Positions 1-64,000 of a DNA stretch of 64,000 nt are shown in pieces. The stretch lies in contig JAAOMT010000659.1 of the NCBI GenBank assembly GCA_016748015.1, positions 809,222-873,221 of the forward strand. Direction: 5' to 3'. Position numbers and translations under genes: made by a program. Within the stretch, counting starts at the first letter, position 1. Each line of letters starts with the position of its first letter. The stretch is from Geosiphon pyriformis uo1. Lineage: Eukaryota; Fungi; Glomeromycota. The notes under the pieces were generated by a model. That model saw nothing but the letters and a program-made list of their open reading frames with translations. It was not told the origin of the DNA and made no database searches.

Positions 1-86
1 TATGTTGAGGATTAAAGTGCAATTTTTAAGACGAAACTTTTCCGCTTTTCGAACATTCTATTCAACCCTTTACTTATATTTAATAG

Positions 87-1593
87 GGTGTGGAAGAAGA
101 TATACGTGTTGAAGTATGGAAGTTCTTTCTTGGTGTTTTTCCATGGGAATCCAGCCAAGTAGAAAGGGAAAATATTTTTGCTGCGAAATCGTTACGTATC
201 AAACCCTGTTTAAAATTTCACCCGACGTGATATTCAACAACCTCAATTAATGTGTTATTTTCACTTAGCCAAGAATATTGGACTCTTAAGCGTGAATGGT
301 GGGATTCAACCGACGTACAAGATGATGCTGATTTCCAAGAACAAAAAAATAGAATAGGTTAAATTTCCCCTTAGTCTTCTCTCAAACTATGTTGATTATT
401 TGCATTTTGGATCTGATCAAATTTGAATTCTATATAGAAAAGGATGTGATCCGTACCGATCGAACTGTACCTTTTTTCAAGCATGAGGATATACCTCATC
501 CCGATCCTTTGTCATCATCTTCGCCGCTCACCAATAAAAATTTAGAATTGATGAAGGATATCCTAATGACATATAATTTTTACAATAAAAACCTCGGTAA
601 GGATTTTTCACATTCAAATTTTAATTTTCACATTGGCTTATTTTAATTGAACCCATAAAAATCTAAACATTGATTTATCTCTAAAGGTTATGTTCAAGGA
701 ATGAGCGATTTGTTGGCACCAATTTTCGTCATTATGGGCGATGAAGTAGCAGCGTTTTGGGCATTTACGGGTTTCATGGACCGAATGGTGAGATTTCATT
801 TTTATCTTCCTTAATTTATGAGTCGTATTATTGGTTTTCGAGTGTCAACTCTTTTTCTTGTAAAATCAATTTATAGAAGTCAAATTTTTATCGGGATCAA
901 TCAGGAATGCGGCGACAATTGTTGACTCTAGATCATTTGATTCAGTTTATGGATCCAAAGCTGTATAAACATCTCCGTAAGGCTTTTTATACTTCTCTTC
1001 CCGATCAATCACACTTGATAACTATAATTGATCATTTTATAGAAAGGACGGAATCTTTAAATCTTTTCTGTTGCTTCCGCTGGCTTATTATATGGTTCAA
1101 GCGGGAGTTTAAGTGGGATGAAGTGACATCTCTTTGGGAAGTTCTTTGGTCTGACCATCTGACGGGACAATTCCATCTTTTTTTTGCATTGGCTATTCTT
1201 GATAAACATCGTCAGGTTATCATGGATTACTTAACTAATTTTGACGAGATATTAAAGGTCAGTTGATCAATTTTTCATTGGTATTTTCGTAAGCTATAAT
1301 TAAAATTCGTTGTTTTTCCATTTTAGTACATCAATGATCTTTCCATGACTATTCAGCTGGAGGAAACTTTGCAGCGTGCAGAAACATTGTATTATCAGTA
1401 TCAACGAATGGTTGAAGCTGTTGATCGCAAGCGCCTAGAATTGGAAAAATCCTCGGATAACCAAAATGAAGATGGCCCAAGAATGAGGAAGGGGAAAGAA
1501 ATTGGGGAGGATGGTTCCTCGGAAGCCTCAAGATTGCCAGTAATAACAGATTTACTCAGGGGCTTGTTGAGCAAAGAGTATCTCAAAGAGTAG
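87..1593 (+). CDS. GYP7: TBC-domain Rab GTPase-activating protein, Gyp7/TBC1D15-like (multi-exon, 5' end outside window)
   Basis: Spliced exons give GVEEDIRVEVWKFFLG, EKDVIRTDR (IxxDxxR), GYVQGMSDLLAP (YxQ) and LFCCFRWLIIWFKREF; GT-AG introns; stop TAG at 1591-1593. Confidence 0.88.
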
Positions 1594-1935
1594 GCCAAAC
1601 ATTTTTGAGAGCCGTATAGCTTTGACCAACTAATTTTTCCGTAATAACTAATCCATCACTACAGCAAACTGTGATTCATAATTTCATTAAATCGAGATGT
1701 TTGGGTTTAAAACATTGACGAACACTTAATGAAACGGTGTAATTCCTTGATTCGTCTAAAGATTTAGATTCGAGCGAACTTATTTTGATTTTATTTCTTG
1801 TATATTTGTATATTCTTTTTTGGTTATTTGTATTGTTTTCAAACCTCGATCTCTAACAGCCGAACAATAAGCTTTAATTCTTAAATTTTTGATATTTATA
1901 AAAATATGTCTATCAAAGAAAGTTTTGTTGAACAT

Positions 1936-3247
1936 CTACTCTAATTTAAGAGTTCTTTCAGCAATTTTGATGAGATCAGAAAAGATACCGAAGGCTGTAA
2001 CGGCGGCACCAGCCCCAGAGCCCTGAATAATAAGTGGATTAGGGAAGCGTCGCGTCGTAAAGGCGATTATATTATCACTTTCTTTCAAAGAGGCAAATGA
2101 GTGATTGAAAGGTAGGCTGATATTGATACATGGATTAGATGGCCATAACGCGCAAAAATTTAGCCTTTTAAGAAGCACAACGAAAATCACCTACCGAACC
2201 AAGCTGACAGAACTTTTTCCATTTACTGGATCGACTACTCCAACATATCTCAAGACTTCTTTGTTATTAAGGGCTGTTTGATTAAGTTCCTCAAAATGAT
2301 GGTCAAACTCAGATAATTTTTTTAAAAATTCTTCGGATGAGGGTACAGCACGTAAATCTTCAGGAACGATATTCTCTACTGGTAAATTTTCAACTGTCAG
2401 ATCTAAACCAGCAAGACGGCCGAGGATGACAACCTAAGAAGTATAATTATATAAAAATCGAATTTCACATTTTATGAAATATACACGCATACCTTTCGGG
2501 CGACATCTAATCCATTCAAATCATCGCGAGGGTCAGGCTCCTAAAAGCAATTATAAATCTACAACTACTCAAAACTCTGAAATCGATGTGAAATCTAAAT
2601 GTGATTACCGTGTACCCATTGGCTTTGGCTACTTTAACGACATCTGAAAATTTTACTGGATCTTTTGTTTTATCAGCATTTGCTGATGAGAAATTGTTAA
2701 ATAAATAGCTCAAAGTGCCCGAGAATATTCCTTCGATCTTGATCACTTCATCCCCTGTCTGAATTAAATCATTTAAGGTATTCAAAACAGGTAATCCAGC
2801 ACCGACAGTACTTTCATGGTAAATTAATTTATGATTGTTTTTTGCTTCTGCCAATATCTCTTTGTAAAGCTTTAATTGGCCAGAGAAAGCCTTTTTATTT
2901 GGTGTGACGATATGAAGACCTTTTCTCAGGAAAGCCGGATATTGGTCGGCAACATCTTGACTAGCAGTGTTATCAACTAATACAGCGGGTTCGGGACTAT
3001 GAGAGAGATATTCAGCAAAGCCGTCTAGATTCACTGGCACACCTTGAGCTTGCAAGTTAGTATTCCATGAAGAAAGGTCTAACGGGGTATAAGCTCCAGT
3101 GCTTAGGAGTTGTTGTCTTCCGTTGGCCAAAGCCACGACTTTAAACTTTCGGGATTGAGAGCTGTCTGTACGATTGGAATGAACCAACAATTGTGATATT
3201 AATTCAGAACCAACAAGACCCACTCCGACTATACCAATGGTTACCAT
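1936..3247 (-). CDS. HOM6: Homoserine dehydrogenase (multi-exon)
   Basis: N-terminal GVGLVG Rossmann motif, VTPNKKA, ESTVGAGLPV, GIFSGTLSY, C-terminal GSGAGAAVTAFGIFSD. Confidence 0.95.
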
Positions 3248-4393
3248 TTTAAGAAAATTTTTTAAAGATTATCGGTTCTTGAATTTTCAAATAAATCACA
3301 TTAGGAAAAAATTGATCTTCTGAATATCAGTAAATAATAGATCAATTTATCTGATCAAAGTTAATCAAGCAATATACACTAGATAAAAAATGGTAACTTA
3401 TTGGAGTCACAATCGTGCTGTATTACTTCTAGTGCTGAGATTATCGGTACTGTTAACATTTACAGTTTTGCACCACATCAGAGCACTGCTTTGTACACTT
3501 GTTTAAAAAAAGGGGTTAAAAGGTAAAAAAAGAGACCCTAAGAAATATTCGACAGTCAATTTCAAAGGCATTTATTGCCATTATGCGGGCTTGTATCTAC
3601 AAATCTTACATATCCACCAAATAATGCATTGAAAACTAGCCGCGGGGCCTAGTTTGCATTGTTGCCGTTCGGTAATTCTATTGTCATATGTAAATGTTTC
3701 CTTTTTTTCACTGCTGTAACTAGCTTTACCGTTAAATTAAGTTCGGGCTTACCACTCGTCTCTCTTCTTTCCCAACTACCGATAATTAGTAGCACTGTGC
3801 CCCCATTCTTTTTCACAAATTTGATAACAGATAACCCCATTTTCCACTAGCATTTCGTTCTCAAAAGTTCTTTTTTTAATAACATTAAAGTTTTAATTCA
3901 CCTTTCCTCTCATATTTATTCTTTTCGAACTTTCACCATCTATTTCTCACCTTTTTTCCCCTTGCTTTAAACTAAACCGAGTTGAGTTTCTCTGAACACT
4001 AAAAATCTAGGCAAAGGTTGATTTGTATCATTTATAACATATCACTTTCATTTTTTAAATGCTCCCTACGGCCGAAACTTTTATATAATATTCCTATTAA
4101 GGTCGCAAGACTAAAACATTTAAATATATGCAAAGGAAAAAGTAAAAACAACTTAGACTTTTCCAAAACATTTTTTTCGCAGTTGGGTTCTTTCTTTTTC
4201 ACTGCCCATCTTGCGTACTCTGACTACTTTTTGTAAAACTTTATTGTAAAGTATAGAATAGAGTATTTGTATTATACACTATATTTAACATAGAAGGCTT
4301 TGGACAACTTATTTCTTCCGTTGGGTTTAAAATTCTGCAAGCAAATCGCATTTTATTTCTGCATTAGCTCCTCAAAGTTTTCATATACAATCA

Positions 4394-6729
4394 ATGGCAG
4401 TGTCGGTTGTAAACTATCAAAATGGCACAAAACTGGCAGCGTTTGAATATGACGACGAAAATGTGTCACTGGTAAATTTTTTACCAGCACACTCTCAACC
4501 TGCTCTGCCTCGACTTCCAACGTATGAAACAACAATAGGGCAACAGACAGCAGGAACTGTCGGGAAACCAACACTTCACCGTTCCATGTCACTAGGGAAT
4601 AGACTTCCTGGCGGTAACAGTGTTAGCCGGCATAGCATGTATCACGGCGATGTTCCGAATACTTTACGACAACAGTCTTCGCAATTCCAGCAAAACCAAA
4701 ACGTGCAACCCTCCTCGTCGAGAGGTATGACGGGGATTAATAATAATAGTACTAATAATAGTAAAATGAGAAGAAGAGCGTCTAGCTATACCAATAATTC
4801 TCGATCTAAGCAGCCATCAAGTCAAATGCGTAATAGACAAAGTTCCGAGATCCAAATCCCTCAGATCTTCGAAGAAATTTACATAATGCCTCAAAAAAGT
4901 GAACCATCACAAAAGATTGAAACTTTCACTGCCATAGCATCACAGCAAGCTCTTCAGACAGAACAACAAGCCTTAATAAAACTCACGAAAGAACCCGTTT
5001 CACCTCAAGCAGGATCAGAGGGAAGGATTGAAGAAAAAAATCGGTCAAAAGATCAACAGAAACCAAAATTGCGACAACAATCGTCAGAGAAGCACCAAAA
5101 CAAAAATCATCATCGTGGAAGGTCTTCAGAGAATGCTAAAAATAATAATAATAATAATAATAATAATTACAACAACAACAACAACAATAATAATAATAAT
5201 AATAATAGCAATAGCAAAGAGGATATAAACTCAAATAATCTTACAAGACAAACTGGTGAACAACCCCGTTCTTCAGCGTCTTCTAATCGATTTATTCGCG
5301 GTTCTGGAAATGGATCTTCGAATGATCTACGAAAATCGATTTTCAAAGAAAAGGAACAAATATCTTTTAAAACTCGGATTCGGCGTGTTTTTAGCTTAAG
5401 TAATTTACGACGAGATAGTAACAACAACAATTTATCACCTCCTTCAACTAATTCGGACTCATCTGTCAATTTATACCCTGGTAATTCATCTAAACGAGAA
5501 AAAGCTGATAGACGCCGCAGCGATAATAACATACATGGAAATAAAAAGAAAAGTAATAGCGATAACAATCGTTCCTTTGAACTGGATCAGAATGATAAAG
5601 ATGGTTCTCGTCCTCCTTTGATTGTATTAAATAATGGTCCCTTCAATGGCCAACCTGATAGGCGAAGATTCAATACTACACCATCGTCAACGACTTCCCG
5701 CCGTCGAACTCTTATCGATATTCAATCCTTGTTTGTTAAAAATGATAAAAAGCTCGATAGATCATCAGAACAATTACCATCATTGCAAAGAGGAACATCG
5801 CCTATATCTTCAGACCAACGAAATAGGAAAGCGGCAGCTGATGTTCGAAAGAAAAACCGATATTCTGTGGATGATATCAAAAATTTGTCCTCTACCAATC
5901 CTATCAAAATTTTTGAGGAACCAAAAAATGAGATTATTTTGGGAGTTGAATCATCATATGAAAAGGAGACCAGAGGGAGCATTCAAGGTATTTTATCAAA
6001 ATTGTTCTAACTTAATTTGATAACATTACTTAACAAAGAGTTTGTTAATTTCAACCAGAAATTGGAATACCCCCAAGATCATCTTCGATTCCAAAATCTA
6101 TAGAGTATAATTATAATCAATCGTTGTCATCACAGCAACAGCAACAGCAACAGCAACAATATCAGTTACAGAAAACACAACCTGTTTATCCCCAACTCCA
6201 AGATAATCATGAATATTTCTCAGATGCTTTGGATGAATCGGAAGATGCTGATTATCAAGAGGCAAGGTTACAAAAAACGTTTTCCCTTCCACCACCACCA
6301 CCACCACCAAACCAGCCTCAGATATTCACGCTCAAACGTATCAGCCTTCCTACCCCTGTTTCAATCATTAAAAATAACGTCTTGAACAGCTCTCCCGAAT
6401 ATGAAGAATCTAATACTGCATCCAGTAGTCCTTATTCAAATCGCTTGTCACAAGCCTCACAGTCGGTGCCATCTCTAGCGGCTATAAGAGATACCGATGT
6501 TATACCTTCCCCATCCACTCCTTCCCTCAAGAAACTTCAATTTTCTTCTACCATACTTATACATGAAACCTGGACACGGGAAGACTACGATCGTCGAGGT
6601 GATCAAACTACCTGCAACAAATTGACCCCACTTCTTGCACAACGAATCAAACAGGAATTGAATGAATATAAATCGGGTGAGATGCCCATACATGAAGAGA
6701 GTAGGAAGAATACACATTTCTTTCCGTAA
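4394..6729 (+). CDS. Low-complexity protein with C-terminal Bni4/Phactr-type PP1-binding domain (intron ~5988-6058)
   Basis: C-terminus KKLQFSSTILIHETWTREDYDRRGDQTTCNKLTPLLAQRIKQELNEYKSGEMPIHEESRKNTHFFP matches the Bni4/Phactr C-terminal pattern, including an RVxF-like KKLQF; the two ORFs join in frame across a GT-AG intron. Confidence 0.75.
5141..5207 (+). repeat. (AAT)n/(AAC)n coding microsatellite (poly-Asn)
   Basis: Direct trinucleotide runs inside the 4394 ORF. Confidence 0.95.
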
Positions 6730-7694
6730 TATAGTCTCAGGTGCTTTAAAGATTTCGAAGGACGCAATATTATGAATCGAAAAGAGTGGTAAAAGGAACA
6801 ATGGATTAAATACTGTATCATATTTTGTATTTAATGGTGATATTGGAGCATCTGGATATAAACAGACTCTGGCAAAATAAGGCTTGAAATAGCTTAAATA
6901 TATTTTTTTCTAATGTAGATAAAATCCGTTTTTCCTCTACAATACCCTGAACAAACACCTTTTTCGAGAGCAAAGCATAGTACATTTTAATTTACCTTTT
7001 TTTGTCTACTGTATATTAATTATAGCGGCCCTCATTATTTTTTCTCTCTTTGGCATTATGCCAATTCTCCAGCTCCGAATCCGAATCAATTTAAATCGGA
7101 TACTTGGACAAAGAAGTAAAAGACGATCTATAAACAAAAAAGTAATGAACGTGAAAAGGAATTCATGTTTATCATACACTAGTTTTCAATATTATATATA
7201 AAAATTTGTTAGATAAAAACTTACTATTTCCAATTGATTATAGGGTGCAAGTGTGGGATAGGAAAGGTTGCTTGGTTTTCTACTTGACAGTTGGAGACGT
7301 ATACAGATTTTTGGGGAACGAAATATTTTAAGTCCAAAACTTGATGGGAAAATGTATCAACCAAGAAAATTATGAGACCAATCTTTTTTGTTCTTGGGTG
7401 CTTTAGAAAATCCGATTGCTTTTTTGAGGTTTCAGGTGGAGTATTTCATCTTGGTGAAAATGCATTAAAAAATAAATCAATAGTCTCACGAAATAATATT
7501 GCAAATCTGGGCATAATATTATTACGAATTTTAATATTATTCTAGAAAGCATCTAATAATGATAAACTAATATTTATATTTAAAGCGTTTCTTGTCTACA
7601 ATAGATTATTGAAATCGAACTCCTGTAGTTTCTTAAGGTATCTCGCTTTTCCATTGGGGTCATATAGCCATAACTGAAATGATTTTAAACTTGC

Positions 7695-10600
7695 CTAAGT
7701 ACATTGATTGGTGTACTCTACTTTCTTCCAGTCTTTCGTGTCAGTATCTCGAACCAATTCTACGGTCGGCCTAGAAAAATCAAGACCAAGTAAGTTTAAC
7801 TGAGTCAAAACAGAATCGAATCAAAAAGATAAATAGATATACCAGTAATGATAGCAAGTCTTGATCGCCAATACCATTGGTATCATGTCAAAACTAATAA
7901 TTTTAATACGGACATAGGTATTGTCAGGGCAATTCCGGACTGCTGCCACAAAAGAATCTAAATCGGGTGTAGGGATTCCATTGACATGAGTTCTAAAAAA
8001 TTTGTGAAAGATAATCATTAATAACGAAAAAAAGAGATAAAGTTAAAGTTGTCCGATAACTTACATCCACATAGTTGGAACCTTTAATAATAGTTAAATG
8101 GCAAAATAAGTCTCTGTTCAATTCAATAAATTAAAATACCAAACAGAAAATTCCAACTACAAACCATTCCATACATATATGAAGGTGAACCTTTACTGCG
8201 AGCCGAAATATAAACTCGAGAAGGTAATGATTTCGATTGCTGCAAGACAGCTTTATGCGGTTCTGTTAAAAAATATAGGGTTTTGTCTGATGTTAATCCC
8301 GGCGCTTCTGGAAGTATTTCATGAGGAAATGTGTCATTAATTGGTTTTTAACCTTGAATCGCGGCTCCTGCCCAGATGACTACTCTGCTTGTCCCGTTGC
8401 CAGAAATAGGAATTGTAGGTACCTTGAGCGTCATCTCGACTTTTTGTCGCAAAAGGGTCTATGATATCAAAATGATAAGCTTTTCCAAATAAACTAGCCA
8501 TTTTGCGACTTATAAAATGAACACTCACAATTTCAAGTTCTTTATTAAAATACTGAACATCCATCTCGTACATTCTTGTAATGGTGTTGCCATTGACAGC
8601 CAAAATAAGATCTAGTTCTTTCAGAACATTGGCACTCTCACTGCCCGTCTCAGTCCGTCGAATTAAGAAGAGCTGATGCCTATTTGGATTGGCATCTTCT
8701 ACTTTACGTACCCATTCATCCGTTAACCCCATATGTCGAGCTTGAGCAATTTGTACAGGCATCAACTCAATATTTAAAAATCGCAAATTTGGAGTTTCTC
8801 CTTTCTGTAAAGCTTCAAGAACCGGAAAGATAGTGTGTATGTGCAAACCGAGATGATATTCGTTATCGTGCCCAGACATATTGCGTTCTCCAAGATAAGA
8901 GAGCCACAAAGCCTGAACGTCCCCATTCGAATCAGCGAGAACTCCACTTGAGCACTGCTGTGCAAGTGGTGTATCAATGGTTATAGCATCCAAATTGATG
9001 CTCCTAGAAAAGTAAATTGGATGTTAATAAGGTGTTGGTACTATAAAACCATCAAAACTTATAGTCAATAATTTTAACCACAATCAAGTGCTACAGTTTG
9101 CTCAATATTTACCGAAATCTTGGAGTAGCATTTTGAGGTATAGTAACGCTTGTAATATCCGTGACTACTGTTTCTGAGCACACAATTCGATGATTATGAT
9201 TAAATGCAACCAGGGTAACTTTATGGCCTTGCAATAAAGAGCGTTTACTCAATAAAGCACTCTTCACTGGTGTTTCACCAATTAAAGAAGGATCGTAGGA
9301 TACAAAGGCAAAGTTATGGGTAGGATGCAAATATTCTACTTTGCCAGGAATAATGATGGAGTCGGCAAAGGTAATAGAGATATCACCCATTGATAATGGA
9401 ATAATACTTCGGGAGACTACTATTAAACCTTTTTCTGCATCAACAACGAGGCCAGCACCTTGTTTCTGATATTGTATATGCGCTGTTATGTTAGAATAAA
9501 ACACATTTCACAAGTTCCTTCGTGCGACCACCAAATTGATAACTAAAAGACACATCATGATACGAAAAACTTACTCTACTTTTTGGAAATCCATCGATTC
9601 GGCATGGCATATAGTAACTGACTTTCACCAAAGAGGCTATCAGATCTTTTGAAGATCCCAGAGACTCATCCATTTCAATGAATCTCGCAGTAGCAGGCTT
9701 CAATAGCTTGGGAGGAGGGGGATGCCGTAGATCTGTAAAATCCCATAAGCCGGTCACATCTTAGATATATACAAAGATAATGAATTGATCACGGGTAAAT
9801 TAGGAGTTTTTAAAAATGATTATCGCGTAGGAATACAAACTTAACATACCATTTCGTACCGCCAATCTAAATCTAGACCAATGTCTTTCGACCTGTACAA
9901 CAGCCACACTTGTGGTGTGGATATCAGCAATAGAGTAATACACGACTGGTATTCGTTCTCGGTCAGGAATATCTTTAATAGCATCGATGAATGCTTGCAA
10001 ATTTGGGGTTGGTTTATTATCTACAGAGGCAATTATCCAGCCGTGATCGGGCCCATCCAAACGGAACATGCCGGCAGGCTCAGCCACGTATACGCCGCCA
10101 ACTGGGACACAGTAAGATCGCGCCAGTTGATATGAAAGCTCGTTTAATTTGGCCCCGCCAATTTCTACATAACGATCAGGTGTTCTTAATTGAATAAAAA
10201 TTCGGTCAGTCGATAAAAATTGGCAAAGTAAGAAAAATTTGGAAAATTATAAAGCAAGGTGAATTACATGGAGTGGAGGTTTTGAACTGTGACTTTAAAG
10301 ACTTTAGGTGTACCTCCTCTTTCAATCATTATTTCAATTTCTCGCCCTACATGCGAATCTAATAAATCATCTAATGGTACAAATTTTGTAATGTATTGTT
10401 CGTTTATTTTTATCAGTATATCGCCTTCTTCCATGAAGAGCGATGCTGGCCCTTTTGGTACAACAGTTTCGGCTACTAGCATTCCAATTTCATCAGGAAA
10501 CAACCTCCGAATTTCTGCCTCAGTTTCTGTTTGTAGCCCAAGACGACGCGTTTCATCAAAAGGTTTATGTCTAAATACAAAAGATGATCGAGATTTCAAT

Positions 10601-12000
10601 TGAGAAATTCCAAGTTTTAATAGCATATTTTATGATGAAAAATACTTGCAAAAACTGGACTTGAATAGTCCCTCGTGAAACAAGTTCACCCCTTTGAATA
10701 TATGATAAAGCACGAGATATCCTATCCAAAGGCAAAAAGAAATCAGTTGCGGATTTAGTGTGCCCACCTGATATAAAATATGGTCAAGGTTATTTAGAAT
10801 GAATTCAGACATTGAAAATTTTCAAGAATTTCAAGAGTTTCTAACCAGCTTGCAATCCTACAGCGTTGCCATTTATATCAATAACAGGACTTCCCGAACT
10901 ACCCCCACTAGTGCTTGAGGCTGCTTGCCTAGAGAAATTCGAAAAGTAGTGGTCAATATAAGAGTGAAAGCATAATTTAATTTGAACCTAATATAAAAGG
11001 ATACTTACAGATAAAAAGTGCTAAATGACGAAAAGAGTATAATGCCGAAAATAATTTAATCGATTAAAACTTGCCATTTTACGCTTTTACTTTTTTGAAT
11101 CTAATTTTCACTCACTTGAAGTCGTTATAAGTCAGATCACCGTATTCAGGAGCGTTTCTGTCCAAGCGAGAAATCGATCCAGCTAAAATCGACAATTTCT
11201 CACCGGCGTCATTACCGACGACGCGTATATCAAGCCCGACCTTCACTAGATGCGGAGCCAGTGGAATATCAATGACCTGCATGTACTTCACTTCTTTTGG
11301 GTCGAATTTCAAGAACCTTTTAATCACAACGAAGTTTCTAGCACACGATATGACAAACGTATTAAAGAAACAATCTTGATGCAAATATAATAGTATAAGC
11401 ATACCCAAAATCGTGTATGGGATCCCTATATACTGGATAAACAGAGACCTCTTCATGATCATGACAAACCGCTTCACCAACAAATGGACCGGCGCAAACA
11501 ACATGCCTTTATAAATATAGGAAAATTAGCAGATCTTTAGAGGTTGACTATTATCTGTCGAGCTAATATTCAATCGCACCTGTTTGTTAAAATTATTCCT
11601 TGGTTTGCATCCACAATAAACCCCGAAGCCTCGGAAGTTTCGGGACCTGCAATTGAATTATATTAAATTTAAGCCTTCTATCTTTCCGAGAAAACCAGCA
11701 ACTCTCCAAACCAATTGAATGCGTGCCTTCTGTATCAAATGCTGCAACTTGACTGAAGCGAATGGAAACGATCGCGGTCACTGCCTTTTCTATAGTATCT
11801 TGCCAAGGTGGAGGTTGCATAGCCGAAAATGATGTGCTTGCAACCGTCTCCTCAAGCTGCTTGTCGCCAATTTCTTGTCTTTTTACACTTTGTAGGATTG
11901 TCAAAGAATTAGTTCTTCTACGTTTCTGTTGCCCACCCGTTCGAGGTGGCGGGGTAGTGTTGCCGTTACCCATCTGCACGTCTTCTGAATCAGCCTCCAT
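7695..12000 (-). CDS. NMA111: Pro-apoptotic HtrA-family serine protease Nma111/Ynm3 (many exons, including 12- and 17-nt micro-exons)
   Basis: [30 protein letters not shown], catalytic GGSSGSPV, duplicated protease-like and PDZ regions; ATG 12000-11998; last exon PTVELVRD...NQCT* ends at 7695. Confidence 0.93.
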
Positions 12001-13219
12001 TTTCAATCAAAGAATTACTACTAGGCGAGTAACTTTAGGCTGTAAGCGAATGTTTACGCAAATATAACTAAAAGTAAGGTGGCTCAAAGATCACACGAAA
12101 CTAAAGAGTGAGAATAGTAATCTAAAATATGACGACCAAGATGAAAGGTTGATCAGTAATAACTTTTCTGTGAATTTGATGCAACACGCTGAAAGGAGTA
12201 TCATTGAGTTTACACAAGCGAAGGGGATCTTATTTCGTAATTAATAAAGGCGATTAAATCCTGTAACGGTACTAAAACAGAAAAGCCTCATAAAAACTTC
12301 TAACTAAAGGGGTGTCGAATTATGACACACCATCATTATGCTAAAATGCTCTTAGATCAATGATAAAAAAAGATTTTGTCATTTGCTTTCAATTCTCACC
12401 AAATTTTCCCGAATACCTAGTCTGACATTAGTGACGGTAGATGAAATAATTGCACGATATGGCTGTGATAAATTGAATGCTTCAGTTAGATATGAAGAAA
12501 ACTTTTTAACAAGGCCGGCGGTTCCTTCGTTGAGGACGAGATTTCAAAATGGTAATGATTGAAAGGTTCACTTTATTAATCAAAGGCGAGAAATAGTTAA
12601 TTATCAATGTAATCTTTTGAGAATATCGGTAAGGAAACCTCATAGATGATTGTCGGTCAAAGGTTGATTTCAAGCTAAACTTTAATCACTCCAAACTTCA
12701 ACTTAATGTTTGAATGTCATCCGAGATTCACCCATACGAGATATGATTCATTTGGGTTATAAAACTTTATGGAATGCCTTTCCTTTCATAGTTCTAAATG
12801 TTTGATCTGAGCTTTCAATATTCGATCATGATATATCTCCGTTGGTTCAGGATGCAAATTTTCGGGCTTGTATACTCGGTGAAAGTTTCAACACGAATAG
12901 GATAATAGGCCAATAAAAAAAATTGAATACGCACTGTTGTAATAGTAAGATCCTAGCTATTAACTGATGGGAAGCTGAAGATTCTAAACCAACAACTAAG
13001 GATAAGCAATATTTCGATCGATAAAATAACTCGTCTAATTTTAAACTAAACCGCAGATTTGTTGAATTTGATTCTTAATCAATATAAAATTTTTCATTAT
13101 AAAAAAAATTAATTTAACACTAAGAACTTGCTTTTTTGCTTAGTTATTTAGGGAATTCGATCACAAAAGGGTCCCAGTCATTATTATAATTGAAAATCTC
13201 GAAAAAATAAGAGATCATA

Positions 13220-13723
13220 TCACCCTGATCTTTGAGGCTCAACATTTTTCTGTAGTGGCCGAATCATGTAGGTGTCAAAAATTAGAATTCAAGAAGCTTT
13301 AACCTTAGTAGGTAATAAGGGTCAAGAAGATTGCACTAACCAATTCTCCTTGTTTTCCTGCTTCCCACTTTGAAAACTTGAGTCCTTGCTCGTCACGTCG
13401 CTGTGCTAACACCCGAAGTTCTTCTTTTAATGAATTTCGAACGGCACGCGCACAGATTTGAGCATATTGGAGATAACTGAATTGTTCATCAACAGAGTAG
13501 TTTGTTAGCTGGAGGAATCAAGGTTCATATGAAAAGAGCAAAAATTTGGAGAAGTTCTTTAGGTTTCTCATGAAAAGAAACTTTTGTTATTAAAAGAATT
13601 GTTAAAGCCAATAAATTAATTGGCTAGAACATGACATTGCAGTATGTCGCAAATAGTCTTCTCTCTTCAATTATTATAAAATTAAGTTCACCTAATACCA
13701 GCGGTTTTCCAAGCGAAAGCCAT
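13220..13723 (-). CDS. ATP15: Mitochondrial F1 ATP synthase epsilon subunit (3 exons: 13723-13692, 13476-13341, 13249-13220)
   Basis: Spliced product MAFAWKTAGISYLQYAQICARAVRNSLKEELRVLAQRRDEQGLKFSKWEAGKQGELKNVEPQRSG has the epsilon signature W..AG.SY..Y..IcA.AVR..LK. The last exon choice is less certain. Confidence 0.9.
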
Positions 13724-13848
13724 CGAATTTTTTAAAAGTTTATGGACAACAACTGATATAATAAGAATAAAATCGGAATAGCTTAATTCCGATTCGATCA
13801 GTTAGCTAAAAAGAGATATTATGGTCACTGCATTTATACATAAAAATT

Positions 13849-15128
<1,280 letters not shown>

Positions 15129-15279
15129 AGCGAAATTTGAATCAGATTATTACCGATTTTTATTAGGAAATTCGATTTATGCGCATTCAAGAGTAATAAA
15201 GGCGAAACCACAACTACTCAAGCTCTTGGTCCTTTCTCCCCAAGAAATTTCTATATTCTATATCGCAAATTTTGTTTTT

Positions 15280-15761
15280 CTATGGACTCTGTGAAGACTT
15301 GAAATTCATTTCCAATACTTCCACATCCGTACCACGAATCACCACGCGATCATAGATACCAATTGGTGAATTCCAATTGTCGAATCGAAGTTTTCGTTCC
15401 ATGGCTTCAGTTCCTTGAAAACGTCCCTCAATGGTCGTACTTTTATATTAAAGTATGGAAATTATTACAAAACCTTCGACTTGTTCTAAATATATAAATT
15501 CGACCTAAACACAAGACAAGCTTACTTTTCATAAAGTCTCGCGATAGTCAAAGGTTTTTGACGCGACGCTTCTAACCAAAAAAGCAGAGTTCTTTGGCGC
15601 AGAGTTGCAAGAGTTTCTTGAAGTTCAGGTGTTAATTCTTGAGAATGTGAATTGTCAGTAACTCCGTTTTCAACCTTGTTTTTGTGCAATCTTATGTCAG
15701 GGTCTTGTATGTTGAGATATTTAGAAGTTTTTTGACTATTACTTGGGGTTGAAAAGTTCAT
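15280..15761 (-). CDS. Gemin7-like Sm-fold protein (2 exons: 15761-15526, 15439-15280)
   Basis: Spliced C-terminus LATLRQRTLLFWLEASRQKPLTIARLYENTTIEGRFQGTEAMERKLRFDNWNSPIGIYDRVVIRGTDVEVLEM follows the Gemin7 pattern LR.R.L...L.E.....F.....(T/S)PIG.....(L/I)R..D. Confidence 0.7.
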
Positions 15762-16027
15762 TTCTTTATTGGTTCTCACAAAATTTAGAAAATACGGAAT
15801 TATCGGACACTTTTGATGTAATGGGTACTAATTCATAAAATATTCAAAAACTTGATTTAAGTTTCAACCAGTCAAAATGAAATTGGTCCACAAAATCAGA
15901 TTTCTTTCAAGGAGAGAAAGTTCTAACAGAATATCAAATATTCAACCATTCGAGTCATTGATTAACTTTAAATATTTGCTGTCTATTGTGTGAGAATTCA
16001 TATCTATTAAAAATTAGTTCAAGAATT

Positions 16028-17948
16028 TCAGGGCTTTTTCAGAGTATGGCCTGTTATAAATGTGCCAAAGCATCAAAGTTATTAAAGAGCGTTTAGATAT
16101 GCGACACAATAAAGAACAGTAAAAGCGAAAAATTGTGATTTTTTTACCTTGGCCACCAAACAATGATGAATTACTGGTACGAACATCACTCGGTCCAGCT
16201 GTTGATGCCGATGCTGATGCCGAAGTGGAGGACGAAGATGGGGTTGGAGAAGATGTAGATGATCTTCCGGTATTAGGCTTTTTGGATCGTAATGTTTGTC
16301 CTGTACCAGCAAAAGCCTTAACGATTGGCTTAATGAAACAAAAAAGGTGAATATAATCAACGTCTTGAATCCTATTTCTGAGCTCATAACACCATCCTAT
16401 TCCAATGACCTTATACATACGTCAACTTCTTTTTCCCGAGGCTTTTTCTCTCCAAGCGGGACAATTTTGTACCCAAAAAAGAGCTTGCCAAATGGCAATT
16501 TCAAAGGAGCAGGTACATCTTCTGAGGATTGCAAAGGATCATCGGTAGCTGCGCTAATACTAGGTCTACTGGTTAAGATAAGAAATTGGTATAGTGTCAA
16601 ATTAAAGTTAAAGTAGAATTTCTATTGTTTCATTCAATATCTTTAAGCATACTTGTTTTTTGATCCAGATGATTTACTAGAGGAGCTTGATTTAGCTGTT
16701 TTCCCATTTAATCTTTGACCACTTCCCTGAAAAGCTGACCAGCCTTTTGGTTCTGTGTTCGGCTCATCGATTTTCATTTTATTAGCCTATAATGCTCAGT
16801 TGGTGAGTTTTTAAGGAGTAAACTCACTATTTAAAATCAAATTTACCGTCTTGGGTTGAGGCTTCGGCTCTACATAACCTACAGGCGGAGCAAAGTCTAC
16901 CTGATGTTGAAAAACAAAATATTCAACAAAGATGATGGGAAATGAGAAGAAAAATCAGCGAGCTGTAATTCAATACCTCTAGATCGGTTTCAACGATGGA
17001 AATACCGTTGTTACGCGGCCGCACCTCCAAGACCAATATCTCGTAAATTTTATTATTATAACTAATCTGAATGATGTCACCTTGTGTTAAAGTCGCAAAA
17101 TTCCTTAATGCGTTTTCGAGGCTAATATATTGAACGTTATCTATTTAGTTTGCAGAACGTGTTTATACTATCATAATAGCGCGATGAACATACACTGCCT
17201 TAGGATCACTGATATCGAGAAAATCCACTGTTTGCGGTTGAATTTTGACAAAATTCCCAAGAGGTAATGTAGCATTCTTAATTTCTATCAAATCTCCCGG
17301 CTCTAGTAAGAGGGTCTGCATCATCTGATTAAGAAGAGATTTGAGTCAATATATTAGTCATAAAACTTCAAAAATATCGTATAGAAATTACCCAATGTGG
17401 CAAGTAGACGCGGCCTTCTTCTGCAATAAATTCTAGTACTCCAGCATGTGAATGACGTTGTGTTTGACCATTACGAAGTTCGAATAGCATTGGATATTCG
17501 ATATTCAAACTGGCTTCAAGTGAAATAAAGGGAGATCTCAATGATATGAATCTGAGTTTTATTTTATTATCAAGATTAAACAGTTACCCAATTTTGCCAA
17601 AGCTGAGGGGGGGAGAATAACTGCATATAAGATGAGTGTCTTTTAGTCCAATATCCATAATAACAGTTCAACTACAGTCATTTATTCTTATAATTAAAAT
17701 ACCATGAACATACTTTTTCCACCGAAATTCACGTTCTGTCGTTCATTTCCTTGCATCATGATCACAGAATAGCATCGATACATTTCTGAGAATCCTCTAT
17801 TAGGATTTGGTGAGATGCCAAAACCTAAGCCCTGCTCAAACCCTTCATATCCTCCAAACTTGGCGAAAAACAGCGAGGTTTAGTTGGAACAAAAAAGGAA
17901 AGTAAACTCAGGTTTAACTCTCGTTATAAGAGTACTTTTTCTTACCAT
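16028..17948 (-). CDS. UFD1: Ubiquitin fusion degradation protein 1 (Cdc48 cofactor)
   Basis: YRCYS...[31 protein letters not shown]-terminal SHP-like [18 protein letters not shown]; first coding exon is the ATG only (17946-17948). Confidence 0.95.
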
Positions 17949-18140
17949 GTTGAATGATGAGCTTTTAAAAACTTGTTTTATTTTAACACACACGGTATAA
18001 GCTTTTAGAGGAAATTTTATAAAAAGTTATGATTTTGGAAAAGTCGTCACCCACAAACTTGTTAGCAGTAAATATGACGATCTTATTAAGCTATAACGAT
18101 AATATCATCACACCCTTAGATTCTTTGCTCAGTTGTAATA

Positions 18141-19667
18141 ATGCCACCTTCAAGTTTCAACCCCAATCGCCTCAAGGTGCAACTAAAACTCAGTATTAAC
18201 CGTCTTAAACTCATGCAACAAAAGAAAGCTTCAATTGGCAAACATGCACGTAAAGAAATTGCAGAATTGCTTAAGAATGGCAAGATAGAAAGTGCTAAGA
18301 TACGGGTAGCTTTTTTTCCAAAGTTCGGTTAGAAGTTTTAAGTTCGAACCCTAGCTCTAAAACTGTTATTTAAAACATAAAATTCAAAGGATCATGCTCC
18401 TTTTTCATTGTTTCCTAGGTTGAAGGCATTATTCGTGAAGACTTTCACCTGGAGGCAATGGAAATACTCGAATTATACTGTGAACTGCTGTTAGCGCGAT
18501 TTGGAATAATTGAACAAATGAAGTATGCGGTGCGCGTGCTATATATTCATTTTAGTTTTTAGTTGAATAATAGAAATTGTTAACTTTATGAGCTTTTATT
18601 TAATATATATTACTTCCTTATCTAGGCAATGTGATTCTGGCGTCCAGGAAGCTGTTAACACGCTGATATATGCTGCTCCACGTTCGGAAATTAAGGAATT
18701 AAACTCGGTAAGATTTATTCTTCTTACGGTTTACTTGATTTTCGTGTGACAGGAAGAGTTTCAATCTCTTGAGTTGAATAATCAAAATGATAATTTCTTC
18801 ATTAGGTTCGCGATCAATTAATTGCGAAATATGGAAAAGATTTTGCCGTGAATGCAATTGACAATAAAGATAATTGTGTGAATGATAGGGTTGTTACTAA
18901 TTCCAAATTTTCTGATCTTCTCATAAAGATATTTCCTATTTATTCATACCTATTTTTTTGACTATAATCTAAACAGATTGTACAAAAATTTAAAGTATCC
19001 ACCCCTGATGTTTACTTGGTCAATCGGTATCTCGAAGAGATTGCAAAGTCTTATAATGTAGATTGGACTCCAGATCTGAGTTCTGAAAATTTATTTGATG
19101 TGAGGGTTAATTTTGTTCTATAATTCATTATTTGTTTTTCGATTGAAACTTATCAATTTACATCCATATATGGGTAGCTCGATTTGCTAGGTGATACAAC
19201 CCTTTCTGGTAATGGTGATGTACACAAGCCAGAATCTTATACAGCATTGCCAGCTTTCGACTTATTATTTGAAGAGGCTAATAATTATAATGTCACTGCT
19301 GCCTCAGGTTCTAAAACTAAATCGGTATGTGATGATATTGAAACTGTAAATAAGATTAATATAAATCTAATAAATATATTCATCAAAGTCGTCAACGATC
19401 GATCACAAAAGTTTGGATGTTAAGAATTCTGAATTACTTCCAGATGTTCCTTTGATGCCACCTTCAGATAAAAAGCCGAATAAACTCGGAAAACCACCGT
19501 CCCCAATAATACGATCTAAAGAATCTCTAAAGGATGATCTGCCACCACCCTACACATTAGAAAATACCAAGGATGAACAAGTTGAGCAAATTATAATTAA
19601 AAATGATGAATTACCGGATTTCGAAGAATTAGCAAAAAGGTTCGAAGCTTTGAAACGAAAAAAATAG
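18141..19667 (+). CDS. IST1: ESCRT-III-associated regulator of Vps4, Ist1
   Basis: RLKVQLKLSINRLKLMQQKK...ARKEIAELL...AKIRVEGIIRED, ELYCELLLARFG, C-terminal MIM1 DFEELAKRFEALKRKK. Confidence 0.93.
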
Positions 19668-19945
19668 CAACCGTCTTCGACATTATTTTATTACTTTCCA
19701 CTCTATAATATTACAGTTTGGCTAGTTTATACATCATAGCTGTATAATAAATATGGTTCATGTAAAAATAAGGTTATAAATTTCCCACCTTTTTGGATTA
19801 CTATTTTAAAAAAACGAGCATCCTGAGGCATATATAATTTCGGTGCCACATCATCGTATTCCCACATGACCCAAATTCACTGCAAACAAGAGCAGCCCAC
19901 AATAATTACTGATCATATAGGGCCAAGCAACAACCTTGATTCATT

Positions 19946-21166
19946 TCAACCTTCAACTAGTTGTAGTTTTTTGTCCACTTTTTGTGGGTTTTTTTGACCT
20001 TTAAAGAAAATAGAATATTAAAACAATGCAAAAAAATATACGAAAAAATAAGGAAAAATACCTTCCGATTCCATTTGATCTAGAGGGAGTGGGGTTATAG
20101 GTACAGATGGTAGATCCATTTGAACCGTAATCTAATTACAAAAATAAGGTAAATGTCGATTTTTCTACAAGTAAACAGAAAAGAATTTCAGGGTAATTAA
20201 AAAACCTGTTGTTTTTCAATCTCCTCTAGTTCTTTCAATATTTCCTCCTCGCCTTCGTTTGTAATCTTGCCACTTAAGAGTTCCTCAATTTCCTGATTTG
20301 GAATTTGGGATTTACAATTTATTGATGTCACAATAGAGTTTAAGAAAAAGTAATATAAAAAACAGATCCACACTTTTTGATAAGCAATCGCCTCTGCTGT
20401 ATCATCCATCAACTCTTCAACTTTTTCTATTGAGGTTTCATTATTCAATTCGTTCAAAATATCCCTTCCATGCGCCAACCCAGCCAGCACTTCTTTCTGG
20501 ACAACCGCAAATTCAATTGTTTGGGTCTAAATGACGTGATTAAATTATGATTGAATCGGTAGGGATTGAAGGCAAATCAAACAGTTAAACTAGTTGGTGC
20601 TTAATTGAAACAGATGGTGGAGGTATTCAATTGATTGGTGGTGAAGTACATGAGTGAGCCTATATTGTCGGGCAAACAATACTCACATAAAGTTTTCTTT
20701 TTCTTCTATTTAGCACAAAAAATAAAACCACAACTCTTCGTTTTGCTTGATTCTTTCTGATGTAAGGGTTTGTAGAGGTAGCAGAAAAAAAAAGTAGTAG
20801 GCTCTTTACCAGTTCTTCAAGGTTCAAAAGCTGTGTGTCGGTTTTAATCAGCAATTGTTGCTGATATTTTTTCTTTTTGAGTGCAAGTAATGCCCGCCTT
20901 CTATCCCCTTTCTTGATTGCCTCTTTCGCTAGCTGTGTTTCTTTGTCAACCACTACAAGTATCTAGAGGAAGGTAGATGTTCCAACAGATAATTTAACGT
21001 AAACAGATGAACTTATTATTTGACATGAGTTCAATAGAAGCATCGACCAACTGCAAAATTACAGAAGGCTTACCTTCTTTTGATATTGTTTTAATCTGTC
21101 TCGTTGAATTTTGAGATCGAGAATTGCTCGATCTTGAGACGTTATCTTACTGCCTCTTTGACCCAT
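19946..21166 (-). CDS. VPS20: ESCRT-III subunit Vps20/CHMP6
   Basis: Myristoylatable MGQRGSKITSQDRAILDLKIQRDRLKQYQKK, ALLALKKKKYQQQLL, MIM2-like LPSVPITP. Confidence 0.92.
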
Positions 21167-21404
21167 TGGGACGAGTAATTTGAGACGGAGTTTGAATTGT
21201 ACAGTGAATGTTTTATGTGTTTCTTTGAAAAACAAAGTTTGGGATTTTCTACCTTAATAGTGAACGCGCCAAGAAAACTTGGGAATGGAGAGAAATGGGT
21301 TATTAATTTCAATACTTGGCATGTCTCCCATTGGTTAAAAAATGATTGGATAGATAATTTATAAATTACGCGTCTTAATCCAAGGCTATTAGATTATTTT
21401 CAAC

Positions 21405-22495
21405 ATGCCATTTTCTATGCATAGCCATTCTGGACAATTTTGTACACATGCCAAGGGAACATTAGAAGAGGTAGTGCAAGAAGCTATAAAAAAAAAATTT
21501 CTTGTCTATGGCTTATCAGAACATTGCCCTCGACATCGACTCGAAGACTTGTACCCTGAAGAGGTGGGCTGATAAAATCTTCGAATTGGGCTGATCTAAT
21601 ATAGACTTTTAGAAATTGAATTCTTTTTCTCTCTTAAAGTCACATCTTAAACCCTCAGATCTGATCAAGACCTTTAAAGATTTTGTTACAGAAGCAAAAA
21701 GATTGCAAACAAAGTACAAATCACAAATCAAATTGATTATCGGCTTCGAATCAGAGACGATAACCTTGGAGACTATGGCTGCAGAAACATTAGGATTGTT
21801 GAAAGACCACAAATTAGATTATCAAGTTGGTTCTGTGCATCATGTACATGAAATTCCGATTGATTTTGATTTGGCGATGACTGAACAGGCCCTGGTAAAG
21901 GCGGAGGAAATCTCAATAACTTCCAACCCAAACAGTCGGAAATTTTATTTTGAGAGTAGAGAAGAAGCATTATTTGATGCTTACTTTGATGCTCAATTTA
22001 AAATGTTGACTGAAACGAAACCGATGATTGTTGGGCATTTTGATGTAATCAGAAAGTTTTGTAAAGATTGGAAGATCACACCCCGTGTTTGGGAAAAGAT
22101 TGTGCGTAATGTGGAGTTTGTTGTGGCATATGATGGGTTGTTTGAGGTGAATGCTGCTGGATGGAAGAGTGGATTAAAGAGTGCATATCCGCAGAGAGAT
22201 ATATTGAGGGTATGCAGCTTTAACAATTTAAAACGTTTCATTGGCTAAAAATCAGGTTAACCATTTTTCAATTCATTTTTTAAAGCTTATCATTGGTAAC
22301 GGCGGAAAGCTGACTATATCCGATGATAGTCATGGACCGGCAGCTGTAGCTTTAAATTATGACAAACTTTTTGAATATTTAAAAGAATTTCAAATCCATA
22401 CGATTCATTATTTAGATCATGATGAAAATGGAAATTTTGTGATCAAAGAGCTCAAAGACGCGTTGGAACACCCATTTTGGTCACAATTTATTTAA
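21405..22495 (+). CDS. HIS2: Histidinol-phosphatase (PHP family)
   Basis: MPFSMHSHSGQFCTHA, YGLSEHCPR, VGSVHH, GHFDVI, ISDDSHG motifs. Confidence 0.93.
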
Positions 22496-22599
22496 TCTGC
22501 GATTTGGAATTAAAAAATTTTCGCAGACACTTTATAATATTCATAATTCCCTGCAAAACTTTGAATTAAAGTAAAAGTGAATTCGTAATGTCTCAATTT

Positions 22600-23620
22600 T
22601 TTTATAAATTATTCATTGGTTTTGAACAATTAATATCTCTGGATTCATTTTTATATACTATTTATCTATTATTTTTATTGTTTTATTAAATCTAATCTTT
22701 TTATAATTACTTTGATAATACATCTACATATTTAAATTACACATTTTTTATATATATAATTAGTTACTTAAACTAATTAAAACTACTTTATAATAATGAA
22801 CTTCGTTTTACAAATTATGAAAATTTTAAAATTTGTGTAAATGTTTTTATTTTAATATACCATAGTTAAATCAAAATTATTTCTAGTTATAAAGTATTTA
22901 AAATTAAATTTAAAAATATTTACACTATTTTTAAGTATTTTTATTATTTTAAAATTTGTGTAATTATACTTTTAAATATTTTAATATAATTTAAGATAAA
23001 TTACTATTTAAGTTTTTTAAAAAAACTTTATTTTTTAAAATTAAAGCAAATTCAGTTTTATAAGTATTAATATTTTTAACCCCAATTTTTGAATTTGTGT
23101 TTTTAATAAAATAAGTTTTTTTTTGTTTTTTATTAAATTTTACAAAAGTAATTACAAATACAATAAATTAACTAACTAATAATTTAAAATATATAAAATA
23201 AAACCAACTAATTGGTTTAAAATAATTTGGTTTAATATTAGTGCTTTTAAAAAAAATTTTATTAAAATTAAAAAAAAAACAGTTTTACAAAGTATTTTGA
23301 ACTTTAATATTTGTAATAATATTAACAAGCAATAATTTCTTATTAAATTTGGTTTTTTTAAGTATTAATTTAAAATTCGTAATATTAAAAATCTTTTAAG
23401 TTTTAAAAAAATTATAATTACATATTTTTAAATTATTTTAAAGTTAAATTTTTTAAATTAATTAGTTTTAACTTAATAATAACAATTTATTAAATATTTT
23501 ATAATATTTTAAAATACAACAATAATAAAAAATCCAAATTTTATTTTAATATATAATTTAATTATTATCTAATACAATAAATTAAACTAAATAACAAATA
23601 AAAAAAAATTAAATTTAAAA
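22600..23620. other. Extremely AT-rich boundary between gene block and retroelement block
   Basis: Very few G/C, no ORFs in the track. Confidence 0.85.
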
Positions 23621-23758
23621 AAACTTCTTTTTCTCCTTCATCCAAAATTCCCAAAAAAGAGTCAAAAGTTTTTTCAAAAGAAGTTTTTTACCATTCAATA
23701 TGATAAATCAAAACCGTTTTTCGATTACGAGGCCACTGTTGGCTCTGTTATTGCTGTT

Positions 23759-25559
23759 ATGAAGAAGACTATTAAAGTTTCTGGTTCTGAGAGTGGTTTC
23801 AAGGCAGTTGCATCGAGGAAGAAGAGGAAGGGAGGTGTATTGACAGAAGGTATTGATAATAGAAGTGTCATTGCTAAAACTCCTGGTGCTCATTCATGGA
23901 GTTTTGAGACAGGTGACACTACTGAGTCTAAGAGTATTAACATGGAGGAAAAGTGCTTAGTTGAAGAAACCAGTGTTGACTATGGTGAGAATAGTGCTTT
24001 CGCGGAAGGAGATCCTAATCAGATGCCAAAGGGTTTGCATGTAATGACCAAAAAGGTGTTAGGAAAGCTTTTGGGTGTGATTGATTATAGTACTGTCGAT
24101 ATAGATGATAATGTGTTAGATGATTCCTTTCTTTTCCTGTCTTCTCTACCTATCAAACTGTCTGTTCAAGTGCTTGTTTGCAAATTCTTTGCTTTAGATA
24201 TAGATCTTGTGGCCATTGCTGGGAACTCTTCTCAGGAAAAATTGAGTTTTATCAGGAAAATTTTTTCAAGTATGAATGGTTTTGGAGGGGGCCTCTACTC
24301 CCTCAAAATTTGGTGGTATTATTTATGTGACTTTCACTTCGGAAAGGGCAATGATGGCTGCTGGAAAGTTGGCAAATGATTATGGTGTTGTGGTCAACAC
24401 CGATCTCAAGTGCCCTGACAACGTTCATACAAATTGGGATATTGTATTAAAAGAGATTCTAGTGGGAACATCAATAGAGGCTGTGTGCGCAGCTGTATCC
24501 GAATTTGGGATTATTAAGAAGATCAAAATACAGTTGGTGGGATTGTAACAGAAAGCAATCGTCAAGATGGAAGATCAGAATCAGGCTGATCTCTTGGCAA
24601 ACAAATGGTCTATTCTTATTGGAAAAGATGCAGTTCATGTGGCCAGGGCTGACATGGATAAACAAACATGGGATTCTAGAAACAGATTCAAGGCATTGAT
24701 TTACACTCTTCCCGTGGGTACAAATGCTCATGATCTGTGAGATTTTCTGGATTTGGTGGGTGAGAAAACATGTGTCATTGATCGCAATCCTGTCGATTAC
24801 ACTTGTGTGCACTGCGCTTTTGTGGGTTTTGAGTCTAAAGATGTCCTATTGCAGGCTATGGCTAACGTGCCTGTTATAAAAGATGTACGTCTATGCTGGT
24901 CGCGTTTGTCTACTGCCTTGTGTTTCTCTTGCAATTCTCTTGGTCATACATCTTTGGTTTGTAAGTCGGATGGTGTGTCTCTAGGTTCTAAGAGCAAGAG
25001 GGCTCCTCTCTCAGCTCAGGATCAGTTAAGATTGGCAAAAATTTATGAGAAAAAGTCTGCATCTGTTCCCTGTCTTTTGGCTTTTGGTGGCAAGACTTAG
25101 GCTTCGGTAATTGGCTCTCATCTTTTGGGCACGTCTCATGGATATGATTCTCAGCTTGGTTCCATTGGTATTAGTAAACCTCTCCCTCCTGTGGTAAATA
25201 ATTTAGAAAAGCAGTTGGTTACTATTGAAAGCAGTCTTGTTAGTCTCACAGAACGAATTGGTGAGTTGACTAAGAGGTTGGACTCATTTATGCCAGCAGT
25301 TTCCCAGCCTAGCCCTGAATGTCAGCTGCTGGTGACCCCCCCATCATAAGATCAGGTGGGTAATGTAGTGATGGAAGAGGGCTTGGGTGAGGCCACTTGT
25401 GGCAAGACTGCTATGCTTGTGGATCTGTTTGTATCCCCCCAGATAATTAAGCTGGAAACTATGTTGGAAGATCTCTCAGCCTTTGTTCTAAGCTTGTCTG
25501 CTCGCTTTGATGGTTTGGTTCTGGCTGGCAGTGCACTTCTTCAACCCCTCTCTCAATGA
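23759..25559 (+). pseudogene. LINE ORF1 (RRM-like regions, CCHC knuckle, coiled coil)
   Basis: CFSCNSLGHTSLVC knuckle; coiled coil LEKQLVTIESSLVSLTERIGELTKRLD; in-frame stops and one frameshift near 24290. Confidence 0.85.
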
Positions 25560-28500
25560 CCGATCTTATCTAGAAAATTGCCACGTGTAATGTTAGAGGT
25601 ATGAACAATCCTGTCAAACAGGATGATATTGTTCAATGGCACAAAGATATGGGCAATTTGATTTCGATTTTTATGAAAACAAAATTGAGAGATAAGGCTC
25701 ATCTATGGTTGACTAACAAGTTTGATGGTGTTCGTGTGTTCTCTTCTGGTTTGAATTCTGGCTACGTTGGTGCTGGCGTTGTAATTGTATTAAACAGTTT
25801 TTTGGCTAAACATGTTTGTAGGATTTCTGAAGTTTCGGGTTATCTTCTATGTGTCAGACTTCTTTTCAGAAACAAACTTTCAGTTTTTGTTTTGGGACTA
25901 TATGCTGGTGTCTCATCAGCTATTCGATTTGCTCAGGCTGGCGAGGTTAATTCTTTGATTGCAAAGACTGTTAATGAATCCTCTTTTGTGGTCCTTGGTG
26001 GTAATTTCAACAAGGATGGTTTTCATAGGTGTGCCAGCTTCAAGAAATGTTTTGAGTTGGGTCTGGTCAACTCTCTGTGTGGGAGCTCATTTGTGAAAAC
26101 ACCAATTTGGTGCAACTCTTGTGATGTCAATAAGACAATTGATTATGTTTTTATCTCTTCTAATCTGGTTGGTGTGGTTGTGGATCATGGTGTGGCTGGT
26201 GTTGAGAACTTTTTTGACACTGATCATAGGGCTGTTTCTGTTTTTGTGGACTTGGGTGGCCTGTTTAATGTCCGGTTGAATTCGATATGCAAGTAAGCGA
26301 ACAAAGATTGTTGGAAGTATGATATCAAAAATGTTAATGAGTCTAAGTGGTCTGAATTTAGGAAGGCCATGGCTGTTAACGTTCATATGTACTCAGATGC
26401 TTTTGTTGTGGCTGAGCAGTTTTCAGATTTGGATATGATGTGGAATATTGTTCACAAGGTTGTGGTTCTCTCGGCTGGTAGAACTTTCAGAAAGAAATGG
26501 TTCAAGTGCTTTGATAGTGTTTTTAATAAGGTGTCTTCCAGATTTTATAAACTGGAGTTATTTGTGTCTAAGTTGGTTAAAGCTTCTTATCTGGTTTCTG
26601 GTGGAGACTTTGCTTTTTTGCTGGATACTTGGAACAAACTTGATTCTGTGGGTGCTTCCTCAGTGAAGTCTTTATTTTTTGCTGGCTCTGGTTTTGATGC
26701 TGCCCATTCTGAGCTGGCTAAAACTAGGAAGTTTTACTGCTCTGCTAAATTAATGGAATCTAAGCATGCTGAAGATTCTCAAATAAGACAGACTATTAAG
26801 AGGAGGATAGAGAGTTTTGAGGTGGACAAGGGTCATACCATCTGGAATGTTTTGGAGAAGCCATTTTGGAAGGTGGTGTTGGATCATCTGGTTGTAGGTG
26901 AGGAGTTGGTCTTGGAGCCTGAGTTGGTTAAATCTAAGGTGGATGTAATTATGGAGGGTTGAACTCAGAAGCGTACAGTGATGTCTGACATTTCTAGTGA
27001 TTGGAAACAACAATTTCAGCTTCTGGATCATGTTTTCAATGATGCCTTTACTGACATCATGTGCTCAATTAGTTTTGATGAGATGTTTGGGGTTATTTCC
27101 AGTTTGCCTGAAGGGAAAGCAGCTGGTCTTTTCAGTATACCTAATGAATTTTGGAAACATTGTGATAAGTCAGTTTTAGATATGCTTTTAGTACTCTTAA
27201 ACTTTTGCTTGGTTAGTGAGGCAATGCCTGGATCTTGAAAAAAAGCTTGGGTTTCGATGATTCCTAAACCTTATGAATGGAAGGGTGTTCTTACAAATAC
27301 TCATCCTATTGCTCTAATTGAAACAGCTCGCAAAATACTTTCCAAGATTCTTTCAGATCGGATCTCTTTGGCTTGTAGTGCTTTTAATGTCTTTTGCAGG
27401 GACAATTTTTCTGTCTTAAAAAGTACATCTATGCAATTGTCCATTTTTGCTGTTAGTTTTGTGATTGAAGATGTCTTAAAAAAGAACTGGAAATTGTGGC
27501 TAGTGTTGTAGAATATGCAGAAGGCTTATGATTCTGTTGGTTGAGAGCATCTTAAGAGAAGTCTGGTTAGGATCAAGATGTGCAATAGATTTATTAGATT
27601 CTTTGGTGACATCCATAATAGCCACATTAACAAAGTGATGATGGATTTTGGATTGACTGATGATTACTGTATTCATAATGGTTTGGATCAGAGTAAGGTT
27701 TTCTCACCACTTCTTTGGCATATATTTTATGATTTACTCTTTTGTAAAGTTAAACAACAGAAAAGTGTGTGTAGTTATAGGTTAATTTCTCATTTTGTCA
27801 CCAGAACTGATCATGTGAAATTTCAGGGTGGACTGTCATTATTTCTGGCCACTGGTGCTTTCATTGATGATACAATTTGGGTTGGTAGCAGCCAGGCTGC
27901 TATGCAATATATTCTGGATATTGCTAGTGACTTTTTCAGATTTAATAACATTTCAATTAACAATGACAAGACTGTGGCTATTCCTATTAACTATAGAATT
28001 GCGAACCCAGTTTTGACTGTTAGTGGCTCACCTATTTCCATCGCCAAAAAGGGTGTACCTCATTATTATCTGGGTATATTTTTGTTTTCTGACAGTCTTT
28101 CAAAGCCTAGCCTGGCTAAAGCACATTTGGATGTTCGGTTTTTTGTCAATCTCATATTTAGGAAGGCAATTTTGGATAAACAGTTTACTTATTTGGTGTC
28201 TTTGGTTCTTTTTCTTATTGTTGACTACAGGACTCAGTTCAGTTTTGTTCCTTTCAGTGTGTGTAATAAATAGGACACTTTGATTCGTAAGGGCTTGAAA
28301 TTTAAATCTGGGCTGCCACTGGATTTTCCCAATGATGCACTTCATTATCCTTCCTTGTACAATTTAGAAACTTTTGAGCAAATTCAGGCTAAAAGCAAGT
28401 TGGCTTCTGTCATTGCTTTTGCAAATTCTGTTGGTGTTTTGGGTTGTCTGTTTGCTCACTAGTCTCATGACCTTCAGGTTCTCAGCTGGCACCCCTGCCA

Positions 28501-30244
28501 CTCTCTGTTGCTTCCAGTCTATGTTAGGGTCAGCCTTTTGAATAACTTTCTGGTGGGTGTGGTTCATATTCTTTCTGGATGTGATTTGTCTCTAGGTGGC
28601 TCTCTGGCTAGTGCTTTTTATCTTTGGAGTGGTACTCCTATGTCTTTGGTTCTTGGTGAAAAGATTTTTTTTAAATGTGTCCCTTCCATTAGACATTATA
28701 ATATTGCCTTTGTGGAACAGTTTTGTGGCTGGGATGGTGTAATTTTTGATTGGAAGACTTTCAGGCATTGAAAAAAACTGGATCTCCGTGGCCCTGTTCC
28801 CTCCTGGTTTGTTCTCTCTGTTTGCTTTCTTGGTGGTGCTGCTTTTTCTTCTGTTTGTTTTTCTCATGTGGAATTTTGTGGCTCTTTAGATGTTCACTGA
28901 TCTTTTGGTTTTGGTGCTGTTTGCGACAGTCTGTTAAATGCTGGTGCCACCCATCTTTTTGTGTATATAGATGGGTCTCTGAATGGCTTGGGTACTATTG
29001 ACATGAAGGCTGGTGCTGCTGTTTTTTTTGAAGCCATTAATTTGGGTCTGAGTGTAGGGGTGTCTGGTTTGGTTTTTTCAACCTTGGCAGAGTTGCAGGC
29101 CATTGCTTTGACACTTGAGTGTGTTCTTTCTTTCCGTGTGGTTGACTTGTTTTTAGACAGCCAGATGGCTCTGGATGTATGCAGGTTGGAGTTCTTGTTG
29201 ATTGAACCTGATTACAGAAATTATTGTTGAATTGAGCATCATCACATCGCCAATGTCATTTATTACAAGAATTTGGATGTGAATTGGATTAAGGTTAAAG
29301 GTCATTCAAGCGTTTTAGACAATGAGCATGCTAATGCATTGGCTAGAGATGCTGCTTTCTTTGCTTGGTGTCTGCCCCATTTAGTCAATAAGAGGTTTAT
29401 TAAGACTGGTGTTGATGCAGTTTCTGGTAATTCTAGGCACTTTGTTCGTGATGTTTTTAGGTCAATCCATTGTACACATTGGAAGGTTGGTTCTGGTTTC
29501 TGGGTTGTTCCAGCTAGTTTGTATGTTGATATTGATTGGCTAAGGTCTTCTCTGGTCTGGCACCCAGACTCTCACTTGGCTTTAGGTTTCACTAGTACGA
29601 GAACTATTGGCTTTCAGACATACTTTATGAAGGCTCTTCACCATTGGCTCCCTGTTGCTGTGCAAAAGCACTTATATGATAGGAGTTACCCCAGTGTGGT
29701 GTATCTGTTTTGTGGTGATATTGAGATCTCAGACCATATTTTTTTTTGTCCATTTGAGACTGCTGGTTGTGCTCGGCTGTTGGATGATCATACATTGGCT
29801 TGGGAGGTGCACTCTGGCTTGGTTTGGTCTTCTTTATGTGTCTTACAGTTGCTGTTCACTTGTGTTGCTGATGCTGCGGTTGGTACAACTCTGTGTAAGG
29901 GCTTCATTTTTGGTGGTTGGTTTTGTAAATCAGTTTTGGTTTTTAAGGATTCCAAGATTGCGACTTCGGTCATTGTGGATTTTGTGCATGCATTCTGTCT
30001 CTCCTTTTGGAATAATATCTGGCTGGTCCATGCTAAGCACTGGGCTTTTATGGAGAAGAATAGGCTTATTCCACATGATGATTCTGTTCCAGTTTCAGTC
30101 TCTGGTTCTACTCTGTTGTTTTCTCCTGGTGTGGTCAAATTGTTGGGTATTGCTGAGGTTTTTGGTGTTGGTTTCGAGTTTTACAAATTCTGTTTGTTTT
30201 TTTCAGGTATTGGTGATGTAGTTTCCATTCATATAGGTGCTTAG
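25556..30244 (+). pseudogene. LINE ORF2 (APE endonuclease, RT, RNase H, C-terminal zinc finger)
   Basis: IATCNVRG, GGNFN, IDYVF, TDH (APE); AFIDDTIW, YLGI (RT); YIDGS...AELQAI...KVKGHS...NEHA (RH); FCGDIEISDHIFFC. One frame over 4.7 kb, broken only by stops. Confidence 0.92.
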
Positions 30245-30610
30245 TGTTGTTCTGATTGGTTTGAGTGGCTGGTTACGTGTAGAAAATACATGATTTGCTT
30301 CTAGTTTAGATTATTTGAATGATGTATAGTACTAGGTCGTGTTTGAACTTCACTCATTAAACGAAATAAAAAAAAAAATAACAAATATTAAATATAATTT
30401 ACATATTTTTTACATGTAATTAAATATAAATTTAGTTCAAATTAACTTATATTAAGTTTAAAAAAGAAAACTTATCTTAAAAAAACATCTTATTTAATTA
30501 ATATATAACTATTAACAACAATATTACTTATTTATTTAACAGTTTTATCTGTATTTAATTTAATATTAACTGATTAATGTTTTTAAAAAGTCAATAATTA
30601 AATATAAATA

Positions 30611-33600
30611 TTTTTTTATTTTTTTATTTTTTAATGAGTGAAGTCCAAATGCGACCTAGTATCATATATCATACAAATAATCTAAACTAGGAGTGAATCA
30701 TGTGTTTTTTACATGTAACCAGTCACTCAGACCAATTAAAACAACACTACATATTTATATGAACAGAAACCAAGTCCTCAATATCTGAGAAAAATGAACA
30801 TAGATTATGAAATCTGAAACCTATACCAAACACTTCAGCAATACCCAGCAATCTAACCACACCAGCTGAAAATAACATGAATAAATCAAAAATCAAGGTA
30901 AAAATAGAACCATTATGTGGGATTAGCTCATTCTTGTTCATAAAAGCCCGGTGTTTGGCACAGACCAGCCAAATATTCTTTCTGAATACAAGACAAAACT
31001 CATGAACAAAGTCCACAACTTTTGATGTCGCAACCTTAGAATCTCTAAAAACAGAAACAGACTCACAATACCAATCATTGAAAACAAAGCCTTTACACAA
31101 AGCCAAACCAACTACAACATCAGAAATACAGGTATGCAGCAACTGTGAAACACACAAAGAAGACTAAGATAAATCTAAATGAGCCTCCCAAACAAATGCA
31201 TAAGCATCCAACAACTGAGCACGACCTGCAGCATCAAATGAGCAACAAAAAACATGGTCGAAGACTTCAATATCACCACAGAATAAACAAACCACACTGG
31301 GATAACATCTATTATACAAACATTTGTGCACAGCAACTGGAAACTGATGATAGAAGGCCTTCATAAAGTAAATATGAAGACCAACAGTTTACATACTAAT
31401 GAAACCAGCAGCCAAATGAGAATTCATGTGCCATACCATAGAGGACTTCAACCAATTAATATTAGCACATAGATTATCTAGCATGACCTGAGAGCCCAAC
31501 CCAACCTCCCAGCATGTATGATAAACAGACTGGAAAACATTATGAACAAAGTGTCTAAAATTACCAAAAACCACAGTACCACCAGCTCTCAAAAATTTTT
31601 CACTGATTAAATAAGGCAGTTGCCAGGCAGAGAGAGTGGTATCTTTAGCAAGTGTATTAGTGCATTTATTGTCTAAGATGCCTGAATGTCCCCTAACTTT
31701 AATTCAATTCACACATAAATTTTTGCGATGAATAACATCAACAATGTGGCAACGCTCAATCCAACACCAATTCCTGAAATCTGAATGAATCAAAAAGGAT
31801 TTTGCTTTGCACGCATCCAGAACAACCTGGCTGTCTGAGAATAAGTTGACTGACTAAAAAGAAGAAACACACTCAAGAGCTAAAGCAATGGTCTGCAGCT
31901 TCATCAGAGTAGAAGAAACCAGACCAAACACTTTCACACCCAGACCCGAATTGATGTCCTGAAAAAAAACCACAGCACCAGCCTTTATATCAATAGTACT
32001 CAAACCACACAGAGATCCATCCATATACACAGAAAAATGGGCTGCATCAGTGGCCAACAGATCATTACAAATAATACCAAAACCATGAAACTGATGAATA
32101 TCAAAGACAACACTACTATCTATAAGCAAAGAGCACCCAGAATGAAAAACATCACCTCCAAAAAAACAAACAGAGAGATCAAACCAGAACAGAACTGGAC
32201 CACAGGGGTCCAGCCTCTTCCAACACTTAAAGGTTTTTCATTCAAAGACATCACTATTTTGGTCTCACAGCTGCTCCACAAAAGCAATTTCATAACATTT
32301 GAGTAATGAAACACATTTGAAAAAATATGGCTTACCAAGAACCATAGACATAAAAGTACCACCCCAAAAGCAAAAGGCACAGACCAGAGAGTTGCCCAAA
32401 GACAAATTATACCCAAAAAAAATATAAACCACACTGGCCAAAAAATTATTTGAAGAGTTTATACCAACATGAGCCTAAAACAGCAAAGGGTGATGAGGAT
32501 GCCAACTAAGAATCTGGAGATCATAAGACCTATGAGAAAATAAACGACCCAAAATACCAACTGAATTTGCAAAATTGATAACAGATGCTGATTTACTCTC
32601 AGCTTGGATCTGTTTAAAAGTCTTTAAATTGTACAAAAAGGGATGGTAAAGCACATCATTGGAAAAATCAAATAACAATTCTGATTTTGACTTTAGGTCT
32701 TTGCATATCAGAGCATCCTATTTATTATACACATTAATAGAAATGTAATTAAACTGGGTTCTGTAGCTGACAATGGGAAACAGAACTGCAAACACCAAAT
32801 ATGTAAACTATTTATCTGAAATTGTCTTTCTCAAAACAAGATTCACAAAAAACCGAACATCTAAATGAACCTTAGCTAAGCTAGGCTTGGACAAACTTTC
32901 AGTCAACAAGAAAATACCCAGATAACAATAAAATTCTCTCTTTTTTGTGATAGAAATAAGTAATCTACTGATAGTAAGATAGGAATTCGTAACCTGACAA
33001 TTGATAGGGATAGCCATTGTCTTGTCATTATTTATGAAAATGTCATTAAATCTGAAAAATTCACTAGCAACATCAAGAATGTATTGTGTAGTGGTCTGGC
33101 TGTTACCAATCCATATTGTATTATTGACAAAAGCACCAGCAGCAAGAAATGAAATCAACCCAGCCTGAGAATCCACTTGGCCAGTCTTAAAAATAAAATG
33201 AGAATTTAACCTGTAACCATAAACATTCTTCTGTTTCTTGACCTCACACAAAAGGGAATTATAGAATATGCACCAAAAGAGAGGCGAGAAGACTTCTTCT
33301 TGGTCCAACCCATCATGAACATAATATCCATCAGTCAATCTAAAGTCTGTCATCACCCTATTGACGCAATTATTGTGAATGCTACCAAAGAATTTTATAA
33401 ACTTGTTACATATCTTGATTCTGACCAGACTCTTTCTAAGATGTTCTCAACCAACTGAGTTATAAGCTTTATGCATGTTTTGTAAAACCAGCCAAAGTTT
33501 CCTGCTTTTTTCCAAGGCATCTTCAACAACAAAACCAATAGCAAAAATAGGAAATTGTGTCATTGTGCCTTTCAAAACCGAGAAGTTGTCCCCATGGAAA

Positions 33601-35190
33601 ACATTAAAAGTGCTATAAGCTGAAAAAATCTTGTTTGAAAAAACCTTAGAGAAGATCTTGTGGGCTGTTTTAATCAGAGCAATTGGATGGGTATTTGTGA
33701 AAACACCCTCCTATTCATACAGTTTAGGTTTTATTGAAACCCAAGCTTCTCTCTACAATTCAACTCACTAACTAAGCAAGAGTTCAAAAACACCAGAAAC
33801 ATATTTAAAACTGACTTGTTACAATGTTTCCACAATTCATTAGAAATACCAAAAAGACCAGCAGCCTTCCCATCAGGAAGATTCTTGACAATAGCAGACA
33901 TTTTATCAAAACTAATCAAACACATAACACCAGAGAAAGCACTATTAAATACATACTCCAGAGGCTGAAATTGGTGAACTCAATCAGCAAAAAGATTAGA
34001 CACCACTCTACATCTCCTGGTCCATCCCTCCATAATATCATCCACCTTAGATTTGACCAAATTAGGCTCCAAAATCAACTCATCTCTTATAACCAGATGA
34101 TTCAAAACCACCTTATGAAAAGGATGCTCCAACACATTTCTGATGATATGACCTTTGTCTAACTCAAAACTCTCCATTTTTTTAGCTATAGCCTGCTTAA
34201 TATGAGACTCCTCAGCACACTTGGATTCCAACAACTTGGCAGCACAGTATAATTTTCTCATCTTGGCAAACACAAAACAAATAAGATCAAAATTAGAATT
34301 CAAAAGAAAAAGAGACTTCACTGTTAATGCACCAGAAGAATCAAGCTTGTCCCACGTGTTCAGCAATGCAACAAAATCACAACAAAAAAATAAACGCAAG
34401 GCCTTGACCAGCTTAGAAACCAGCAATTCCAGCTTATGAAACCTGAAAAACTTCTTGGTAAAAACACCATCAAAACCCTTGAACTATTTTTTTTTAAATG
34501 CACTATTAGCCAAGAGAACTATGATCTTGCGAATAATGTCCCACATAGTATCCAGATCCGAGAATCTTACAACAGAACCAAATGCATCTGAAAACATAAC
34601 AGCATTAGCAGCTGTATTATCTCTGAACTCAAACCATTTTGTCTTATTGGTATTTTTGATGTCAAACTTCCAATGATCTCTATTTGCTTGTTTGTGAAGA
34701 GAAATCAAATGAGTATCCAAAAGTCTACCCAATTCCAAAGACACAGAGACAGCCTGGTAATCTGTGTCGAAGTGTTCACTAACATCAAAAATACCACAAT
34801 AAACAACTGCATTGATTAGATTAGGAGAAATAAACACGTAGTCAATGGTTTTCTCAACACTCTTAGAATTTATCCAAGTGGGCATTTTAGTAGCCAAGCT
34901 TCCAACCAAAGAATTAACCAGCCCCAGATCCAGGCTTTTTTTAAAACTAGCACACTTATGAGACCCATCTTCATTAAAGTTACCACCGAGAATGATAAAA
35001 GAAGACTCATTAACAGTCTTCGCAATGAGAAAGTTGATTTCATTGGCTTGAGAAAACCAAACTGCCGAAGAAGCACCAGCATAAAGACCCAAAATAGACA
35101 CAAAAAGTTTATTTTTAAAAAGCAATCTGATGTATAGTAGCTGACCAGACACTTCAAAGACCTTACACACATGTTTTGCTAAAAAAAAAC
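30611..35190 (-). mobile_element. Second, 5'-truncated copy of the same LINE family, inverted (tail-to-tail)
   Basis: T-rich tail 30611-30632; 3' UTR is the reverse-complement homologue of 30243-30360; ORF2 fragments (APE C-half, RT AFVNNTIW, RH YMDGS, CLFCGDIEVFDHVFCC) end at 30747. Confidence 0.92.
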
Positions 35191-35899
35191 CTATAACAAT
35201 AATAGCTTTAATAATAATAAAAATAACAAGTTATAAAAACAATTTATCCAACAAATTCATTAAACAGTTTCTATTTTAATTATTTTTTAGTCTTTACTTT
35301 TAAAATAAATATTTAAAAAAATTTTTAATTAAAAAAAATATTAAAAATATTAAAAACTAAATTATTATAATTTAAAGTATTAAAAAACTTATTTGTATTA
35401 TTTATTAAATAAAACTATTATTTATCAGCTAAATTTTTTGAAAAATAATCTTTGATTAAAATTATTTATATTATTATTAATTAATAAAAACTTTATTGTA
35501 AAAATTAAGAAAAACATTAAAAACTATTAATATTTTGTATTTCTAAATTAGAAAAACACATTAAATAATTACAAAAATAGTCTTAAAAAAGATTTTAAAC
35601 AGCAAATAGATTTTAATTCAGTCTCTAAAAAAGAGTATATAAATACACACAACTATTAAAATTAAAAAATAACTTATATTGTAACATCAAAAAAAAATTT
35701 TTAGTATAAATATTAACATTATTACACAAATAAAATTGAAGAATTCACAAAAAATTAATTGCAATTAAAATAGAATATTAACATTTAATATACCAAAAAA
35801 ACCATCTTGTAATATTGGTTAATAAAGTTTTTTTCAAGTCTTAAAGCAAAAATTTTGATAGTATTTTTATTAAGATTTTATTTTATTTTTACAAATTAG

Positions 35900-36750
35900 A
35901 GATTCTGGTTTCTAAAATTGGTTAAACTTTATAATTAGAAGTTAAATAACTTAATTGTTTATTGGCTGTTATTTAATAAACTACATACATATTATGTTCA
36001 AATTTTTTTGGTATTAAGTGTCAATTTTAATACTATTAAGTTTAAATTAGCTAAAATTAAGAAAATTTATTATGTATTTAAGCTTAATAAATTAAGTAAG
36101 CTTAATATTAATATTTAATGTTATATTTATGACTAAGTTAACAGCTTGAATATAATTGGCTTCTTGCTTTATTAATTAAAGTTATAAGCCAGTATTATGG
36201 TTTTTTATAAGCTAATAGAATGGTAGAGTCTAATAAATTGAAAGATACTACTTTTTAGTTTTTTAATAAATTGGTTTAGAGTTTGTTCTAATATATAATA
36301 ATTTTTTTTAATGATCTGAATTTGGTAAAAAATTTGATTAAATTGTCAAAGATAAGTAATTACTGTTTTATGATCTTTCTGTTTTATTATACTGAACTAA
36401 TTTTGTAGTCTAATAAGCATATTGAGGTCACAAAAATATTGTAAAAAAATGAATTTGAAAGCAACAAAGTCAGCTGGTTTCTTCTTAAGACTTTGGTATT
36501 ATGAGTCTGTAGTTTCTGTTAAGAAGAATAATAGAACTTGAATTATTCTGGTCTTGTTTTAATTAATGATTTTAATTGCTTTTTTAGCTTTTACAATCCA
36601 GATATATGTGTTTTGTTCTTTACTGAAGAATTTTTTCAGTTCAGTAATATTTTTATAAGCCATAATTTGAGCAATAAGAATTGGTTTAATTGTTGACAAA
36701 AAAAATATAGATGAAAGTAGGTCTGATTGTTTTGTTAAGTTTATTGCTGG
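35900..36750 (-). pseudogene. Highly AT-eroded Ty3/gypsy gag relic (target of element A)
   Basis: Minus-strand fragments QIMAYKNITELKKF, QVLLFFLTETTDS*YQSL, QYFCDLNMLIRLQN and KQEANYIQAVNLVIN align to element D Gag (QIMAYWDIAKLEKF, QYFCDPNTLIRLQN, EQEVNHTQVINLAIN). Confidence 0.8.
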
Positions 36751-37599
36751 TGTTATGAGTGATTATTTGGGGTCTCAAATCAAATAACAAATCTGTAACT
36801 TGGTGCTAAAAGTTATTTATGTTGATGTTATTAATCTGAAGGTTTTGTATCTAAAGGTTTCAGTTTGAGTTCTTTGTATAATAGACAGAGATTCAATAGT
36901 TGTTTTATTCATAGCTTTCCAGAATCACAATTCTGTCAATTTTTCTCTCAGCGTGATGACTGGCAATTTTTTGGTAAGTATTTCATATTTTCTGTACATG
37001 TTCTACCCTTTTGCAGGAGTCTTTTACTAGGCAATCTTTGACGTCAGTAATCTAACACTTTGTTCCACCAATTAATGCACAACAATAAAATAAAAAAATA
37101 AAAAATAAAGAAAAGAAATAAAAGAAAATAATGAATAAACCAAAGTGGTTTTGCAAGTTAGTATCCCGTCAATAGCCATGATCAAGAGTTATTGTTCTAG
37201 TGTGTTTTAAGTATTGATTACTATCAACATGGAGTGTTAATAATGGAATTAGGTTTAAGATACCAAATAGTTATATTGTGTTTGGAAGGTTGTTTAGATG
37301 AAATCTAAACTGAGAGGTCTGTCTTTTTAGCTTCTACTACTACTGCTATATATACATAATTGAGATTCCTCAATTCCTCAATTTTTCACAACAGAAATTT
37401 TGGAATTCCTGGAATCCTGCAATTCTGTTAAGAAAAATCCTGGAATTCTGGAATCCTGCAATTCCTCATGTGAGAATCCTACAATTTCTGGAATCCTGCA
37501 ATTCCTGTGAGAAAAATCCTGGAATTCCACATTTACTATGTCTACTTCTGATTGGCTAATAACTATGCTAATATATTTTCTATATTTCTATGAGTAACA
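36751..37599 (-). repeat. 3' LTR of element A (849 bp)
   Basis: TGTTA/TAACA termini; homologous to the LTRs of B, C and E; TATATA near 37347-37354 and CCAAT near 37551-37555 on the minus strand. Confidence 0.9.
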
Positions 37600-37612
37600 T
37601 TATTCTCTCCTT

Positions 37613-38232
37613 TTAATATTGAGCTCCGTCAAAATCTAGCTCTTTTAATTCTCCTTTTTGAATTATTTCTTGGACTTCTTTTTCCAGAATTATTTGTGTT
37701 ATTTGTATCTGTAATTCTTTGAATTGGGCATTGGTGATTTTTCCCAATTGATTGCTGGTAACTGTATCCATTGCTTTGTCCAGTAGGATTTCTGGTCAAT
37801 CTTGAAATGCTGTGTGTATTTGGTATATGGCTTGGGTCTGTGTGGATAAGTTGTTCTTTCTCACAAAATGTTCTAATTGTTGTAGTATTCTTGTGTCAAA
37901 TAATCGCTTTGTTTTATTTATATATAGATTCTGGATATTCACGTGTTGTTCCAAGTAAAAATAACAATAGTTTCTTGGAAATTGTTGTATTCACCAATTC
38001 CAAGTTTTTTTAGTCAACTCTTGGTATAGTGACTCTTTTGTTGACTCTTTTATTGCTAATTTTACTTTCGCCATGATTTTGTCAATGGTATTTTCTGTGT
38101 TCTATGTGGTAATGTCTTTCTAGTGTCTTGATATTGGATGGTTTGTTAATTAATTGTAATTTCTATCTTTTGGTGTTGAATCAATTGAAAGAGTTGTTGT
38201 GCTAGTGAGTAGATGTTGTCTGTAATTTCCAT
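37613..38232 (-). pseudogene. ORF3 of element A (unknown protein; carries a short deletion)
   Basis: Homologous to ORF3 in B and C (starts MEITDNI, ends GAQY*). Confidence 0.75.
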
Positions 38233-39658
38233 TTTTCTGATATTTCTTGTCACGTTAGCCATGTCTTTATATACTTTTTTGTTGATTAATTTATGTGTTG
38301 TTGTTGATGATAATGATTGGTTCCAGATCTTGTGAAATTTCTTCTGGTTGGACTAGCATCTTCTGTACTCCTAATTGTGGAATATTACTGGTGGATAGTG
38401 GTGTGATGTTGTAGTATGGTTTCAGTCAATCTCCATGTGCTGTTTTGGTTAAAATTTTGTTATCTAGTCTTAATTTGTAAGCTCTATTCCCTAGAATTTT
38501 TTCTATGTGAAATGGTTTATCCCATTTGGAGTCGAATTTTCCACTCTATTGTTTTTCCGCTTTGGTATGATGTAAGAGTACTTTGTCTCCAATCTTAAAT
38601 TCAACTGGTTTGTTTGGTAGTTGATTATTATGTCTTTTTTTCTGTTTTTCTTGTAACTTTTGTATGTTATCAGCTGCTCTTTTTCATTTGTTTTCCAATG
38701 TTTCTATTAAATCATATGTTTTTCTTAACAATGTCTTTTGAAAATTCTCTTCTGTTATTGATTCAGTTGAATATGTGTTAACCTCTATCTCAACTGGTAA
38801 TGTTGCTGTTTTACCGTATATCAATTTAAATAGTGTTGCTTGTGTGGTGTCTTGTTTCATTGTCCAATAAGCAAATAATACTGATGGTATAAACAAATCT
38901 CATTCATCTTTGTTTTTTTGGCTAAGTTTGGTGATTGCTTCACACAATTTTCTATTAAATCTTTCAACTAAACTGTTTATTTGTGGATGATATAGTAATA
39001 ATAATGGTCTTTTAATTCCGAATCTTTGGCTCAATTCTGCTAGTGTTCTGTTCACAAAGTGAGTTTTCTGGTCTGATAATAATTCTTTTGGACATCCATG
39101 TTGATGTTACAAGTGATTATTTGGGGTGTTGAATCAAATAACAAACCTGTAACTTGATGCTAAAAGTTATTTGTGTTGATGTTATTAATCTGAAGATTTT
39201 GTATCTGAAGGTTTCGGTTTGAGTTCTTTGTGTAATGGACAGAAATTCAATAGTTGTTTTATCTGTAGCTTCTCAGAATTGCAATTCTGTCAATTCTTCT
39301 CTCAGCGTTGTTACAGGTAACAATTTCTGGTGTTGAATTAAACATAAACCCATAATTTGGTGCTCAAAGCTATTCTCATTGTCAATGATCTGAAGGTTTT
39401 GTATCTGAAGGGTTTGGTTGAGTTCTTTGTATAATGGACAGAGATTCAATGGTAATAGTTTCCTCCGTAGCTCCCCGAAACCACAGTTTCATCAATTTCT
39501 TTCTCAGCTTAATGGCTGGTATTCTTCCTGGTAAGCTATCTTTAATCGAGTATTTTACCCTTATTTCTGGGTCTTTTACCAGTCACGTTTATCTTAACGT
39601 TATTACCCGAGTAAAAAAACCAATCCAAAGTTATGAAGAGACATGACCAAAACGTGAC

Positions 39659-39833
39659 ATAACACAGAATAATGTGCAATAACATTGGATAATGCATTAT
39701 AACGTAGAATAATGTGTTATAATGCAGGATAACACAGAATAGTGTGCAATAATGTAGGATAACGTGTTATAATGCAGAATAACACAGAATAACATGTAAT
39801 AATGTCAGATAACGTGTTATAATATAGGATAAC
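39659..39833 (+). repeat. About 17 tandem 10-bp units (ATAA-CG/TG/CA-NNNN) in U3 of LTR D; second copy ~48790-48964
   Basis: ATAACACAGA ATAATGTGCA ATAACATTGG ATAATGCATT ATAACGTAGA ... read directly. Confidence 0.9.
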
Positions 39834-40690
39834 TAGTGATAACATAGAAAAACAAAGCAATAACAGAAACAACAAAGCAATAGCTAGCGATAGTGAGACA
39901 ATTGAAAGCAATCCTGTAAAACCAAAAGAATGTATAAAAGCAAGTAGTTATAGAAGTGAGAAAAGACAGACAGACAGACAGATACGAACCTCTAGACCAA
40001 AATTAAAAATATCCATACTCTTTCATCCTTTATTATCTTCCCTATTTTATCTCCTGAAATAAACCAATTATTAAAAGAAATCAGAATCATGAATTCATGT
40101 TCTCGAACTTTGTAGAATTTACATGAATTAACTCTTGTCTCGTATCTCTGTTCTAGAACAGATGCTTTTAGCATAACTGCTTCGAACCTATTAATGATTT
40201 GGACCAATCGCTCTTGATCACGGCAATTGATGATACTAATTTATTTTTTCTCTCTTTTCTTTTTTTTCTTTTTATTTTTTTTTCTTTTTCTGTCTTATTT
40301 TTGTGGAGTGGCAACATAGTAAAATTGACTGTCTGGGAATAGACTTTGTGATAGCCTGGTAAAAGAGGGAAGCTCCCCTTAAATTTTGGATATTAACATT
40401 ATCTTGTTAGCTTATTAGAAGAGTGAAAAGACAATGCCAGACCCTAACGACTGTGCTTGTTAGCTCGGAGAAGAAAGCTCACATTTATGAAAAATGTTGC
40501 AATTGACAAAAAACAAACTCTGTGCCTTATAACTAAAGAACTCAACGGGTAAAATTTACATCCAGGAATAGACCTTCAAAGACTGATAATCAAGACTAAG
40601 CCAACAAAATTACATGGAAGACGCCTCATCAATAATTAAGAGCACCAAACATTACCATTTCCCATACCCACCAAGTTTACCCATAACATT

Positions 40691-40706
40691 TGGTGCTCTC
40701 TGTGAG
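40691..40706 (+). promoter_or_regulatory. Primer-binding site of D (probably tRNA-Ile(UAU))
   Basis: TGGTGCTCTCTGTGAG begins 2 nt after the LTR end; complementary to a tRNA end of type CTCAC..GGAGCA-CCA. Confidence 0.7.
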
Positions 40707-40750
40707 ATAATAAATCCACAGAGACAGAGCACCCCCAAAAATACATAAAA

Positions 40751-43700
40751 GTGGCGACTATTGGAACAATAAAAAAGGACCACTTCTCATACAGAAAAGC
40801 ACTATTTCAATACTTTCAAAAAGACTTAAGAATACCAGCAGGAACTGCTTATGCAGAAAGTGATTTTTGTAACTATATCAACACAAAAATTGACTGCTTG
40901 TTAGGCCATACAACTGATACAGGAAGACTTGGAGAACAAATCCATCAAAGCTTACTAGGGTACTCAACAGCCACAACTACCCGAGCAATCACTGAAATTC
41001 TGTGCATAATCAATATAGACATTAAATATTACGTGGCACAACAATTCTCTCAAGTACAACAACCAGTGAAATCTGATCCTGAGGAATACAAAAACAAATC
41101 CAACAACCCCATAACTGCTCAAGCCAAGTCCATGGTCAACAAGAAACCAAGGGTTCTCTCTCCAACAACTCCATCATATCATCAGACACCCCAAAGTAGA
41201 ATTGTATTCAACCCACCCCCAGAAACCCAGTCAGAAACACCACAAACTCCTGAAAATCCACACTCTTAGAATCAACACAGTTGAACCAAATCACTAGGAG
41301 AATACGGATTGTTGTTTGGAAATCTTACTTCAGCAGCCGGTCAAACAGAAAGAAACCCATCAACTTGGGAACAGCCACCAGCACAAAACCTAGCAGAATC
41401 AGCATCTCCCCTGATGAAAGAAACAGCTATCTTACAACCTATTGGTTAAAGCAACAAAGGAAAGCAACCAGCATTAGCACCCAGAAAATACTCGAATACA
41501 CAGATACCAATCCCTTTAAACATAACCAGTAACACCCTACCCATTAATCAGATCATGGCTTATTGGGATATTGCTAAATTGGAAAAATTCTCTAGTGAAG
41601 AAGATAATGCATATTTTTGGATCATGGATGCTGAGAAAGCAATTACCACTAACAGTTAGAACAATGACCACACAATTCAGGCACTGCTGTTTTTTCTGAC
41701 CAGAACTGTCAATTCGTGGTACCAGAGCCTGACAGAGAAGTCTACCTCCTTTACTGAATTTAAACTCGCATTTCTGCAATACTTCTGTGACCCCAATACG
41801 TTAATCCGATTGCAGAATCAATTCAGCATAATTAAACAAAAAGATCATGAATCAGTAACTACTTATCTTAGACAATTCAATCAAATTCTGCATTAAATAT
41901 TAGCTATTGAAAGGAACTACTACACCACAGCGCAAGTTCTTAATCAATTCATTAAAAGACTGTGGAGTAGTATTCTAAGATCCATAAGACCCCGCTATTT
42001 GACCAGTTTACAAGACGCCATTATTCTTGCTCGTGATTTTGAGTCTGCAGAACAAGAAGTGAACCATACCCAAGTCATTAATTTAGCCATTAATGGAACC
42101 TCTAACATCAATGCAAAAATAACCCAATTGAGTGAGAAACTAACTCAGAAAATTGAGGGATTCTTAGCCGAAACTACAGGAACTTACCAACCACCCCAAC
42201 GGAGAGAAAATAACAACAACAGCAGATACTCACAGCAACAGAACTGTCAGCAATAGCAACAATCTTGGAGATCTGATCTCCACAACTGTTACTACTGTCA
42301 GAAACCTGGACATATCGCCTGTAACTGCAAAAGAAAAATCATAAACCAAAATCAAGGAAACTCATATCAGCAAAACATGGTATCCCAATATTCCATACCT
42401 CAGAATCAACCGCCCTTATATGCACAACAAGTTCTGTACACTCAACCACCACCCCAGAATTATTATCAACTACCACCAATGACACAAGCAATCCCTTACT
42501 ATCAAACTTCCCCTTACAGCCCATCCAGACTTCGGGCTATAGACTATAATCAGAGATGGAGGAATCCCAACAACAATCAGGTGCAAACCAACAGTGAACT
42601 GTCTCGACCAATCCCTCGTGGTCCTGTCCAATCTCGACCAACACCAACTGAATACCCAAATCAAGCTTCCTATCTCGGTCTTATGGAAGACCAGGATTTT
42701 GATAAATCTACATCTGTGGAAGGGAAGAATATAGAATGAATCTCCCAACCTTCTAAGCAAACAAAAAGCAATATCTCACCAGCCACTATTACCAAAGACA
42801 CTACTCTAGCCGCCATATTTCCTTTTAACATTGATAATTTAAACACCCATAGCCTTTTTAGTGGAACAGCCATCAATCAGGATAAACCAATAATGGTCCT
42901 ATACACTGATGTCAGAGTCGGAGGAATAGACATTAAATTAATCCTGAATAGTAGATCAGCTGATAGCATAATCACGAAGCAGTTCATGGACCAACTAGGT
43001 CACCGAGTAGACCATGCTGCTACCACCCGGATCATTACAGCGGATGGGAACACAAAAACCCCAATAGGAGAAATTGACAACTTCCTCTTCGAGATTAATG
43101 GAATCTAAATCCCTACCAAAGTACTCGTCATGGAAACTACTCAATATCAAGCTCTAGTAGAAAACAACTGGTTGTCAAAAGCCAATGCTACTCTCGACTG
43201 GAACACCCAAGAACTTCAACTCATGTTCAATGGACAGCATACCTGAGTCCCAGCTATGTGTGGACACTTTAAAACCCAATGTACCAAGGAACCCCTTATT
43301 GAATTCGAAGACACATCAATGTCACCAACCATCGAGACCTATCAGGTTTCATGGGTGGATGATTATCAAACTGAACTACTCTCACCACCAACCTGGAAAG
43401 AAAAAAGAAAAGGCAGAGCCAAAAAAGAACCCCAATTGTCATCACTAGGATACGTAACCTCAGACCAAAGAAACTTATTTTACCAACCTCCAAAACTAAT
43501 ATGTGTTGATTGTGGAAAAAAACTATCCACTATGGGTGCATGTATTGAGGACAACAAAGAATGACCCACCACCACCAAATACTATTGCAGGCCTTGTTTA
43601 CTGAAAAGATTTGGATGACCAAAATGACAAGGCAAGTGAGACCACATGCCATGCCTCGCATGTGGCAAAATTCTGCCAGATAAAAGACTTTGAAATGATG

Positions 43701-46525
43701 TGCCTGGCAGAGAAAGAACATGTGATGAGGCTTGTCAATACACCATATTAATCAATGATTGGATACAAAAGAGAACTCCTATCGAGGATGCTTGGAAATG
43801 AGCACTCAACAGACTGGATAGTTATCCACACAATGACCATGAAATCTGGAGAATGGCAAGCACCAAGGCTGAAGGCACCACACCCGAAGAAATACGAGAA
43901 ATCAAGGACAACTCTTGGACGCCCGAATATACTGGACCCAACTACCCCGAAGATGATTTCTTCACAGATGACCCAGACGCATTTCAGAACCAATATCAAG
44001 AATTGGCCCCAACTTGTAAAAAACAGGAGTAAAGGTTGGCCAATTTGAATACCAAACTGTGCAATCACTATTTGATCCCCTGTCACTTCCAGTACTGCAA
44101 TGAATGTGATCTCATGTTCAATTTGTCTCCAAGAATACTGTTTCCAATCACCAAACTACCTGAGCCCGAAGAAGAGATATTGATCACTGAGGACATGTCA
44201 TTCCAAGATCCAACTGAGAATACCAAAACAGAACAGTATCTCACGTATCCCGACCTATCTAAAGAACTAGAGCTAAAATAGTACAGTGACAACGAGGAAA
44301 AAATCTGCCCCGAAAGAGTGCATGAAACCAATGCCAGTTTCGACCTACGATACTCTGAACAATCACTCATTATTATAGCTCCACATGCTTTCGTAAAAAT
44401 AGATCTTAAGATAGCATTAGAAATTCTTGTTAGTACAATGATACAAGTTGTCTCTCAATCTAGTCTAGCCAAGAAAAGAATTGACATAAAAAGAGGAATC
44501 ATCAATGCCGGTTACACAGGAAACATCATCGTAATGCTACAGAACAATTCGGACAGACTCTACAAAATAGAATCACAAGAAAAGATTGCCCAAGCTATCT
44601 TCCTATCCCTAGTTAAAATACCCCAATTAACCCCAGTAACAACCCAAGAAGAGTTAGGCCTCACTGTCCAAAGAATCAATGGGTTTAGATCAAGTGGAAG
44701 AGAAAACGTACCCATTAATTTCACAGAGGAAGACAGTGACCAGGTAGAATTTATCAACACCAACACTGTCATCTCCATTCCCCCATATTGACAATACATC
44801 CTCAAGGTGAATTAAAAGATCCAAGATCAAGCCCTATTATTTAAAGCCAGTCTCGAAATCTGTTCTCTAGCCAATGTTGCTAATCTATACCTACCGGCCA
44901 AAGCCCATAAACACTTCAAAATCTCCATCCACAACTCGACAGAAGATGTCATTGAAATCCCTGAAGGGACCCTCATTGGTTCTATATTTGCAGATATTCA
45001 GAATCCTGAAAAACCCCAATTCATTCCAGATTTTGCACAATTATTCTTATTCTGTGATATTACCTCACAAGTATAGAATTTGCCAAAAGAAAGTTACTTG
45101 TTCACACCAGAAGAGATCAATAAATTGAATTTAGGAAATTTAAGTATCCTACAACAAATGCAACTCAAAGTCTTTCTAAATCAGTATGCCAATGTCTTTG
45201 CTAGCAAAAATGAGTTCGGATGCACCGACATTGTGAAGCATCAGATTGATACAGAAGACGCTCAACCAATTAAGCAATGAGCTTATCGTGTACTCCCATC
45301 TGGCAATAACCTAATTAAGCAAGAAGTGCAACGGATGCTTAATAACGATCTAATCAAAGAATTTTTAAACTCTTGGTCCTTGTCAGTAGTTTTGGTTACC
45401 AAGAAAAATGGAAAAGTGCAATTCTGCGTAGATTATCAAAAACTAAATAGTGTCATGTGAGGAGATAGTTATTCCACTCCCCTCATCCAGGAAATTCTGG
45501 ACAATCTAGGGAAAAAGAAATGGTTTTCATTATTAGATTTAGCAAGTGGTTACTGGCAAGTTGAAATGGACTCCAAAGACAAAAGAAAAACAGCATTTAC
45601 CACTCGAGACGGAAACTTCGAGTTTAACGTAATGTCTTTTGGACTTTGTAATACTCCTGCCATGTTTCAATGCCTGATGGATGTAGTATACAAAAAAATC
45701 CTTTGGAAATCAGTAGTAGTCTACCTAGACAACACAAATGTGTTCTCCAAAACATTCAAAGACCATCTGCTCCATCTGCAACAAGTCTTCAAACACTTTC
45801 ATAGTGCCAGATTGAAACTCAATCCTGAGAAGTGCTTCTTTGGAAAAACTGAGTTAAAATTCCTAGGACATGTAATTGGCAAGGATGGAGTTAAACCCAA
45901 TTCAGATAAAGTACAAAAAGTCAAGGATTTTCCAGCCCCAATCAACCTCAGAGAATTACGAGGATTTCTAGAATTGGCAGGATATTATCATCGATTTGTT
46001 AAAGGTTTCTTGAACATCACAAAACCACTCCATCAATTGTTGTCCAAATACATACCGTACTTGTAGAAGGAAGATCAACAGAAAGTATTCGACTATCTCA
46101 AGCAGCAATTGATCACATCCCCAATCCTGATTTACTCAGATTTCATTAAACGGTTCATTGTTGCTACGGACACTTCAAAAAATGCTCTAGAAGCAGTCTT
46201 ATTACAGATAGGACTGGACAATAGAGAACACCTAGTTGTCTATGCTAGTCGCAGCACTAGCCCAGCAGAAAAGAATTACAGCACAACAGATCTGAAATGT
46301 CTCACCATTTATTGGGCCGTACAGACTTGGAAACATTACCTCAGTTAACCATTTAACTTATATACCAACCACAAAGAACTTATTTGGTTACTCAACAATC
46401 CACAACTAGAAGAAAAATATGCAAGATGAAGTACTTATCTGCAACAATTCCCACTCAAAGTTCATTACAAGGAAGGATCCAAGAACACCAATGTCGACAG
46501 TTTGTCGAGGATGCCACAAACCTAA
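40751..46525 (+). pseudogene. D ORF1: Gag (CCHC)-protease-Cys-rich insert-dUTPase-RT-RNase H in a single frame
   Basis: All ORF-track pieces from 40751 to 46109 share one frame; CYYCQKPGHIACNC, KLILNSRSA (DSG), dUTPase, LDLASGYWQ, YLDNT, TDTS...DSLSR; terminal TAA 46523-46525. Confidence 0.9.
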
Positions 46526-46535
46526 TCCCAGATTC

Positions 46536-47903
46536 ATGGACACATTCACTTATCAACAACTATATCAGTACCTATCGACACTATGTTTCAAGGAAATATT
46601 ATCTCAACAGGAACAGAGTACCATATGAAAACAAGCCCAAAATTATTTTATTTAAGACAACCAACTATATCGACGAGAATGCTGAAACCACTCCAACCCA
46701 CAACAACTAATTAAGGACAGTGAAAGAAAAACTATACTATATAGCATGCACTCAGATCCAACTGCAGGACACTTTAATAAAGACACTACCCTTGAAAGAA
46801 CACTAAACTTATACTATTGGCCAACAATATACAAAGACATTTTCAAATACATGCTCAATTGTGACGCATGCCAACAAAGAAGAGGAGCAAGATCAACAGA
46901 ACCACTTCGACCCATTCCAGTTGAAAATCTATTTGATAGAATTGAAATTAATTTGGTTGGATTTCTTTCAATTACATCCCAAGGAAATCACTATATTGCT
47001 GTAGCCGTAGACTATCTTACAAAATGGCCAGAAGCCAAAGCAATCCAAGTGGCCAATGCCAAAACAGTTGCCAAATTTGTGCATCAAGACCTAATTTGCC
47101 AACATGAATGTCCAAAAAAATTATTATCTGATCAGAAAACACACTTCATTAATAATACGTTGACTGAACTAAGCCAACAGTTTGGAATAAAGAGATCCTT
47201 ATCGTTATCATACCACTTATAAACAAATGGATTGGTAGAACAATTTAACAGAACACTGTGTGAAGCACTAGCAAAAATAAGTCATAAAAACAGACAAAAA
47301 TGGGACTTATTCATACCTTCTGTACTCTTTGCATACCGAACATTGAAACAAAATATGACTCAGTTCACACCGTTCGAACTAGTCTATGGAAGAAAAGCTA
47401 CATTACCGATTGAACGAGTGATACTGTTATATCCAACCGAAACAATCAATGAAGAGAATTTTGAGGCTACCTTACACCAAAGAACATACCAGCTAATGGA
47501 AATGTTGGAAAACAATCGAAGAACAGCAGCTGACAATATTAGTCACACTCAAGAATAACAAAAAGAAAGACATGATAAACACCTATTAGAACATCCAATG
47601 GAATTCAAGATTGGAGACCAAGTACTATTACATCGTACAAAAGCTGAGAAACAGTGGAGTGGAAAGTTCGATCCAAAGTGAGACAATCCATTCTATATAC
47701 ACGAAGCATTAGGAAATGGAGCTTACAAATTATAATTGGAAGACAGGATTTTAAAGAAAGTAGTACATGGAAATTGGTTAAAAATTTATCATGTAAAACA
47801 GGAATCATTGTCATCAGTACCTTAACTAGGAACACAAATTTCATTAATCAGACCAGAAGATATACCACAAGATCTGAAACCAATCATCGTCATCGAAACA
47901 TAG
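46536..47903 (+). pseudogene. D ORF2: stand-alone DDE integrase (HHCC, DDE, GPY/F; no chromodomain)
   Basis: Own ATG in a different frame from pol; MHSDPTAGHF...CDACQ; VDYLTKWPEA; NGLVEQFNRTL. Confidence 0.9.
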
Positions 47904-47983
47904 ACAACGGACAGCAAATTAAATTGGGGAATTCAAATATATATAGCATTCAAAAAGCAGCAAGAAACGATAGAAATTTCAAC

Positions 47984-48717
47984 ATGGACCTTTCAGATCA
48001 AATTTTAAAATTATCTAAACAATTATTTGAAACAATTCAAAAATTGACATCTCAAATAGAAATAACAATTAATAAAAAAGAGATACAGTACAAAGATAAG
48101 AGCAGGAGAGAGGAGGATGAAAGTTCAATTAGAACTAAATGTTCTCTTTTCTACCCACCACCCAAAAGGCAATGTTGGAGGAAAAATTGCCTTTGGGTGA
48201 GGAATGGAAAAGAAAGAGGCAAAGAACAAAAAAAAGATTACAAAAGAAGATACTTGATCCCCGAGCTCGAAGAAATAAAAGAAGCTTTAGCTCATGGAAC
48301 CGAACTCCCGAAACAGGGGAGTGGACACCTGACAACGCCCAGAAATAGAAAAAAAGACTTCCTCCAGCTTATTGGTTCTACGAAATTGGAGAACAGCTTG
48401 ACTTGAAAACACCATACGAAGACCTCAGCCAGAAAACGTTCAACAAAGAAACAATACAACAAGTAGAAAAATTCATAGGAAAAAACAACCTAATTCTACA
48501 TTACAAAGCAGCATACTGACTATATGCTGCCTTCCAACATTGCCCAAACATACTATTGAATGGATCTATGAAAACCATAACAGTTAACAACATAGGACAA
48601 ATAACCAATTAACAGTTCAAAGACCTACAAGAGACAATACTTGAGGCAACAATCGAACATTACACAAACAAAGCCATGATAACAGATACATACAGTTTCA
48701 TAAGAGCTCAATTTTAA
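47984..48717 (+). pseudogene. D ORF3: unknown helical protein in env position (one frameshift ~48300)
   Basis: MDLSDQILKLSKQLF... and YWFYEIG...KNNL...AAY*LYAAFQ...ITN*QF...RAQF* align to ORF3 of A, B and C. Confidence 0.75.
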
Positions 48718-50404
48718 AAAGAGAGAGATAATGTTATCCAAGTAGAAAAACTGATCCAAAGTTATAAAGAGATGTGACCAAAATGTGACATTACATAGAA
48801 TAACACACAATAACATTGGATAATGCGTTATAACGTAGGATAACGTGTTATAAAGCAGGATAATACAGAATAGTGTGCAATAACATAGGATAACATATTA
48901 TAATGCAGGATAACACAGAATAATATGTAATAATGTCAGATAATGTGTTATAATATAGGATAACTAGTGATAATATAGAAAAACAAAGCAATAACAGAAA
49001 CAACAAAGCAATAGCTAGCAATAGCAAGACAATTGAAAGCAATCCTGTAAAACCAAAAGAATGTATAAAAGCAAGTAGTTGTAAAAGTGAGAAAAAACAG
49101 ACAGACAGACAGATACGAACCTCTAGACCAGAATTAAAAATATCCATACTCCTTCATCCTTTATTATCTTCTCTATTTTATCTCCTGAAATAAACCAATT
49201 ATTAAAAGAAATCAGAATCATGAATTTATGTTCTCGAACTTTGTAGAATTTACATGAATTAACCTTTGTCTCGTACCTCTATTCTAGAACAGATGCTCTT
49301 AGCATAACTGTCTCGAACCTATTAACGATTTGGACCAATCGCTCTTGATTACGGCAATTGACGATACTAATTTATCTTTTTTCTCTTTTCTTTTTTTTCT
49401 TTTTATTTTATTTTTTTTTTCTGTCTTATTTTTGTGAAGTGGCAACATAGTAAAATCAACTGTCTGAAAATAGACTTTGTGATAGCCTGGTAAAAGAGAG
49501 AAGCTTCCCCTAAATTTTGGATATTAACATTATCTTGTTAGCTTACCAAAAGGGCAAAAAGACAACACCAGATCCTAATGACTGTGCTCGTTAGCTTGAA
49601 GAAGAAAGCTCACATTTATGAAAAACATTGCAATTGATGAAAGACAAACTCTGTGCCTTATAACCAAAGAACTTAACGGGTAAAATTCACATCCAGGAAT
49701 AGACCTTCAGAGACTGATAATCAAGACTAAGCCAACAGAATTATACGGAAAATGCCTCATTAATAATTAAGAGCACCAAACGTTACTATTTCCCATACCC
49801 ACCAAGTTTACCCATAACAATGTCAGTGTCCCGCATGTTAATCCTCAATAGAATTAGTAAACAACAACAAAATTAAAGCAAGAAAATAAAGAAAGAAAGA
49901 AAATAAAGAAAAAAAAGAAATAAGCCAAGGCAATTTGCAAGTTAGTATCCTGTCAATAGCCATGATCAAGAGCTATTGTTCCAGTGTGGTTAAGTATCAA
50001 TTACTATTAACATAAAGTGTTAATAATAAAGAGTAGATTGAGATATGAAATAATTATTTATTTGATAATTGTGATTTGGAGAGTGGCTTAAATTAAATCT
50101 AAACTGAGAGGTTTGTCTTTTCAGCTTCTAATCCTGCTGCTATATATACATAATTGAGATTTCTCAATTCCTTGATTTTTTATGACAGGAATCCTGGAAT
50201 TCCTGGAATTCTGCAATTTTTTTGAGAGGAATCCTGAAATTCTGGAATCCTACAATTCCTTGTTGGGGAATTCTGAAATTCTTGGAATCCTGCAATTCTT
50301 AAGAGGAATCCTGGAATTCCACATTTACTATGCCTACTTCTGATTAGCTAATAATCATGCTAATATATTTCCTATATTTCTATGAGTAACATTATTCCCT
50401 CCTT

Positions 50405-51034
50405 TTAATATTGAGCTCTGTCAAAATCCAACTCATTTAATTCCCCCTCTTGAAGTATTTCCTGAATTTTGTTTTTGAGGATTACTTGTGTTATTTGGGT
50501 CTGTAATTCTTCAAATTGAGCATTGGTGATCTTTCTCAATTGATTACTGGTAATCATATCTATTGTTTTGTTGATTAATATTTCTGGTCTATCTTAAAAT
50601 GCTGTTTGTATTCAGTATATAGCTCAGGCCTGTGTGGACAAGTTGTTCTTTCTCACAAAATGTTCTAATTGTTGTAGTATTCTTTTGTCAAATAATCGCT
50701 TTGTTTTATTCGTATATAGATTCTGGATATTTACGTGTTGTCCCAAGTAAAAATAACAATAGTTTCATGGAAATTGTTATATCCACCAATTCCAAGTTTT
50801 TTTAGTCAACTCTTGATATAGTGACTCTTTTGTCAACTCTCTTATTGCTAATTTTACTTTCACAATAATTTTGTCCATAGTAGTTTTAGTTTTCTTCTGT
50901 GTTCTGAGTTGTAATGTCTTTCTAGTATTTTGATATCAAATGGTTTGTTGATTGATTATAATCTCCATTTCCTGGTGTTGGATCAATTGAAAGAGTTGTT
51001 GTACTAGTGAGTAAATGTTGTCTGTAATTTCCAT
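50405..51034 (-). pseudogene. C ORF3 (210 codons, no frameshift)
   Basis: MEITDNIYSLVQQLFQLIQ...YCYFYLGQH...KNNLSTQA*AIY*IQTAF...RAQY*. Confidence 0.8.
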
Positions 51035-51088
51035 TTTTCTGATATTTCCTGTCACATCTATCATGTCTTTATATATTCTTTTGATGGC

Positions 51089-52471
51089 TTAATTTGACAT
51101 GTTATTGTCAATAATAATAATTGGTTTCAGATCTCGTGGAATCTGATCTGGTTGGACTAGTATTCTCTGTACTCCTAATTGTGGAATATTACTGGTAGAT
51201 GGTGGTATAGTGTTGTGATATGGTTTTAGTTGATCTCCATGTGCTGCTTTGGTTAAGATTTTGTTGTTCAATCTTAATTTGTAAGTTCCATTCCCTAGAA
51301 TTTCTTCTATGTAAAATAGTTCATTCCATTTGGGGTCAAATTTTCTACTCCATTGTTTTTCCGCTTTAGTACAATGTAAAAGTACTTTGTCTCCAATCTT
51401 GAATTCAACTGGTTTGTCTGATAGTTGGTTATCATACCTTTCTTTTTGTTTCTCTTGTGCCTTTTTAATGTTATCAGCTGTTCTTCGTTGCTTGTTTTCT
51501 AGAGTTTTCATCAAATTATATGTTCTTCTTAGTAACGTTTCCTGAAAATTGTCTACAGTTATTGGTTCTGTTGGATAAGTGTTGACTTCTATCTCGACTG
51601 GTAGTGTTGCTGTTCTACCATATACTAATTCAAATGATGTTGTTTGTGTAGTGTCTTGCTTTATTGTCTGATAAGCAAATAGTATTGATGGTATTAACAA
51701 ATCCCATTTGTCTTGGTTTTTTTGGCTGAGTTTTGCTATTGCTTCACACAATGTTCTATTAAATCTTTCAACTAATCCATTGGTTTGTGGATAATATGGT
51801 GATGATAGTGGTCTCTTAATTCCGAATCTTTGGCTTAGTTCTGCTAATGTTCTATTCACAAAATAGGTTCTTTGGTCTGATAATAGTTCTTTTGGACATC
51901 CATGTCGACAAATCAGATTTTGATGAATGAATTCGGCAACGGATTCTGCATCCGCTCTTTGAATTGCTTTTGCCTGTGGTCATTTAGTGAGATAGTCCAT
52001 GGCTACTGCTATATATCTGTTTCCTCTGCTGGTGATTGTTAATGGTCTGACTAAATCAATTCCAATACAGTCAAATGACTGTTCCACTTTGATTGGTCTT
52101 AATGGTTTACTGGGTTTTGTTTCTCCTCTTCACTGACAAGCATCACAATTTTGAACATATTGGATGATGTCTGGATACATTGATGGCCAATAGTATCTCT
52201 TTTTGGTTCTTTTCATGGTTGCTTCTTTGTGAAAATATCCTGCTGTTGGATTTGAGTGTATGTTGAATAATATGGTCTCTTTTTTTGGCTCTGTAATTAC
52301 TCTGGTTGGTTGCTTTAGATCTCTTCTATTTTTCCGATAAAGTATATTTTGGTGAGTGAAAAAATATTTTGATTGTTGTTTGATACTCTTTTGTTCCATT
52401 TGAGATAAATTCTCCTTAAACTATTAAGTGTTTATATATTGTAGCAGTTGTTGATATTTTTGTATGTTCAT
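51089..52471 (-). pseudogene. C ORF2: stand-alone integrase
   Basis: ATG 52471-52469 (MNIQKYQQLLQY) lies 30 nt after the pol stop; HHCC-like, DDE and GPY/F-like regions. Confidence 0.88.
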
Positions 52472-52501
52472 TTTTTGTTATATTTTTGGGTTGAAATGTT
52501 C

Positions 52502-55500
52502 TTAGATTTGTCTTATTCATAACAAACTGTCAGCATTTCTGTTGTCTTTTCCCTTTTTATAATGTATCATATAATTATATGGTGTGAGTGCCATTTTCCA
52601 TCTTGACTGTCTTCCATCTTCAAATTCTTGTTTTTGAAGTGATGTTAATTCTTTGTGATTTGTGTATACTTTAAACTTCTGGCTCAAGTATTTTTTCTAT
52701 TTCATAACTGCCCAGTATATTGCTAAGTGTTCTTGTTTTGGTGTTCCATAGTTCTTTTCGGCTGGTGTTAAACCTCTGCTGGCATATGCTATTGGATGTT
52801 CTCTGCCATCTGGTTCTCTCTGAGATAGTACTGCTCCCAATGCTTGGCCAGATGCATCGGTGGTGATGATGAATGGTTTGCTGTGATCTGGATAGATCAG
52901 TACTGGAGCTTGAATGAGCTTTCTTCTCAGAATATCAAAAGCTTCTTGTTGACTTTCCATTTATTCATATTTTGTATTCTTGGTTTGCAGTTGGTTGAGT
53001 GGCTGTGCTATCTTGGAAAAGTTCTTGATAAAATGTTGATAGTAGCTGGCAAATCCCAAGAATGATTTCAGTTCTGTCATATTGGTTGGTACTAGAAAGT
53101 TCTTTACTATCTTTATTTTCTCTGGATCTGTTTTGATGCTGTTTTTGCTGACTATGTGTCTCAAGAATTTTAATTCTATCTTGCCGAAGAAGCACTTTGT
53201 TGCATTCAACTTTAGTCCAGCTTTTCTTAGTCTTTCGAACATTTATTGAAAATGATGAAGATGATCATTAAACGTTTTTGAAAATATGTTGGTATTGTCC
53301 AAGTAGACAACTACTGATTTCCACAATAAGCCAGTATAAACAATTTCCATTAGTTGTTGGAAAGTGGCTGGAGCATTGGTTAAGCCAAATAGCATTACTT
53401 CAAATTCGAAATTTTTTTCTCTAGTGGTGAATGCTGTCTTCTCTTTGTCAGCTGAATTCATGGCTACTTGCCAATAACCACTATCCAAGTCTAATGTTGA
53501 GAACCATTTGTTTCTACTGAAAGCATCAAATAATTTTTGTATCTGTAGAGTTGGGTAGCTGTCTCCATGAGTTACACCATTTAGTTTCCTGTAGTCTACA
53601 CAAAATTGGATCTTTCCATTCTTCTTATGGACAAGTACTACTGATGATGACCATGGGCTCATTAATGGCTGAATTAACCCATTGTTCAACATTTGGTTGA
53701 TCTCTTGACAGATGATTTCATTGCTGGCTAGTGGCACTCTATATGCTCACTGTTTGATTAGCATTGCATCTCCAGTTTTGATTTGATGTTGGATGATGTC
53801 AGTTCTGCCAAATTCATTTTTGCTGGCAAAGATATCATTGAAATTGTTGAGTAACATCTTGAGCTACATATGTTGTAGTGGGTCTAGATTTCCCATGTTT
53901 ATTTGTTCTAATTGTTTTGATTGGAGCAAATAACATTCATCTCATCCATAGATTGTTTGTGATGTGATGTCGACATATCCACAAAGTTGTGAAAAATCTG
54001 GAATGGGGTTTGGTAGTTGATCCTCTATTTCAGTATTTAAGTATCCAATAATGATTCTAGCTGGTATTACTATGACATTTCCTGTGTTGTTGTAGATGAG
54101 GATTTTGATGTGACTGTAATCTTTGGCTGGTATATGGAGATTGATAAATCCAATCTCTCCTGATTTGTAAAGGGTTGGTTCTGTTTCAAAAATCTGATGC
54201 TGTTCTTTTTTCTTCTTTTCTATTGCTAGCATATATTGGTTATATGGTAGAATGGAAATAGCTTGACTGATTGAGATAATTTCTCTTTGGTTAACAATTT
54301 TTTTTTCTGCCATATTAACTGGTAGATCTATTCTACCCATTGACCCAAATCCTTGTATCCCTCTTGCTGTTATTCCTAACTCTTTCCTCTTTCCCACCTA
54401 TACTAACTGAGCTATTCTAACCAGAGACAGGAATATTGCTTGTGCTATCTTTTCATTGGGCTCCATTATATAGGCCTTTTCTGAGTCATTTTGTAGCATA
54501 GCAATGATATTTCCTACATATTCTGCATTAATTATTCCTCCTCTTATATTAATCTCTCTTTTTGCTAAACTACTCCTAAATGCTAATTGAACCATAGTTG
54601 TTGCTGGAATTTCTAGTGCTACTTTCAGATCAATGCAGGTGTATGAATGTGATTCCAATTTGATGGCCTCTTTTCCTGGATATCTCAGATTAAACCCAGC
54701 ATCAGTATCATGTGCACATTCAGGCCTGATACCCTCATCATTATCACTGAACCATTTTAGTTTCAATTCTCTGGTAAGATCAGGGATTGCGATATATTGT
54801 TCATATTTTGTATCGGAGTTTGAATCTGAGTTGGAATTAGTATCGTTGTTGTTGTCATATTAAACGGAGCTAGAACCATTGTTTTCATTGTTGTCATTGT
54901 CGGAGTTTGAATTAGGATTGAAAATCGATTCCAATTCTGATGTGCAGCTGCTGATTGGCTCTTCTTCTTCGGGGATCGTGTAGATCATACATGGTAGTGG
55001 ATTGTAAATGAGATCACAATCGTCACAATAGTCAAAGTCACTGGGAATTAAACAATAGCGACACAGTCTTGTATTCAACTGTGCTAGCCATTGTTTTTGC
55101 TTTTCTCTAGTGGGTGCCAAGTTTTAATAGTGTTCATAGAACTCTTCTGGTTCTAGGAAATTTATGACTGGCTCTGCATCCCAGTCAAGCTCGATGGGTT
55201 CTGGTGGGTTGTTTTTAATTACTCTGATTTCTTCTGGCGATGCGCCTTCAATTTTGGCACTTGCCATCCACCATAATTCATCGTCATTGTGTGGATAACT
55301 GTCTAATCTCTGTACAGCTCTTTTCCAAGCGGCTGCTATCAGTGTTCCTTTTCATACCCAGTCACTGATAAGGATTGTGTATTAACACGATACATCGCAC
55401 GTTTTTCTATGTCCAGGAATGTCGTTCCACATTTTTTTATCAAGAAGGGTCTCCCCACAAGCTAAGCATGGTTGGTTGTTCCATTTTCTTACACATTTTG

Positions 55501-58500
55501 GTCTTCCAAAGTGTTCAAGGATGCATGAGCGGCAATAAAACTTAGTTGTTATTAAATATTCCTCATTATTACTACAGCATGCACTGTTATAAGTGATTAC
55601 TTTTGCTGTTGAATTAATTAACAAATCTATAACTTGGTGCTCAAAAGCTACTTTTGTGGATAATGTTCTGTAAGTGTTGTATCTGAAGGTTTTGATGGAT
55701 CTGAAGATTTTGTTGTGGAGTCCTTTGTATAATAGACAGAGATTCAATAGTGTCAATAGTAGATGTATCTTTTCAAGAATTTTCCCAATTTCTTTCTTAG
55801 TGTGGTGGCTGGATTTAGTCTAATAGTCATGCCCTTCTGGTAAGCTATCTGATAATATATAAAATCCTACCCTTATTTCTGGGTCTTTTACCAGGCTATC
55901 CTTGACGTCAATAACTCAGTGCTTTAATCCTTAATCAATTAGTATACAACAACAAAATCAAAGAAAGAAAGAAAAATAAAATAAAGAAAATAAAATAAAG
56001 AGAAATAGAGAAAATAAGCCAAGGCAATTTGGTACATTAGTATCTTGTCAATAGTCATGATCAAGAGCTATTGTTCTAGCATGGTTAAGTATCAATTACT
56101 ATCAACATTTTATGTTGATAGTAAAGAGTAGGTGAGATATAGAATAATTATTTATTTGATGTTTGGAATTGGAATGTTGCTTAGATTAAATCTAAACAGA
56201 GAGGTCTGTCTTTTTAGCTTCTAATCCTACTGCTATATATACATAATTGAGATTTCTCAATTTCTCAATTCCTCAATTCTTTGTAACAGGAATTCTGAAA
56301 TTCCTGGAATTCTGCGATTCCTCATCGGAAAATCCTGAAATTTCTAGAATTCTATAATTTCTCTGAGAGGAATTCTGGAATTCCACATTTACTATGTCTA
56401 CCTTTGATTGGCTAATATCTACTGACTAATAATACTATGTTTCCTATATTCTATGGGTAACAGCGCCCATTGACAACAACTTCTTGCCACAATTGATGTA
56501 GACAAGCTTAGGTCGACAATAGTTAGATCATTGTAGTATAGTGTAGGTATTATATGTGATGGTGGTTTGGGTGGTCTCTTCTTCTCTTTCTTTCCCTTTT
56601 CTTTTATCTTCTTTGTTTTCTTTCCATTCCCAGCTGGAAGTTGGTTTGCTCTTGTCATTGTCGGTCTATGTCAGATTATTAGTTTCCCAGGTAAGTTCTT
56701 CTTTCTGTTTTCCTTTCTTGTCATCATCTCAAATGAGTATTGGCAGTAGTTTGTTGTGGTCGACGTCAGTCCATGACATTTGGTACACTTCCCAGGTAGG
56801 CTTTGGCTTCTTTTCCTTGAAGTCAATTAGTGGTGCCATGGTGTTGGTTGCCTTGAAGTGGCCACATGTGGCTGGTACTCATGTGTGTTGTCCGTTCTGA
56901 CTGAGCTGGAGTTTTTGTGTGGTCCAGTTGAGCACAGCATTGGTTTTAACTAACCAATCATTACTAACTAGTGCTTAGTACTAAGTTGCTTCCATCACCA
57001 AGACCTTAATGGGGATAATGATACCATTGACTTCAATTAAGAAGTCATCGATTTCGCCAATAGGCATTTTTGTGGTGCCATCTGCAGTAATAATTCTAGT
57101 GCTGGCAGCCCAGTCAACTCGGTGATCTAATTGATTCATGAGTTGCTTGGTGATGATGCTGCCTGCTGAACTGCTATTAAAGATGAGTTTAATAAAGTGT
57201 CTATCTACTTTTACATTAGTGTACATTGCTGTAATGGGTTTTTCTTTGAGAGCGGCTCCACTGAATAATGGTAATTGGAATGGTTCCTCAAGTTTAAAAG
57301 GGAAAATAGCTGCTAAGGATTCATTGTTGGTGACAGTGGCTGGAGGTATGTTGCTGGGAAGTGTTGCTTGTTGGTTGGTTTCTGAAGTATTGAAAGTAGT
57401 GTCTTCTGGAGTAATCAGAAGACTTAAATAGTTCTGAAAATTCGGGTTTTGGGTGGCACTGGTACCCGAATTCCAAGAACACGATCCTGATGGTGAGTTA
57501 GAAGAACTGGGGATCAGTTGGTGGACAACCATCGCCGATCTCCAGTTTTGTGTGATTCTAAGTCTGGAGTGGCCTGATGTCATATTAACTGAATTTTGGG
57601 GCAATGTCTGAATGGATTGGAGTTGATAAATTACTTGAGGCCACAACTGATAAATGACTGGTAGTTGTGGTTGATAAATTTTTGGTGGCTGCAGCTGATA
57701 AATTGGAGGTTGATATACTGGTGGTTGATAGATTGGCTGCTGCATCATGGGCAGATAAGTGGTTTGATATTGGTCTTGATTTAGGTAGTGATTCTGAGTT
57801 TGAAATCTGTAATCGGGGTTTTGATATTGGTTTCCTGATCTTGGATTGTTGCTATAAAATTTACAATCTGCTCTTATGTGTTCTTGTTTATCACAATTGT
57901 GGCAAACATGCGTTTTTGGCTGCCATAACTGATTAGGCACTGCTGATGATAATGATGAACACGACTGATTTTGGAAATGATTCGTGTTTCCTGGATTATT
58001 ACATTGTTGTGGTGGTTGATAAATGGCGCAATTGTTAGCTAAGTATTCCTCTAATTTCTGATTAATTGAATTACTAAATTGTTTCAATTTGGAATCCAAT
58101 TCAGATGACCCATTCATTACTAGGTTTACTGCTTGAATGTGGTTGGCTTTTAACTCAGCTGCTTCAAAATCTCTGGCATGTATAACTGTGGTAGGGAGGT
58201 CAACTGGATGCATTGGGCATACTCGCTGAAAAAGATTACTGTGCAAACCTCTAATAAATTGGTTCAAGATCTGTGGTGCTGTAAAATAGTCATCTTGGAT
58301 TGCCTGAATTTGGCACAGATTTCTATGAAAGCATTCCAAGTAAGTAGTAACTGCTTCTGTGTCTCCTTGTTTGATGGTGGTAAAAGTACTTGCCAAGTGG
58401 TTGATGCTGTTGTTATTACTAAAATACCTCAAAAATTCTAACTTGAAGGCATTAAAGTTTTGAGATTTCTGGGCTAGACTGTGATACCAGGAGTCTGCCG

Positions 58501-59620
58501 TGTTTTTGAGAAAATAGGGGATGACTTGCATAGTTCTGGTGTCATCCCAGTTATTGGCGGTAATTGCTTTGGTGACATTGTTGATCTAAGCTTGAGCATC
58601 GTCCTTTTCACCAGTAAAATGGTCAAGTTTTGTGATTGGTGTATAAGCCATTGAATCTAAGTTGGGTTGTTGTGGTGGCTGTTGAAGCAGTTATTGTTGT
58701 ACTGGTTGTTGGGGTGGTGAGATGAGTTGTTAAAGTAATCTTTGAAGAAGATTCAGTGGCTGTTTGATGACAATTACCGGAGATAAGTTTTGCTGATTAA
58801 TTAATTCGAAGTTTGGATTGTTCTGCCTTTGATGATTTAAAGTTTTGATTTCTGAATTTTTCAGATTTAGATTTTGCTGAGCTTGAAGATTCAGGGTTTC
58901 AACTTCCGGGTTTTCAGTGATTGGGTTTTGATAAGTAAATTCTTGATCTTCTGATTTTTCTTCCTCTTCTTCAGATAGTTTCCATGGGGTAGTGGTTCCA
59001 AAGTTCAGTTGAGGCAGCAGTGATCGAATTCCTGATGGGATTGGTGATCGTGATTTAAATTTTTCAAAATACTTGCCATATGGTCCTAATAGATCTGTTT
59101 TTCTTTGTTTACTTTAGAATGAGAATTGTCCAAATGTTGATATTGCATTTGATGTGGACACACTTGCTGATGTTATATTGATGGCGCTTCCCAGTGTGTA
59201 GTAATAGGATGGGGTGGTTGGTGATTCAACTCTTGTTTTCTTCCAAGTGGGTGGTTGTATCTTTTTGGGTGTTACCGCTGGTATTTGTAGTTTTTCTTTT
59301 CCTTTACTGGTATAAGTAATTAGATATCTTTGTTAGGTGTGATGTTTAATTTCTTTGTTGATCTCAGTAATGATAGAGGCAAAATTGTGATTTGTTGGCA
59401 GATTGGTATTTTGAATTAATTCTCTGTAGAAAGTTTCCCTGGCTGATTTAGTATTCACTAGTGTTCCTAATAAAGAGGAAATTTTTTCATTGATGTAGAA
59501 ATTAAAGACTGATTCGGCAGATATATGATTGTGACTTAATCCCAAGTGTTGACAATAGTGTTAAAATAGGGATTTCGCGAATCCTAAATGGTTTGCTCCT
59601 ATGTTTTCTGATTCTGCCAC
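52502..59620 (-). pseudogene. C ORF1: Gag-PR-Cys-rich insert-dUTPase-RT-RH (interrupted by solo LTR E)
   Basis: Single frame; CHNCDKQEHIRADC, KLIFNSSSAG, DAGFNLRYP...RSSLAK...GIQGFGSMG, YLDNT, TDASGQALGAVL. Confidence 0.9.
55585..56462 (-). mobile_element. Solo LTR E (878 bp), related to the A/B/C LTRs
   Basis: TGTTA...TAACA termini; flanks GCAC (55581-55584) and GCGC (56463-56466); splits the codons MGA|C of C pol. Confidence 0.9.
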
Positions 59621-59664
59621 TTTTGGTTTGTGTTTGTTGGTGCTGGTTCTTTGTAAAATTATAT

Positions 59665-59680
59665 CTCACAGGGAGCACCA
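59665..59680 (-). promoter_or_regulatory. Primer-binding site of C
   Basis: Minus strand reads TAACA-TT-TGGTGCTCCCTGTGAG. Confidence 0.75.
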
Positions 59681-61157
59681 AATGTTACAGGTGACAATTT
59701 CTGGTGTTGAATTAAACACAAACCTGTAACTTGGTGCTCAAAGCAATGATCTGAAGGTTTTGTATCTGAAGAGTTTGGTTAAGTTCTTTGTATAATGGAC
59801 AGAGATTCAATAGTAATAGTTTCCTCCGTAGCTTCCCGAAACCGCAGTTTTGTCAATTTCTTTCTTAGCTTGATGGCCAGTATTCCTCCTGGTAAGCTAT
59901 CCTCAATCAAGTATTCTACTCTTATTTCTGGGTCTTTTACCAGTCATGTTTATCTTGACATCAGTGCCCCACGCATTAATCCTCAATAGAGTTAGTAAAC
60001 AACAACAAAATCAAAGCAAGAAAATAAAGAAAAAAAAAAATAAAGAAAAAAAAAAAATAAACCAAGGCGATTTGCAAGTTAGTATCTTGTTAATAGTCAT
60101 GATCAAGAGCTATTGTTCTAGCATGGTTAAGTATCAATTACTATTAACATAAAGTGTTGATAATGGAGAGTGGATTGAGATATAAAATAATTATTTATTT
60201 GATGATTGTGATTTGGAGAATGGCTTAAATTAAATCTAAACTGAGAGGTCTGTCTTTTCAGCTTCTAATCCTGCTGCTATATATACATAATTGAGATTCC
60301 TTAATTCCTCGATTCTTTACAACAAGAATCCTGGAATTTTTAGAATCCTGCAATTTCTTTGAGAAGAATTCTGGAATTCTGGAATTCTGCAATTCCTGAG
60401 AGAAATCCTGGAATTCCACATTTACTATGCCTACTTCTGATTGGCTAATAATCATGCTAATATATTTCTTATATTTCTATGAGTAACAGCGTAATGGCCA
60501 GCAATCCTCTGGTAAGTATTCCATATCTTCTGTACATGTTCTATCCTCTTGCAGGGGTCTTTTACCAGACAATCCTTGACATCAGTAATCTAGTACTTTA
60601 TTTAACCAATTAGTGCACAACAATAAAATCAAAATAAAATAAAATAAAGAAAAAAATAAAAGAAAATCATGAATAAGCCAAGGCGATTTTGCAAATCACT
60701 ATTCCATCAATAGCCGTGATCAAGAGCTATTGTTCTAGTGTGTTTAAGTATCAATTATTATCAACATGGAGTGTTGATAGTGGAATTAGGTTTGAGATAC
60801 CAAATAGTTATTTATTGTATTTGGAAGGTTTTCTAGATAAAATCTAAACTTAGAGATCTGTTTTTTTAGTTTTTAATCCTACTGCTATATATTCATAATT
60901 AAGATTCCTCAATTCTTCAATTCTTCACAACAGGAATCCTGGGATTCCTGAAATTCTGCAATTCCTTTGAGAGGAATTCTGGAATTCTGGAATTCTAGAA
61001 TCCTGCAATTTCTTGTGAGAATCCTGTAATTTTTGAAATCTGCAATTCCTGAGAAAAATCTTGGAATTCTACATTTTACTATGTCTATTTCTGATTGGTT
61101 AATAACTATGCTAATATATATTCCCTATATTTTTATAAGTAACATTATTCTCTTCTT

Positions 61158-61787
61158 TTAATATTGAGCTCCATCGAAATTTAACTCTGTTAATTCCCCT
61201 TCTTGAAGTATTTCTTGAATTTCATTTTCAAGAATTACTTGTGTTATTTGAGTCTGTAATTCTTTAAATTGAGCATTGGTGATCTTTCTTAATTGATTAC
61301 TGGTAACTGTATCCATTGCTTTGTCCAGTAGGATTTCTGGTCAATCTTGAAATGCTGTGTGTATTCGGTATATGGCTTGGGCCTGTGTGGATAAGTTGTT
61401 CTTTCCCACAAAATGTTCTAATTGTTGTAGTATTTTTGTGTCAAATAATCACTTTGTTTTATCTATATATAAATTTTGGATATTCACATGTTGTCCCAAG
61501 TAAAAATAACAATAGTTTCTTGGAAATTGTTGTATTCACCAATTCCAAGTTTTTTTAGTCAACTCTTGGTATAGTGACTCTTTTGTCGACTCTTTTATTG
61601 CTAATTTTACTTTCACCATGATTTTGTCAATGGTATTTTCTGTTTTTTTCTGTGTTTTATGTGGTGATGTCTTTCTAGTGTCTTAATATCAGATGGTTTG
61701 TTGATTAATTGTAATTTCCATCTCTTGGTATTGAATCAATTGAAAAAGTTGTTGTGCTAGTGAGTGGATGTTGTCTGTAATTTCCAT
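61158..61787 (-). pseudogene. B ORF3 (210 codons, no frameshift)
   Basis: Same length as C ORF3; in the C-terminal half compared, its stops fall at different codons. Confidence 0.8.
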
Positions 61788-61845
61788 TTTTCTGATATTT
61801 CTTGTCACATCAGCCATGTCTTTATATACTCTTTTGTTGATTAAT

Positions 61846-63211
61846 TTACGTGTTGTTGTTGATGATAATGATTGGTTTCAGATCTCATGAAATCTCTTCT
61901 GATTGGACTAGTATCTTCTGTACTCCTAATTGTGGAATATTACTGGTGGATGGTGGTGTGATGTTGTGGTATGGTTTCAGTCAATCTTCATGTGCTGCTT
62001 TGGTTAAGATTTTGTTATTCAATCTTAATTTGTAAGCTCCATTTCTTAGAATTTCTTCTATGTGAAATGGTCCATCCCATTTGAGGTCAAATTTTCTACT
62101 TTATTGTTTTTCTGCTTTGGTATGATGTAAGAGTACTTTGTCTCCAATCTTGAATTCAACTGGTTTGTCTGGTAGTTGATTATCATGTCTTTCTTTCTGT
62201 TTTTCTTGTGACTTTTGTATGTTATCAGCTGCTCTTTTTTATTTGTTTTCCAATGTTTCTATTAAGTCATATGTTCTTCTTAACAATATCTCTTGGAAAT
62301 TCTCTTTTGTTATTAATTTAGTTGGATATGTGTTAATCTCTATCTCAACTGGTAATATTGCTGTTTTACCGTATATTAATTCAAATGGTGTTGCTTGTGT
62401 GGTGTTTTGCTTTATTATCCGATAAGCAAATAATACTGATGGTATAAACAAATCTCATTTGTCCTGGTTTTCTTGGCTGAGTTTCACTATTGCTTCACAC
62501 AATATTTTATTAAATCTTTCAACTAATCTATTGGTATGGTGATGATAATGGTCTTTTAATTCCGAATCTTTGGCTCAATTCTGCTAATGTTTGGTTCACA
62601 AAATGGGTCTCTTGGTCTGATAATAGTTCTCTTGGACATCTATGTCGACAAATCAGATCTTGATGAACAAATTTGACAACGGATTCTGTATCTGCTCTTT
62701 GTATTGCTTTTGCTTCTGGCCATTTAGTAAGATAGTTTATGGCTACTGCAATGTATCTATTTCCTCTGCTGGTGATTATTAATGGTCTGACTAAGTCAAT
62801 TCTAATGTGATCAAATAATTGTCCCACTTTGATTGGTCTTAACAGTTTACTTGGTCTGGTTCCTCTTCTTTTCTGACAAGCATCACAATTTTGAACATAT
62901 TAAATAATGTCTGGATACATTGATGGCCAATAATATTTTTTTCTGGTTCTTTCTATGGTTGTTTTTTTGTGAAAATGCCCTACTATTGGATTTGAATGCA
63001 TGTTGAATAATATTGTTTCTTTTTCTGGTTCTATAATTACTCTGGTTGGTTGATCTGGATCTTTTCTATTCTTCCGATAAAGTATATTTTAGTAGGTAAT
63101 AAAATATTTTAATTGTTGTTTGATACTATTTTGTTCCATTTGAGATAATTTCTCCTTAAACTATTGAGTATCTATATAATGCTTGAGTTGTTAATATTTT
63201 TGTGAGTTTAT
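61846..63211 (-). pseudogene. B ORF2: stand-alone integrase (start mutated ATG>ATA, one frameshift)
   Basis: Begins 61 nt after the pol stop (63273-63275), out of frame; IDLVRPL...YLTKWPEA. Confidence 0.85.
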
Positions 63212-64000
63212 CTTTTGTTATGTTGTTGTTGGATGTAGTTTGGTTTTGCTATATTTTTTTGAATTGGAATGTTTAGATTTGTCTCATTTGTAACAAACTG
63301 TCAGCATTTCCATTGTCTTTTCTCTTTTTATAATATATAGTATAATTATATGGTGTAAGTGCCATTTTCTATCTTAACTGTCTTCCATCTCCAAATTCTT
63401 GTTTTTGGAGTGATGTTAATCTTTTGTGATCTGTGTACACTTCAAACTTCTGGCTCAAGTATTTTTTTCATTTTATGACTGCCCAGTATATCGCTAAGTG
63501 TTCTTGTTTCAGTGTTTCATAGTTCTTTTCGACTGGTGTTAAGCCTCGGCTGGCAAATGCTACTGGATGTTCTCTTCCATTCGGTCCTCTCTGAGATAGT
63601 ACTGCTTCCAATGCTTAACCTAATACATCAGTAGTAATAATGAATGGTTTGTTGTAATCTGGATAGATCAATACTGGCATTTGAATGAGCTTTTCTCTTA
63701 AAATATTAAAAGCTTTTTGTTGTGTTTTCGTCCATTCATATTTCATGTTCTTGGTTTGTAGATGGTTGAGTGGCTGAGCTATTTTAGAAAAGTTTTTGAT
63801 GAAGTGACAATAATAGCTTGCAAATCCCAAGAATGATTTTAGTTTGGTCACATTGGTTGGTACTGGAAAGTTCTTTACTATTTCTATCTTGTCTGGGTCT
63901 GTCTTGATATCTTCTTTACTGACTATATGTTTCAGAAACTTCAGTTTTGTTTTGCCAAAGAAGCATTTGGTAGCATTTAGCTTTAACTCTGCTCATCGTA

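What the first reader, a model, noticed from the sequence alone, without database searches (positions are those of the whole stretch)
50405..51034. Conserved third ORF in the env position that is not Env
Seen: a ~210-codon sense ORF lies between IN and the PPT in A (37613-38232), B (61158-61787), C and D (47984-48717). Stops break it up in the ORF track, but in the C-terminal half compared they fall at different codons in B and C and are explained by transitions. C and D are conserved at protein level (Y.fy.lG, F.K...QQ.E.F..KNNL...A.YR...AFQ..P.IL, IT.N....ITN.QF..LQ, RAQY/F*) despite nucleotide divergence. Its stop codon overlaps the PPT. No signal peptide or transmembrane segment is visible; it looks helical with a basic middle. 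Inference: an accessory factor such as an anti-silencing, DNA-binding or targeting protein.
Basis: partly seen in the sequence, partly recalled or inferred. Interest (0 to 1): 0.8.

Follow-up and report, generated by a model that had tools for sequence, protein, structure and literature searches.

The report
Fungal retrotransposon's own-promoter accessory gene
These fungal retrotransposons split their integrase off as a separate gene and carry, after it, a conserved extra gene with its own TATA box that is predicted to make a soluble helical protein, likely a regulator that switches the element on, which would be an undescribed counterpart of viral transactivators.

Summary
Confirmed and extended. 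The ORF (51034-50405, minus; 209 codons, six decay stops) is the third gene of a Ty3/gypsy LTR retrotransposon family whose named relatives are all from the fungus Geosiphon pyriformis. Intact versions exist (P0006); several families at 14-36% identity exist, four seeds from unnamed metagenome contigs; in the one contig I could read, the gene sits at the same place. Selection against amino-acid change is present and similar to integrase. Not Env: no membrane segment. A confident model (pLDDT 81) gives a small alpha-beta-beta module, a basic linker and a helical core with only borderline likeness to ParB/DUF1016-type helix-turn-helix domains. Best reading: an accessory nucleic-acid-binding transactivator or anti-silencer made from an internal promoter (0.42); rival: a caulimovirus-TAV-like helper for translating the split integrase (0.22). 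No expression or binding data.

The parts
50405..51034 (-). ORF3 of element C (209 codons, 6 decay stops)
51068..51075 (-). TATA box (TATATAAA) 41 nt before the ORF3 ATG, in the IN-ORF3 spacer
51120..51124 (-). CCAAT core in the integrase tail (full box in A, B, D; degenerate in C)
51089..52471 (-). Integrase of C as separate ORF2 with own ATG (H2C2, rve, SH3-like)
52472..52504 (-). RNase H stop codon (52504-52502) and 30-nt non-coding spacer before the IN ATG
52502..59623 (-). ORF1 of C: gag-PR-Cys-rich-dUTPase-RT-RH, decayed, interrupted by a solo LTR at 55585-56462
50395..50406 (-). Polypurine tract of C, overlapping the ORF3 stop
49820..50391 (-). 3' LTR of C, first part (rest at 39309-39596, split by insertion of D); U3 repeat array 50175-50320
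59683..60488 (-). 5' LTR of C (91% identical to the 3' LTR, nearly all transitions), followed by the PBS
61158..61787 (-). ORF3 of element B; TATA at 61828-61821, CCAAT at 61875-61871, RH stop at about 63275
37613..38232 (-). ORF3 of element A; TATA at 38273-38266, CCAAT at 38320-38316
47984..48717 (+). ORF3 of element D (second family, about 30% identical to the A/B/C family)
47938..47945 (+). TATA box of D, 46 nt before the ORF3 ATG; the only TATAWAWR on the sense strand of 40690-48730; CCAAT at 47880-47884
46536..47903 (+). Integrase of D as separate ORF, out of frame with ORF1, 10 nt after the RH stop (46523-46525)
40706..46525 (+). ORF1 of D: one frame of 1940 codons (26 decay stops), gag-PR-Cys-rich-dUTPase-RT-RH
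39601..40688 (+). 5' LTR of D (3' LTR at 48732-49819; 92% identical); U3 arrays 39689-39833 and 48830-48964

Best explanation
This is the conserved third gene of a fungal Ty3/gypsy retrotransposon lineage, lying between a separately encoded integrase and the polypurine tract, likely transcribed from its own internal TATA promoter into a short mRNA and likely acting as a nuclear nucleic-acid-binding regulator that switches on, or shields from silencing, its own element. Shown: position, intact homologues, purifying selection, no membrane segment, the TATA/CCAAT motifs, the separate integrase ORF. Predicted: an alpha-beta-beta N-terminal module, a flexible basic linker and an all-helical core. 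Inferred: the subgenomic mRNA (ending in the 3' LTR), nuclear import through the basic linker, DNA recognition by the helix that carries the invariant N...A.RLY..F motif, and the family-specific repeat arrays between the CCAAT and TATA boxes of each LTR as targets. It would work like foamy-virus Tas or Arabidopsis VANC, without being a member of either family.
For: Internal promoter: TATAWAWR at -41 (A, B, C), -46 (D) and -126 (L001); 1 hit in 8041 nt of D and 1 in 3116 nt of L001, each in the spacer; dinucleotide-shuffle P 0.066, 0.044, 0.327 for three lineages (product about 0.001, post hoc). Full CCAAT box 47-58 nt upstream of the TATA in 3 of 4 window copies. Selection: relative omega 0.57-0.76 for ORF3 against 0.47-0.62 for three of four IN pairs, 0.95-1.32 for the LTR pair and 1.35-1.57 off-frame. 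Model of homologue P0288: pLDDT 81, pTM 0.67; P0288 aligns with P0006 over 201 columns, E 6e-16. Helix-turn-helix hints: Spo0J (Z 4.5, rmsd 5.0, 91 aligned), sigma-F (Z 3.8, rmsd 2.4, 57), KorB (Z 3.6, rmsd 4.3, 92) and ParB (Z 3.3, rmsd 3.1, 59) among the top 50 of 48,161 chains; Pfam DUF1016_N in 4 of 57 members, best E 0.015; profile match to DUF1016_N in register over 63 columns, reached by 2 of 150 column shuffles, while DUF1016_N matches ParB HTH at 72-80%. A basic..PY motif (PY-NLS pattern, recalled) sits in the linker of 11 of 20 proteins examined. Each LTR family has its own U3 repeat array. The host genome shows CpG depletion and transition-only decay, so silencing pressure is plausible.
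Against: Every helix-turn-helix signal is below significance: no Z reaches 5, unrelated designed and membrane helical proteins rank as high; Foldseek gave no match at E<=0.001 in PDB or viral libraries; hhalign probability to DUF1016_N is 1-4%, without context scoring 9 of 100 shuffles matched it, and DUF3102 (7 of 100) and ParB HTH directly (0.2-1%) gave nothing; the four Pfam hits are close relatives, not independent; the ORF3 profile found no YhcG gene in 20 genomes that hold one. The PY motif is absent from the finding's own family (0 of 4) and from P0346/P0348. U3 repeats are common in LTRs and these resemble host sites (TTCnnGAA, GATAA; recalled consensus). L001's TATA is unremarkable alone (P 0.33) and lacks the CCAAT spacing. 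The IN A-B control showed no selection (0.96) and ORF3 core C-D was not significant (P 0.068).
Confidence: 0.42

Rival explanations
1. ORF3 is an RNA-level helper like caulimovirus TAV (or Rev/CERV): made from the internal promoter, it lets ribosomes that finish the 1,940-codon ORF1 restart on the separate integrase ORF, or exports and protects the genomic RNA.
For: IN is split off by a stop and a 10-30-nt spacer in C, D and L001 (B too, with its start decayed), with no TATA before it; stop and ATG show no variant at 5% among 2423 laid contigs, 38 other places of the 201 do, and the spacer has length variants. Split IN and ORF3 occur together in 4 of 4 elements where both regions could be read. 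The layout equals CaMV, where a 106-bp spacer after RT holds the TATA box for TAV, and TAV is what allowed ORFs to split (PMC5902531, passages).
Against: No Pfam family of any kind for P0006 or P0288, so no sequence link to TAV. Co-occurrence is within one lineage, not independent events. IN could come from splicing (D has a CTAAT..CAG just before its ATG, C and L001 do not) or from unaided restart.
Confidence: 0.22
2. ORF3 is a partner of integrase or of the particle: it carries the pre-integration complex into nuclei of the coenocytic hypha or steers insertion, replacing the chromodomain these integrases lack.
For: IN ends after an SH3-like domain with no chromodomain hit; basic linker with PY motif in most families; all 3 insertions with both flanks readable have a 4-bp duplication centred on CG (ACGC, ACGT/ATGT, GCGC/GTGC) in a region with CpG at 1.0%.
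Against: A short palindromic target preference is usually set by integrase itself (general knowledge). A separate promoter fits a regulator better than a stoichiometric particle part.
Confidence: 0.16
3. ORF3 has another accessory role, such as suppressing RNA interference, restricting competing elements, or tuning host stress signalling.
For: Fast divergence (14-36% identity between families, against 52% for IN) fits a conflict protein; no known fold was found.
Against: No positive evidence for any one such role; no catalytic motif among the 14 conserved columns.
Confidence: 0.16
4. ORF3 is an Env or small fusogen, or a non-functional captured fragment.
For: Env-like position only; every copy in the window is broken.
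Against: Highest 19-residue hydropathy 0.27-1.29 in 8 of 8 proteins, no hydrophobic leader, no Env family hit; selection signal; intact homologues and same position in a distant element.
Confidence: 0.04

Closest known systems
Sense additional ORFs between pol and the 3' LTR (aORF-3S, env-like) and maize Grande gene23 (PMC7264820; parts 1-2 of 3 read)
   Same: Conserved extra ORF in most copies, between pol and 3' LTR; Grande's gene23 has its own promoter and a nuclear product.
   Different: Plant sense aORFs described there often have membrane segments and are spliced; gene23 is antisense. Here: sense, soluble, fungal, unrelated sequence, with a separate integrase ORF.
Cauliflower mosaic virus ORF VI, TAV/P6 (PMC5902531; passages)
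   Same: Last ORF after the RT gene, TATA box in the short spacer, genome with split ORFs that need restart.
   Different: No sequence or family link found; TAV is about twice as long (recalled); caulimoviruses lack integrase; activity untested here.
Foamy virus Tas (search listing with abstract starts only)
   Same: Transactivator made from an internal promoter near the 3' end; binds LTR and internal promoter.
   Different: Vertebrate retrovirus with env; no homology shown.
VANC anti-silencing proteins of Arabidopsis VANDAL transposons (PMC5735166; abstract and outline)
   Same: Element-encoded, fast-evolving accessory protein; family-specific tandem repeats in non-coding DNA.
   Different: DNA transposons of plants; no homology; binding and demethylation untested here.
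C. elegans Cer1 CERV (PMC10309623; abstract) and Drosophila sORF2 (bioRxiv 2025.03.14.642691; abstract)
   Same: Non-Env accessory proteins of gypsy-type elements.
   Different: CERV comes from a spliced mRNA and exports RNA; sORF2 is a short membrane fusogen; ORF3 has no membrane segment.
DUF1016_N (YhcG N-terminal, PF17761) / ParB-KorB helix-turn-helix domains
   Same: Similar order of helices and an in-register Y..IG ... N....A.RLY..F pattern.
   Different: Only borderline statistics; no nuclease or ParB partner domain; membership not shown.

Membership tests
Ty3/gypsy LTR retrotransposon (host element) | Order gag-PR-RT-RH-IN | tested here: met
   dUTPase between PR and RT as in some fungal elements (PMC2864245, passages)
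Ty3/gypsy LTR retrotransposon (host element) | TG..CA LTRs, PBS, PPT, short target duplication | tested here: met
   (4-bp duplications)
Ty3/gypsy LTR retrotransposon (host element) | Integrase cut from the same Pol polyprotein as RT-RH (usual state, recalled) | tested here: not met
   Fixed stop and own ATG in C, D, L001; out of frame in D: a variant layout
Env / env-like protein | Membrane anchor and signal peptide | tested here: not met
   Hydropathy only: maximum 0.27-1.29 in 8 of 8 proteins; no dedicated predictor run
Env / env-like protein | Sequence match to an Env family | tested here: not met
   0 Pfam families for P0001, P0006, P0288
ParB/KorB/DUF1016_N helix-turn-helix | Significant fold match | tested here: inconclusive
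   Z 3.3-4.5 among unrelated rows
ParB/KorB/DUF1016_N helix-turn-helix | Significant profile match | tested here: inconclusive
   Pfam best 15.8 bits against cut-off 32.8; hhalign 1-4%, 2 of 150 shuffles; DUF3102 and ParB directly not significant
ParB/KorB/DUF1016_N helix-turn-helix | DNA binding | not testable with these tools
   needs biochemistry
Caulimovirus TAV | Last ORF after RT with a TATA box in the spacer | tested here: met
   PMC5902531
Caulimovirus TAV | TAV sequence family | tested here: not met
   No Pfam family for P0006 or P0288; none of the kind among the 25 of 48 weak families shown
Caulimovirus TAV | Promotes restart after long ORFs | not testable with these tools
   needs reporter assay
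VANC / Tas-type regulator | Family-specific repeated motifs in the element's non-coding DNA | tested here: met
   (not specific: common in LTRs)
VANC / Tas-type regulator | Binding to those motifs and activation or demethylation | not testable with these tools
   no RNA, methylation or binding data

The most novel reading that the evidence does not exclude
A lineage of fungal LTR retrotransposons has re-invented the caulimovirus solution: it cut integrase loose from Pol and gained a last gene, driven by a TATA box in the spacer, whose new-family protein makes ribosomes restart on the polycistronic genomic RNA. A 2018 review (PMC5902531) knew no such activator outside Caulimoviridae.
Probability: 0.18. 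Interest if true: 0.88.

Novelty: new variant of a known kind. Interest (0 to 1): 0.64.

Why it matters
Accessory genes of fungal LTR elements are barely described. This one belongs to elements of a genome that is 41.2% LTR sequence (G. pyriformis; PMC11952901, passages), so it may help explain how they multiplied under methylation-type decay. It defines a protein family with no Pfam, PDB or confident fold match, and it explains several hundred 'hypothetical' Geosiphon gene models as element parts. The three-gene layout with a free integrase poses a directly testable question: how is an ORF translated behind a 1,940-codon ORF? A sequence-specific anti-silencer or a restart factor from fungi would each be a useful tool.

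Tried and rejected
No whole genome is held, so copy-wide dN/dS and element surveys could not be run. No RNA holder listed. Pfam, PHROGs and PDB sequence searches: nothing significant; phrog_23683 (unknown function) hit 14 of 57 members, best E 1.4e-4, all of one family, not followed up. Foldseek PDB and viral, and the second-look alignment: no clear match; the N-terminal module was not folded and searched alone. Atlas: no usable hit for P0006; for P0288 a top cluster of 98 unnamed, mostly Mucoromycota proteins (score 0.94, recognition below the mark), a lead only. Homodimer job: no verdict. No relatives in viral contigs, phages or plasmids, or 20 prokaryote genomes (2 weak unrelated hits). The 98% YhcG-ParB match came from one YhcG sequence in my ParB set; after dropping it and three doubtful rows it was 72-80%. 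One query was off by a base and is void. Stop read-through into IN rejected: out of frame in D, spacer length varies. ORF3 as the broken tail of integrase rejected: IN stop present in all five elements, spacer not alignable. My recollection that Rhizophagus elements carry similar proteins could not be tested.

Full report
Setting. The right half of the window is a nest of LTR retrotransposons. Element C runs on the minus strand from its 5' LTR (60488-59683) to a 3' LTR that element D has split; C sits in the 3' LTR of B, and B's LTR end abuts a truncated A. Host genes at the left are fungal-type (homoserine dehydrogenase, PDZ_1, RabGAP). All 120 listed hits of 204 in the first homologue search and all 120 listed of 188 in the second are Geosiphon pyriformis gene models, so the window is most likely from that glomeromycete; no genome is held.

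Observation. C has six stops, B five, A a deletion, D a frameshift. LTR pairs differ almost only by transitions (87 of 90 in D; 69 of 70 in C), the pattern of decay after insertion. Stops are mostly but not always at different codons. An intact 209-residue version exists (P0006), and in public contigs most depth lacks three of C's stops that appear in the table shown.

Selection. Nei-Gojobori dN/dS is 0.19 for B-C and about 0.25-0.28 for the core of D against A, B, C, with 0.13 for integrase C-D. Because transitions inflate synonymous counts, I moved each observed change to a random site of the same three-base context. Relative omega was 0.57-0.76 for ORF3 (P<0.05 in 6 of 7 comparisons, which share copies), 0.47-0.62 for three integrase pairs, 0.96 for the fourth, 0.95-1.32 for the LTR pair and 1.35-1.57 off-frame; one antisense frame gave 0.69 (P 0.06), as expected where third positions coincide. 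ORF3 was thus constrained about as much as integrase while the elements were active.

Family. A profile search of 1.84 billion representatives gave 124 hits at E<=0.001. Of 10 looked up, 6 are Geosiphon and 4 are unnamed metagenome proteins; a search with those four found three more of the kind. Nine representatives share 14-36% identity, apart from one pair at 66%. All have an N-terminal helix plus hairpin, a variable linker and a core marked Y..IG..L ... G.TN......A.RLY..F......LL. The contig of P0288 (L001) shows RT-RH, integrase 52% identical to the window's, then the ORF3 homologue running through the polypurine tract into the 3' LTR. Of 345 fetched proteins 24 are gene models fused to the integrase tail, 5 of them from the third Geosiphon family, so that family lies at the same place. 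No free-standing host gene was recognised, but context was read for only one protein outside the window.

ORF1 of D is one frame of 1,940 codons: gag, protease, a cysteine-rich stretch, dUTPase, RT, RNase H. It stops right after RNase H in B, C, D and L001, and integrase starts at its own ATG 30, 10 and 24 nt later in C, D and L001; D's is out of frame, B's start has decayed. Among 2423 contigs laid on C's junction no variant reaches 5% at the stop or the ATG, while 38 other places vary and the spacer varies in length. ORF3 is therefore the third of three: gag-pol without integrase, integrase, ORF3.

Internal promoter. A TATAWAWR lies 41 nt before the ATG in A, B, C, 46 nt in D and 126 nt in L001. 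It is the only one on the sense strand of D's 8041-nt interior and of L001's 3116 nt; C, B and A have 4, 3 and 4 hits in all. Shuffle probabilities are 0.066, 0.044 and 0.327. A full CCAAT box lies 47-58 nt further up in A, B and D, inside the last integrase codons. No TATA precedes integrase. A short mRNA ending in the 3' LTR is the simplest reading; no RNA run is listed, so it is unobserved.

Protein. No 19-residue window exceeds hydropathy 1.29 in 8 of 8 proteins: not Env, not a small fusogen. With 57 sequences the homologue P0288 folds at pLDDT 81: helix 7-21, strands 25-29 and 34-38, a disordered basic linker, then a helical core. No library gave a significant match. The recurring weak signal is the ParB-type helix-turn-helix: Spo0J, KorB, ParB and sigma-F at Z 3.3-4.5, Pfam DUF1016_N at E 0.015-0.12 in 4 of 57 related members, and an in-register profile alignment to DUF1016_N reached by 2 of 150 shuffles with context scoring and 9 of 100 without. 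Direct tests against DUF3102 and ParB failed, and the profile did not find YhcG in 20 genomes that hold it. This is a lead, not an assignment. A basic..PY motif in the linker (PY-NLS pattern, recalled) occurs in 11 of 20 proteins but not in the finding's own family.

Mechanism. Shown: a selected, soluble accessory gene behind a TATA box in an element with a free integrase ORF. Inferred, in order of preference: a nuclear regulator that activates or de-silences its own LTR (0.42), in the manner of foamy-virus Tas (listing only) or VANC (abstract), with the family-specific U3 arrays as candidate targets; a TAV-like or Rev-like RNA helper (0.22), for which the layout matches CaMV closely (PMC5902531, passages); an integrase or particle partner (0.16); another conflict role (0.16); Env or junk (0.04).

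Novelty. Extra ORFs between pol and the 3' LTR are a known kind (PMC7264820, parts 1-2 of 3), and dUTPase in fungal gypsy elements is known (PMC2864245, passages). Searches listed no paper describing this protein, a fungal gypsy element with a separate integrase ORF, or Geosiphon element structure; I read only listings for most, PMC11952901 as passages and PMC1189080 as passages. Subscription papers, the Geosiphon genome papers, Repbase and supplements were not seen and may hold an annotation. The scan's own notes hold nothing on this sequence or genome; two notes on other genomes describe different extra genes in fungal gypsy elements. Verdict: real; new variant of a known kind; interest 0.64.

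Noticed in passing
window 52472-52504 (-), 46523-46538 (+), about 63275 (-); L001 772-801: Integrase is a separate ORF behind a fixed RNase H stop; summed contig depth peaks several-fold at this junction, which may mean the sequence is shared across subfamilies.
   Followed up: partly
window 60489-60492/39305-39308, 39597-39600/49820-49823, 56463-56466/55581-55584: All three readable target duplications are 4 bp with a central CG (ACGC, ACGT, GCGC) in a region with CpG at 1.0% (o/e 0.32): likely a CpG-centred target preference.
   Followed up: partly
window 43403-44248 (+), 55382-55819 (-): Cysteine-rich stretch between protease and dUTPase in ORF1; only a weak LIM hit (E 0.048). Possible zinc-binding chromatin or RNA reader.
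   Followed up: partly
window 44651-45190 (+), 53942-54397 (-): About 150 conserved residues between dUTPase and RT with no Pfam match (39% identical between C and D); perhaps a decayed second dUTPase-like fold.
   Followed up: partly
window 40706-41608 (+), 58730-59623 (-): About 300-codon extension before the gag capsid domain, conserved between C and D in its first 150 residues (32%), no Pfam match.
   Followed up: partly
window 40689-40706 (+), 59682-59665 (-): Primer-binding site TGGTGCTC(T/C)CTGTGAG; by recall it fits an elongator tRNA-Met rather than the initiator; not tested.
   Followed up: no
window 50175-50320, 48830-48964, L001 3234-3301: U3 repeat arrays differ by family (GGAATTCC/TTCCAGAA-like in C, GGATAAC/ATAACGTGTTAT-like in D, TTCTTAATT in L001).
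   Followed up: partly
L001 3117-3148: In L001, and by their C-terminal sequences in P0286 and the third Geosiphon family, ORF3 reads through the polypurine tract into the 3' LTR instead of stopping at it.
   Followed up: partly
window 23591-30244 (+): A separate decayed retroelement with RT (27545-28273) and a weak RNase H hit (29231-30244), probably non-LTR; fragments of it appear fused into some ORF3 gene models.
   Followed up: no
window 36089-36582 (-): A very AT-rich, decayed gag-like fragment just beyond A's 3' LTR.
   Followed up: no
window 877-22248: Host genes: RabGAP-TBC, homoserine dehydrogenase, PDZ-containing protease-like gene, PHP-domain gene.
   Followed up: no
L132 (G006): A YhcG N-terminal domain was retrieved by the Pfam HTH_ParB model just under its cut-off, and DUF1016_N matches ParB HTH at 72-80% by profile.
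   Followed up: yes
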